A stretch of 64,000 nucleotides of DNA, from the NCBI GenBank assembly GCA_965240325.2, contig OZ251249.1, positions 930,001-994,000 of the forward strand, given 5' to 3'. Position numbers and translations under genes: made by a program. This DNA comes from Rebecca billardiae RCC1528. Taxonomy: Eukaryota; Protista; Haptophyta. Under the pieces are notes generated by a model, which made no database searches, had not been told where the DNA came from, and was given only the letters and a program-made list of their open reading frames with translations. The number at the start of each line of letters is the position of its first letter. The stretch's first letter is position 1. This document shows positions 1-64,000 of the stretch, piece by piece.

Positions 1-1088
1 AGGCGACCGTCAGCGCCGCCCGTGACGACGTGCGCCGAGTGCGCGTGCCAGCGCAGCTGCTCCACGCCGCGGTCCTCCGGTGCGACCTCGGGCCCGCCGC
101 CCACGGCCACGCCGTGCGCGCGCACGCGGCGCAGCAGCGCCGGGGGCGCCGCGTGCGCCGCCTCCGCGGCGCCAACGGCGGCGGGCGGGGCGCCGCCGTC
201 GGCGGCAAGAAGGGGCGCCATGTCGAAGAAGAGCACCTCGCCGCTCCCCGTGCCCACCACCGCCAGCGCGCGCCCCCGCGCGTCCAGCGCCAGCGCGCTG
301 TGCTCGAGCCGCGCCCCGACCGCGCCGGGCGCGCGGCGCGTGAGCCGCGCGTGCTCGGCGCCCAGCGCGGCGCTGCGCAGCACGTCGACGCGCACGGCCG
401 GGCCGGGCACGTGCACGGACGCGAGCGCGCGCGGCCCGAGCCCTTGCTCGACCGCCGCCGCCGCCGCCGCCTCGCCCCGCGCGCGGCACAGCCGCAGCAG
501 CACGAGGCGATCGGCGGAGGTGGCGAGGAGGGCGAGCGACGCGGCGCCCGCGCACGCGCGCGCGAGCGCCGCGGGCGCGGCGAGGGCGGAGACAGCGACG
601 ACGTTCATCGGCACGCGCATGGATCCCGGCGCGTCGACGTCGCCCTCCGCGCGCGGCGCGCCTGCCCCGAGCTCCCACCGCCTCTCGCGCGCGCGCTCCG
701 CGCGGGGCGGCTCGCACGTGCGCGCAGCGCCCGGCGGCAGCCCGATCAGTTCGAAGAGGTCGAAGGCGCAGCGCGCGTGCAGGCTGCTCGGCGTGTCTGC
801 GGGGCGTGCGGACTGCGCGGCCTCGAGCGGGAGCACGAGCACGCGGCCCGCCAGCTCGAGATCCCGCCGGTGCCGCGCGTGCTCGCAGCTGAGCAGCACG
901 TCCGCACCCGGCGCGTGCGCGACACGCGAGCGGTGCGGCGCCGGGAGGTCGAAGAGGCGCGCCGGGGCGGCGTCGGGGCGGAGGGCCCACACCTCGTTGG
1001 TCACGAGCATCTCGGGGGAGCCCGCCCGCGCCGGGACGAAGATCGCGTGCGGGGAGAACTCCGCGCCGCCGAGGCCGGTGAGCGCCAT
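1..1088 (-). CDS. WD40-repeat protein (3' end runs off the window)
   Basis: My translation from ATG 1088 (not in the ORF track, no stop inside the window): MALTGLGGAEFSPHAIF...LAVVGTGSGEVLFFDM...VRAH...VEQLRWHAHSAHVVTGGADGRL, which are WD40-type motifs. Confidence 0.7.
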   Translation of the reverse strand, partial: MALTGLGGAEFSPHAIFVPARAGSPEMLVTNEVWALRPDAAPARLFDLPAPHRSRVAHAPGADVLLSCEHARHRRDLELAGRVLVLPLEAAQSARPADTPSSLHARCAFDLFELIGLPPGAARTCEPPRAERARERRWELGAGAPRAEGDVDAPGSMRVPMNVVAVSALAAPAALARACAGAASLALLATSADRLVLLRLCRARGEAAAAAAVEQGLGPRALASVHVPGPAVRVDVLRSAALGAEHARLTRRAPGAVGARLEHSALALDARGRALAVVGTGSGEVLFFDMAPLLAADGGAPPAAVGAAEAAHAAPPALLRRVRAHGVAVGGGPEVAPEDRGVEQLRWHAHSAHVVTGGADGR

Positions 1089-1133
1089 GGCCGCGAAAGT
1101 AGTGTTGGACCGACCGTCCCGGTGCTTTAGTCA

Positions 1134-2230
1134 TCAGCTGGCTTCCGGAGTCCGGGTGGCGGCGCCGTCGCGCCAACCGCCAATTCTTTTGCCCGACCGC
1201 AACAACTTACAACGAGGGCTGACGCGGCGGACCGCGTCACCACGTGGGCGGGAGCGGCGCGGAGCGATGCCTCGGGCACGAGCGCTCGGGCGCCCGGGTG
1301 GTGCACGCCCTCGGCGAGAGGCCCGTGCCCTCCTCCGTCCCACCCGCGAGCGAGCACGCCAGCTGCGCGCAGGCAGGGCCGCCGATGCGCGAGGCGGGGC
1401 GGCCGGTGCCCATCGCATGCGCGGTCGGCGCGGCGTGGGCGGGGCGCGCGCACGGCGGGGCGGCAGGCAGGGCGGAGTGCGGTGAGCACTACGCGCGGCG
1501 GCCCGGAGAGCGCGCGAGCGCGCGCCTTCAGTACGCCCACGCCCCATCCCCGACGTCACGAGCTTCCCTCGCGCCCCGTGCGGCCGCACTTTTCGCGCGC
1601 GCGCAATCGTGTGAGGGTCCCGGCGCGCGCGCGGCCCGGCGCGCACCTCAGCAGCGCGCAGCGCGCGTACGCACTCGAGCGTGAGGACGAGGTGGCCGAT
1701 GGCGCCCTCGGGGTCGGGCGGCAGCCGCTCGCGCGCGTCGCGCACGACGAGCGGCTTGATGCGCGCGCGCTCAGGCGCGGGCGCGCCGGCGGCGCGCGCG
1801 GACGGCCACAGCGGAATCGCCAACGTGACGGGGCGCGGCGCTGGCGGGCTGCTGAGCGCTGCGCCGTGCGCGGCGTGCGGCGTGCTCGGCTCGGCGGCAC
1901 GCGCGCGCGCCGCGCGCCGCGCGCCCTCCGCCGCCTGCGCCTCCGCCAGCGCCGCGCCCTCCGCCAAGTCCAGCTGTGCTGAGCCCACGTCCACTGCGGC
2001 ACTCTTGAGGCCGCGCGCGGCGCGCGCGGCGCCCGCGGGCCCCAGGCCGATGACGTAGAGGGTGAGGGGCAGGGCGGGCTGCGCGCGCGGCTCGGCGGGC
2101 GCGTGGGCCGGGGGCCGCGGCGTGCCCACCGCCGAGCCCGCGCCCGGGCTGCGCAGCGCGCGCACGAGGCGGCTGCCGACGGCGAGGGCGGTGGGTGTCG
2201 CCTCGGCGGCGCCGTCCTCCGCCTCGGCCT

Positions 2231-2265
<35 letters not shown>

Positions 2266-3933
2266 TCGGCCGCCGCGGCGGCGGGGACGGGCGTGCGCTC
2301 GGGGGCGGCGCCGCCCGCGCTCGGCGCCTCGTCGTACGCGCCACGCGCGCCGCCCCGCGGCGGCGGCGTGTACGGCGGCGGCGAGCGCGCGCGCTGCCGC
2401 GCCGCGGCCGCCGCGCCGCCGGCCGCGCCGCCGGCCGCGCCGCCGGCTTCGGCTTCGGCCTTGTGCACGGCGGCGAAGGCGAGGGGGAAGGTGGCGAGCC
2501 AATCCGGGCGCCAGCGCACGAGCGGCGCGGGCTCGGGGAGGAGCGCGGGCGGCGCGGCCGCCTCCTCGCCGCCGCCCGTGCGCCACAGCCAGTCGGGCGC
2601 CGCCGCGCTCGCCGCAAGCGCGTGCGGCGGCGAGCGCGCGCGTGCGGGCGACAGAGCGCGCGCTGGCGATCGCGCGCGCGGCGAGGCGGCGCCGAGCTCG
2701 GCGGCTGCGCCGATGGGCGCGGGCTCGGCGAGCGCGAGCAGCCCCGAGCGCTGCTCCGCCGCGCCGAGCAGCTCCGCCGCGAGCTGCAGGTGCCCCACGC
2801 TCGGCGGAATCGCCCACGCGCCGGGCTCGGCGGCGCGGCCCGCCGCGCCGCCGCCGCCGCCGCCGTCGCCAGCCGCGGCGGCGGCGGTGGCGGCGCCGCA
2901 GCCGTTCAGGCCGCCCTCGCTCGCGCTGGGCTTGTGCAGGCTGAGGCTGTGCACGCGCAGCCGCACGCTGAAGACGGCCGGCCGCGCCACCGGCGGCGCC
3001 GGCGCCGGTGCGGGCGGCGCCGGCGGCGCGGGCGCGGCGACGGGCGCGGGCCTCGGCGGCGGCGCCGGTTGCGCGGCGGGCGCGGCGGGCGCGGCGGGCG
3101 CGGCGGGCGCGGCGGGCGCGGCGGGCGCGGCGGGCGCGGCGGGCGCAGGCTTGCTCGGTCGAAGGAAGATGGTCTGAGTGCCCTGCGGGCGCGAGGCGGG
3201 CATGGCCTCGCAGCCGCGCTCGGTGCGCTGCGCGGGCGTGGCCGTCTGGCACGCCGCCGGGCTCGTGGCGCGCACCGCCGCCACCTGCGTGCCGCGCTGC
3301 GCAGTGCCCACCGCCGCGCGGCCACACGCCGCCTCCGCCGTCCGAACGAGAGGCGGCGGCGGCGGCCGCGGCGGCGGCGGGCTGGGGGCGCGCGGCGGCG
3401 GGCGGGCGGGCGTGGTCTGGCAGCAAGCGGCCGCCATCCGCGGGCGCGGCGGGGGGCTGGGCGCGCGCGGCGGCGGGCGCGCGGGCGTCGTCTGACACCC
3501 CGACGCCACCGTCTGCGCCGGCCGCCGCGTCGGCGGCGGCGGCGTGCGCGCGCGCGCCGGCGGCGCCGCGCGAGCCGGCCACGGCACCGGTGCCTCGGCG
3601 CGTGGTGGGGGCGGTGTGCGCGCGCGGCCGGCGGCGGCCTGGTCGCCGAGCGTCCAGCCCTCGCGCGTGTAGTCGAGGATCACCCAGCCGTTGTGGTTGT
3701 GCCCCCAGCGCTGCATCCCCACCTGCCCCGGCCACGGCCCCGGCTGCTGCCACGCGCAGGCCGCCGCCGCCGCTGGCTGCCGCGCCGCCGAGCCCGGCGG
3801 CCGTGGCGCGCCGCCGCCGCCGCCGCGCCGCGAATGCCCCGGCGGCGACGGCGCGGAGCGCACCGAGCGCGCGCTGCCGGGCGGCGGCGGGTGCGCGCCG
3901 GGCACGTGTGCCGGGCCCGTGTACCCCACCGCA

Positions 3934-3964
<31 letters not shown>

Positions 3965-4683
3965 TAGGCGGCTCCTCCCTGCCGCCCGCCGCCAGCGCGT
4001 TCCCCGTGTGGCGCGGCCGCGGCCGGCAGCGCTGCGCACCCTGATCCGGACTGGCGGCGGCGGCGCGCGCGGCGCGTGCGCGGCCGCCGCTTGAGATGCT
4101 CGAGCGCGCGGCCGCGATGGGCAGCAGCGCCGCGCGCTCGCGCTCGGCGTACGGCGCGCCGCGCGCCGGCGGGCGCGCGGCGCGCTGCCGAACCACGCCG
4201 GCGCGCATGCGCGACGGGCGGCGCTTGAGCGCGCCGGCGGCGGAGCGCGCCGCCGAGCCGCCGCCGCCGCCGCCGCCGCCGCGCGCGCGGTTGGCGCGCG
4301 CCAGGGCCAGGCAGACGCAGCAGCACACGGCGAGGCCGAGCGCGAGGGCGAGGAGGTAGAAGAAGGCCTGCGCGGGGCGCACGCGGGGCGCACGCGGGGT
4401 GAGCAGCGCCGCGTGGAGCAGCGAGGCGAGACAGCCGCGTCTGAGCGCACGGCAGCGCGCGGCGCGCGCGGCGCGGCGCGCGGCACTGCGGCGCGCGGCG
4501 GCACGCGGCGGCGCGCGGCGGCGGCACTCTCACCAGAAGCCAAAGGTGCGGCGCACTGTCGCCGCCGCCCGCGGCGGCGTGCAGGCCCAGATGGTGCCAC
4601 CAGGGCGCGGGCGGCGCGGGCGGCGCGGCCGAGGGCTGCGCCGCCGCGCCCACGCCAGCGCCCGCCGCCGCCCGCTCAGGGCT

Positions 4684-4715
<32 letters not shown>

Positions 4716-5637
4716 CACCGCGCCTGCGCCCGCGGCGCCGATGCGTGCCCTCGGCGGGGTGGCGCCGCCCTTCGCCCGAGACGTCGCGCGTGATGATCTC
4801 CCACACGTCGTCGTCCGGGCCAGTCGCGCCCGCCTCGCCCTGCAGCGGGGCCGCCGCCAGCGCTCGGCCGCCGGCCGCAGTCCGCCCAGCCCGGCGGCGC
4901 GCGGCCGTGTCGCGCGCGGCCGGCCGAGCGCGTGTGCCGGCGCTGAGGCGCGCAAGGGCGGTGCTGCTGCGCTCGGCGAGCGCGCGCGCTGGGCTCGCGC
5001 CGGCGCACGCCCTCGAGAGCGCGGAGGCCACCTCGGCGCTCGGCACGCCCGCTCCGTCGGCGCCGTGCCCGATCCCGGAGCCGCCCGAGACATCCTCGCC
5101 GTCGCCGTCCGCGGCCGCGGCCGCGGCCGCGGCACCTCCGTCCCCTCCGCCGGTGCGGGCGGCATGGCCGCCGCCGCGCCGCCGCGCCGCCAGGGCGAGG
5201 GGCGGCGAGGCCCACGTGACGCCCGTCGCCCGCACGAGCTCGTCGGGCCGCACGCCGCGCAGCGTGCGCCCAGCGCGCTCCAGCTCCGCCGCGCGCACGC
5301 GCACGCCTCCTGCCCGCGGCCGCACGCGCATGCAGCACACAGCAGTGGCAGCGCCGCCCGGCAGCGCGCGCACGCTGACCGCCGCGGTGAGCTCGCGCTG
5401 GCGCAGGAGGGCCTCGAGGCCCGTGACGACGCGTGCCGCTGCTCCCTCGTCGAGCAGCGCGCTCGGCTCGCTGAGCACCGCGCCGAAGGTGTCAGCCGCG
5501 GCGGCACGAGCGCGCGGCACGCTGCGCGCACGCGCCGGCCGCGCGACGCCGCCGGCCGGCGCGGCGACGCCGGTGAAGAGAGAGGCGAGGAGGGCCGACG
5601 TGGCTCTCAAGCGCGCGGCGCGCACGCCGCGCGCCAT
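1134..5637 (-). CDS. Single-pass membrane protein with a low-complexity linker and a C-terminal C2-like (RPGRIP1 C-terminal-like) domain; 3' end uncertain
   Basis: ATG 5637. Intron 4533..4368 (GT..CAG) joins HLWLL to AFFYLLALALGLAVCCCVCL (TM). C-terminal strands VRLRVHSLSL..LTLYVI..VDVGSAQLDL..IGHLVLTLECVRAL. A possible further donor lies near 1646. Confidence 0.5.
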
Positions 5638-6292
5638 GCTACGACGGGTGGTCGCGCCGGGTCGTGCCGCGCCGCGCGCGCCGCTCGCTCGCCGCTGGTT
5701 GGCCGCCACCGGCTTCTGCTGCGCTCGGCGCGGCAGCTCAAAATCTGCCGCTGCGGCCAGCGGCCAGCGGGCCAGGCGGCGGCGGCTCGTCATCATCACC
5801 GTTGCTGTGCCCAGCTTGGTGCGCGCAGCAGCCACGATGGCGCCGCAGTCTCCGCCGCAATGGCCCCGCAACGGCGGGCCGCGGCCAGTGAGCCGCGGCG
5901 TCCTGCGCGGGCGTCGCGCCACGCGCAGCTGCGACGCCACCCCGCCAACGCACAGGTCCGAGTCCCGCGGGCACGGGGCTCAGCAGCGGCGCGGCCGCGG
6001 TGCCGGCCCGAGTGCGGCGGCCCGCGCTGCGGCGCGGCTCGTCGATCGGAAGGCTTCGTGCCTGATGCCCGATCCACCGATGACCGAGTCATCCACGCAT
6101 AGTAGTAGCATGTTTCAGCGCCTAGTAGCGACAGATACAGTGCATGGCACACACGCCACGAGTGTCGATTGGAGCCGCACGACGTCCAGGACGACAACTC
6201 CAACGGAGGGCACCGCCCTCGGATCGCGGGCCACGTATAATCAAGTGACAAGTGATGTCGCCAATCATATCTGATATGTCTGATGATGATCA

Positions 6293-8799
6293 TCAGCATC
6301 GGCCGCCCGCCTGACGATCATCGCCTGCGGCGCCCGCCAGATGGCGATGCGCAGCAGCATTATCATCAGTCGCCGCCAATGGCGCCATGGGCTGCGTCTC
6401 CACCACCACCGCGCTCAGCCAAGACTGCTCCTGACGCTGCTTCTTGCTCGTGATCATCGGGTAGAGCGCCGCCATCATCTCGCTCACGTTGCAGCCGGGC
6501 GCACTCGCCGGCAGCTTGTGTCTCGGGTCTGTACGCACGAAGGAGCCTGGCCTCAGCTCAACCCAGGAGGGCCGCGTGCGCAGGAGCCACACGTGGATCA
6601 TCTGGTACCTGCGCCATCACGTGTGCACAGCAGCGCGCAGCAGGGCGCCGGGGCACGCAGGGGTTGAGGCAGCGGGCACGACCGATGCTTGCACGCGCGC
6701 GGTGGCACTACAGGTCAGCGAGCCCGCGTCAGCCGGTCAGCGCGCGACCTCGACTCCCGACGGCGCAGCCGGAGCGCGCGCGCGCGGCCGGGCGCAGCGC
6801 AGTACGAGTGCGCGCACTCTGCCATCGCCTGTCTGGCCTTGGAACTCGCAGGGACCTGCTCGAGGATGGCGAGGCCGCACGCCTTCGGCTCGAGCGCCGC
6901 GCTGCCGCACGACGTTTGCAGCATCTGCATGTGCACAGACTTGATCACGTACGCCTTGTGCGAGACGAGGTTACTGTCGCGCAGATTGGAGTACCCGATG
7001 ATAGCGCGCGTCGCCGATGCGTAGACCCGCGCCCAGAAGGCGGGCTGCACCAACTCCATTGCGACGCGCATCGCGCCGCGCGCGCCCCCGGGCACGGGGA
7101 CGAACAGCGAGTGTGGGCGCAAGAGGACGTGGTCACTGTCGCAGATGAGGAACTCGTCCGACAGGCTCGGCAGGCTGAGCGCGGCAGTGAGCTTGAGCAG
7201 CTGCTGGTAGTACCACAGCCGGCGCTTGCTCGCCGCCACGGCCACCCAGTCCCCGCCCTTCTTGGCGAGCACCTCGCGCAGCTCGCTCTCCGAGATGTTG
7301 AGCAGCACGCGCTCATCGTGGCAGTACGCGCTCGGCTGCGCAGCTGCACACGCGCCGAGCAGCCGGCCGGGCACGACCAGGTGCACGTCGCGCACCCGCG
7401 GCGTGAGATACCTGAGCAGCCCTTCGATGACCGCATCCAGCACGCACGACACGTGGTTAGCGACAAGCACCGCGTCGATCCGCCGCGAGGGCAGCGTCAG
7501 GGCGACTGGGAGCCCCGAGGTCTCAGCAGGTGTAAAACACCGCGGTAGGTTCCTCTGACTCGTCGAGTCAGAGTTCTGGCTGAAGGTCGCCTCACAGAGA
7601 TCGCTGCAATGGCTGTACTTGTGCACAACGGCCACCTGCTCCGCAGCCTCGTCCTCTGGCTGGACCCTGTGCAGCAGCGATGCCGTGTGGAACGCCTGCA
7701 GGGTGGTGAGCTTGCTGGGCAAGACCGGCGTGCGTGGCGCCACCTCCACCTGCTGCATAGGTGGAGCCGTGCCCGAGGCCAGTGCTGCGTGGTAGTGCGC
7801 ACGAGCCTGTACAAAGGCAAGCAGAGGCTCGCAGTGCTGCTCCTTGTTTCCGGTCGTAAGCACGGTGCTGTTCGAGAGCGGCCGCCCAGAGATCAGCACC
7901 CGGCCGTACGCCTCGGACGCGTGCAAGCCCAGCCCAAAGATACGCTGGACCCAGAGGTAGTGGTTGAGCATCGGCTGGTCATGCTGCCCACAGATTGCGC
8001 TGTGCTTCACAGCATACGCCGAGCCGTTCTCGACAGCTGCGGCGTGGGCCGTCAGCTCCGTGCACAGCAGGGTGATCGCCGCGCGTGTGCCGTACACGGT
8101 CCCGCCGCACACGCTCCGCGCGCTGGCCGCTCTGCGCTCTCGCGCATCCGTGGTCGTGTTAAAGCAGGCCATGCGCTTATTGACTACCCACTCGTCAGTG
8201 ATGTGCGCGTTCGGGTCGAGCCAGAAGGCGAGGTCCGCTCGCACTCGCAGTCGGCCACGCGCGGACGCCCAGAAGGGGTGCGCGACGAAGAGCACGTCGC
8301 GCACGTCGAGCAGCCACACGCGCTCGATGGCAGGCGATGCCTCGAGCCACGCGCGGTAGAACAGGTACCGCCTCTGATCGAGGCTGCCCATCCACTTGCC
8401 TCGTCGCGCCTCCGCAGCTGCTTGCGCGCACGGCTCAGGGTGGCCGACGATGGCGTGTGCCCAGATGAGATATTTCAACGTATGGCCGGGCTCTGCGTCC
8501 ACGCCCAAGTGCACGTACCCGCGGTACGCGGTCGCGCCGAGGCTGAGCACAAAGACACGAACGTCGCGCGCGTCAAGCTGGCACGCCATGCCAAAGATGG
8601 CGTGCGCGGCGTCGGCGCCACGTCCGTCGAACTGGACGGCACTGACGGCGGCAGTGGCCACCGCCTGCAGGGGCACGTCTGGTGCGACAGCATGCGAGCC
8701 CGTCGGCACGACGAGCAGGCTGACGACGGCCGCCACCGCACCCGCCGAGGCGAGCAGCGGTGGCGAGCGTGATGAGATGTAATACTGACGACCCGTCAT
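6293..8799 (-). CDS. Secreted/type-II membrane protein with two glycosyltransferase-like domains (C-terminal DUF6492-like)
   Basis: N-terminal hydrophobic stretch. Domain 1: RRYLFYRAWL..VWLLDVRDVLFVAHPF..GGTVYGT..DQPMLN. Domain 2: WYYQQLLKL..FLICDSDHVLLRP. Intron 6817..6609 restores AEYQMIHVW. Confidence 0.7.
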
Positions 8800-9601
8800 T
8801 TTGACGACGACGCGAAGCGTTTTTCATCCACCCGTCCCAGAAAGCCCGCGAGGCCCGTCCCGGCTCAGCGGGCTCATCCGAGGTTCCATGGAAGGTCATG
8901 AGCTCTTGGACACAGTGCGCGCAGCTGCGCCTCGAGGCGAGATGAGCACCAAGGCCCGTCACAACGCCCGTCGCGCGCGCTTGACTGCGGCGGCTAAGAT
9001 GGCTGGAGCGGCGGCGCGTTGCGCTCATCCTCAGTGCACACGTGTAAGCGACCTTCGGCGCAGCAGACATGTGCCGCCTTGGGCCCTCCTCCGCCTGCTA
9101 GCGCGGCTCGACTGCAACGGTCGCCGAAGCCAAGCATTGCCTACTGAGTCCGCTTCTCCCCGCGACACGCGCTCGAATGGCGCCTTGAGCGCGCGCGCAT
9201 TGGAAACATATACACTGGCCCTCTCTCCAGACAGCGCGCGCCTGGCTCCTACAGCGTACTCTGTGCGATGAAGCGGTGGCGTAGGCGCCTGCCGGCCTGT
9301 TGTTGAAACGCACCCGCTCGGCTAGTGAGAATGGGCGCAGAAGACGCCGGAAAGCCGAGACATGAGCGCCGGAAGGGTTTCTGAGGTACTACCAGACCAG
9401 CCCACCTGACGCGCCGTCGCACAGCCCTCGCCTACGCGCACGCGCACGACCAGAGCGAAGCTGCCCGCGCGGCGGACGGCCATTTCTTTTCAAATGTTTT
9501 CGCTGAGTCAGCGGCCGGCCCCGACGGAGCTTGACGTACTGGGCTGGGACGGGTGGTTGGCGACAATGGCTCGCTCATCAGTGGACAGGTGTGCGCCTTA
9601 G

Positions 9602-9641
9602 CAAGGGGCTTACAAAATGGTATTATTTTGCAAGCCCCTTG
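9602..9641. repeat. 40-bp hairpin (17-bp arms, 1 mismatch); possible collapsed TIR remnant
   Basis: CAAGGGGCTTACAAAAT-ggtatt-ATTTTGCAAGCCCCTTG, flanked by GCCTTAG/GCCTGAG. Confidence 0.6.
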
Positions 9642-10017
9642 GCCTGAGCAGCCTGTCGGCGCGCGGAGTGACGTTCACGACTCACGTGCCCGTCAGCATA
9701 CATCACCAATCGGGTCGCGGTGCCTGCTGGCATCCTCCTCAACCTCTACATCCTCCTCGGCCGCTCAGTGCGCAGTAGTTGCGCCGAGAAGGCGGCTGCC
9801 ATGCGGTGGTGTTGGGGCGCGTTATGGCTGTCGTGTCTGACACAGACTGACTCACGGTGACTGTGTGTTCGGCCCCGGACGACAACGAGCCCTCTTCCGC
9901 GCGCTCGCATCATCTCCGCCGTTGAGTGTGTTCACAGCCACGCCGGCGGCGGGGACGCGCTGGAAGATTGCTCCAGCCTTCCGCGCCAACTTTGAGCTTA
10001 CCAAGGGCAGCATCATA

Positions 10018-10732
10018 TGTGGCTGAGTCAGTTTAAAATCCCCCCCTTTTTAGTGCAGGGGTCGCGATCCGAGTTAGCTAGCCTACCCGAAGCGCCTCGT
10101 CGAGAGGAGCACGTAGAGCCCAAGAACGTCGACGAAGGACGAAAAATGGGCGAGAAAATTCATTTTTTTGAATTTCTGAGAAGTTTGAGTCAGATTGGAT
10201 CTGACGGACGGCTCCAGCCTGAGCCGCGCAGCGGCGCGGCAGCGCGCGCGCGCTGGGCCGGGGCGCCGGGGAGGCCAGCGCGTCAAGAGGTCACGGCGCA
10301 GCTAGAGACGCATGTCGCTGCCGCACCCACTGGCGCAGCTTGCTCAGTGCATCCTGTCAGGCCTGTAGGCAGCGTGTCTGGCGCTTGTCGAGGCCGGCAT
10401 CACTCGACGCCGATCAGACGATCACGTGAGCCGCTCCGTGCCGCGAGCCGAGCTGCTGCATGACTCACCTCGTCCAACATGCCGCATGTCGGCGGTGCTG
10501 CTCGCTACGATCACCTCCCTGCTGACTCGGCTGCGACCGAGCCCATCCAGTTGGCTCCGATCACCGCAGCTCGCCCACCGGGACGGCCGACCGCAGGCAT
10601 GCTGGCAACCGCACGGGCGGCCACTCTGAGCTTTGCAGATGAGTCAGCGGGTTTCGACTTTCTTTGGCCGGCGGGCTTTGCGCGGAAAAGGTTTCCCTTC
10701 GCCGAAGGGGAATTTAAACTGACTCAGCCACA
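10018..10732. mobile_element. MITE family A, copy 1 (715 bp)
   Basis: TIR TGTGGCTGAGTCAGTTTAAA...TTTAAACTGACTCAGCCACA, flanked by TA/TA. A closely similar second copy lies at 45692-46392. Confidence 0.92.
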
Positions 10733-11790
10733 TATAGTAGTATATATATATATATTGCCTCGGCACGCCCGAGGCCGCCGAGCTGCGCTCGCGCGCGGCC
10801 GCGCGCGACAGCCTCGTCAGTCGGGCGTGTAAGCAGCAGCCGCAGGCGGGCTGCAGCAGCCCGACGTGAGCCCTGACAGCAGATCATCTACTATATATGT
10901 TTATATATCGTCGTCGTCGTCACGTATGGCGGGCCGTATAGGTCCACCCCGCCTTGATGTACGTATATGGTGCACGCTCCCCCCCCCCGAAAGGTCTGAG
11001 CGTGAGCGAAAGCCGGGGGGGGCGGCGCACGTGCTCCGCAAAATCAAAAAGAGGATGCGCGCGCATCAGGATTTTGGGTTTTTTGTAAGTGGATTTAGGT
11101 GTGACAAGCGCATTTGAGTGGATATCGCTGCCAATGATTGCGTTTGTACTGCCCCTTATTTTTAACGATAATAAGTAATAGAAGAAATCGAAATCAAATA
11201 TAGGACAAAGACATCTCTAGATACCTTTCTGATAGTCGAGATTCGCCTGTTGAACAGATTGCAAACAAGGTCTGAGATATCGAACATTCTGCTCTTGATA
11301 GTCGTTCACTACTCCTCAGATTCATGAAAGCGACGAGATGTCATTGCGCGGGTAGGCCCGAACCCGCGTTCCCGCGCGGGGCGCCTACAGTATGTGCCAA
11401 CCGCATCCTTTCTGAGATTATTACGAGCAAGGAATCCGCGTTGGAGCCGCCTCGTAGTGAAGGCACGTAGAAAACGGCGATGCGCCCCGCGAGGCCGCGC
11501 AAAAATATATAACGCGACGACAGCTGCGTATATTAATTTTTGGACGGAATCTTACAGCACCGGTAAAGCGTATTTCATTTTCAAATCATGCGCCCCTGGC
11601 TAACCTGATAAATATGTCTGTTTGAGGGTTTGCCTCGGCGCTCGGTGCTCACGAGCGGAGCGGAGTGAGCACTATCATCAGCGGAGGAGCAGGCGGTGAG
11701 GCTGCGCACGGCGTGAGGCGCGGCTTCGGCCGAGTCGGTCCGCGGAGGATGCGCCGCGCTCGGCCCGCTGCGCAGCGGCAGTGTGCCTCA

Positions 11791-11909
11791 CTCACTTTGC
11801 CCCGAGCGCCGTCCTCCGCGTTGCTCGCACGAATGGTTTGCGTGTGCCTCACTTTGCCCCGAGCGCCGTCCTCTGCGTTGCTCGCACGAATGGTTTGCTG
11901 TGCCTCACG
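11791..11909. repeat. 57-bp tandem duplication
   Basis: CTCACTTTGCCCCGAGCGCCGTCCTC..GAATGGTTTGC starts at 11791 and again at 11848. Confidence 0.9.
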
Positions 11910-13246
11910 CCGGCACTCGTGCCGGTGGCGAGCTGAAGCTCGACGGGGGGGACTGTTCACTGTAGCGGTAATTGTGGCGGCGGTAACCGGTGGCTGTGGG
12001 TGGCGGAGTGGCAGTGAGCCAGGCAGCTGACAGCGGTGATTCAGGGGCTCGGCGACCGGTGCCGGTGCCCGGTCGGGCTGGCTCGGCGGCGGGCTCGGCA
12101 GCCCCGTTGTGGAGACTCGAGCTGTGAGGCGGCTAACTACAGACCCGCGAGACCGAGTCGTGTGCTTGGAATTTTTGATGCAGCAGTCGATGAGTCACAT
12201 CATCTTCATTGCGCGCCGCTCTGCCTCGCTGCGTCGCCGTTACACTGTCACTGAGCTGTGAGCAGCATGATCAATGGTGGCGGCCTCGGCTGACCATCAC
12301 GGCTCATGCCACCGTCGCCGACCGCGGTACGACCCGGTGTTGCTGACACAAGTCACTAGTCAGCACAAGCCCGGGCTGCTGCATACTGCCGCCGATGATG
12401 AGCTGCGCGCCATTCGTGAAGTACTGGGCGAGTGGGCGGTCACTGAGCTGTGAGCAGCCGATGACCGAGCAAGGCAGTTGCGAGCACGCGGGCACTACGG
12501 TTGCTGCTCGCGGCAGGGCACTAGTCACGACACAAGTGATGACAAGCCGGCTGCTCGGCTCACGACGCCGTGACGAGTGACTCGTCGGGCGGGCTGATAT
12601 ATGCGCGATTCGTGCTGAAGACTTGACGAACTACTACTGAATAAGCACGCGCCGCAAGCAGTACTTATACCGCGCGTATACCGGTATATATACGACGCTC
12701 ATATCATAATATATATATATATATGTACTGCTTGCTCAGTCGGGAACATGAGTAGTGCTGTCGTCCGAGAACGACGCGACAACTCAGGGCCGTGCGCCCT
12801 CAACTTAAGTTATAATATATTCGTCTTATGATTCATCGTCGTAGCGTCATCGTCAGTTGATTGATGCTGCTGATACTCGCGATGGGGCAGCTCTCCGCCG
12901 GCCCGCCTGATCACGATGGCAGCGCCTGTCGTGCGGTACCGTGGTGATTAGCGCCATATTAGGTCGGAGGCCACTCTGGGAAGTCTTCCGCACGGGCTGA
13001 CGTACACACTGGACATGTGGCACGACACGGGCCGGGCGCAGGTGGTCACACGCGCCCCAGCCTGGCTGCTTGCTGCCAGCGCCGCCTCGCCGCCGGCTGC
13101 GGCGATGACGCGCCGCGCCAGCTGCCTAAGCAGTGCAGCCTCCACGCACCGTAGTGCGCGCGCACGCCAGCCACGCGCGAGCCACGCGCGGCGCGCGCGC
13201 GCAGCCGCGCCCACGGCCCTCCGCGCTCCGCCGGCGGCGCGGAGGC

Positions 13247-13722
13247 TCAGAGCTTGGGCGTCTTGAGCCGCGGGCGCAGCGCGACGAGCTCCTGGTCCGA
13301 CTCCGTGCGGCGGCGCATGCCCGGCGCGGCCGGCAGCGCGCCGCTCGGCGAGGAGCCGTCTCCTGCCGCCGCGGTGTCGCGGTGGGCGCGCCACCAGCGC
13401 GAGTAGGCGCGCACGTCCACGACGATGGCGGTCATGTTGTCGTAGCCGCTGCCGTCCTCCTCCTCCTCCTCCCCGTCCTCCTCGTCCTCGGCGTCGGCGT
13501 CGGCCGCGTGCTCGGGCCCGGCGGCGGCGCCGACGGCCGCGCCGCCGCCGCCGCCCGCGTCCCCGCCCCTCCCGCCGCCACCGCCCAGCTCCAGCGCCAG
13601 GCCCACCCCGCGCGGCTTGGCGACACAGCGGTCGAGCAGCGCGCAGCACACGGCTGAGAGGACGTCCGGCGCGGCGGCGGGCGCGGCGGCGGGCGCGGCG
13701 CCCTCGCCGCCCGTGTCCTCGC

Positions 13723-13759
<37 letters not shown>

Positions 13760-14823
13760 GCTCGCGCCCGCGCCGTGCGGCGGCGGCGCCGTCGGCGACG
13801 CCGCCTCCGCCGCAGGCGCGCTCGGCATCCGCTGCCGCACAAACTCCACCGCCGCCTCGTTGCTCAGCACCTCGAAGATGCCGTCGCACGCGAGCAGCAC
13901 GAACTCGTCCGAGTCGGTCAGCCGGGTGACGGTCACGTCCGGCTCGGCGGAGATGGGCTGCGCCGTGCGCGCCACGCCGGGCACGCACTGCGCGCACGGG
14001 AGCGCGCGTGCGCGGGGGCGGGCGCGGCCGAGGGAGTCAGCGGGCGTCCCGCCCAGCTGTGGTTGACCCGCCACACCGCCACACGCCGCGCCGCCCCATC
14101 CCACTACCGGCTGGCGCACGGCGTGCGTGCCCGGCCCACACACACAGCACACGCACACACGGCGCGGCACACACAACCGCAGCGAGCCGCGCGCACAGCG
14201 CACGCGCACAGCGCAGCACAGCGCAGCACAGCACAGCGCAGCGCAGCACAGCGCAGCGCAGCGCACAGGAGCCCCGCGCGCCCCACGCGCAGCTTGCGCC
14301 CCCCGCGGCCCCCCTTTCAAGACGACACCGCGCTCGCCCCCTCGCGACCAAGCGCTCCGCGCAGTCTGGGCGTCCCAACACTCCCCGCACTCCCCGCAAC
14401 GGCCGCACCTTGTAGTTGAGGTCGCCCAGTGCGCGCGCGAGGTTAAGGTTGCCGCAGCAGCGGCCCTCGCGCACGAAGCCGCCCGCGGCCTCGATGCGCG
14501 CCTTCTCCTTCGCGTCGTCGGGCTTGTGGTCCGTCGTCAGCGCCACCGCCTGCCCCGCCCGGCACAGCACGGCGCGCGAGTCCCCGGCGTTCGCCACGAC
14601 CAGCCAGCCATCGTGGACGACGGCGACCACAGCGGTCGCTCCCGAAGAGTAGCCTGGCCATTCGGCGCGCGCGCCGGAGTGGCGGCGCATGAACTCGAGC
14701 GCGCGCAGCGCGGCCTGGCGCTCCTCGTCGCCCTCGTCCTCGTCCTCCTCCTCCTCCTCCTCCTCCTCCTCCCCCTCCTCCTCCTCGCCCGCGTCCGCGC
14801 CGCCGCCGGCCGCGCCGCCGGAT

Positions 14824-14889
<66 letters not shown>

Positions 14890-15025
14890 TCCTCGCCCTC
14901 GGCGTCGGCATCTCGCAGGGCCTCCTGCTGCTGCGCGATCGCGCGCAGCACCTGGCGCAGCCTGTTCGGCGGCTCGACGCGCTCCGCGCCCTCAGCCGCC
15001 GCGCCACCACCAACGCCGCCGCCAA

Positions 15026-15056
<31 letters not shown>

Positions 15057-15539
15057 CTCCGCGTCCGCGCCGCCGCCCTCCGCGCGCGCCAGCCTCTCGC
15101 CGCGCGCCTCGCACTCGTCGCGCGAGCTCTGCGCGGCGGCGCGCGTGAGCCGCACGGGCGCGCGCGTCAGTATCTCCCGCAGCTCCGCCTGCCCCTCCTC
15201 CGAGCCGATCAGCTCGTCCACCTTCAGGTAGGTGTGGCCGAGCGCGTCTGTCACGTCGTCGTCGGTCGCGCCCGCGCGCGCGTAGCGCTCGTCGGCGAGG
15301 AGGAGCTCGGGCAGGCGGCGCGCGCAGAGGGCGGCGACCTCACGCCCGCCGTGCCCGTCGAACACGCCGAAGAGCGCGCGCGCCGACGTCCCCCCGTAGC
15401 TCGGCAGCGCGGCGTGCGCGTCCTCCTGCGACTGCCGCCAGCCCTGCATCGACGCGGCGCCAAAGCGGAGGCACTCGCTGGCGCCGTCGTCGACGCTCTT
15501 CTCGAGGTCGGGCTCGGGGAGGCCGTGCGTGCTGCCCAT
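13247..15539 (-). CDS. PP2C/PPM protein phosphatase with an acidic insertion (PPM1G-like)
   Basis: MGS start, SMQGWRQSQEDAH, FGVFDGHGG, ANAGDSRAVL, DHKP, LARALGD, LLACDGIFEV, DNMT. Intron 14408..13988. Confidence 0.93.
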
Positions 15540-16268
15540 CCTGCGAGCCGAGTGCGCCGCGCCGCCGTGCCGCCCGCCGTGTCCGCGGCGGCGCGTGACC
15601 GGGCGCGATCGCGGCGCAGCCCTTGCAGCACCGATCGACGCGGGTTGATGACGCTGCGGCCCGTCAGGCGTCACCTGCCGCTCCTTCCTCCTCCGCCCGA
15701 TCTCTTCAGGCTCGAGCCGGAATCTCGCTCGTCGCCCCCGGACCAACACACGTACGTTCGACGGCGGCAGCTCCGGTCACGAGCCCAGCTGCCTCAGCAC
15801 GGCTGCCTGCCTGTCAGCCGAGTTATTCTCAGAATCATGACGATAGCTACACTATACGCCTTTGAGGCCCTGCCAATGATGGCTGACCTCACAGCCTGTG
15901 CGGAGCTATAGATTACACATCGCAGGACGGTGTCGACGATGTGATGGGCACTTCTGGCGGCTGGCGCATCCTGGCCCGGACTCACTCACTCACAGCCGAC
16001 AGCGGCGCGGCTCTGGCCGACGGGCGCACTCGGCGTGCTCGCCCGCTCGGTGGCTTCGTGAACGGCGAGCCCACACGCTGCCGGTCGGTGCTGCCACGTG
16101 CGCTGGCCGCGCCCCGCGCGTGCGCCGTCCGACACGCCAACGCCGTGCGCGCGCCATGCGCCGCGCAGCAGCGCGGGCAGCCGCAGGGCAGCCGCAGCGG
16201 AGGGGCGGCACAGCCGTTCGGCTGCAGCTGGGGCGGCCGAGGCGGCCGTCGGCGCAGCAGCTGCGGGC

Positions 16269-16761
16269 TCAGCTGCCACCCAGAAGCCCGCCGTAGAACT
16301 CAAAAATGCCCTGCGGAGGGCGGCGCGGCGGAGCGGGGCGCGCGTGAGCGCGCGCGCGCGCGCAGAAGGGGATGGTGGCGAGGGGGGCGGCGGTCGAACG
16401 GCGGGGCGGCGCGCGCGCGCACCTTGTCGAGCACGGCCTCCTGGAGGAAGAGGATGACGAAGCCCATCATCGCCGCGCGCCCGTTCAGCTTCTCCGCCGC
16501 CGGCACCCAGCCCGCCGTGTAACGCTCGCGCTCCGCCTGGTACGGCTCGAGCCGCGAGATCGCCCCCTCGACCTCGCGGTCGTACTTTCCGCGAAAGTTC
16601 TCGTCGACCTCGAACGCGACGACGGCGGCGCGCGGGGCCGTGGCGGTGCGGGCGTGCCTGGTCACGCGTGTGCTCGAGGCGCGGAGCGCCTCGGCCGGCC
16701 GCGCTGCCAGCCCGCAGAGCAGCGCGGCGGCGACGAGCGCCTTCGACACGGGCTTCATCAT
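16269..16761 (-). CDS. High-light-inducible / one-helix LHC-like protein, plastid-targeted
   Basis: Signal peptide and AEKLNGRAAMMGF chlorophyll-binding motif. Intron 16422..16311 gives VLDK|GIFEFYGGLLGGS*. Confidence 0.88.
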
Positions 16762-16862
16762 GCGGCTGCTTCGCGAGTCGTCCTCCGAGTTGATTAAAAA
16801 CACGACTCCCCCGCCTGCTTGTTTTTTTTTTCCAAGTCAGCGGTAAACTGTGCCGCGGAGCG

Positions 16863-17729
16863 ATGGTGGTCGGCGTCGCGCGCGCGCTCTCGGCCGCTGA
16901 CGCCACGGCGGTGCGCACGCAGCTGGGCTTCGTGCCGTCGAATGCGCTGGCTGTCGCGGCGCGTGCGGTCTCGGACGGCCGGCCCACCGTGCTCGCCATG
17001 TACCCGCTGCTCACGGAGCGCGTGTGCGGGCGCGTGCGCGTCGCGGCGCGCCGGCGGCGCCGGACGGCGCCGCCCGGTCCGCAGCCGTTCCCGACGCTCT
17101 TCTGGCTGGCTTGCCCGCAGCTGAAGAGCAGCGTGTCGCACCTCGAGGCCGTCGGCCTCCTCCCCGTCCTGCAGGCCCACCTCGCTGCCCGGCCGGACGC
17201 GGCCGCGCTGCTGAGCTCGCAGCAGGGGTCGTACGCGCGCGCGCGCTGGGCGAGCCTCGCGCCCGAGGATCGCGCGCTCGCCGAGGCGCGCGGCTGGGTG
17301 GGCAAGCTGCGGGACACGGGCGTCGGCGGCGCCGCCGACCACGGCGCCGTCAAGTGCCTGCACGCGCACCTCGCCCACGAGCTCGCCGCCCTCGACGCGA
17401 CGAGTGCCGTGGCGCGCGGCGGACCGGCGGCGCACGGCGCCGAGCCGTCGCCTGCGCCGTGTGCGCTGCGCGACGGCGGCGGCGGCGGCGGCGGTGGCGG
17501 CGAGGGCCGCAACCTGATCGGCGCGTGGGTGCTGCGCGCGCTCGGCTCGGGGCTGCACGAGCGCGCCGCCGAATGGCAGCGCGAGCTCGACACGCAGCGC
17601 ATCCCGCGGCCGAGCGAGCTGTATGGTGCGCGCGCGCGCCGGCCGGCCGCGCGGCAGCGGCTGCCTCCGGCCCTCGAGACGAGCGCGCTCGCGCTGTTCG
17701 ACGAGGCGCGCGCGGCGATGGCGGCGTGA
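16863..17729 (+). CDS. DUF501 family protein
   Basis: PFPTLFWLACP..VSHLE..GVGG..VKCLHAHLAHELA..NLIG are DUF501 hallmark motifs. Confidence 0.85.
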   Translation: MVVGVARALSAADATAVRTQLGFVPSNALAVAARAVSDGRPTVLAMYPLLTERVCGRVRVAARRRRRTAPPGPQPFPTLFWLACPQLKSSVSHLEAVGLLPVLQAHLAARPDAAALLSSQQGSYARARWASLAPEDRALAEARGWVGKLRDTGVGGAADHGAVKCLHAHLAHELAALDATSAVARGGPAAHGAEPSPAPCALRDGGGGGGGGGEGRNLIGAWVLRALGSGLHERAAEWQRELDTQRIPRPSELYGARARRPAARQRLPPALETSALALFDEARAAMAA

Positions 17730-18305
17730 GCGCGAGGCGCGGGCGTGGGCGGGGCCGCGCGGCACGCCGCCGGCGCTTCCGTCGGCCGACGGAAGCGCCG
17801 GCAGCTGCCGGCCCGGGGCCGGGCGGCCGCGACCGCTTCAGCCGATTCGTCTGAGGCTGCTGCGATTATTCAGCGCGGCCCGCGTGCGCGGTGCGTCGTG
17901 CAGCAGCGTGCCCGTGCTGCTGCGCACGCTGGCGCTGCCCGCCGTGTGATGCACGCGCGTGGCGCGTGGCGTGCATGCCGATGGGCCGGCGTGCGGTACA
18001 TATACCGCGATATTATATATATATACAAACACGCACTATATACGCGCATCAGCGCGCATCAGCAACCGGCGGATACGAAGCCTGACGATGATGATATATG
18101 CATGCATACATATATATATATATATATATGACGATATGATGCACATGATGATGCGCGAAGTCGTAGATCGCCGGCGCGCGCGCGCGCGGTCAGCAGCAGC
18201 AACAGCACCGCGCGCGGCGCATCATCACCGACCGTCCGTCGTCGCATCGTGGTCAGCGCCTGCCATGCCGTGCGAGCGCGCGCGGCGCGCGGCGTGCGGC
18301 GAGTC

Positions 18306-21001
18306 TCAGCGGCGTCGCGCGGCCTTGCTCTTGCCCTTCCCGTGCCGCCCGCCGCCCGCCGCGCCGCCCGGCCCGCCCGCGCCGGGCAGCGCGCGCGGCG
18401 CGCGGTGCGCCACCCTCGGCTGCCCCGCGCGCGCCAGCTCCGCCGCCAGCCGCTCGAATTTCTCGGCGAGGCGCGCGCGCGCGACGTTGCAGTCGGCGAT
18501 GGAGTAGTAGGAGCAGTTGTCGCCGCCGTCGGCGGCGCGCCGCCTCGAGCCGAGCGCGTCGCGCCCGCCGCTCGGCGCGCGCGTCGACTCGGTCAGGTCG
18601 GAGAAGAGCACCGCGCGGTGCGCCGGACCGATCGGCTGGCGCGTGTGCACGTCCAGCGCGCACGTGCCGTGCTGCTGCTGCTGTGGCGGCGGCGGCGGCG
18701 GCGGCTGCGCGTGCGAGTGCGGCGGCGGCTGCGCGGCGGCGGCGGCGGCGGCGGCGGCGGGCGGCGGCGCGCCCGCGATGCCCAGCTTGCCGCCCCCGCC
18801 GGCGCGCGGCGCGGCGGCACGCGAGCCGCCGCGCTCCGCCGCGCCGGCCGCGCGCTCCGCGCGCTCGGCGCCGCTGCCGCGCTCCACCCAGCACACGGAA
18901 GGGTCGGCCCCGTCCACGCCTGCGCGCGGGGGCGGGGGGGGGGGCGGGGGGAGGGCGGGGCGTGAGCTCCGCGGCCGCGGCACGCCGCCCGCGCTTGCAG
19001 CCCCGGCCGCGCGGCGGCCGCCGTGCCGCGCGGCCGCGCGAGATTGCAACCTCGGCCGCGCGAGATTGCAATCTCGGCCGCGCGCACCGACGTAGCCGCG
19101 CGTGCGCGCCTCGTCCTGGAAGGTGGGCGTGCGCCTCCCACCGATCGACTGTGAGAGGCCGACCATGCGCGGGTTGTTGGCGCGCTCGGCGATGTCGAAG
19201 AGCAGGTGCGTGCGGCTGCGCCCGCGCGCGGCGGGGGGCGGCGCGGCGGCCGCGCGTGAGCCAGCCGCCGAGATTGCAATCTGGGCGCGCGCCGCGCGCC
19301 GCTCACCGCCGCGCGCGCGCCCGCGCGCACGGGCTGCGTGCGGCCGGCGCCGCGCGCGCAGCGCACCCGTTGAGCCCTGGCTCGGGGGTGGAGAGGACGT
19401 GCGCGAGCAGCTGGCTGCCGATGTACCGGCAGCCGCCCGGCCGCGCGCAGATGATGTCCACTGCGCCCACGCACGCAGCGGCGGCGGTGCGGCGCGCAGC
19501 AGCAGCAGCAGCAGCGGCGCGGTGGCAGCGCGGCGGTGCGCGTGAGCGGCGGGCGCGGGCGCGCGCGGGCGGCGCGGCGCGGCGCGGGCGCGCGCACAGC
19601 GGGCGCGCGCGCCGAGCGCTGCCCCCTCGCGCCCGCCCCGCGCGCGCAGCGGCGCGCCCACGGCCGCGCACGCGCACGCGCGCCCGCCCCCTCGCGCCCC
19701 GCCGCGCACCCGAGAGCAGCGTGGGGTAGTGCAGCGCCGAGGTGAAGCGCGTGCCCGCCTCAAACGACACGCGCCGGTCAAAGCGTGCGCGCGGCATCTG
19801 CTGCACGAGGCAGCGCTCGCCGAGGTAGAAGCGCCGGTCCTCCTGGTTGGCGCAGCCGAGCGGCTGGAACTGCTGCGCCGTCCACGGCGACTGGAAGTCG
19901 TGCACCACGATCAGCCCTGCGGGAGGCGGGCGGCGCGGGGGCGAGGGCGGCGGCGGAGGGGGGGGGGGCCGCAAGCGCTCGGGGGGCTGAGGCGCGCGCC
20001 GCGCGCGCGCGCCGCGCGCCGCGCGCGCGCCGCACCCGCGCGCGCCGCGCACCCTGTATCTCGAGCGAGCTGGTGTGCAGCAGCACGTACGGCTCGCACA
20101 CGCACCCCGGCTGCGGCGAGGTGTGCTGCATCCAGAAGTCGCGCTGTATCCACAGCACGCCGTCCCTGCACGCCAGCGCGTGCAGTAGCGCCTCCTGCTC
20201 GCCCGGCGCCCACAGCGCCCCCTGCCGCACGAGGGTGTTGTACTCCGCCTTGCGCAGCTGCGGCGCAGAACGGGGGGGCAGGGGGCGGCGGCGTGCGCGT
20301 GCGTGCGCGCGCGTGAGCGTGCGTCCGCGCCGCCGCACGCCAATGCCTGCTGCGCGCGCCGCGCGGCGCGCGCATCCGCTGCCGCCGCGCGCGGTGCGGT
20401 GCGGTGCGGTGCGGCGCGCGCGCTCGCACCACGCAGACGGAGGCGAACGGCTCGTAGCTGCGCAGCGCGTGCAAAGCCCGCCGCAGCCGCGCGGACGTGC
20501 GCGCGGCCTCCTCCTCCGCCAGGCCGCGCGTCACCGCCAGCGGCCGCAGCTCTGCGCAGACAGCCAGGCGACAGGCGCGCGCGGCGGCGCGCGGCGGCGG
20601 CGCGGCGCGCGGCGCGCGCCTCAGCTCGGGGTGGCGTTGCGCGGCGCGCTCGGTGCCCGCTCGGTGCCCCGCTCAAGCGGGCGGGCGGGGGCGCGCGCGC
20701 GCGGCGCGTACTCGGCAGCGCGGCGGCGAGCGCGGCGCACAGCTCGTGGTACTCCTCGTCGAACTGCGCGAGCAGCGCCGACGCCGCGGCCGCGGCCATC
20801 AGGCTGAAGACATGCTCGCCACCCGCCCAGCTCGAGGCGCCGCCGCCGCCGCCGCCGCCGACGCCCGCCGTGGCCTCGGCGGCTGCGGCCTCGGCGCGGC
20901 GCGTGTGCACGTACAGCGTGGCGGCGAGCGCGGCGCGCACCGCCGCCGCCACCGCGCCCACCGACGCGAACGGCGCGAGCACGTCGCCGCCGTCCGCGTC
21001 C

Positions 21002-21045
<44 letters not shown>

Positions 21046-23359
21046 TCGCCGCCTCTTGAGCTCGGCGCCACCGCCGCTGCCGCCGGCGCCGGCGCCGGCG
21101 CCGGAGCCGCGCAGCCCGCCGCGACGCCCACCGCCGGCGCCCCCGCGCGCACCACCGCCGCCGCCTCCACTCCCGCCGCCGCCCTCGCCCTCCGCCGCCG
21201 CCGCGCTCAGCGCGCCGCCCTTCCCGCCGCCGCCGCGCTCGGCCGCCGCCGCTCCCGCCGCCTCCGCGTCCGCGTCGGCGCGCGGCGCGCGGTGGTGCGC
21301 GCGCAGCCGCGCGACCACCGTCTCGAGCGACTGCGGCACGCCGCCCTCGGCGCCGTCGGCCTCCGGCGCGCGCGCGCGCAGCGGCAGCTCGCCCGCCGAC
21401 AGCAGCGCGGGCGCGTCCACCACTGCAGCGCGGCCGCGCAGCGCACAGCGTGCGCGCGCCGCGCGTGAGCGCGCGTCGGCGCGGCGCGCGGCGCGCGCGT
21501 CGGCGCGGCGCGGGGCGCGCGCGCGCGCCCGCACCGACGGTGGGCCAGAACGGGCGCAGCTGGCGCGCGAGCAGGTCGACGATCAGCGCGAGCCTCGCCA
21601 CCGGCCTCCGCTCGTGCCGCGGCTCCGCACACCGCCCAGTCGCCCAGAGAGGGTCGTCGTCCGCGCCCACGCCGATGCCGCCGCCCATGAACGCGGCCGC
21701 GCCGTCCGCGGCGAAGTGCGGGTGCGCCGGGTGGTGCGGGTGGCGCGGGCTGCCGAGCGCGGCGGCGTCGGCCTCGTCCTCGCCGCCCGTCGGCAGGAAG
21801 AGCGCGGGCAGGCTCGCGTGCGCCGCGTCCTCCGCCGGCTGAAGCTGCGGCAGCGCGCCCAGGGCCAGCGGTCCCACCGCGCTCTGCAGCTCCGAGCGCG
21901 AGGTGGGGCGGAGCAGGCGCAGGGTGAGCGCCTTCGGGGAGGCGTCGGCGCCCCCGGGCGGCATCCACGCGCGCGTGCCCAGCGTCACCGTCTCGAGCTG
22001 GTCCCCGAAGATGCCGCACGGCTGCACCGTGCGTGTCGGCGGCCGAGGCCCAGCGCTCAGCTCGCGCGCCGCCGCGGTTGCCTCGGCCGCCTGCACCGCC
22101 AGCACCGCCGCCTCCGAGCGCTCCTGCCGGCTCCACTTGGGCTTCTTGGACGCGGGGGGCTCGGCGGGGGGCGGCGGCGGCGCGGGGCCCTTGGCGCCGC
22201 CGCCGCCCCTGCCGCCCTTCGCGCCCCCCGCGGGGTGCGGCGGCGCGGCGGCCGCGGCGGCCGCGGCGGCCGCGGCCGCGCCCGAGCTAGCCGCCATCGC
22301 GGCGGCGGCGATGGCGGCGGCGGCGGGCGCGGGCGGCGGGTGCGGCGGCAGCGCGTGCAGCCGGCGGTGGAGCGACTGCCCGCCGCCGAGCGCAGCACCC
22401 GCCAGCGCGAGGCCATCCCCGCCCTCCGCATCGACCACCGAGCCGTCAGCCGCGCCGCCGCCGCCCGCCTCGCCCGCCTCGCCGCCTCCGCTCTCCGCGA
22501 GCGGGTGCGGGTCACCGCCGGCGTCGCCACCGCCAACGCTCGAGGTGCCCGCGATCGAGGTGCCCGCCACGTTCGCCGCCGAGCGGATCGCCATGCCGCG
22601 CAGCGCGCCGGGCGGCGGGTGGTGCGCGCGCCCGCCGAGCCCGCCGCCGCGCCGGCCGCGCGCCGCGCCGCGCCCGCCGCGGCCGAGCGCGCGGCCGCCG
22701 CCCGGCGCGAGCGGCGGCCGCCCGCCGCGCCCGCCGCGCCCGCCGCCGAGGTACGCGCCACGCGAGCCGCCCACGCCGCCGCCGCCGCGGCCGGGCGAGA
22801 GCGGCGAGATGCCGCTGCCGCCGCCGCCACCGCTGCCGCCGCCGAGGCGAGTGAGCGCGCCGCCGCGCGCGCCGCCGCCGCCGTGTTCACTGTCGTCGTC
22901 GTCGTCGTCGTCCTCGTCGTCGTCGTCGTCATCCTGCCCGTCGGAGGCGTCGCCCGCGTCGGTGCCGGCCAGCGCGCTCTCGTCACCACCGTCCACACCC
23001 TCCTCCTCCTCCTCCTCCTCGTCGTCGTCGTCGTCGTCCGCCATCGGCTGATCTGCCGAGGTGTCATCAGCGTCGGCGGAGCCCGCGCCGCCGCCCGTGC
23101 CGTCGGCCGCGGCGTCCGTGTCGTCGTCGTCCTTGTCGTACGCGAGGTCCTCGTCGCCCGCCGACGCAACGCGCCCACCACGCACCGCCATCCCGCTCCA
23201 CGCCCGCCCGCCGCCGCGCCCGCCCGCCGCCGCGGCGAGCGCCGCCGCGCGCGCCGCGCCGACGTCGACCGTTCGAATCGCCATCCGCGCCTCGGCGGCG
23301 GGGCGCTCGGGCGGCGCGGGGGGCGCGAGGAGCGTGGGCGCGTGCCGCGTCGCGACCAT
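18306..23359 (-). CDS. Multi-exon protein with an acidic/low-complexity N-terminus and a putative GNAT-like C-terminal region
   Basis: Coding-like exons across ORFs 20621..23752, 19303..21534, 19778..20338 and 18306..19781, separated by GT..AG introns. DIICARPGGCRYIGSQLLAHVL resembles the acetyl-CoA-binding motif A. Confidence 0.5.
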
Positions 23360-23742
23360 GCCGCCGCGCTGCTCGGCTGCCTGCCCGCCTGCGCTGGCCT
23401 CGCGCGCTCGTGCGCGCAGCCGGCGCGGCCTCGGCTGTGCTCGGGCGGCCGCACTTGCTGGCCACCGCCTCGCTGCTGTCGCCGCCGCGTCGACCTCGCA
23501 CGATCCCTTGTTCCTCGCTGCGCCAGGGGCAGCCGGGCGCGCGCAAAGCTCCGGCCGCAGCTTGGCCAGTAGACGCTGAGAGATGCACTGGTCGCTCCAC
23601 CGGAGAGGGCCCGTTCCTTTGTGTTTGCGACGGTTTTCGACGCGCGAGCGGCCAAAGCCGTCCGGCGATTCCGCGAGCACACGCCCATTCGTTTTCTTCT
23701 CGCGGCCGGCCGTCGCGCGCGGGACGGTGAGTGACTGCGGCG

Positions 23743-24491
23743 ATGGCGCCACCGCCGTCGTGGGTTGACTCGCTGATCGTCGCGTACCTGCTGGCGCACG
23801 GCGTGATCGCGCTGCTGGTCGACGTGCAGTCGATCGTGCCCGACATCGCGCCCTCGCTCCTCCCGCTGTACGAGGCCGCCGGCCTCCGCGCCATCGTCCG
23901 CTCGTGGGCGAACGTTCACGGAGACTTCCTCGTCGCCACCAACCCGCTCTGGTTCAAGAGCTTCATCGGATGCGAGGTGCGCGCGCGCGCGCGCCGCCCG
24001 GGCCTCGGGCGGTGGGCTGAGAGCGCGACACATTGCTATCGCGCGGCCGTCGTGAGGTCCAGCAGTGCGCGCATGCGCTGCGCACCGCGGGAGATGAGCC
24101 GACATCACTCGCGCGCGGCGCGCGCGGGCGCGCCCACTGGCTGACGCAGCTCCTCTTCCAGGTGCCGGCGTGCTTCGCGCTCGCACGCGCGTGGTCCCGC
24201 CGCCTCGAGTCCGCGCGCATGCCCGCCGTCGTCTACTCGGTGCACGTGCTCACGTCGATGGCGCCGATCTCACTCGAGCTGTGCGCGGCACGGTACGCGC
24301 CGCAGCAGCGGCCGCACCCGCCGCCGAGTGGCGCGCGCGGCGGCGAGCCGGCGCTGCCGCCGCCCACGCTCGTGTGCCTCGTGGTGTACGGCGTGTGGAT
24401 CGCGCTGCCCGCGCTGCTCCTCTCGCGCGCACTCGCGCCGCCGCCCATCTTCGGCGCCGCGGGTTCCAGCGCCAAGGGCAAGCGCGCGTGA
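23743..24491 (+). CDS. EXPERA-domain membrane protein (TMEM97/sigma-2-like)
   Basis: HGVIALLVDVQ..GDFLVATNPLWFKSFIGCE|LLFQVP..VYSVHVLTSMAPI..VYGVWIALP. Intron 23977..24149. Confidence 0.88.
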
Positions 24492-24523
24492 GCCGTGGCC
24501 GTGAGCCCTCGACACAGACCGCT

Positions 24524-24988
24524 TCAATCAAGGGGCGCGGGCAGCGAGTGCGCGGGGCGGCGGCACACGTCCTCGCTGCTGCGGTGCTCAAACCGCGCCG
24601 ACAGGTCGCCGAGCGCGGGCATGGCCTCGTTGGCGAACGCGCCCACGTTCGCGCCCACGTCGAGCACGAGCAGCGGCCGCGCGCCCGTGCCCGCGTCCAT
24701 GCGGCAGCGCGCGAGCCGCGCCTCGCGCGTGAGGTACGGCGGCACGACCGCTGCGTCCGAGCAGCTCGTCTGCGCGTGCAGCTTCTGGAACTTGGCGCGG
24801 CGCCACGCGGCCCGCATGTGCTCGCGCCAGTGCGCGAGGTTCGCCATCCGCAGCTCGGCGGTCTCGTTGCGAGCTGCTCCGGGCGACTTCGGAGGGGCCG
24901 CCGGCGACGACGGGTGCTCCTGCTCAGGGCTCCTGCTGCGGCCACCTCCGCGCCAAGCGCGGCCGCTGCATCGCGCGCGCATGCGCAA
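24524..24988 (-). pseudogene. Truncated FkbM-like SAM methyltransferase fragment
   Basis: LVLDVGANVGAFA motif I, then a stop ~35 codons later, just before the 3' end of the EXPERA gene. No KIDxEG motif. Confidence 0.5.
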
Positions 24989-25223
24989 CGGCAGCCGCCG
25001 GCGCAGCCGGCACAGGGCAGACGGTGCTCGGGGGCCGAGCGAGCGTGGCGAGCATCATGCCCAGGCACCCGCCGAGAAGCACGCCGCCGCAACATGCAGC
25101 ATGGAGGCGACCTCGCCACCCGTTCAGGCGCCGCTACAATAGGCGGCCTGTTGTCGGGCCAACCCTCTTCATCTATTTTCCTTTGGTCGGGCCGCACCGG
25201 GCACTGGTCTGGACCGGTTGATA

Positions 25224-25742
25224 CAGGCCATCGCGGGCCATAAGGAGCTGTCACGTTAAGAAACTGGGGCTTGCTATCTGCGGATCTGGCGGCCTAGAAA
25301 CTGACTACTGAGGCTAGCGATTGGCTGGTTCGCTATACGCATAGTCACACTAAGAAACCGGGACTACGTCGTCCCGGCTGACGAGTGGTCCGCCGAGGGG
25401 CGAGGCGCAGTCGGCCCGTCGGGGACGCGGCGCGCGGCCCGACTACGAGTACAGGCCAAGTCCCGACTTCTCCTGATGACTGACTCCTGGCCAGTGCACA
25501 GCAGCATCCATGCAACATCATGCCAGATTTGCTCCAAAAAGGCCCAACATTTTCGTCGGCCTCGCCGGCCGGGCCTAAAGACTCAGCGGGGGGCTCTGCC
25601 CCCCTGCGCCCCCCGCGCCTGCGCGGCGGGCGGACCTAGCTAAGAAACTGAGACTCCGTAGGCGCTCGGGCTACCGAACGGCCAAATAAGAAACTGAGGC
25701 TAGCCGTGAGATCTCTGACTTCTTATTGCCCGCGATTGCCTG
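25224..25742. mobile_element. Tc1/mariner(pogo)-type MITE (519 bp)
   Basis: TA|CAGGCCATCGCGGGCCATAAGGAG...CTTCTTATTGCCCGCGATTGCCTG|TA, with internal TAAGAAACTG-type repeats. Confidence 0.82.
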
Positions 25743-25776
25743 TATCCATGCACGACGTGAGAGGGTCTCGCCCGCC

Positions 25777-26784
25777 ATGCCCAGGCAGTCGAGAGGACTC
25801 CGCGTCGGCCTCCTCCTCGTCGCCTGGTTCGAGGTGGCGGGGGCGCTCGACCGCGACGCGATCGCCGCGTGCTTCCCGCGGTGGGAGCGCCTCGCCCTCG
25901 CCACCGTGCGCACGCGCGACGGCCGGTTCGAGTACCCGATGGCCGTGCACGCCCAGAACGATGTCGTGTCCAGCGAGCTGCTGCGCTCGCACACGTGGGA
26001 GATCGACGCGCCGGCCGCGATGGGTGAGGGCGCGGGCGTGCGCATCCCGCCGTCAGGCACCTTCCTCGACATCGGCGGCAACCTCGGCTACTACAGCCTG
26101 CTCTTCGCCAAGTACGGCTGGCGCGTGATCACGGTCGAGCCGATGCCGCACAACGTGGCGGCCATCAACGCGAGCCTGTGCCTCAACCCGGACATCCGGC
26201 ACCGGATCACGCTGGTGAACACGGCGCTGAGCTCGCGCACGACGGGGATGTGCGGCATCCGCTCGCGGGGGGACCGGAACGTGGGCAACGGCATCCTGCT
26301 CTGCCCGGTGGACTGCAGCACGCACGGGCGGCAGATCCGGCACCACAACTTGAAGTGCGCGGACACCGTCCCGCTCACGACGCTCGACCGCGTGCTTGCG
26401 GCGCTGCGGCCGGCCTCGATCGACGTGGTGAAGGTGGACATCGAGGGCTCCGAGTGCGACATGCTCACGGGCGCGCGCTCCCTCTTCCGCGGCGGCGAGG
26501 GCGGGTACCGCCCGCTCGCTGTGCAGATTGAGAGCGGCCGGCGCGGGGAGAACGCGCGCTGCCTCGACAAGCTCGTGGCCAACGCGAGCCGGGAGTGTGA
26601 GCGGAGAGCGTACGGCGGGCCGGGGGCCGCGGAGGGCGTGGGGGTGCCGCCTGCGGCGGCAGAGCGCGCGGGGGCGGCACATCCGCGGCAGCAGCCGTGT
26701 GGCACCTACGCCAGCGGCCGCGCTGGCACCAGCAGCCCGGGGAGCGACCACTTCGTCTTCCTGCGCATGCCAGCAGCCGCCTGA
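25777..26784 (+). CDS. FkbM-family methyltransferase (Methyltransf_21) with signal peptide, intronless
   Basis: FLDIGGNLGYYSL, VITVEPMPHN, VPLTTLD, IDVVKVDIEGSECDMLTGA. Confidence 0.9.
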   Translation: MPRQSRGLRVGLLLVAWFEVAGALDRDAIAACFPRWERLALATVRTRDGRFEYPMAVHAQNDVVSSELLRSHTWEIDAPAAMGEGAGVRIPPSGTFLDIGGNLGYYSLLFAKYGWRVITVEPMPHNVAAINASLCLNPDIRHRITLVNTALSSRTTGMCGIRSRGDRNVGNGILLCPVDCSTHGRQIRHHNLKCADTVPLTTLDRVLAALRPASIDVVKVDIEGSECDMLTGARSLFRGGEGGYRPLAVQIESGRRGENARCLDKLVANASRECERRAYGGPGAAEGVGVPPAAAERAGAAHPRQQPCGTYASGRAGTSSPGSDHFVFLRMPAAA

Positions 26785-26925
26785 GCGGGCCGGGTGATGG
26801 CAGGGCCAGGCGGCAGTGCGGGCGAGTTGACGAACTATACGCGGCGTGGCCGCCTACTCTGGCCGGCCGACACAGAGTTATACTGTTATAGCAGCGTCAG
26901 CTGCCCCGGGCCTGCGTCAACTACA

Positions 26926-28824
26926 TAGGTGGGCCCACAGCCATTTAAAAATGAAAACACAATCTCTCTGGCTTTTTCGGACCGCAGCCGTGCTCTTTTT
27001 CTCGCGCTGAAGTCCCTTTTTCCAGGCCGCCAAACTCCCGGTCCGGGAAGCCGGTCGATCGCGAAAGCGATGACCGGGATCGACCTGTGCGCGTCGTCAG
27101 CGCGTTGTCCGCCGCGCTTGCCCGCCTGCCATGCGAGGCACGCTGCGCCGCACGCCCGTGGCGTGCGGCGTAGCCCTCTGGAACGAGCCATGCGAACGGT
27201 TCATCCCTGGGTCATCTTCCCGGTCTGCCATCTCTCGCCGACAGTCGCACGTTCAAACACGGGAACAGCTTTGAGGATTGTAATGCGAGCACAACGCGAG
27301 CTTGGGACACCCTTGAACGAACTGGTACACTCCGGAGCGTTACTGGTACAGCATCTACATGGCATCCTGGCAAGGCCCAGCTACTTCTGCGGCCCTGCGG
27401 AGACCCGCCTCGTCGGTCAGGTCCCCGGAAGTCTGTGCGGTGTGACCGAACGCTGTGGCTGTTCACATGATCGTGGGCACTTGGGGAAGGATCTGATGGT
27501 CAAACAGCGGTCAAAGTGGATGCGCGTGCCGTCTGTTACCTCCCCGGCCTCGACTCAACTCTCAGTGCCGACGCACCTCAGGTGTTTGGAAGCTACGAGC
27601 CCCTTGGAGGGCCTCGAGCCACACGATTGCACGAGGTCGGGCTGCGCGTCAAGCCGGGTAGATCGCAGCTGATGCGCTTGTTGAGCCCTGTCGTGGCTCT
27701 ACGCGTACCTCAAGAGCCCAGCTACTCCCCCCGCGCGGCCGCACAGCAGTCGCCCCGCCTCTGCTTGGTCATCCGCTGTGCGCCGTGCTCGCTGCGGACA
27801 GTACAGTTGATGCGTTCACCAGTGATTTGAGCCCTTCGTGAGCCTGCCCGAGCACGTTGGTGGCGCCGCCGACGCCGGTGCACGGTCAGCAGGCGTATCA
27901 GCTTACCTGCGAGCCATGTCTCGCCCTGCTGCCACGCAGGAAGCGGTGATGAGTGCACATCGCTACGCGCGCGCGCGCACCACGGCGAGCCAGCTCGGCG
28001 CTGCGACGAAGCGGCCGTTGCGCACGGTTAGGCAAAGGACGGTCCAGCTGAGGACAGCTCGGACACAGCTTGGTCGCAGTGTAGAGCAACGGTTAGGTCG
28101 GGGCATGAGAAAAGGCGTTCGATGCATAGCAGTGCCTGCCTTGAACGCCACAGATGAGCTCTCGACGAACCTTGTCCGCCGTGTTTACGCTGCGGGCTGC
28201 TGGATGGGCCCGGCGCCGCGTGCACCACTCCTGCTTTCCTTGACCACGGCGGGCGGGCTGGCGCCGCGACTCGGTGCGGCTCAATCTTTGCCCACGGCTC
28301 CTTAAGACTCATCCTTCGAGGGTAGAAGGGTTGGAAAAATTCTTAGGTGTCACATGCACGCCGTACGGCTGCTACGAGAGCAGTCTGAAACCGTCTGAAA
28401 TACTATGGCAGCCATGCTGATCAGCATGGCGGTGTATATGTAACGCACGAGTGTAACGGCCGTTATCCCGTATTCTCACAGTGCCCATATACGCCGTATA
28501 TGTGACAATGGGTGTGCATGCTGCTGAAGACCTATGATCAGCTCATCAAAGTGCTATATCAAAGTGACGTCTGTCGACCCTATATATATCACGTTTAAGA
28601 CGCCCGTTACATGGCCGTTACATTGGCCACATGCCATTTCCAATAAGTAAATAGGACCACCGTTACGTCCTATATTTACAGCATGTACCACTGGTTTTTT
28701 AACCAGGCAGGCCGCAGGGGCCATCTCATGGGGCTGGAATCCAGCTCGAGACGAAAGTAAACATCGCGCTATGAGCTCGCGCTCTGCGTCACTATAATCC
28801 CACAGTGGCCAGTGGGCCCACCTA
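26926..28824. mobile_element. Non-autonomous TAGG..CCTA TIR element E1 (hAT-like termini, 1899 bp)
   Basis: Perfect 13-bp TIR TAGGTGGGCCCAC...GTGGGCCCACCTA and a lower-GC interior without a recognisable ORF. Confidence 0.8.
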
Positions 28825-28829
28825 AACTA

Positions 28830-29611
28830 CAGGGGCTCCAACATTAAACTGGACACTTTGGGCAGCAGCTCAGCGTACGGCCTGTGGCTGCCTCGCGCGG
28901 GGTCAGGAGTGGCCAGCTCGGCTCGTGTGCACCCCACTAGGTCTGTCTGCGACCGCGCATAGCCGGGCAGCCCGCGTGGAGCACCCCTCTGGGTCATGCG
29001 GACAGTCGGCACAAGGCTGGTCGTGAGGGCCGTGAAGCAGCCGTGTGGCTTCTGCGCATGTCTGTAGCCAGCAAGCCCGCTCAAGGCCGCGCAGATATTA
29101 TTACGTGGCATGGTCGATGACTATGCGGCATGCGCTCGACAGCCCTGGGCAAGCCCGGACGTAGCGCTACACCAGGAGTATATACGGCTCGATCGGACCA
29201 GCCTACCAGTTGCGCACCTCGCTTGCACAGCTGCTGCACAGCCCATCGATCGGCTCTGGCCGTGCAGGCAAGGGCTACAGTCGGCGCCACTACCCGCAGC
29301 GAACGCTGGAGACCCACCAGTGCGCGCACCAACCCGCCCGCCGCCAAATGCAACCGTGCGCCAGATACGAATTTTAGCAGGCATGCCACCCGCGGGGGCT
29401 CCGTGGACCTGTTCAGAGCCAACCGCTAGTCGGTTGAGCTGTACATCCAAGCCAGCCCTGGCCACACGCTGAGCGCGCCGCTCGCTGCACCCACACCCTG
29501 TCGTCATCCGAGGAGTAAGGTCCATGGCGCTCATGCGAGCCTCTGGCCCATCTCATCGTTAGCAGCCGTAGTCAGCAAAAATCAGTGTCCGAACAATTGT
29601 TGGGGACCCTG
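28830..29611. mobile_element. Tc1/mariner-type non-autonomous element (782 bp)
   Basis: TA|CAGGGGCTCCAACATTAAACTGGACACT...AGTGTCCGAACAATTGTTGGGGACCCTG|TA: an imperfect 28-bp TIR with a TA duplication. Confidence 0.8.
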
Positions 29612-29614
29612 TAT

Positions 29615-31575
29615 TAGGTGGGTCCCTGGCGATTTTCCAGCGGTCTTTTAAACATTTACCGGGTTCTCTGCTGGCCGGATTTCTTTCGCGCGGGGCGCGG
29701 CTCGGGAAAATCGCCGGGCCGCCGGCCGAGGTCCGATCTGAACGCTCCCGACGATGTCGGAGTGCCTCTCCAGCGCGACCGAGCCGCCGTGTGTCGGGTA
29801 GACTACTGCCAACACCTATCGCGCGCTCCAGCGCTTTGCGCGTGCTCACGGATGGGATCCGTGGTCACACATCCCCCGCCTGGCACGTGCCCGCATGTTT
29901 GACTCTCGCCCGGCTAGACGCGTACAGACAACTTGAATCGATCGGCAGGTGTTCGACCCGTGCCTTCGAGCAGGGTCACTTTTCGCTACAGGCGGGTCAG
30001 GCGACGGGAGGCATGGGTCACCACCAGGCATGTGCATACTCTTGACGCTCCCGCCATCTTGAGCAGCTCTACGCACCGTGAAGGTGACAATTGGGCTGCG
30101 CGCAAGCTGCTCGTGAGAACGCACGACAGCCAGCCCCGGGCTCTCGGGGAGCCATGTGAGCGATTGGCGACTTCCGAGAGGGCGTGTTTGGTGGGGCTTG
30201 GTACCAATCATCGACCAGCAGGCCTGGGATGGGTGCACTGAGGACTTGGGATGCTGAGAAGCCGCCGCGATGTGCATCGAGCACGCTGACTTGCCATCCG
30301 TGTGCACGATCCAGCGCCAGGAAGATCAGCAGGGCCTTTGACAGCGGCAGCAGGCGCTCAGCGATCCTTCCCTATGCCGAGTGTGGGCATAATATGCGGT
30401 GCTCGAGCGTGGTCGCAGGATATGGGTCCATTCTTGACAGAACGCGGTCGCGTTGACAGGCGCGGGTGCCACCCCACGCTGTTGCTCCTGCCATCGGGTG
30501 GTCCCACTCGTTCCGCTTGTTATCTGCGAAGACTCGTACTCAGCAAATCTACGGCTAGGCGTGGTAGACCCCTCAGACGCATGTCTGATGATTGCCCGGC
30601 ACGTTCTCGTCGTCACGTTGGGTGTACCTGAGCGAGCGGAAGCCGCAACGTGATGGCTAGGCCAGCAGCTCAACCATCTGACGTCTCGCCGGCCAACTGG
30701 CTGAGTGCTCTCAGCCTAGCAGCAGCGTCGGTGAACCTATCGTATTGCTGCCTGGCAAGAAGATTGCAGGAGGTATCGTCGACGGCATGGGCTGCAGCTG
30801 CGGTAGTCGTGGACTGGTGGCGGCCTCACGCGGGTGGGCATACGACGACCGGTGACACGCGGAGTACGAGCACGGAAGCCGCCGAGCGCGGCAAGCTCCG
30901 GCGGTGGCGTTGGCTGATAGTCCAGCCTCGACGGCGGAGGGCTCCCGTGTGACGACGGTGGCATGCTCGGTGGCGGGCGATGATGCGTGCCTCGGCACGC
31001 AGCCCGCCACAAACACTGCCACTCGCAGGCAGTCCGGTTGCGGCCCGGTTTGCCTGTGTCCGCGTCGCTCGGCGCCTATTCGATGACCCAACAAACGTAC
31101 CCACATATCGGAACGAATTTGAATATATAGTGAGCCACATCCACGGTCAATATAGAGTGGGTAAACGTCGTTCTATATACGGGTAATTGTCTATATACAA
31201 AGTGGGTAATCTGCTCGATCTTGCTGCAGTTTGTTGGAGGTATCCGCGCACAGCATAGAGCCCCACTCTTTGCTTCATAAAATGGTTCGGTCGGGTGTCA
31301 ACGGTTGCCAATAAGTCATTCCGATCGCATGTCGCCATCTAGCCACCATAACCATCAAGTAACGCTTCGCAAAATCTCTATGTGACACTAGTGGCGCGGC
31401 GCGCGCGCGCTCGGCCGCGCGACGGCACGCGGAGTAGGTTTTGAGGTCGAAACTTTTGCTCCGCCCCGATGGGACGCATTTATAGCGTCGATTCTGGGTG
31501 AGAGACGAAATCTAGGACGCCATTCTGAGTGCGCCAGATTCCAGAACATCGCCCCAGTTGGGAGGGACCCACCTA
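29615..31575 (+). mobile_element. Non-autonomous TAGG..CCTA TIR element E2, copy 1 (1961 bp)
   Basis: TIR TAGGTGGGTCCCT...AGGGACCCACCTA. A full-length inverted copy lies at 41211-43178. Confidence 0.92.
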
Positions 31576-31586
31576 CAACTATAGCA

Positions 31587-33277
31587 GACAGGTTGCACGG
31601 AAAAATGACCGCCCGCGACTGACAGATGTTACATTCCCAGTGGACGCGACCTGTCCACCCGTCTTTCGGTACATGGCGCCGTCGCCGTGCGCTCGGAAGC
31701 GGCGCGCGCTCTCGCGCGCTGCACGATGCCCGCTGTTGCGGGTGCAGCGCGCCACTCCGCGCCTCGATCGGCCTCTTCCTGCTTGAGTAGCATGTACCGA
31801 AAGTCAACCACCCTTGAGCTCCAATCGCGACATCGCGCAGCCGCGCGGCACGTTCACGTGGCATCTGAGTCGCAGAGGGCAGCAGAGCAGGCCGTCTCAG
31901 CCTGGAAGAGTTCCAGGCCCGGTGTGAAGAGAGGTAGCAATGCAAGGTGGATACGTGCCATGCACATCGCAGTCTGGCCGCACACGACGTTCGCAGCCTA
32001 CGACTCGCGCGTGCGTGCTTGCGCTCGGCCACGTCCATGCATCAGCTGTGCATGCATTGGATGGAGCGCGCGCGCGACTGGTCTTGCACATCACGTTGCG
32101 CAGCAACAGTCGCGGGAGGAGACACGCGACACTCATAGAATGCGACAACCTTGCAATGTTCATCCAGCGCGTGTTGGTGAGGGTCGAAAAGCTGGCGGCG
32201 GCTACCTCTCAATCGCTCGGTTGCACTTGATGGTGCATGCGCGCCGGCCGGAGCGCTGAAGTGTCAGAGTCGTGGCATGCTCGAGGCTCTTGGATGAGGA
32301 GATGGCCGCTACGCAGTCCGTCTATGTCGTCAGCATGAAGAACGGCATCCACGCACGACGCCTCTCGAACGCACACGTGCTTCCGCGCTGTGACACGCAT
32401 CGACAAGAACTGCTCGGCAGGCTGACGAGGCACCACGCCTCACTCACGCCCAAGAACAGCAGGGCGAGTGCTAAGGAGCGGGCGAAGGAAGCTGTCACTC
32501 GCTGCGGCAAGGACGCTCTTACTGTACGAATGGTCAGTGAGCCCTACATAGCCTTCTTTGTCTCGCGTGAGCGCAGCACCAAGGGTGAGGCGCGAGGTGT
32601 TGCGCAGACGGTCGCACAGGCTCACGTAGACAGCTCGATGGTGATCATCGAAAGCCTCTATCGAGTGTTCAGATGCAGAGCGCGTGCGTACACCGAGCAG
32701 GAGCTGACGACCTACATGCTATCATGCCACGCGTGGATCTCCCCGCCGGCCCACAAGTCGCTGACGACTTACTGTCGAACTCGAATGCTCGCGCGCGGCA
32801 CTGCTGGCGAAGGCTGCACTCGTCGACGAGCTCGGTCCGATCATGACGGTTTGCCATACTGCGCGTGGTGACGGGCGTTGGCGGGCTCGAGGCGGATGGC
32901 GCGGGCGGTGTGAAGCAGATAGAGCCGGGCGTGTGCGCTCGCTCCGAGACGCGTCGAAGGGAGGACTGTCTCCAGCTGCCTGATGATCCTGGTCGAGAGG
33001 GTGATGCTGCTGTGGCTTTGCCGTCTCATCACGCGACGTGTGCTGGGATGATGACAGTCACTGCCGACGGCGAGGGTGTCCCGGCTGTGCTAGCTCAAGG
33101 GATGTAGCGCACGCGGACAAGTCCTGACGACACGCGCATTCAGCTAGTCATCATGCGGGGCTGCATCGACACGCGAGGCGCGCGCCACCCACGAGCGGCG
33201 AGTGGGCGGGCGCCATCCTTCAGAGGCGCCGTCTCTGAGAAATGTAACACCAAGGACAGTTTCCTGTGCAACCTGTC
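31587..33277. mobile_element. GAC..GTC TIR element with a 4-bp target-site duplication (TSD) (1691 bp; superfamily uncertain, Sola-like TSD length)
   Basis: AGCA|GACAGGTTGCACGGAAAAATGACC..TGTTACATT versus AATGTAACA..GGACAGTTTCCTGTGCAACCTGTC|AGCA. Confidence 0.82.
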
Positions 33278-33797
33278 AGCATTAATTCCGTAGTAGTATT
33301 CGATGCCGCGCGGTAGTCGACTGCTACGGTGATGACCGGCTGATGACGACGCGATGAGGAGTAGCACTGGCACTCGGCTGAGCCTGAGGGCGGCGATGAG
33401 GCTCAACTCTGCGGCTCTGCGCAATGCCGCCGTGCTGAGTGCGTGCCCGCGACAAGTTTTCCGGCGCGGCCAGCTGCCGAGTGGCCGCGGCCGGTCGGAG
33501 TGATGCTGATTCCGGGCCCGGGGCCGGGCTGCCGGCGGCTCATCGGGCGCGCGGTAGCAACATGCGCGATGATGCTCGAATGATCACACTGCGGAGAGTC
33601 GTCGGATGGACGCTGTCCGGGATGCCCCTTGGCCTTGCCATCGCCTGATTCTGATCGCCCACGACTGAGCGACGGCGGCCCGAAGTTGGCGTTGCAGCAG
33701 CAGGCCCAGGGCCTGGCGTCGGAGCAGGGCGGCTCCGACAGGGCAGACAGGGCAGCCCGCGCGGGCTGCGCACGGCGCCGCCCCCGCGGCGCGAGGC

Positions 33798-34226
33798 TCA
33801 GGGCATGGACATGTCGAAAAGGCCGGCGTCATCCGCGCCCTCGCCCTCCGCCGCGCGCGCGCCGTCGCTGCTGAAGCCGGCAGGCAGGTCGGCGGGCACG
33901 CCGCTGCCGGTTGGCGCGGCACCTGGATCCTCCAGGAAGGGTAGGTCCATGCCGGCTTGTCTCCCGGCCGCTCGTGCGCGTGGCTCTCCCCGCAGGGGGA
34001 CGGCGGGTGTGCGGCGCAGTGGCGGCTCCACGTCCGAACGGACAGGCGCGCCCGGCACGCTCGCGGCGTGGTCGACGAAGCCGTGCTCGAGGACGGCGAC
34101 CGCGTGGCCGGGGGGCTTGCTCACGCGCGCGGGGCCGGTGAGCACGAGCACCACGGCGAAGACGACGAGGACGCCCAGGCAGCAGCCGGGCACCAGGCTG
34201 CTGGGGCGTTGGCGGCTGAGCCCCAT
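33798..34226 (-). CDS. Small hypothetical type-II membrane protein
   Basis: ATG start, hydrophobic CCLGVLVVFAVVLVL and host-like codon usage. No family recognised. Confidence 0.35.
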   Translation of the reverse strand: MGLSRQRPSSLVPGCCLGVLVVFAVVLVLTGPARVSKPPGHAVAVLEHGFVDHAASVPGAPVRSDVEPPLRRTPAVPLRGEPRARAAGRQAGMDLPFLEDPGAAPTGSGVPADLPAGFSSDGARAAEGEGADDAGLFDMSMP

Positions 34227-34536
34227 GCTGACGGCACAAGCCCGCGGGAGCGGCTCATCGGAGCCACACCCTCGCCTCCCGTCGTCGGCTTGGGCAACGC
34301 ACGCGCGTTCTTCAGTTTGGCTGGTCAGTATCGGCTTGAGAGTGATTCACCTTGATGGTGACGACACGATTACAGTACGACTGTACAATCGAATCGAGTG
34401 TGCAGTCGGCTCGTGCACACTGCACAGCTACCTCAGCTACAGTAGGCTCAGCGAGCGCGGGCGCGCTGCCGGCGGCGCACCCCTGTCACGCACCGCGTGC
34501 GCGCATCGCCACCACCGGCCGCCACAGCCCCAGCGG

Positions 34537-35388
34537 TCAGGCCGCCGCCGGCTCGAGCGGCGGCGCCGCCCCGCCCTCCTGCGGCCCGCCGCCGTCCTGC
34601 GCAAACGGCCGGCCAAAGCCGTCGGCTCGGAAGAGCTCCGCCAGGGGGAAACGGCCCGCGCGCGGCCGCGCGGCGGCGTCGGGCGTGGCGTAGCCGATGG
34701 CGATGGCGCAGGGGATGGCGTAGCGGCGCGGTATGCCCAGCGCGCGGCGCACGCGCCGCTCGTCCAGCCCCTCCATCGGCAGGCTCGCCAGCCCCTCCTC
34801 CGCGGCCGCCAGCATCAGAGTCTGCGCGGCGAGCATCGTCGACTTGACCGCCCACGTCTCCGGGGTGGAGAGCTTGGGCACGGCGCGGAAGAGGCCGACG
34901 AGGAGCATCGCCAGCCGCTTCGCCACGAACATCGGCCAGCGCACCCAGCCCCAGCGGTACCCCGACGCGAACAGCGACACATAGAAGGGCAGCTTACCCA
35001 CGTACTCGGCGGGCGCGCCGGACGCGCGCGCGAGCTCGGCGGCGGCGGGCACGCGGTGGGAGGAGCGCAGGTCGGCGGCGAAGACGGCGACGAGCGGGGC
35101 CTCACGCACGCGCTCGCCGTTCGCCGCGAGCATCCCGCGCGCCAGCGCCTCGCGCGCGCCGCCCTCCTGCACGAGCACGCACGCCCACGGCTGCACGTTG
35201 AAGGACGACGGCGCGAGCGCGGTCGTGGCGGCGAGCGAGCGCACGAGCTCGGGCGCGATGGGGCGGGACGGGTCGAAGCGCTTGCACGCGTACCGCGCGC
35301 GCGCCGCCGCGGCGACCGAGCCCGGCGCGGCGCCGCCTCGCGCCGCGAGCGCCGCGAGCGCGACGAGCCGGAGCGCGCGGCGCAGCAT
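34537..35388 (-). CDS. Nitroreductase family protein (FMN-dependent)
   Basis: RYACKRFD..LAPSSFNVQPW..LAAQTLMLAAAEEGLASLPMEGLD..AIAIGY. ATG at 35388. Confidence 0.92.
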   Translation of the reverse strand: MLRRALRLVALAALAARGGAAPGSVAAAARARYACKRFDPSRPIAPELVRSLAATTALAPSSFNVQPWACVLVQEGGAREALARGMLAANGERVREAPLVAVFAADLRSSHRVPAAAELARASGAPAEYVGKLPFYVSLFASGYRWGWVRWPMFVAKRLAMLLVGLFRAVPKLSTPETWAVKSTMLAAQTLMLAAAEEGLASLPMEGLDERRVRRALGIPRRYAIPCAIAIGYATPDAAARPRAGRFPLAELFRADGFGRPFAQDGGGPQEGGAAPPLEPAAA

Positions 35389-35626
35389 GGCGGCCTCGTG
35401 TTTGGCGGAGATGGCAGACGATGGCAGACTGATCCGCAGATGCCGATCGAAAAATCGCGCAGGCAGCCTCTGCATCAGGTCATTCGCGCTCGTAATTATG
35501 CCGGCGGCCTTGCTGATGCCAAAGAAATAAAGGGGGGTTTGCTGATGCCAAGGTGCTGCGGTGGGCTGCCGCTGCGCCCAGTGGCCACGCGGTGCGCCTT
35601 GCAGCGGGGTATCAGCTGATTGCGCG

Positions 35627-38600
35627 ATGACGCCACGACTCGTGCTCGCCCTCGCCGCGCTCGCGCTTAGCGCGGGCGGCGCGCGCGGCTTCCACGCGCC
35701 GCGCCCGGCCCGGCACGCCACGCGCACCCGCCTCGGCGCGGCGCCGCTCGCCATGGTCGCGACCGGCACGGCCGCGGCCAACGGCACCGCCGCGGGCGGC
35801 GCGATCGGCGCGGCCGACCTGACGACCGCGTCGTCGATGGCGATGGAGGTGGTCTCGGCGACGCCCTTCTCGCCGCGCGCGGGCGCGAAGCCGCGCACGC
35901 CGCGCAAGTCCCTCCCGCGCCGCGTCGTCGGCGCGATCGGCGGCGTGCTCACCGCGCCCTTCCGCGCGCTGCGGCTGCTCGGCGCGGCGCGCACGGCGGC
36001 GGGCGAGGCGCGCGGGCTGCTGGACGAGGCGTGCGCGATCGACGGCGACGCGGGCGAGTGCGCCGACGCGAGCGCGTACCGCTCGGGCCTCGGCGAGATG
36101 CGCCGCCTCGTGAGCAGCACGCTCGGCGCCGCCTTTGGCCGCGGCGCCGACGCGCGCTCTGCGGACGACGACGCGGGCTTTGCGATGCAGGCGGGCTGGG
36201 AGCAGCGGGGGCAGGGGTCGGCGTTCCGCCGGACGATCGAGGTGTGGCGCTTCCTGCTCTCGGCGGTGCTGCGCGTCGTCAAGGCCTCGCGCCTCTCCAA
36301 GAAGGGCGTGCCGGACGCGGACGTCTCAGCCGCCAAGACGAAGGTGTGGGCCGCGCCGCGCGCCAGCGAGCGCCGCGCGCGCGCGCCGGCCGCGGGGGGA
36401 CGGGCGCCGATGCCGCGCGGCCGCTGGCTGCTGGCGGCGCGCGTGCGTGCGCGCGCGGCGAGGAGGAGGGTCGGCGCCACGCGCGGGGCGTGCTCGCTGC
36501 GAGCGCGTGGCGTGTGCACGCACACTCGGCGCGCCGCGCGGGCGGCGCGCGCTCGCGCCCGCGCGCTGCGCGCTCTCGCCTTCCGCCCACGCGGTGGCGC
36601 CGCGCGGGCTGCGCCCCCCGCCCCGCCCCCCGTCGGCGCAGGCGGCGGAGTACATCCGCGACGGGCTGCTGCAGCTCGGGCCGACGTTCATCAAGCTCGG
36701 CCAGGTCATCTCCACGCGCACCGACGTGCTCGACGCCGAGTACATCGCCGTGCTGCGCTCGCTACAGGACGACGTGCCCGGCTTCAGCGGCGAGCGCGCC
36801 AAGAGTATTGTGAGTAAGGAGCTGGGGCAGCCGTGGGAGCGCACGTTCGACTCGTTCGAGGACGCGCCGATCGCCGCCGCGTCGCTCGGGCAGGTGCGCG
36901 CGCGCGTGCGCGCGTGCGCGCGCGTGCGCGCGCTCGGGCGTGGCGCGGGCGGCGTGCGCGCGGCCCTCACGGCAAGGGGGTTCACGGCGGCTGCGCGCGC
37001 GGCCGCGCTGCGCTGCTTGCTTGATGCGCGCGCGCGGCGGCGGCGCCGCGCTGGCTCGCAGGTGCACTCGGCCGTGCTCAACGGCACGCGCGTGGCGGTG
37101 AAGGTGCAGCGCGCGGGGCTGAAGGAGCTCTTCGACCTCGACCTGAAGAACCTCAAGGCACGCCGCAGAGCGCGCGGCGCCGCCGCCCTCCGCGCGCGGC
37201 CGGCCAGCGCGCGCGGTCAGATCGCGCGCGCGCGCCGTCGGGTGGCGCGCCGCTCAGCCGCGCCGCCGCCGCTCGCCCCGGGCTGCGCGCGCGTGCGCGC
37301 GCAGGTGCTCGCCAAGCTGCTCGACAAGTTCGACCCGAAGACCGACGGCGCCGACCGCGAGTGGGCCGCCATCTACGACGAGTCCGCCAGATTGCTCTAT
37401 CTCGAGATCGACTACCTCAACGAGGCGCGCAACACGCTGCGCTTTGCCAAGAACTTTGAGGCGCAGCGCGACACGGTGCGCGTGCCGCAGGTGTACCTGG
37501 AGTACTCGACGCCGCGCGTGCTCACGATGGAGTACGTGCAGGGGTACAAGCTCACCGAGGTGGCCAAGGTGCGCGCGCCGCACACCGCGCGCGCCGCCCG
37601 CCAGCGTTGGGGCGCGCGCGCGCTCGCGCGCGCGCGCGCGTGCGCGCGTGTGCGCGCGTGTGCGCGCGTGTGCGCGTGTGCGCGTGTGCGCGTGCGCGCG
37701 TGTGCGCGTGCGCGCCCGCCTCCAGCGCTCTCAGCCTGCCAGCTGCGCGGCTGCCCCGCCCTCGCCCCGCCGCCAGCTCGAGTCCCTCGGCCTCGACCGC
37801 TCCCGCCTCGCCAAGAGCGTGGCGGAGACCTTCCTGCAGCAGCTGCTGCGAGACGGGTACTTCCACTGCGACCCGCACCCCGGCAACCTGGTGGCTGACG
37901 CGCAGGGCAGGCTGGTCTTCTACGACTTTGTGCGCGCGGGGAGAAGGGAGGGGCCGGGCGGGCGCGCGGGCGGGCGGGCTGGCGGGTGTGCGGGTGGGGA
38001 GGGGCGCTGAGCGGCCGTCATCCGCCCCGCGCGCGGCTGCGCCGTGCCCCGCGAACGCGCGCCGCTCAGCCGCGCCGCCCGCGCCGCGCCCGCCGCCGCC
38101 ACCGCCTCCACTCGCCTTCGCCTTGGCTCGCCTTCGCCTTGGCCGTCGCCTCTGGCCGCCCGCTCGGCCCCTCGCCTCTGCTCAGGGGATGATGGACGAG
38201 CTGAGCCCGGGCGTGCGCGACGGCTTCCGCGAGTTCTGCTTCGCGCTCTTCGGCGGCGGCCCGTACATCTCCGACGCGCAGCTCGCCGCCAGCGCCAAGC
38301 GGCTGGTCGAGGCGATCGCGCAGATGGGCGTGCTCTCGCGGTCCGCGGACGCGCTCGCGGTCGAAAAGCTTGCGCGCTATTTCATCCGGAGCTTCAAGGA
38401 CGCGCAGCTGGGGAAGGGGCGGTCGAACATCAAGAGCACGCTGGGCAACGACCTGCGCACGCTCACCGACGAGAACGTCTTCCGCTTCCCCTCCACCTTC
38501 ACCTTCGTCTTCCGCGCGTTCGCCTCGATCGACGGCATCGGCAAGGGGCTGGACGAATCCTTCGACCTCGGCCAGCTGGCGCAGGTGCGGGGGAGGGCGC

Positions 38601-39262
38601 GGGGCTGGGCGCGGGGTAAGGCGCACGGGGCCGAGGGGGCGGTCGCGCTGACGCGCTCGGCGCCGCCCTCCCCATCCGCCGCGCCGCCCCGTGCCGCGTG
38701 TGCCACGCGCGTGTGCACGTGTCGCGCGTGCGCACGTGTCTCGTCGGGTGCGCGCGTCGTCGGGTGCGCGCCGTGTGTGCCGCGCGGCCCCCAGCCGTTC
38801 ATCGAGGAGCTGACGGCGTCGTCCTCGACCGCGCTGGACAAGTTCGGCGCGGCGACGGGCCTCAACGTCGCCGACATCTCCTCCGCCGTGCAGTCGCCGC
38901 GCAAGGTCGCGTACCTCGAGCGCACCGTGCGTGCGATGGAGCAGGGCTCCCTCAAGATCCGCGTGCGCTCGCTCGAGAACGAGCGCGCGCTCGAGCGGCT
39001 GGCGGCGCAGCAGGCGACGACGCAGGCGGCGGTGCTCGCGGCGGTCGCGCTGAACGCCGCCGCCGCCGTGCCCGTCGCCGCGCTCACCTACGCGCTGTAC
39101 GCCGCCGCCGGCGCGTTTGGCGCGCAGGCCGCCAAGTGCGCGCTGTCCGTCCAAAAGATCGACAAGAAGAACGCGCAGTTCGTCGCGCCGGCGTTCGAGA
39201 ACACGCGGCCGGGCGGGGTGGACGAGGGCGAGGCCGTCGATGCGGAGGTCGTCGCCGACTGA
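35627..39262 (+). CDS. ABC1/UbiB atypical kinase, plastid-targeted (ABC1K7/8-like), 7 exons
   Basis: LGPTFIKLGQ, IAAASLGQVH, VAVKVQR, EIDYLNEA, FHCDPHPGN, FYDFGMM, FRFPSTFTFVFRAF, LKIRVRSLE. Confidence 0.94.
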
Positions 39263-39497
39263 CGGCGCGCGTCGCAATGGTGTGAACCCGTAGCCACGGG
39301 GCGGGCGCTCGTCACCTTGCCCGCCATCGACCATCGTTATGAATCCGTTAAGCATCGTCCGGAAACGCCGCCCGGTCAGCCCGGGACCGCGGACCGGCGC
39401 GGCGAAAGGAACGAATCCCGCTTTCCGCTTGAAGCGCCCGGCCGCGGGCCGGCCTTCTTCCCGGCAGCCTGGTGGGGCGGCCGCCCGGCAGCATCAA

Positions 39498-41087
39498 ATG
39501 GAACGCCGGCGCCGCGCGAGACGCCCGACGGCGGCGGCGACGGCCGGCGTGGCGCGCGTGGAGGAGCACGCTGGGCTGCAGCTGGCCGACCTGCCGCCCG
39601 AGCTGCTCGAGCGCATCGTCGCGCTCGTCGGCGCGCCGCGCGACCTCGCGCGCGCGAACGCGGCTTCGCGCCTCTTCCGAGGCGGCGGCCGCCGCCGCTC
39701 GGCGGTGGAGCACGCGCTGCGCGAGCGCTCGCGCGCGCGGGGGCACCACGCCGCGCTGCCGTCCACGCTGCCCCCCGACGTGCGCAGCTGGACTGAGGAG
39801 CTCTTCCTCCGCGAGGCCCTCCTGCGCCGCGCGGCCGCGCACGCGCTCGTCGCAGTTGCAGGCGGCCACGGCAACGCTCCGTTCAGCGCGTGCGTGGACG
39901 GGGGCGGCGGGCTGCACACGTGCGGCGAGCAGCGCACGTTCGTCGGCGCGGGCGAGGGCGTGCACTACACCGCGCCGCTCGCGCTCGGCCACCCGCACCT
40001 GCGCGGCGCGCCAGTGCGCGCGCCGACGCGCGTCGCGTCGCTGGCCGGCGTGCGCGTGCGCGCCGTCGCGGCGGGCAGCCGCCACCTGCTCGCGCTGGGC
40101 GAGGAGGGCGCGGTGTACGCGTGCGGCGCGAACGACGCGGGGCAGCTCGGCCTCGGTGACACCGACGCGCGGCCCACCTTCGCGCGCCTCGCGCCGCCGC
40201 GCGGCGCGGCCGCCGAGCGCGCGGGGGCAGCCATGCTGACGGGGGCAGCCATGCTGACTCCCTTTGTGGCCGTGGCGGCGGGCGCCGACCACAGCGTGGC
40301 GCTGTGCGCCGGCGGCGGCGCGTACAGCTGGGGGGACAACTGCTTCGGCCAGCTGGGGCACGGCGACACGGAGGAGCGCTGGGCGCCCACGCGCGTGCAC
40401 GCGCTCCGAGCCGTGCGCGTCGCCGCCGCCTCGGCCGGGCTGCTACACACGCTGCTGCTGTGCGCGGCCGCGGGGCCAGCGTACCCGCATTACTCAGTCT
40501 ACTCGTGCGGGTACGGCGTGTACGGGCGGCTCGGCCACGGCGACGAGCAGGAGCAGCACACGCCGCGGCGGGTGGAGGCGCTGGCGGGTGTGCGCGCGGT
40601 GCACGTGAGCGCGGGGCCGCGGCACAGCCTCGCCCTCGACCAAGCGGGCCGCGTCCATTCCTTCGGCGATGGCGGCCATGGCTGCCTGGGACACGGCGCG
40701 CCCGGCGCGCCCCAGCTCGTGCCGCGCGCCGTCGACGCGCTCGCTGCCGTGCGCGCGGTGCGCGCGGCGGTCGGGTACGGCTCGAGCGCCGCCGTGGGCG
40801 AGGACGGCAGCGTGCACACCCTCGGGATCAACAGCTACGGCCAGCTCGGCCTTGGGCACGCCGCGCCGGCGCCGAGCCCGCAGCGCGTGGGCGCGCTCGC
40901 GCACGCGCGCGTGCTGGGCGTCTCGCTCGGGTACACGCACGCGCTGTTCGTGACGGCGGACGGGGGCGTGCACTCGAGCGGCGAGCAGTCGGGCGCGCTC
41001 GGGCACGGCGTGGGGATGGGCGCGGGGCTCGCCGACCTCGCCACGCCCGCGCGCATCGCGCAGCTCCCGCCGCTGCAGCGCGCGTGA
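39498..41087 (+). CDS. F-box-like + RCC1-repeat protein
   Basis: LADLPPELLERIV at the N-terminus, then repeated VAAGxxHxLAL..YSWGDNxFGQLGHGD. Confidence 0.9.
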   Translation: MERRRRARRPTAAATAGVARVEEHAGLQLADLPPELLERIVALVGAPRDLARANAASRLFRGGGRRRSAVEHALRERSRARGHHAALPSTLPPDVRSWTEELFLREALLRRAAAHALVAVAGGHGNAPFSACVDGGGGLHTCGEQRTFVGAGEGVHYTAPLALGHPHLRGAPVRAPTRVASLAGVRVRAVAAGSRHLLALGEEGAVYACGANDAGQLGLGDTDARPTFARLAPPRGAAAERAGAAMLTGAAMLTPFVAVAAGADHSVALCAGGGAYSWGDNCFGQLGHGDTEERWAPTRVHALRAVRVAAASAGLLHTLLLCAAAGPAYPHYSVYSCGYGVYGRLGHGDEQEQHTPRRVEALAGVRAVHVSAGPRHSLALDQAGRVHSFGDGGHGCLGHGAPGAPQLVPRAVDALAAVRAVRAAVGYGSSAAVGEDGSVHTLGINSYGQLGLGHAAPAPSPQRVGALAHARVLGVSLGYTHALFVTADGGVHSSGEQSGALGHGVGMGAGLADLATPARIAQLPPLQRA

Positions 41088-41210
41088 CGCGCCGCCCGGC
41101 CTGACGATGAGGCTCCGCCCGATGAGCGTCGTGGCATGCAATGGGCAGCAGGCGTGGCGAGGGCGGAGGGCGGCCGCGGCACGTTGAAGCATACTCTTTA
41201 GTCAACTGTA

Positions 41211-43178
41211 TAGGTGGGTCCCTCCCAACTGGGGCGATATTCTGGCGCACTCAGAATGACGTCCTGGATTGTCTCTCACCCAGAATCGACGCTATAAATG
41301 CGTCCCATCGGGGCGGAGCAAAAGTTTCGACCTCAAAACCTACTCCGTCTACTCTGACCGTCTCCGCGTGCCGTCGCGCGGCCGAGCGCGCGCGCGCCGC
41401 GCCAGTAGTGTCACATAGAGATTTTGCGAAGCGTTACTTCATGGTTATGGTGGCTAGATGGCGACATGCGATCGGAATTACTTATTGACAACCGTTGACA
41501 CCCGACCGAACCATTTTATGAAGCAAAGAGTGGGGCTCTATGCTGTGCGCTGATACCTCCAACAAACTACAGCAAGATCGAGCATATTACCCACTTCATA
41601 TATAGCCACTTACCCGTATATAGTATGAGTGTTACCCACTTTATATTGACCGTGGATGCGGTTCACTGTATATTCAAATTCGTTCCGATATGTGGGTACG
41701 TTTGTTGGGTCATCGAATAGGCGCCGAGCGACGCGGACACAGGCAACCCGGGCCGCAACCGGACTGCCTGCGAGTGGCAGTGTTTGTGGCGGGCTGCGTG
41801 CCGAGGAACACAACATCGCCCGCCACCGAGCATGCCACCGTCGTCACACGGGAGCCCTCCGCCGTCGAGGCTGGACTATCAGCCAACGCCACCGCCGGAG
41901 CTTGCCGCGTTCGGCGGCTTCCGTGCTCGTACTCCGCGTGTCACCGGTTGTCGTATGCCCACCCGCGTGAGGCCGCCACCAGTCCATGACTACCGCAGCT
42001 GCAGCCCATGCCGCCGACGATGCCTCCTACCATCTTCTCGCCAGGCAGCAATACGATAGGTTCACCGACGCTGCTGCTAGGCTGAGAGCACTCAGCCAGT
42101 TGGCCGGCGAGACGTCAGATGGTTGAGCTGCTGGCCTAGCCATCACGTTGCGGCTTCCGCTCGCTCAAGTACACCCAACGTGACGACGAGAACGTGCCGG
42201 GCAATCATCAGACATGCGTCTGAGGGGTCTACTACGCCTAGCCGTAGAGTTGCTGAGTACGAGTCTTCGCAGACCACAAGCGGAACGAGTGGGACCACCC
42301 AATGGCAGGAGCAACAGCGTGGGGTGGCACCCGCGCCTGTCAACGCGACCGCGTTCTGTCAAGAATGGACCCATATCCTGCGACCACCCTCGAGCACCGC
42401 ATACTATGCCCACACTCGGCATAGGGAAGGATCGCTGAGCGCCTGCTGCCGCTGTCAAAGGCCCTGCTGATCTTCCTGGCGCTGGATCGTGCACACGGAT
42501 GGCAAGTCGGCGTGCTCGCCGCACATCGCGGCGGCTTCTCAGCATCCCAAGTCCTCAGTGCACCCATCCTAGGCCTGCTGGTCGACGATTGGTACCAACC
42601 CCCACCAAACACGCCCTCTCGGAAGTCGCCAATCGCTTACATGGCTCCCCGAGAGCCCGGGGCTGGCTGTCGTGCGTTCTCACGAGCAGCTTGCGCACAG
42701 CCCAAATGTCACCTTCACGGTGTGTAGAGCTGCTCAAGACGGCGGGGACGTCAAGAACATGCCCATGCCTGATGGTGGCCCATGCCTCCCGTCACCTGAC
42801 CCGCCTGTAGCGAAAAGTGGCCCTGCTCGAAGGCACGGCTCGAACACCCGCCGATCGATTCAAGTTGTCTGTACGCGTCTAGCCGGGCGAGAGTCAAACA
42901 TGCGGGCACGTGTCAGGCGGGGGATGTGTGACCACGGATCCCATCCGTGAGCACGCGCAAAGCGCTGGAGCGCGCGATAGGTGTTGGCTGTGGTCTACCC
43001 GACACACGGCGGCTCGGTCGCGCTGGAGAGGCGCTCCGACATCGTCGGGAGCGTTCAGATCGGACCTCGGCCGGCGGCCCGGCGATTTTCCCGAGCCGCG
43101 CCCCGCGCGAAAGAAATCAGGCCAGAAAACCCGGTAAATGTTTAAAAGACCGCTGGAAAATCGCCAGGGACCCACCTA
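41211..43178 (-). mobile_element. Element E2, copy 2 (inverted, 1968 bp)
   Basis: Reverse-complement match to 29615-31575 from end to end, with the same TIRs. Confidence 0.92.
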
Positions 43179-43516
43179 ATTACAACCGACAGTGGGGCGC
43201 CACGTTCCTTACTACATCCTCATCCTGTCGGCGCGCTGTTGCATCGGCGCCCAGTCGGCGAGTTCGGACGACGACGTTTTGTGGACGACGGTGGGGCGAG
43301 GACGACGGGCGCTGGCGCGCCGCGAGGCGGCCGCAGCCCTCATCCAGGCCTCGCAGGCGGACGGCTGAACGAATTTTTCCGGCGGCGCTACCATCGGCGA
43401 CGGCTTCATGGGCGGTGACAGTTGGCGGGCGTCAATCTCGCCTGCCTGAGCTGTGTGCGTCTCTTATTCTTAGTAAACTGTTGTTGCAAAGGGCGCCCTT
43501 GACAGTACGGATGAGT

Positions 43517-45635
43517 CAAAGGAATGAAAGAGAGATAGGACGGCAACTCCAGTGACCGAGGTCATGCGAAAGACGCCATCGTGCGGGGGGCCGCAGCCCG
43601 CTGAGCCGAGGCGCAAGCCGGGGCCGCACCCTCCCTCCTGCTCCCGGGCGCCGCTCCGCCACGGGCGTGCACGCCGCGAGTTCGACGCGCGCGGCGCTGC
43701 CATGCTGCCGACGCTTCGACCGGATCGTCGACCGGCTGCCGCCGCGCCCGCGCCCGCCGCCGAGCCCACCGGGTGCGCCACGCGCTGCGCGGCATGCGCG
43801 GGCGCCGAACTGACCGGCGCCGCCGCGAGCGCCCGCACGAGGGGCGAGAGAGTGGCAATTTCGCGGGTGTTAAGGTTTGAATGTGGGGTTGGGCCAATCC
43901 AGCTCCCATACAGACCTTAACACCCGCGAAAATGTCCCCAGACCGTGCGCTCACGATGCGCGTATGCTACCTGCCTGGGTGCAATGAAGCTGGTTGTGCA
44001 CCTCTGCGAGCGCCGTCGCCCAAGTCGAGAGAGCGGATATTTCGCGGGTGTCTTTGTTTGGGCAGTGCCCCGTGTTACTACTCTCGGCATACACGCCCAA
44101 AGACCCGCGTTCTAGACCACAGGGCGCGAGCAGACCACGACGCGCACACGCTGCGCGCCTTGGCACAATGCACCTGGCCATGCGACGCCCGTGCGAGCGT
44201 CGTCCGAGGCGAGAGAGGGGGCGATTCGCGGGTGTCTTTGCTTCTTTGGAGGGTTGTGCCCATGCCCTTGGCATGCAGACCTTAACACCCGCGGTTTGTC
44301 CGAAGACCGCGCGCTCACGACAGCGCGCGCGCGCTGCGCGTCGTGGTCAAGCGAATGCAGACTGCCTAGCCCCAACCAGCGTTCGGCACTGGCGGATATC
44401 GACGACGATGCTGAGTCGCGGTCGGAGAGAGACGATGGCAGTCACCTGGGTCAGATTGCAGCCTCTAGAGTCGGCACATACAACAGAGGCTTCTGACTAG
44501 GTGCTAGGCAGCGTGCGCAACGATGATGTTCGGTCTATGAAGTGATCGCGCCTAGCGACTACTGTCCCGCCCGTGATGATAATACCCTGGGCCACTCGGT
44601 TGCATCATGCCATTATTCATGGCATCGCGGTGGATATGAATGGCACGCGCATGATGTCTCCGGCAGGTTTCCTTGAAGATGATACGAGCATCTGCCTGCG
44701 TTGGGCGACGCTCTCTAGGCTCTAGCGCGTTCAAGGATGGCGCAGTTGCTGTTGGCAGTGCTTGCAGCTAGCCGAGTCCTCCACGACGCGCAGCGCGCGC
44801 ACGCTGTCGTGAGCGCGCGCTGTCGTGAGCGCGCGGTCTTCGGACAAACCGCGGGTGTTAAGGTGTGCGTGCCAAGGGCATGGGCACAACCCTCCAAAGA
44901 AGCAAAGACACCCGCGAATCGCCCCCTCTCTCGCCTCGGACGACGCTCGCACGGGCGTCGCATGGCCAGGTGCATTGTACCAAGGCGCGCAGCGTGTGCG
45001 CGTCGTGGTCTGCTCGCGCCCTGTGGTCTAGAACGCGGGTCTTTGGGCGTGTATGCCGAGAGTAGTAACACGGGGCACTGCCCAAACAAAGACACCCGCG
45101 AAATATCCGCTCTCTCGACTTGGGCGACGGCGCTTGCCGAGGTGCACAACCAGCTTCATTGCACCCAGGCAGGTAGCATACGCGCATCGTGAGCGCACGG
45201 TCTGGGGACATTTTCGCGGGTGTTAAGGTCTGTATGGGAGCTGGATTGGCCCAACCCCACATTCAAACCTTAACACCCGCGAAATTGCCACTCTCTCGCC
45301 CCTCGTGCGGGCGCTCGCGGCGGCGCCGGTCAGTTCGGCGCCCGCGCATGCCGCGCAGCGCGTGGCGCACCCGGTGGGCTCGGCGGCGGGCGCGGGCGCG
45401 GCGGCAGCCGGTCGACGATCCGGTCGAAGCGTCGGCAGCATGGCAGCGCCGCGCGCGTCGAACTCGCGGCGTGCACGCCCGTGGCGGAGCGGCGCCCGGG
45501 AGCAGGAGGGAGGGTGCGGCCTCGGCTGCGCCTCGGCTCAGCGGGCTGCGGCCCCCCGCACGATGGCGTCTTTCGCATGACCTCTGCCCGCGCCGCACTA
45601 CTGGGAGTTGCCGTCCTATCTCTTTCATTCCTTTG
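43517..45635. mobile_element. Foldback-type element: ~830-bp inverted arms around a ~430-bp spacer
   Basis: 43517-44346 is the reverse complement of 44781-45635. Ends are CAAAGGAATGAAAGAGA...TCTCTTTCATTCCTTTG, with repeated CGCGGGTGT motifs in the arms. Confidence 0.9.
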
Positions 45636-45691
45636 GTTGGATGGCGTTAATCACGCCTTAACCAAGTGTGCACGTTTCAATCATAGTAAAC

Positions 45692-46392
45692 TGTGGCTGA
45701 GTCAGTTTAAAATCCCCTTTTTAGTGCAGGGGTCGCGATCCGAGTTAGCTAGCCTACCCGAAGCGCCTCGTCGAGAGGAGCACGTAGAGCCCAAGAACGT
45801 CGACGAAGGACCAAAATTGGGCGAGAAAATCCATTTTTTTGAATTTCTGAGAAGTGTGAGTCAGATTGGATCTGAGACTGCTGCCAGCCTGAGCCGCGCG
45901 CCGCGCGGCAGCGCGCGCGCTGGGCGCCGGGCGGCGGCCAGCGCGTCAAGAGGTCACGACGCAGCTAAAGACGCATGTCGCTGCCGCACCCACTGGCGCA
46001 GCTTGCTCAGTGCATCCTGTCAGGCCTGTAGGCAGCGTGTCTGGCGCTTGTCGAGGCCGGCATCACTCCACGCCGCCATCCGACGTGAGCCGCTCCGTGC
46101 CGTGAGCCGAGCTGCTGCATGACTCAGCACCTCGTCCTTGAACATGCCGCATGTCGGCGGTGCTGCTCGCTACGATCACCTCCCTGCTGACTCGGCTGCG
46201 ACCGAGCCCATCCAGTTGGCTCCGATCACCGCGGCTCGCCCAGGACGGCCGACCGCAGGCATGCTGGCAACCGCACGGGCGGCCCACTCTGAGCTTGCGG
46301 GGTGAGTCAGCGGGTTTCGACTTTCTTTAACCGGGCTTTGCGCGGAAAAAGTTTCCCTTCGCCGAAGGGGAATTTAAACTGACTCAGCCACA
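45692..46392. mobile_element. MITE family A, copy 2 (701 bp)
   Basis: Same TIR and interior as 10018-10732, same orientation, flanked by AC/AC. Confidence 0.92.
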
Positions 46393-46507
46393 ACAGGTCT
46401 CTCTTCGGAGAGCGTGCGCTTGAAGGATGGCGCGGCAACCTGCCACCGTGAGCCTTACGCACGTTAAAACAAATAAACTGTACGGAGTGCGACTCGATGA
46501 GCGCACG

Positions 46508-47335
46508 ATGGGCGCCGCGAGCGACTCGCCCGACGAGGAGGAGGCCGCGCTTGTGAGCGGGCGGCGCACAAACCGCGCGGGCGGCGCGCTCGCCGGGCGG
46601 CGCGCGCTCGTGGCCGCGTTCGTGCTGGGCGGCGCCCTGTCGCTCGCGCTGGCGGGCGCGGCGGCGCGGCGCGGCGGTGATGGCGGCGGCGCGCGGCCGC
46701 AGCCGCGCCGCCCGCGCCCGGGCAGCGCGCAGTTTGACGCGTCGGCCGTGCGGCTGCTCGACACGCGCGACTTTGACGGCATGCTCGGCGTGGCGCGCGC
46801 CGCGCCGCGCGGCCGCAAGAACTTCAACTTCCACGCCGCCGACGACGCGCTGCAGGCGTTTGTGAACGCGTGGAGCTGCGACGCGGCCGCAGCGCCCTCG
46901 GCCGCGCCGGACGGCGGCGCGACGGAGGCGGGCGGCGCGTCGCACTGCTCGTACGTGCAGCCGCACCGGCACCGCGAGCCCGAGTCCGTCGTGGTGCTGC
47001 GCGGCGCGCTCGCCTACTTTGTCTTCGACGGCGCCGACGCGCGCACGCCGCGCGCGTGCCACGTGCTGCGCGCGCCGGGCGACGGCGCGGCGGCCGGGCC
47101 TGCGGGCGCGTTCGTGGCGGCGGGCGTGTGGCACTCGATGGCGGCGTTCGCGCCGGCGGGTGGGTACACGGGGCGCGCGGGGCACGCGGTGGTGTGGGAG
47201 GTCAAGCTCAAGCAGCCGGGGCAGTACACCGTCGCGGGCAACAAGGCGTTCCTCAACGGCTCGCTGCCGGAGGCGGGGCCGGGCTCGGCCGCCGCGCAGG
47301 CGGCCGTGCGCGCGTGGATGCGCGACCTGTGCTGA
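46508..47335 (+). CDS. Membrane-anchored WbuC-like cupin-fold metalloprotein, intronless
   Basis: TM segment, then PRGRKNFNFH..LQAFVNA..SYVQPHRH..ESVVVLRG..FD..GVWHS..WEVK. Confidence 0.82.
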   Translation: MGAASDSPDEEEAALVSGRRTNRAGGALAGRRALVAAFVLGGALSLALAGAAARRGGDGGGARPQPRRPRPGSAQFDASAVRLLDTRDFDGMLGVARAAPRGRKNFNFHAADDALQAFVNAWSCDAAAAPSAAPDGGATEAGGASHCSYVQPHRHREPESVVVLRGALAYFVFDGADARTPRACHVLRAPGDGAAAGPAGAFVAAGVWHSMAAFAPAGGYTGRAGHAVVWEVKLKQPGQYTVAGNKAFLNGSLPEAGPGSAAAQAAVRAWMRDLC

Positions 47336-48141
47336 GGCGGGGCGCGTGCTCGGCGGCGGGGCGGGCGGGGCGGGCGGGGGCGCGGCGCGTGGCTGCTGCC
47401 GCCGCGCGGGCTGCTGCCGCGTTTTCCATCGGCTCGTGGAGCGTCGGCGCCGAGTTTCTGCTGATGCCAGCGGTGGACGAGTGCGCGCGCGCTCCGGTAT
47501 CGATCGCTGTCGTCTGACACTACGACTACTGCGCGCGCGCCGCTACTCTGAGTAGCGCAGCTGACTCCGCTGCGGCAAGGGCTGCGGACCGCCAGGTTGA
47601 TGCTGATATGATATGATAGGACTACTATATATATACGACACATGCAATGCACGCCGCGCATATGATATGCTTATCATTATTATTATATATTGCCGCCTGC
47701 GGCCACGCGAGCGGGCAGCGGCGACCGCGCCGACTAATGACCGCCGCCGCGCGGTGCCGGCGGCACTCTCGTAGTGCCTCGCCCCGGGGTGCGGCACCGC
47801 CCGCCTGCTGGGCCCGCGCGCGCGCCGCCGCCGCCGCGCTGGCATCGCCGCGGCGGCGGCCGCAGTGCGCCGCAGCGCTTCTGACACATGCCCACACGTA
47901 GCAGGCCTGCCTGCCGCCGCTGCTGCTGCTGCTGCTGCAGCCCCGCAGCCGCGGAGTCGCAGCCGCCTTCCCTCCCCTCAGGAGCGGCGCGGTGCGGGCG
48001 CGGCCCCTCGCAGCCCCACCGCCGTGGGCGCAGCCGCAGCGCGCGCAGCCCCCACGGGCGGCCGGCGGCCCAGTGCCGCACAGCGTCGCCGGCGGTGCGC
48101 TACGCCGCGCCTCTGCCCTCCATGGCACAGGGGCGAAGCCG

Positions 48142-51100
48142 TTACGCCGCCTCTCTGCCCTCCATGTCGAACTTTGAGACGACCGCCTCCACGGGCGCAA
48201 AGCCGCGCCCGGCCGCACGCCCGCCGTCCGCCGCCTTGGCGGAGCGGTCGAGCACGAGCGCGAGCTCGTCGTCGGAGATGGTGCGCGTCGGGTTGGTGCC
48301 GAGCGCCGCCTTGGCCGGGTCGTACGCCAGAAGCTTCTGCAGCTCCTGGTGGCGGGAAGGGCGCGCGCGCGGGCGGGGCGGCCAGGGGGTCAGCCGCGCG
48401 CGCGGCACGCGCGCAGCTGCTGCGGCCGCGGCTGCTGCAGCCGGCGCGCGCGGCCGCGCGCGCTCGGCCGGCGCGGTGCCTGCCGCACGTTCTTGTGGAT
48501 GGTCTCGTCCCGGTTGGTCTTCTCGCCCACCATCTTGTACCTGCCCTTGGAGATGACGAGCTGCTCGAGGCGCAGCTTGTCCTTGGCGCGCTTCATCACC
48601 ATCTCCTCGACCGTGTCGGCGGTCGTGAGGCGCAGCACGAGGACGGTGGAGGTCTGGCCGATGCGGTGGCAGCGGTCCTGCGCCTGCAGGTCGGCGTGCG
48701 GGTTCCAGTCCGAGTCGTAGATGATGCACGTGTCCGCCGCCACCAGGTTCACCCCCAGCCCGCCCGCGCGCGTCGAGAGCAGAAAGACGTCCACGCCGCC
48801 CGCGTTGAAGCGCTGCATCGCAGCCAGCCGCTCGGCAGCGGGCACGCTGCCGTCGAGCCGCTCGTACGAGAAGCCGCGCAGCTCGCAGTAGTCCTGGGGA
48901 GGGCGGAGGCGCGGTGGATGGCGTGGCGGGGGCGTGAGGCACGAGGGCGGGCGTGTGCGCGCACGCGCTGTGCGCTGCGCGCCGCGCGCTGCGCGCCGCG
49001 TGCGCGCGCGCCCAGCGCACGCCCAGCGCGCGCACACACGCAGCGCAGCGCACGGCACCGCACGCACCGCGAGGATGTCGAGCTGCGTGGTCATCTGCGA
49101 GAAGATGAGCACCTGGTGCCCGCCCTCCGCGCGCAGCCGCGTCATGATGCGGTCGAGCAGCTGCATCTTTCCGCTCGCCGCGACGATGCCCTCGTCGATC
49201 ACGTCGGCGCCCGCCTCGTCCGTCGGCCAGTCGAAGAGGTACGGGTGGTTGCAGCACTTGCGCAGCTGCATCAGGATGTTGTTGAGACGCACGGCGCCGT
49301 GCGAGGTGACGAGCTCCTTCTCGAGGATCGAGACGTACGTGGCGCGCTGCTCGGCGCTCAGGTCGCAGTACAGCACGTACCTGCGCGTGTGCGCGGGGCG
49401 GGTGCGCGCGCGCGCGCGTGCGCCGGGGGCGGCGCCGTCAGCTGCCGCCCGCTGTGCTGTGCGCACGCGCCGTGCGGGCGCCGCGCGCCGAGGGGCGTGC
49501 AGCGGTGACAGCAGCCGCCGCAGCAGCGGCAGCCGCAGCGGCAGCCGCAGCAGCAGGCGGCGCGTGCGTGTGTGCGTGTGCGTGTGCTCCGCGTGTGCGC
49601 GCGGTGCCGTGCGCGCACTCGTGCTTGGGCGGGATGGTCAGGTCGACGTCCGCCTTGAGGCGGCGCAGCAGGAAGGGCTTGAGGATGAGGTGCAGCTTGG
49701 TCACCACGCCCGCCTCCTCCTCCGCCTGCAGGATCTTGCTCTGGTGGTCCTCCGCATGCAAGTTGAAGTCGAACCAGCTCTGGAACGAGTCGAGGTCGTC
49801 GAAGATGTCGGGCAGCAGGAAGTTGAGCAGCGCCCACAGCTCCGTCAGGTCGTTCTGCAGCGGCGTGCCGGAGAGGAGGAGGCGGTTGGCGGCGTTGAGC
49901 GACTGCGGGCGCGGGCGGGGGCGAGGGGGGGGGAGGGGCAAGCGCGCCTGAGCGCGCGCGCGGCGGGGGCGGGCGGGCACAGCAGCAAGCCGCACGCCGC
50001 GCGCGCGGCCGCCCGTGCGGCTGCGCTTGTGTGCGCGCGTGCGCTGCCGTCGCCGCCGCCGCGCCATTCGCGGCGGCCCTCGGCCCCGGCGGCAGCCATG
50101 CAGCCAGCAAGGCGCGGGCGCGCGCGCGCCCCGTGCAGGTGCGTGCTGCGCAGGTGCGTGCTGCGCGTGCCCTCCTCTCCTCAGTGCGCCAGTGAGTAAG
50201 GTGGGTAAGTGGGTAAGTGGGTAAGTGCGTAAGTGCGTAAGTGGGTACGTGCGTATGTGTGTGCGCCCCACCTTGAGCTCCTTGATCAGCCTGCAGTTGA
50301 GGTTCTTCAGCCGGTGGCCCTCGTCCACCACCAGGAACTTCCACCCGTACCGGCGCAGCTCCTTGATGTCGCGCAGCACGATCTCGTACGAGGTGACCAC
50401 CACGGGGAACGACTGCGCACGCAGAGGGAGGAGGAGGAGGAGGAGGGCGCGGGGCTGAGCGGGCGGAGGGCGCGCAGCAGCGGCCACGGCGGGGCGCACG
50501 GCCGCGCGCACACCGCCGAGTTGGGGAAGCGCATGTGCTCGGAGCGCAGCTGCGCGCGCTCCTCCTTGGAGCCGTGGTAGAGCAGCGTGGGGATGGAGGG
50601 CGCCCACTTGCAGAACTCGTTCTTCCAGTTGCCGATGGTCGAGAGAGGGCCCACGATGAGAAACGGGCCGTGCGTGCCGCGCTCGCGCAGGAAGGCGAGG
50701 AAGCCGATGGTCTGGATCGTCTTGCCTGCGCGCGCGCGCGGGGCCGCGGGGCGCGCACGGGGCGCAGTGGGGCGGCGGCGTGGCGCGTGAGCGCGCGCGC
50801 GCGCGCGCGCGCGGCATACGCGCGGCATGCGCGCGCGCGCCAGGCCTCCGCCTCCGCGGTGCCCGCCCCGCCCGCGCCCGCGCGCCGAGACCCGCCCCGT
50901 CCCCACGAGGCCGACGCCCGGCCGCCCCCCAGCGCGCTTGCCACGCACCCAGCCCCATCTCGTCGCCCAGGATGCCGTTGAGGCCGTTCTCGTAGAGCCC
51001 TGTGAGCCAGTGCACGCCCACCAGCTGGTAGTCGCGCATGGCGCCGCCCGTGACGGCCTGCGGCTGGGCGAGCCAGCCGACGCCGGAGGAGACGATCCCC

Positions 51101-51871
51101 TCCGTCTGCCCCACGCCGCCCGCGCCGCCCGCCGCCGCGGCCACCGGCGCGGCCGCGGGCGCCGCCGCCGCCGCGCCGCGCTCCGCGGCCACGCCAAACT
51201 CAGCGTTCGGGTTCTTCAGCTTCGTCGCGAGGAACTCCTGCGCCCGCCGGGGAGGCGCGCGCGCGCGCGTGCGCGGGACGAGCAGGGTGGCGCGGTGCGC
51301 GCGCGCGAGACGCCCGCACGCGTGGGCACGCGCGTCCGCACGCCGGCGCGCGCGCGCGCGCGCCGCCATGCGCGGCCATGCGCGGCCATGCGCGCGCCGC
51401 GCGCCGCGCGCCGCGCGCGCGCACGGAGTAGACGATGGACTTCTCGAGGAGGTCGTGGAGCCGCTTGACGCGCTTGTCGATGGTCGCCTTCTTCTCCTTC
51501 TTCGCGCTCGCCACCGCCTTCTTGCGCGCCGCCTCCTCCTCCGCGGCGCGCGCGTCCGCCAGCCTCTGCTCCTCCTCCAGCATGTGCTCGGTCAGCTCGT
51601 GGCCGGGCTCGTCGGTCTCCGGGGTGACGCCGAGGTCGGAGGGCGCGATCGAGTCCTCGCGCGCGAGCTCGACCACGTCGGACCCGCCCGCGGAGGACGG
51701 CGCGCCGCCGTCCGGCTCGGCCGACGAGCCCGCGCCGCCCGCGGCGGCGGGCGGCGGCGAGCCGGCGCCGCCGCCCGCCGCCGCCGGCTCGTCCGCGAGC
51801 GGCTTGGCGCGCTTGGCCGCGCGCTCGCCCGTGGCGAAGCCGGCGTCCTCGCCGCCTGCAGATGCCGCCAT
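48142..51871 (-). CDS. DDM1: SNF2-family chromatin remodeller, DDM1/LSH(HELLS) subfamily, 8 exons
   Basis: MRDYQLVG, NGILGDEMGLGKTIQTI, VVDEGHRLKN, LLSGTPLQNDLTELWALLNFLLPDIF, LHLILKPFLLRRLKADV, STRAGGLG, QAQDRCHRIGQ, LEQLVISKG. All introns are GT-AG. Confidence 0.9.
50194..50250. repeat. Intronic 8-bp tandem repeat (GTAAGTG[G/C])n
   Basis: gtaagtgg gtaagtgg gtaagtgc gtaagtgc gtaagtgg inside a DDM1 intron. Confidence 0.8.
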
Positions 51872-52326
51872 CCGATCGCGCCGCCGCGGCCCGTGTGCTC
51901 GCTCCCTCCCCGCGGCGCCGGACGCCGCGCGTGTGCAGATGCGCGGGTGGCCAGTGGCGGCTCACGCGCGCGGCCAGTGGCGCCTCAGCTCACCACCGCC
52001 GTCGCGCGGCGAGCGAAAGCGCTCGACACGGCGCGCCCGGCAAGGCGGCAAGCCAGTAGCCACTGGCTGCGCAAGTCCGGACCGCTTGCGCTCGATCGGC
52101 AAGCGGGCGAGGCGCGAAATCCGTTGGGCTTTGCGCGCGTCCGGCTGCGCGTCTCTGACTCCTGAGTCTGCTCGCGTCCGGGCGCGCGCAGCTTCGGCGC
52201 GCGGCCGTCGTGGCAATCAGCAGGCAGCAAGTCGCAAGCAAAGCAGCCAGCAGGGCTGCCGGCGCGCTCGCTCGGACGCTCTCGCTCGCTCGCGCTCGCG
52301 CGCGCCACGGGCTGAGGCGGGCGAGG

Positions 52327-53376
52327 ATGGGGTGGAGCGCGGTGCTGCTCGCCGCCACGTGCGCCGCCAGCGCGCCCGCGCTCGCGCCGCCCGCCGCGCC
52401 CGCGCTCGGCGCGTCGCGGCTCGGCGCGTCCGCGGCGGCGGCGCGGCCGCGCCGCGCGCCGTCCGCGGCGGCGTGCGTGCGGATGCAGTCGAACATCTTC
52501 GAGCAGGTGGGCTCGGCGGCGGCGAAGGCGGTGGGCAAGACGATCAACAAGGCCACCGGCCTGCCCGAGCTCTCCGACGCCGAGCAGGAGGCGATGGAGC
52601 GTGCGATGCTCGAGGGGAAGCTCGACTTTGACCAGTTCCTCGTGCGCGCACACACCCACAGCACACCACACACGGGAGGGAGGGGGGGGAGGAGTTCCTC
52701 GTGCGCGCACACACCACACTACACACCACACAGGGGGCGGGGCGGGAGAGGAGTTCCCCGTGCGCGCACACTGCAGGGTTAGGGTGGGGGGTGCCCAGCG
52801 GGCGAGTGTCTCGTGCGCGCACACGGAGGAAGGGGGAGAGGACGCCCAGGCAGAGCCCGTCGCGCCCCGCGTCCGCGCCTGTGCGTGTGCGTGTGCGCGC
52901 GCGCGCGCGTGTGCCCGCAGGTGCAGATGCAGGTGATGGCGAAGGCGGGCTCGATGAGCGCGACGATGGCCAAGATCCCGGGCGTGGGCGACGAGATCGA
53001 CCCGCAGGCCGCGCAGCTCGCCGAGAAGAAGCTCGCGAGGTACGAGGCCTTCTGCGCGCAGATGAGTCCGGAGGAGCGCAAGAGTCCGGAGCTGCTGCTG
53101 CCGGGGAACGACGGCGCGGCGCTGCGCGCGGAGCAGCTCGCGGGGCGGTGCGGCGTCGGCGTGGAGGAGATCCGCACCTTCCTCGCCGAGTTTGTCGTGC
53201 TGCGCAAGACGTCGCAGGCGTTCGCCCAGCGCAAGGGGCCGGAGGAGGTGAAGGCGGTGATGGCGGCCGCGCAGGAGGAGGCGGGGCTGACCAACCGGCA
53301 GGAGCGCCGGCTCGCGGCGAAGGAGGCGAAGAAGGCCGCCAAGAAGAAGGGCGGCGGCGGCGGCGGCTTCGGCTGA
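52327..53376 (+). CDS. Plastid-targeted protein consisting of an SRP54/Ffh M domain only
   Basis: Signal and transit peptide, then MLEGKLDFDQFL|VQMQVMAKAGSMSATMAKIPG..AEKKLARYEAFCAQMSPEERKSPELL..GFG*. Intron 52642..52920. Confidence 0.8.
52634..52825 (+). repeat. Tandem repeat (~59-bp unit, 4 copies of the junction motif) starting at the exon/intron junction
   Basis: AGTTCCTC|GTGCGCGCACAC-like motif at 52634, 52693, 52752 and 52805. Confidence 0.85.
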
Positions 53377-53733
53377 GCGCGCGGCGGGGCGCGCGCCGGC
53401 GCCGGCGGCGGGGCGGCGCGCGCCGCGGGCCGGGCGGCTGATGCCGCGGCAGCCGCTCGGGCGGACGCCGGCCGACGACTGGGCGGGCGGGCGGGCGGCA
53501 CCGTCGGCGGGGCAGCGCGCCGCGCGCCGTGTCACGGCGCTGGCGAGTGGCGGCGCCCGTCGGCTGGGCGTGCCGATCGTCGCGCCGCAAGCGGCCTGCG
53601 GCTCACCCGGGCCGTACCGCCGCCTTCGTGCCCTTTATTTTTCGTCATATTGATCGATGTCAGCAGTCGGACAGTTTGTGAGACTGACGGACTGAGACCA
53701 GTAGTCGTCAGTGAGAGTTATAGTGCGCGTCGT

Positions 53734-53790
53734 TCCGAGTGCACGAATCACGATCGATTCCGCTCCGAGTGCACGAATCACGATCGAGTT
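53734..53790. repeat. 30-bp-period tandem duplication
   Basis: TCCGAGTGCACGAATCACGATCGA at 53734 and 53764. Confidence 0.85.
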
Positions 53791-54282
53791 CCGCACTTCA
53801 CCACTTGGCCACTTGACTTCTTGACGCGGTCCTGACTGACTAGTGGCAGTAGCCGGGTAATACCATCAGTGAGCAGCTAGGAGCGCAGCCGGCGGAGCCG
53901 CCGAGCCGCCGAGCTGTACGCGCGCCGCAGCAGCCGAGCGGTAGTATAGGGCAGCAGCATCAGTCGTCACAGTCTCGTCAATCACTCATCGGTCCATGAG
54001 ACATGAGTCATCCTGTCAGTCATGGCTCGATTGAGCGAGAGATGAGGCTTGCGGAGCAGCTGGAGGGCAGTCCGGGTCTGGCGCCGCGTTCGGGAGGGCG
54101 TCCGGCCGCCGCTCTCCGCCCGCGCAGCGCTTCGAGCGCGCTTGGCCGAGCGGCAAGTGGCAGCCAGCAAGCAGGGCGGCGGCGGCCTTTCGCGTGTGCA
54201 AGCGCATCGCCGCCCGCGCGCGCGCACACACGCGCGCCGCGCCCCCGCGCCCGCCTCGCGCGCCGCCCCCGCCCCGCGGGGC

Positions 54283-54494
54283 ATGGAGTGGGGCGTGGGC
54301 AAGGACTGGGTCTCGTCACTCTCCGACAAGGTGAGCACCGGACTCTCCGACATCGACGCGAAAGTGTCTGCGGTCGACCTCGGCCGCGTGTCGCTCGGCG
54401 TCGGCGAGCTCGTGAGCAGCGCGGCGAGCAGCGCGGCGAGCACGGGGCTGAGCGGGCTCTCGCACACCGTCGACGGCCTCACCGAGGGCAAGGC

Positions 54495-54529
<35 letters not shown>

Positions 54530-55363
54530 AGCGCGCTCGCAGCTCGCTCGGCGCGGCGGGCGCGCGGCTCGACTCGACCTTCGAGCTGCAGCCGGCGGCG
54601 TGGTTCGGCGGCGCGCTCGGCGGCGCGGAGGAGGGCGGCGCGTCGAGCGGCGCGGCCACGCCCGCCGCGCCGCGCGCGCCCGGCAGCGCCGCCAAGGGCA
54701 AGCGCGCCGCGGCCGCGGCGAGCGCCGGCACCGCCGCCGACGGCGGCGGTTTGGCCGGCGGCGGCGGCGGGCGCGAGAAGGGCTCGCTGCGCGCGGCGCA
54801 CGAGGCGCTGCGCTGCGCGGTGATCGAGCTGCTCGAGGTCGAGCGCGACGTGCTCGGCGACGCCGCGCCAGGCGCGCCGCCGCCGGCCGACGCCGCGCCG
54901 CGCACGCCTGGCGGCGGCGACGACGGCGGCGGCGGCGCGGCCGGCGCGGACGGCGGCGCCGCCGACGGCGGCGGCGGCGGGCTGCGCGCGCTGGGCGGGC
55001 GGCAGCTGGCGGAGATGCTCCGCGCGCGCGCGGCGTCGCTCGCCGCGCTCAGCGCCGCGCGGCACCACGCGCCCGCCGCCGCGCCGCACGCCGCCTCCGC
55101 CTCCGCCGCCGCCGCCGCCGCCGACCCGAGCGCGCGCGCGGCCGCGGCCGAGGCAGCGCTGTGCGCAGTGCGCGCGCGCACGCTTGCGCAGCTCCGCGGC
55201 GCGGACGAGGCGGCGGCGGCGGCGCGCGCGGAGGCGGAGGCGGCGCGGCGCGACGCGCGCGACGCGCTCGCGCGCTGCGAGGCGGCGGAGGCGGAGGCCG
55301 ACGCGCTGCGCATGGCGCAGCAGCAGCAGCAGCCGCAGCCGCCGCCGCAGCAGCAGCAGCACA

Positions 55364-55409
<46 letters not shown>

Positions 55410-57132
55410 GGCGGGCGCGGCGGGCGGCTGGGGCGTCTTCGGCGTGGGCGGGCCGCAGGGCGACCCGCTCGGCGCCGCGGCGGGCGTGGGCGCGGGCGCG
55501 GGCCTGGGCGCCCTCCCCGAGCCCCTGCTCCCCCTCGCCCTCGGCGGCGTCGGCGGCGGCGGCGGCGGCGGCGGCGGCGGGTGGGAGGAGTTGGATGCCG
55601 GCGCGCCCTCGCCGCAGCCGCCCTCGCCGCAGCGCCCGCCGCCCGCCGGGCGCGCGGCGCACGGCGCGCACGGCGCGCGCGGAGCGGCGGGCGCGGGCGG
55701 TGGCGACGATGCCGACGCGGCGACGGCGGCGAGCGGCGGTGTCGGCACGGCCGGCGGCGCGCTGGGCTCGGCGGGCGGCGGCGCGGAGGGCGGCGCGCCC
55801 GCGGCCGAGCTCGCAGCGGCGCTGGCGGCGCGCGCGGACGCGGACGCGCGCGCGGACGCGGCGGAGGCGGCGGCCGCGGCCGCGCGCGCCGCCGCCGACG
55901 CGGCGGCCGCCGAGCTCGCCGCCGAGCGCGCGGCCGGCGGCGCGGCCGCCGACGCGGTGGCGGCGGCGCGCGCCGACGCCGCGTCCGCGCGCGAGCAGGC
56001 CGAGGCGGCGGCGGCCGCGCTGCACGCGACGCAGGCGGCCGCGGCCGCGGCCGAGGCGGCTGGCGGCGCCGCGGCGGCCGCGGACGCGGACGCGCGCGCG
56101 GACGCGGCCGAGGCGGCGGCGGCGGGCGCGCGCGACGCGGCCGCGGCGGCGGGCGCGCGCGCGGACGCGGCGGAGGCGGCGCTCGCCGCAGCGCTCGCGG
56201 AGGCGGAGGAGGCGCGGCGCGGCGCGCGCGCGGCGTGCGCGCGCGCGGACGCCGCCGAGGCCGCCGCCGCCGAGGCCGCCGCGGCCGCGAGCGCGCAGCT
56301 CAGCGAGGCGCGCTCGGCGGCGGCGGCGGCGGAGGCGCGCGCGGCCGCCGACGCGGCCGCGGCCGCGTCCGCATCGGCCGCGCGGGACGAGGCGCGCGCT
56401 GCCGCGGCGGCGGCGGCGGCGGAGGCGGAGGCCGCGCGGGACGAGGCGCGCGCCGCGCGCTCGCGCGTCGAAGGCGCCATCGCGGACGCGGCGGCCGCGC
56501 GCGCCGACGCGGACGCGGCCGCGGCCGACGCGGCGGCCGCGCGCGCCGCCGAGCGCGCCGCGCGCGCGGCGGTGGCCGCGGCCGCCGCGGACGCGGCCTC
56601 GCCGGCGCGCGCGCCCGCCGCCGGCGCGTCGACGCCAGGCACCGCGGGCGCCGACGCCGGCGGCGCGCCCGCGCCGTGCGTGCGCGTGCGTCTCTCCGCG
56701 GCGGCGGTGGCGGCGGGCGGCGGCGGCGGCGGCGCGGACGCGGACGGCGCGGCGGCCGTCAGCCTGAGCGTGCGCGCCGCGCCGCGCGCGCCGCCGCCCA
56801 CGCCGCCGACCGCGGCGCTCGGCGGCGGCGGCGCCGCCGCCGACGCGGCGCAGACGCCCTCGCCGCTGCTGTGCGGTGGCGCGCGCGCCGGCGCGTGCAC
56901 CGACACCGCCGCCACCGCGCGGCCGGAGGCGGAGGGCGAGGGCGACGGGTGGGGCGGCGGCTGGGAGGGCTGGGGCGCGGAGGAGGCGGCGGCCGGGCAG
57001 GTGCCGCAGCCGGGCGCGCTCGACACGCCGCCCTCCGCGCGCGACGACGGCGGTGCGGGCGGCGCCGCAGCGGGCGGCGCCGCGCCGGCCAGTCCGCGCA
57101 CGGCGCAGGCGACGGCACCGCGCGCGCGCGCG

Positions 57133-57167
<35 letters not shown>

Positions 57168-60100
57168 CGGCGCGGGCGCGGACGCGGCCGCGGCGTGTGG
57201 CGAGGGCGCGGAGGGCGCGGCGCACGCCGCGGCCGCGCGCGCGCTCGCGGCCGCGCTCGCCGCCGCGGCCGCGGACGACGGCGAGGCGGGCGAGGCGGGC
57301 GGCTCGCGCGCGGCCGCGCGGCTGCGGCGCAGCCTGCGCTCGCTGTGCCGCGCGCACGCGGCGTTGGAGGCTGCGGCGGAGTGGCGCGGCGCGGCGCACG
57401 CCGCGAGCGCGGCCGCGCTGTGCGGCGCGCTGGGCGATGCGGAGGCGGCGGCGGCGGAGGCGCGGCGCGGCGCGGCCGCCGAGGCGGCGCGCTGGCGCGA
57501 CGCCGCGGCCGACGCGGCGGCCAAGGCGGAGGCGGCGGTCGGCGCCGCCGCGGCCGAGGCGGCGGCGCGCGCCGCCGCGGCCGACGCGGCGGCCGCGGCG
57601 CGCCGCGAGGCGGCGGCCGCCGAGGCGCGCGCCGCGTCCGCGTCCGCCGAGCTCGAGGGCGCGCGCGCGGCCGCGGCCGCCGCCGCCGCGGACGCCGCGG
57701 CGCGGCCGGAGCGCGCGCACGCCGCCACCTCGCCGCCGCCGGCGCGGCCGCGCGCGCACGCGGCGACGGCGCCGATGCCGCGGCCGGCGGCGGCGCACGC
57801 CGCCACGTCGCCGCTGCCGCGGCCGGCGCGCGCGCACGCGTCCACCGACCCGCTCGAGCTGCCGCGCGCCAAGGCCGCCGACGCGGACGCGGCGGGCGAG
57901 GCCGCGGCCGCGCCGCCCGCGCCCGACCTCGACCCCGCGCCGGCCAGTGCGGCCGACGCCGCCGCCGCCGGCGGATCTGCGGGCGGCGTGGGTGTTGAGC
58001 GTCGCGCCTCCTCCGTGTCAGTGTCCGCTCTGCTCGCCGAGCTCGCGTCCGCCGACGCGTCGTTCGGTGCAGTCGTGTCCGACCTCGCCACCGAGCGCTC
58101 GCGGCTCGCGCAGCTGCGGCAGCATCACTCGTGCGCGCAGCAGCAGCGCCGCGCGTTCGCGGCCGCGCGCGCCGCGTCGGCCGCCGCGCGCGCGCCGACC
58201 CGCGCCCCGCCCCCCTGCTGCCGCTGCCGCCGCTGCCGTCGCCGCGTGCCATCCTTGCAGGGCGATCAAAGACAAGTCCAAGGCGCTGCTGCGCGCGCGG
58301 GACGCCTCGCTGCAGCAGCTGCGCGCGCAGCTGTCCCAGACGCAGGAGCAGGTGCGTGCGCACCCCGCCGTGCGTGCGCAGCGACTGCGCGTGGCGTGTG
58401 TGCGTGCCGCGTGTGCGGCTAGGGTGTGTAGGGCTAGGTTAGGGTTAGGGTAGGGCTAGGCATGTGTGCGTGGCGCGTGTGCGGCGCGCGCGGCTCTCCG
58501 GCGCGGGTGCTGCACGCAGCACGGCCGTAGCGCATGCGGTGTGCGTGTGCGGTGTGCAGCGCACGGCGCCGCCGGCATGCGCGGCGTGTGCGCGCGCAGC
58601 CGTGCGCGCTGCGCGGCCGCAGCGGCGCGCGTGTGTCCGCGCGCGCCCCTCGCCGCCTCAGCCGCCCGCCCCCCGCGCCCCGGCGGCGCACGCGCGCGCG
58701 CGCGCGTCACGCGTGCGCCGCTGCGTGCGCAGCTCGACGGCACCAAGGACGCGGCCGCGCGCGCGGAGGCGGCCGCGGCGGAGTCGGAGGAGGCGCGGGC
58801 GGCCGCCGAGGCGCGGCTGGTGCGCGCGCGGCGCACACGCGCCGCTGCGCGCCGGCGCGCCGCGTTGCGCGCGCGCGGCGCCTGGCCGGTGTGGCGCGCG
58901 GCGGCGGCACCGGGCTCACCCCGCGCCCCCTGCCTGCTGCTGCGGCTGCGCGCGCGCGCCGCGCGCAGCTGGCGCGCGAGGAGGCGGCGGCGAGCGTGCG
59001 CAGCGCGCAGCACAAGGCGGAGGCGGAGGCGGCGGCGGAGGCTGGCTCTGCCGCGGAGGCGCGACGGCTGGCGGCGGCGGCCGAGGCGGCGCGCGCGGCT
59101 GCGGAGGCGGAGCGTGACGCCGCGCGCGCCGACGCGGCGACGGCGCGCGCGGCGGTGGCGGCGGCGGACGCGGCCGCGGCCGACGCCGCGCGCCGCGCCG
59201 CCGCCGCGTCCGCCGAGCTCGACGCGGCGCGCGGCGCGGCGGAGCGCGCGCGGCACGCTGCGCTGTTTGAACGCGCGGCCGGCGGCGGCGGCGGCGGCGG
59301 CGGCGGAGGCGGAGGCGGTGGCGCCGGTGAGCGCGGTGGCGGCGGCAGCCTGGGCGGCGGCGCGGAGGAGGGCGTGGGGGCGGACGGCGGAGGCGGCGGC
59401 GGTGGCGGCGGTGGCGGTGACGGCGGCGCCGCCGCCGCCGCGCTGCGCTCGCAGCTCGAGAACTCGCAGGCGGTGGCGGCCGCGGCCGCGCGCGAGGCGG
59501 CGGGCGCGAAAGCGGAGGCGGCGGCGGCGCGCGGCGCGGCGGAGGAGGCGCGCGCGCTGGCCGCGGCGGCGGACGCGGCGGCGGCGGCGGCGGAGGGGCG
59601 CGCGAGCGCGGAGGCGCGGCGCGCGGAGGCGGCCGAGTCGAGCCGCGCCGCCGCCGAGTCGCGCGCGGACGCGCTGCGCGCCGACGCGGCGGCGGCGGCG
59701 GAGGCGGCGGACGCGGCCGCGGCCGCGCTCGGCGCCGAGCGCGCGCGCGCGCGCGCCGTCGCCGCCGAGCTCGCCGCCGCGCGCCAGCGCGCCGCGGCGG
59801 CGGAGGCGGCGGCGGCGCGCGCGGACGGCGCGCTGGCGGAGGAGGCCGAGGCGCGCGCCGCCGCGGAGGCCACCGCGCGCGCCGCCGCCGAGAAGGCCGC
59901 GGCCGAGCTCGCGCGGGCGCGGCGCGAGGCGGCGACGGTGCGAGCGCAGGCGCGCGCGCTGCTCGCGCGGCAGGAGGACGAGCTGGCGGCGGCGAGGGCG
60001 GCGCAGGCCGCCGGGCGGAGGGCGGGGGAGGGCGGCGGCGTCGCGCGGGGCGGCGGCGCGGACGGCGGCGCGGGCGCGGCGCCGCAGCCGCAGCCGCAGC

Positions 60101-62736
60101 AGCCGCAGCCGCCGCAGCCGGCGGCGGCCGTCGTCGCGGGCGCGGCGGCTGCTGCCGAGCGCGGCGGCGCTGCGCGCGGCGGCGGCGAGGGCGAGGGCCT
60201 GCTCGCCTCCGCCGCGGCCGCGCAGGCGGCGGCGGCGGCGGCGCAGCGCGCGGCGGAGGCGGAGTGCGCGCGGCTCGCCTCGCAGCTCGCCGAGCGCTCC
60301 GCCGCCCTCGAGAGCGCGCAGAAGCAGGTGTGCGCGCGTGTGCGTGTGTGTGCGCGCGTGTGCGTGTGTGCGTGTGCGTGTCCAGTGCTGCTGCTGCCGC
60401 CGCCGCCTAAGCCGCTGCGCCCGTGCCCGCGGCCGCGCGCTCGCTCCCCAGCTCGTCTCGGCGCGCTCCGCCCTCGAGCGAGCGGGCCTGCCCTCGCGCT
60501 CCGGCGGGGGCGGCCCCGGCTCAGCCGCCGCGCCCACGCCCGCGCGCACCGCGCGCTCGGCCGCGGGCGGCGGCGGCGGCGGCGCGGGCGGCGGCGCGGC
60601 CGCGGCGGCTGTGGAGGCGGCGCACCTCAAGCACACGGTGACGGCCTACATCCAGCTCGGGGATGCGCACAACGGGCCGCTGCTCAACGTGCTCGCGACG
60701 ATGCTGCGGCTCACGCCGCCCGAGCTGCGCGCGCTGCAGGAGGCGCGCAGCGCGCGCGCAGCCGCGGCGGCGACAGGCGGTGCGCCGCGCCGCGCCGCCG
60801 CCGCCGCCGCCGCGCCGCGCCGCGCTGCCGGCGCCGCTGCGCCCCCGGCGCCGCCGTGCGCGCACGCGCTGCGCGCTCACGGCGCCCGCCGCCCCGCCAC
60901 CGCCGCGCGCGCAGGCGGGCTCTTCTCTGCCATGCTCGCGCCGCCGCCGCCGCCGCCGCCCGCCTCGCTCGCCGGCGCGGCCGTGCTGCCTGCTGCGGCC
61001 ACGCCCGCGCCGCCCGCGCGCGCCGCGCCGCGCGTCGCGCCGGCGAGCGCCGCGGCCGCGCTCGGCGGCGGCGGCGGTGGCGGTGGCGGTGGCGGCGGCG
61101 GCGGCGGCGCGCTGGGCATGCTCCGCCGCGCCGCCGCGCTGGCGGCCGTGCTGCAGCGCCGCGTGGGCTCGGGCGGCTCGCTCGTCCTCTGCCACGTCCC
61201 GCCTCTGCCGCGCACAGCGCACGCAGCGGCACGCACTGACGGTGGCGGCGCCGCCGCGGCCAACGGCGGCGCCGCCGCCGCCGACGGCACCGCCGCCGCC
61301 GCGGCGGTGCCCGAGGTGGACGGCGCGGGCGTCGTGACGGGCGCGGGCGGCGCGAGCGCGTGGGGGCTGCGCGACGGCGACCTCGTCGCCGCCGCGGACT
61401 TTGAGCCGTGCAACGGCGCGCACTTGGACGTGCGCGCGCGCCCACCGCGGCACCCGCGCGGCGCGGGGCGGCGGCTGATGCGCGCGCTGCGCGGCGCGCG
61501 GCGCGGCGGCGGTGTGCGTGTGCGCGCGCGCGGCGTGCGTGTTCAGGCCATGCTGCGGGGCGAGGGCGGGCGCGTGCGGCCGCGCACGCTGCTCGTGCTG
61601 CGTGCGCACGCGCCGCCCGCCGCGCAGCCCGCCGCCGACGCCGCGCCCGCGTCCGCAGACGGCGGCGCGGCGGGTGCGCCGCTGAGCGCGGCGCGCGCGG
61701 AGGCGCTCGAAGCCGCGCGCGCACTCAAGGCGGCGGCGGCGCAACTCGAGGGGAAGGTGTGTGCATGCGCGCCGACCCCGCGCGCCCGTGCGCCCAGGGT
61801 GTGCGCCCGGCCTGGTGTGCGCTGCGCCCGCGCGCGCTCACGGCGCGTGCGCCCTCCGCCGCACGCGCCGCCACGTGCCGCCACGCGCCGCCACGTGCGC
61901 CCGCCGCCGCCGCCTACGCCGCCGCCGACGCCGCCGCCGCCGCGGCGTGCGCAGGGCGAGGCCCTGCGCGCGCGGCTGGAGGCGGGCGAGGGCCGGCTGA
62001 GCACGGCGGAGGGCGCTCTGCGAGGACTGCGCGCCGCGCTGGCCGAGCGCGCCGTCGAGCGCGCACACCTGCGCCACACGGTCACGCGCTACATCGCCAT
62101 GGGTGCGCGCGAGCGCGTGTGCGCGTGCACGCGCGGCCGCGCGGCAGCGCACGCGCGGGCGCGCGCGCGGGCGGGCGCAGGCGGCACGCACGCCACGGCG
62201 CGACGGCGCGCGCGCGCGCGCGCTCCGCAGCGCGCGCGCCGCTGAGCCGCCGCCGCCCGCCACCCTTCCGCCGCACACACGCGCGCCGCGCTCCTCCGCG
62301 CGCGCGCGTGCTGCGCTATGCTGCGGTGTGCGCGTGCCGTGCCGTGCCGTGCCGCGCCGTGCCGTGCCGTGCCGTGCTGTGCCGTGCCGTGCCGCGCGGT
62401 GCCGTGTGCGTGCGGTGTGCCGCAGGTGACGAGCACAACGGGCCGCTGCTCAACGTGCTCGGCACGATGCTCCGCCTCAGTCCGGCCGAGCTGGAGGCGC
62501 TGCGGAGGGCACGGCGGCAGCGGCTGCAGGGCGGCGGCGCGTCGGGCGTGCTCAGCCAGCTCGGGCTGGGCGCGCTGCTCGGGGGCGGCGGCGCGGCGGC
62601 GGAGGGCGGCGGCGCGGCGGCCGCCACCGTGGCCGCGGCGGCGGCGGTGGACGCGGGCGCGGACGCGGCGCGGGCGCCGCCGGCGAGCCCGCTGAGCTCG
62701 CGCTTCCCGCTGCCACCGCAGCCCACGCCCGGCTGA
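54283..62736 (+). CDS. Large Ala-rich coiled-coil golgin-like protein with two GRIP domains, multi-exon
   Basis: Long A/E/R heptads; HLKHTVTAYIQLG..LLNVLATMLRLTPPE and HLRHTVTRYIAMG|D..LLNVLGTMLRLSPAE. Confidence 0.75.
58418..58460 (+). repeat. Degenerate interstitial telomere-like (TTAGGG) tract in an intron
   Basis: ctagggtgtgtagggctaggttagggttagggtagggctagg. Confidence 0.7.
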
Positions 62737-63024
62737 TGAGTCGGACGCGATGGCGGGCCGAGTGGCCGCTGCTGCTGCCGTGCAGATCGGGGCTGGGGAT
62801 GCGCTGCGGAGGGCGCGGCGCCTCCACTGGCTGTCGGTGTGCCGCGCGCACTACCCGACAGCTAGCAGCAGATTTTCATCGCGTAGTCGTAAACCTAAAT
62901 AACTGCTGTAAATAAATAAGCTGAAAAAGCAGCAGAATAATTCATACGGCGCCGCCATCACCGGCTATCAGCGCAGCATGGCGGCGGCACGCGACGACGT
63001 GTGCTGACACCGCGGCCACCCGCC

Positions 63025-64000
63025 ATGCCCACGGCCGCGCCGCACGACGACGCGCCGGCGGGCGCGCTGCTCGAGCTGCCGCCCGAGCTACTCGAGCGCG
63101 TACTCGCGCGGCTGCCCGCGCCGGCCGACCTCGCCGCCGCCGCCGCCGCCGCGCGCGCGCTGCGCGCGACGGCGGAGCGCGCGCTGCGCGAGCGCGCGCG
63201 CGCGCGCGGCCACGCGGCCGCGCTGCCGGCCGCGCTGCCCGCCGACGTGCGCACGTGGGCGGAGGAGCTGATCGTGCGCGAGCGCGTCCTCGCCCTCGCC
63301 CGCGCGCACGCCACCCCCGCCGCCGCCGGCGGCGTGAGCGGCGCTCCCGCGTTCAGCGCGCCGGCGGGCGCAGACGGCGCCGTGCGCACGTGCGGCGAGG
63401 GGCGCGCGGCGCGCGTGCTCGCCGCGGCGGAGGCGGCGGCGGAGGCGGCAGCGGTGGCACGGGCGGTGCCCGGCGTCGGGCATCGGCTGGCGGTGCTGCC
63501 GATCGCGCCGTCCGACGCGCCGCCGCCGCGGCCGGGCGCCGCGCCCGGCCGCGGCGTGCGCGTGCGCGCGCTCGCGGCCGGCTGGGCGCACCTGCTCGCG
63601 CTGAGCGAGGGCGGCGCCGTGTACGGCTGCGGCGGGAACTCGCACGGGCAGCTGGGGCTGGGCGACCGCGAGGCGCGCGCGCACGCGCTCGCGCGCGTGC
63701 GCGGCGCGCTGGCCGCCGAGCTCGTCGTCGGCATCGCCGCGGGCGGCCGGCACAGCGCCGCGGTGGGCGCAGGCGGGTGCGCGTACAGCTGGGGCGACAA
63801 CGGCTTTGGGCAGCTCGGCCACGGCGACACGGAGGAGCGGTGCGCGCCGGCGCGCATCGCCGCGCTGCACGGCGTGGCGCGCGTGGGCGGCGCGTGCGCG
63901 GGGGCCGCGCACACGCTGTTCGTGTGCGCGCGCGGCGCCGTGCTCTCGTGCGGCTGCGGCTGGGACGGGCGGCTCGGCCACGGCGACGAGCAGGAGCAGC
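63025..64000 (+). CDS. F-box-like + RCC1-repeat protein, paralogue of 39498-41087 (partial)
   Basis: My translation: MPTAAPHDDAPAGALLELPPELLERVLARL..LPADVRTWAEEL..YSWGDNGFGQLGHGDTEER. It runs off the window. Confidence 0.88.
   Translation, partial: MPTAAPHDDAPAGALLELPPELLERVLARLPAPADLAAAAAAARALRATAERALRERARARGHAAALPAALPADVRTWAEELIVRERVLALARAHATPAAAGGVSGAPAFSAPAGADGAVRTCGEGRAARVLAAAEAAAEAAAVARAVPGVGHRLAVLPIAPSDAPPPRPGAAPGRGVRVRALAAGWAHLLALSEGGAVYGCGGNSHGQLGLGDREARAHALARVRGALAAELVVGIAAGGRHSAAVGAGGCAYSWGDNGFGQLGHGDTEERCAPARIAALHGVARVGGACAGAAHTLFVCARGAVLSCGCGWDGRLGHGDEQEQ

What the first reader, a model, noticed from the sequence alone, without database searches (positions are those of the whole stretch)
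26918..33281. Four different TIR elements stacked end-to-end at one ~12-bp site (a transposon 'landing pad')
Seen: E1 (26926-28824), a Tc1-like element (28830-29611), E2 (29615-31575) and a GAC..GTC element (31587-33277) are separated by only 5, 3 and 11 bp (AACTA, TAT, CAACTATAGCA). None is nested inside another, although each offers 0.8-2 kb of lower-GC interior. Removing them and their duplications reconstructs an empty site of about GCGTCAACTATAGCATTAATTCCG. Inference: three end/TSD classes (TAGG/8-bp-like, CAG/TA, GAC/4-bp) converge on one spot. That points to host-defined targeting (an open AT-rich site or a tethering factor) or to targeting of existing element ends, i.e. a safe-harbour array.
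Basis: partly seen in the sequence, partly recalled or inferred. Interest (0 to 1): 0.8.

Follow-up and report, generated by a model that had tools for sequence, protein, structure and literature searches.

The report
Four transposons stacked at one spot
Four unrelated jumping genes landed one after another within the same 11 bases just downstream of a gene in a very GC-rich alga, and the last is missing from two other read sets of the same organism; this looks like an insertion hot spot of a known kind, not a new targeting system.

Summary

Other copies give the target duplications: 7 bp for both TAGGTGGG families (not 8), TA for T, and 4 bp for E4.

The duplications fix the order. E2 entered CAACTAT. 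T entered the TA of E2's left duplication. E1 entered AACTA|CA across T's left junction. E4 entered the adjoining AGCA.

Two public short-read assemblies with 100% identical flanks carry the predicted intermediate allele. T and E4 are present there and E1 is absent. So the order, the reality of the locus and very recent E1 activity are shown directly.

Genome-wide, the three junction types occur only here. The block is therefore not one composite element, and these families do not generally seek each other's ends.

E1 and E4 clearly prefer AT-rich targets; E2 does so only weakly. Recognisable flanking genes mostly point their 3' ends at the insertions.

In 33 other copies, abutment exceeds an AT-matched expectation only marginally (3 versus 1.0).

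Best reading: repeated use of a scarce TA-rich patch that each duplication regenerates. A dedicated tether is not excluded. The scan noted abutting TIR elements elsewhere in this genome (s1-371971).

The parts
25777..26784 (+). Upstream gene for a protein with an FkbM-type methyltransferase domain. Its stop codon ends at 26784, 134 bp before the stack.
   Evidence: Pfam PF05050, E = 1e-10. The exact protein is found on two Logan contigs.
26918..26925 (.). C, the first base of E2's original target, followed by AACTACA, the left copy of E1's 7-bp target duplication.
   Evidence: Sequence. The 7-bp duplication rule comes from other copies.
26926..28824 (.). E1: a 1899-bp non-autonomous TIR element with 13-bp perfect TIRs (TAGGTGGGCCCAC). 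It was the last to arrive and is absent from two public read sets.
   Evidence: The E1-empty allele is in L049 and L050.
28825..28831 (.). AACTACA, the right copy of E1's duplication. Its last two bases (CA) are the first two bases of T. The TA at 28828-28829 is T's left TA.
   Evidence: Sequence. L049 has a single AACTACA running on into T.
28830..29611 (.). T: a 782-bp Tc1/mariner-type unit with CAGGG...CCCTG ends, flanked by TA. It inserted into the TA of E2's left duplication.
   Evidence: No protein domain was found.
29612..29614 (.). TAT: T's right TA, plus the last base of E2's left duplication.
   Evidence: Sequence. Reconstruction.
29615..31575 (.). E2: a 1961-bp non-autonomous TIR element with 13-bp perfect TIRs (TAGGTGGGTCCCT). 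It was the first of the three ordered arrivals.
31576..31582 (.). CAACTAT: the intact right copy of E2's 7-bp duplication.
   Evidence: Sequence. 7-bp rule.
31583..31586 (.). AGCA: the left copy of E4's 4-bp duplication.
   Evidence: The 4-bp rule holds in 10 of 11 other copies.
31587..33277 (.). E4: a 1691-bp non-autonomous TIR element with 12-bp perfect TIRs (GACAGGTTGCAC). It is present in the two public read sets.
   Evidence: Junction confirmed in L051 and L052.
33278..33281 (.). AGCA: the right copy of E4's duplication, followed by the unique flank TTAATTCCG.
34537..35388 (-). Downstream gene on the minus strand with a nitroreductase domain. Its 3' end faces the stack, so the site lies between two convergent genes.
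   Evidence: Pfam PF00881, E = 1e-24, on the minus-strand frame. The start codon is not settled.

Best explanation
The stack is the product of four separate cut-and-paste insertions into one small favoured target, CAACTATAGCA. The target is a TA-rich patch containing the palindrome CTATAG. It lies 134 bp past the stop codon of a methyltransferase gene, in the 1.4-kb gap between two convergent genes, in DNA that is otherwise about 79% G+C.

Shown:
- E2 went in first and duplicated CAACTAT.
- T then used the TA inside the left copy of that duplication.
- E1 then used AACTA|CA, five bases of the same target plus T's first two bases.
- E4 used the adjoining AGCA, before E1 arrived.

Inferred:
- Each insertion duplicates the target, so the favoured sequence survives beside the new element and can be hit again. 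This is the 'double insertion' route known for single families, here used by three transposase types.
- The spot is favoured because targets these families like are scarce outside existing transposons. E1 and E4 clearly prefer low-GC, TA-rich targets; E2 does so only weakly.
- Gene 3' flanks are where insertions of these families occur or survive.
- No dedicated tether or attraction to element ends is needed.
For: - Order and independence: duplication lengths from other copies fit only the order E2, then T, then E1.
- Intermediate allele: the state with T and E4 but without E1 exists in two read sets whose flanks are 100% identical. It is absent from the assembly itself.
- AT preference: insertion sites of E1 and E4 sit at the median 7th and 12th percentile of local GC, and E2 at the 31st.
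- The E2 and E4 targets here are in the lowest 3.7% and 0.9% of local GC.
- At least four of the six breakpoints of inserts nested in other E1 copies fall in E1's AT-rich segments, which make up 14% of its length (P = 0.005).
- Scarcity: non-transposon DNA in the window is 78.7% GC, with one CTATAG in 45 kb.
- Gene context: 8 of 27 long frames pointing at insertions carry Pfam domains, against 1 of 23 pointing away (Fisher P = 0.03).
- Both E2 copies in the window lie 117-141 bp past a stop codon.
- Abutment recurs elsewhere: four other copies lie within 20 bp of another repeat's end; a second stack lies at 41.2-46.5 kb; and at least 12% of the listed ends of an abundant Tc1-like MITE have another such end within about 17 bp (counted by eye).
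- The mechanism is published for single families (PMC5932611).
Against: - E1's target was not AT-rich once T was in place (62% GC over 21 bp).
- The locus-restricted AT-matched probability of the three later placements is about 6e-5.
- All three abutments among these families in 72 Mb are at this one site. This points to extra local hotness that sequence preference does not obviously explain.
- AT-rich (TA)n patches at 17996-18153 and 47594-47699 carry no element.
- No target consensus emerged for the TAGG families (by eye).
- In the sample of other copies, excess abutment over the AT-matched null is only marginal.
- Targeting and post-insertion selection cannot be separated with these data.
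Confidence: 0.55

Rival explanations
1. This particular spot is a host-defined landing pad. A local chromatin state (for example a nucleosome-free terminator region between the convergent genes) or a bound factor directs several unrelated transposases here, beyond what base composition explains.
For: - All three junction types are unique to this site genome-wide.
- The joint AT-matched local probability is about 6e-5.
- E1's target was not AT-rich.
- The newest event, E1, absent from near-identical read sets, again hit the same few bases.
- Insertions of these families lie downstream of gene 3' ends.
Against: - There are no chromatin or binding data.
- No RNA gene or known landmark lies nearby.
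- No shared motif was found at other insertion sites.
- The locus was picked after the fact from a whole-genome scan, and rough expectations allow 0.02 to several such stacks by crowding alone.
Confidence: 0.2
2. No special hotness: a chance pile-up among many thousands of insertions crowded into a small permissive fraction of a gene-dense genome, noticed because the whole genome was scanned.
For: - Order-of-magnitude estimates give 0.02 to 3 four-chains with gaps of 11 bp or less per genome, and many more if the target space is about 1 Mb.
- The AT-matched test on other copies is not significant (P = 0.05-0.08).
- The first transposon island in the window has gaps of 230-460 bp.
Against: - The locus-level probability is 6e-5.
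- The three abutments among about 320 copies all fall at one site.
- A second tight stack lies 8 kb away.
- Double insertions of Tc1-like MITEs are frequent.
- The estimates rest on a copy number and a target size that were guessed, not measured.
Confidence: 0.13
3. Incoming elements are drawn to the ends of resident elements, for example by transposase bound to terminal repeats or by DNA structure at junctions, so arrays grow at their edges.
For: - E1 landed on T's junction, T landed 1 bp from E2's end, and E4 landed 11 bp from E2's other end.
- The second E2 copy sits exactly on the TA next to a Tc1-like terminal repeat remnant and 4 bp from element X.
- The E2 copy in L028 and the E4 copy in L039 abut the end of another repeat.
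Against: - Genome-wide there are no E|E, E4|E4, T|T or E4|T abutments within 30 bp, and no E|T or E|E4 junctions outside this locus.
- Only 13 TAGGTGGG ends have CTGTA within 30 bp. Apart from the three in this window, their spacings show no clear skew toward small gaps.
- Nested insertions do occur.
Confidence: 0.07
4. The block is an assembly artefact, or a single composite element that moves as one piece.
For: None beyond the unusual appearance.
Against: - Each part occurs alone many times with its own duplications.
- The junctions occur nowhere else.
- The duplications nest in a self-consistent way.
- Independent short-read contigs reproduce the flank-T and E4-flank junctions.
Confidence: 0.02

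Closest known systems
Double insertion of a transposon at a regenerated target site, giving tandem dimers separated by one target duplication (McGurk and Barbash 2018, PMC5932611; bacterial IS dimers are cited there)
   Same: A favoured target survives insertion because it is duplicated, and it is then hit again. Neighbouring elements are separated by no more than duplication-length remnants of one target. Such sites are strong matches to the element's preference.
   Different: The published cases are two copies of one family. Here four families using three insertion chemistries share the site. No same-family dimer of the TAGG, T or E4 families exists in this genome.
Safe-haven targeting in gene-dense genomes, such as Dictyostelium TRE and yeast Ty3 retrotransposons upstream of tRNA genes (PMC6101501, PMC5006619)
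   Same: A compact genome in which elements accumulate in narrow harmless windows next to genes. Unrelated elements converge on the same kind of place.
   Different: Those elements are retrotransposons tethered to the RNA polymerase III machinery at a fixed distance from a landmark. Here the elements are DNA transposons, no landmark RNA gene was found, there is no fixed distance or motif across copies, and no tether is shown.
Insertion hot spots inside resident elements and nested transposon clusters (Levy et al. 2010, PMC2836564)
   Same: Later insertions are not spread evenly over earlier ones. They cluster in particular segments. Here, inserts into E1 copies favour its AT-rich segments.
   Different: At this locus the later arrivals stayed at the original target and the junctions, not in element interiors.
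Weak palindromic target preferences of cut-and-paste transposases such as the P element (Linheiro and Bergman 2008, PMC2577343; title and abstract only)
   Same: The site contains the palindromes CTATAG and ATTAAT. By eye, several duplications of the TAGG families contain CTAG or TATA.
   Different: No statistically supported consensus could be derived here. CTATAG lies within 30 bp of E4 ends about ten times more often than its density in the flanks predicts, but at no fixed distance.

Membership tests
Tc1/mariner superfamily (element T) | Insertion at TA with TA duplication | tested here: met
   The solo unit here and the outer ends of the composite copies are flanked by TA.
Tc1/mariner superfamily (element T) | Terminal inverted repeats beginning CAG | tested here: met
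   The ends read CAGGG(G/T)CTCCAAC and GTTGGGGACCCTG, an imperfect repeat over about 30 bp.
Tc1/mariner superfamily (element T) | DD(E/D) transposase, in the element or in an autonomous partner | tested here: inconclusive
   No Pfam domain was found in T or in the 1.2-kb interior of the composite copies. An autonomous partner was not looked for.
   The duplication is 7 bp in 18 of 22 other copies. The remaining four lack a perfect duplication.
hAT superfamily (E1, E2) | hAT transposase with a dimerisation domain | not tested
   The longer E1 and E2 ORFs tested (at least 130 aa) have no Pfam match. No autonomous copy was identified among the listed ends.
piggyBac or Kolobok (E4, 4-bp duplication) | TTAA target | tested here: not met
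   E4 duplications are varied: AGTA, TATA, CATT, CGCG, CTCA, GTGT, TTCC, TGTC, AATT, CTTG, AGCA.
Double insertion at a regenerated target | The junction between neighbours consists only of target-duplication sequence from one original site | tested here: met
   The 5-, 3- and 11-bp spacers are all pieces of CAACTAT and AGCA. The intermediate allele was observed.
Double insertion at a regenerated target | It recurs at other strong sites in the same genome | tested here: inconclusive
   It is common for the abundant Tc1-like MITE ends. Same-family pairs of these four families number zero. In other copies there were 3 abutments against 1.0 expected.
Landmark-tethered safe-haven targeting | A constant position relative to a host landmark across many copies | tested here: not met
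   No Rfam hit lies within 24-36 kb of the window. Other copies share no motif or fixed distance. The only shared trait is a loose bias to gene 3' flanks, 116-370 bp from stop codons.

The most novel reading that the evidence does not exclude
The site is a true landing pad. A property of this precise spot other than base composition, such as a positioned nucleosome-free gap between two convergent terminators, a bound protein or a DNA structure, recruits at least three unrelated transposases to within 15 bp. It is still active, because E1 arrived within the negligible divergence that separates the assembly from two public read sets.
Probability: 0.2. Interest if true: 0.7.

Novelty: new member of a known kind. 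Interest (0 to 1): 0.4.

Why it matters
This is an unusually clean natural record of an insertion hot spot. The target duplications give the order of arrival, and a part-filled allele in public reads confirms it.

It shows that one family (E1) is moving now in this alga.

It also suggests how transposon islands start in a very GC-rich, gene-dense genome. A scarce TA-rich patch behind a gene is hit, the duplication keeps it available, and each arrival adds more low-GC DNA.

If the hotness proved to be set by the host, the site would be a candidate safe harbour for transgenes in an alga that is hard to engineer. As it stands, the mechanism is a multi-family version of something already described.

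Tried and rejected
About 100 listed end flanks and 22 reconstructed sites show no such consensus. Two of the three supporting sites are duplicates of one target.
- AACTATAGCA as a repeated motif was rejected: 35 occurrences against 27 for the reversed control.
- CTATAG as a fixed-distance E4 target was rejected. Six E4 ends have it within 30 bp, at spacings of 2 to 26 bp.
- TAGTAAACTGT as a polyadenylation-type host signal was rejected. It is the end of an abundant Tc1-like MITE terminal repeat plus its TA (1390 hits against 11 for the control; many tail-to-tail pairs).
- TAGG elements seeking Tc1-like ends is not supported: only 13 cases within 30 bp.
- Empty alleles in metagenome contigs: none found for either flank.
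Abutment statistics therefore rest on 33 copies with 1.5-kb flanks plus pattern counts.
- Exact-protein look-ups failed for the 604-aa ORF, three nitroreductase starts, two RCC1 starts and a junction-spanning ORF.
- The 604-aa ORF at 33805-35619 is read as an antisense artefact. It has no Pfam match, its translation is R/A/G/P-rich, and it lies antisense to the nitroreductase frame.
- No paper cites the two run accessions.
- No autonomous partner was identified for any of the four families, and none was searched for.
Full report
**What is there**

The window comes from contig 33 of a 72-Mb, 41-contig eukaryotic assembly.
- DNA outside transposon islands is 78.7% G+C.
- The four elements are about 60-64% G+C.
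  - E1: at least 25 copies at 93-98% identity.
  - T: 40 scored of 74 candidates, mostly 99-100%.
  - E2: 40 scored copies at 95-99%.
  - E4: at least 34 copies at 96-100%.
- E1 and E2 share only the terminal TAGGTGGG. They have no internal similarity.
- Ten of the longer ORFs in the four elements and in the interior of T's composite relatives gave no significant Pfam match. The one hit fell below the curated cut-off. All four are therefore non-autonomous.

**Target duplications and order**

Flanks of 11 other copies per family gave the duplication lengths:
- 7 bp for E1, perfect in 8 of 11.
- 7 bp for E2, perfect in 10 of 11.
- 4 bp of varied sequence for E4, perfect in 10 of 11.
- TA for T.

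Applied to the locus, only one history fits:
1. The empty site was GCGT CAACTAT AGCA TTAATT.
2. E2 duplicated CAACTAT. The right copy is intact at 31576-31582.
3. T entered the TA of the left copy, giving CAAC-TA-[T]-TA-T.
4. E1 then duplicated AACTACA, which is AACTA plus the first two bases of T.
5. E4 duplicated AGCA next to E2's right duplication.

The alternative, with E1 arriving before T, leaves both E1's and E2's duplications mismatched.

**Direct confirmation**

- The upstream gene (FkbM-type methyltransferase domain) was looked up by exact protein sequence in public assemblies. Two short-read contigs from runs ERR14847148 and ERR14847151 carry it.
- Both contigs read from the flank straight into T...GCGTCAACTA|CAGGGGCTCC..., with a single AACTACA and no E1.
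- They match the window at 1209 of 1209 bases, then continue in T.
- A small ORF in the right flank retrieved two further contigs from the same runs. These join E4's right end to AGCA TTAATT. They match at 3679 of 3680 and 1266 of 1266 bases.
- The E1-empty junction is absent from the assembly itself, so it is an allele and not a paralogue.
- Four things follow:
  - The locus is real.
  - E1 was the last arrival.
  - E4 and T preceded it.
  - E1 moved within a span of time that left no substitutions in almost 5 kb of flank.
- E1 is only 97.6% identical to its nearest relative. This is no contradiction, because a cut-and-paste element carries its old mutations with it.

**Is it one element, or a habit of these families?**

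Pattern searches of the whole genome for one family's right end followed within 0-30 bp by another's left end (both strands) gave:

| Pair | Hits |
|---|---|
| E\|E | 0 |
| E\|T | 2, both here |
| E\|E4 | 1, here |
| E4\|E4 | 0 |
| T\|T | 0 |
| E4\|T | 0 |

- The block is therefore not a composite, and these families do not generally seek each other's ends.
- About 183 exact TAGG-type ends were counted through a filter that passes roughly two thirds. That implies about 135 elements.
- Nesting is not avoided. Five E1 copies are split by inserts of 0.2-2.4 kb. At least four of the six breakpoints lie in E1's AT-rich segments, which are 14% of its length (P = 0.005).

**Target preference**

- In reconstructed empty sites, the 21 bp around the insertion is lower in GC than the flanks:
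  - E1: 46% against 66%, median local percentile 0.07.
  - E4: 43% against 65%, percentile 0.12.
  - E2: 58% against 67%, percentile 0.31, a weaker effect.
- At this locus, the E2 and E4 targets are in the lowest 3.7% and 0.9% of GC within 1.5 kb either side.
- No sequence consensus emerged.
- The decamer AACTATAGCA is not enriched in the genome.
- CTATAG lies near E4 ends more often than its density in the flanks predicts, but at no fixed spacing.

**Gene context**

- The site lies 134 bp after the stop codon of the methyltransferase gene. It is 1.26 kb from the 3' end of a minus-strand nitroreductase gene, so it sits between convergent genes.
- The other E2 copy in the window (41211-43178) lies 117-123 bp after the stop codon of an RCC1-repeat gene.
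- For 33 other copies I translated every open frame of at least 300 codons in the flanks and tested 50 of the 64 against Pfam, mostly those ending within about 420 bp of the insertion:
  - 8 of 27 frames pointing at the insertion had domains, with stops 116-370 bp away.
  - 1 of 23 frames pointing away had a domain (Fisher P = 0.03).
- These families therefore sit behind genes, either by targeting or because such insertions survive.

**How unusual is the stack?**

- I restricted the null to this locus and to positions at least as AT-rich as the one chosen. Under that null the three later insertions have these probabilities of lying so close to an existing end:

| Step | Probability |
|---|---|
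| T | 0.048 |
| E1 | 0.014 |
| E4 | 0.091 |
| Joint | about 6e-5 |

- E1's target was not AT-rich by then (62% GC over 21 bp).
- Against this, the locus was chosen after a whole-genome scan.
- With guessed totals of 5,000-16,000 copies in 6-7 Mb of permissive DNA, between 0.02 and 3 four-chains with gaps of 11 bp or less are expected. If the permissive space is nearer 1 Mb, far more are expected.
- In 16 informative other loci, 3 insertions lie within 10 bp of another repeat's end, against 1.0 expected under the AT-matched null (P = 0.08; Fisher combined 0.05).
- Close packing recurs in the same window. At 41.2-46.5 kb, pieces of seven elements follow one another with gaps of 0, 4, 34, 0, 0 and 1 bp. 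In the 9.3-12.8 kb island the gaps are 230-460 bp.
- The motif TAGTAAACTGT proved to be the end of an abundant Tc1-like MITE terminal repeat plus its TA (1390 hits against 11 for the control). By eye, at least 12% of the listed ends have another such end within about 17 bp, often sharing one TA.

**Reading**

- The data fit repeated use of a scarce, favoured, harmless target that each duplication regenerates. This is the double-insertion route shown for P elements and bacterial IS elements (PMC5932611), here shared by three insertion chemistries.
- They do not show a tether, and they argue against general attraction to element ends.
- Three points keep a host-defined hot spot alive as a rival, at about 0.2:
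  - All three cross-family junctions fall at this one site.
  - E1 chose a target that was not AT-rich.
  - The newest event hit the site again.
- Neither flank was found in metagenome contigs, and no RNA gene lies nearby.

**Limits**

- Further genome sequence could not be fetched. The abutment statistics therefore rest on a small sample and a partial repeat library.
- The superfamilies of the TAGG and GACAGG families remain unassigned, because no autonomous copy was found.
- Several counts from long listings were made by eye.

Noticed in passing
L014-L024 (for example L019:1501-3782); coordinates: Elsewhere the 782-bp T unit mostly occurs as same-orientation repeats, T-interior-T or T-interior-T-interior-T, with spacings of 1.6-4.5 kb. 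The outer ends are flanked by TA. The 1.2-kb interior has a 241-aa ORF with no Pfam match.
   Followed up: partly
window 41181-46483: A second tight stack. A Tc1-like terminal repeat remnant ends in AACTG TA exactly at the left end of an E2 copy (41211-43178). It is followed by X (43183-43481), Y (43516-45635), a 58-bp MITE end piece, Z (45692-46392) and a 90-bp piece. The gaps are 0, 4, 34, 0, 0 and 1 bp. The E2 copy's right flank does not repeat its left 7-mer.
   Followed up: partly
genome-wide; window 43471, 45684, 46460: TAGTAAACTG plus TA is the terminus of a very abundant Tc1-like MITE group: 1390 filtered hits against 11 for the control. Many ends occur tail-to-tail across a single TA, or in tandem. 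This suggests frequent double insertion or tandem terminal-repeat arrays.
   Followed up: partly
window 43516-45635: Y is a 2.1-kb element built as a long palindrome. Arms of about 0.8 kb are 97% identical in inverted orientation. At least six copies occur elsewhere.
   Followed up: no
window 10015-10735 and 45692-46392: Two copies (92% identical) of a roughly 700-bp TIR element with TGGCTGAGTCAG ends. At least 15 copies occur in the genome.
   Followed up: no
window 17996-18153 and 47594-47699: (TA)n-rich low-GC patches in otherwise GC-rich DNA carry no transposon. AT-richness alone therefore does not make a site a target.
   Followed up: no
L034:1476-1500 (G000 C18, near 1925690): An E2 copy is preceded by TACAGGGCCCTGA, 12 bp from its end. 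This looks like the two termini of a T-type element with nothing between them, possibly an excision footprint or a minimal remnant.
   Followed up: no
window 33805-35619 (+): This 604-aa ATG ORF is read as an antisense artefact of the minus-strand nitroreductase gene at 34537-36525. Long spurious ORFs are common in this GC-rich DNA, and the gene caller behind the public contigs also calls them (for example the 142-aa ORF at 33798-34226).
   Followed up: yes
G000 C1:595616-595640; L045:3192-3216: Two other E4 copies have AACTATAG within 9 bp of an end, as at the main site. Across all E4 ends, however, CTATAG shows no fixed spacing.
   Followed up: yes
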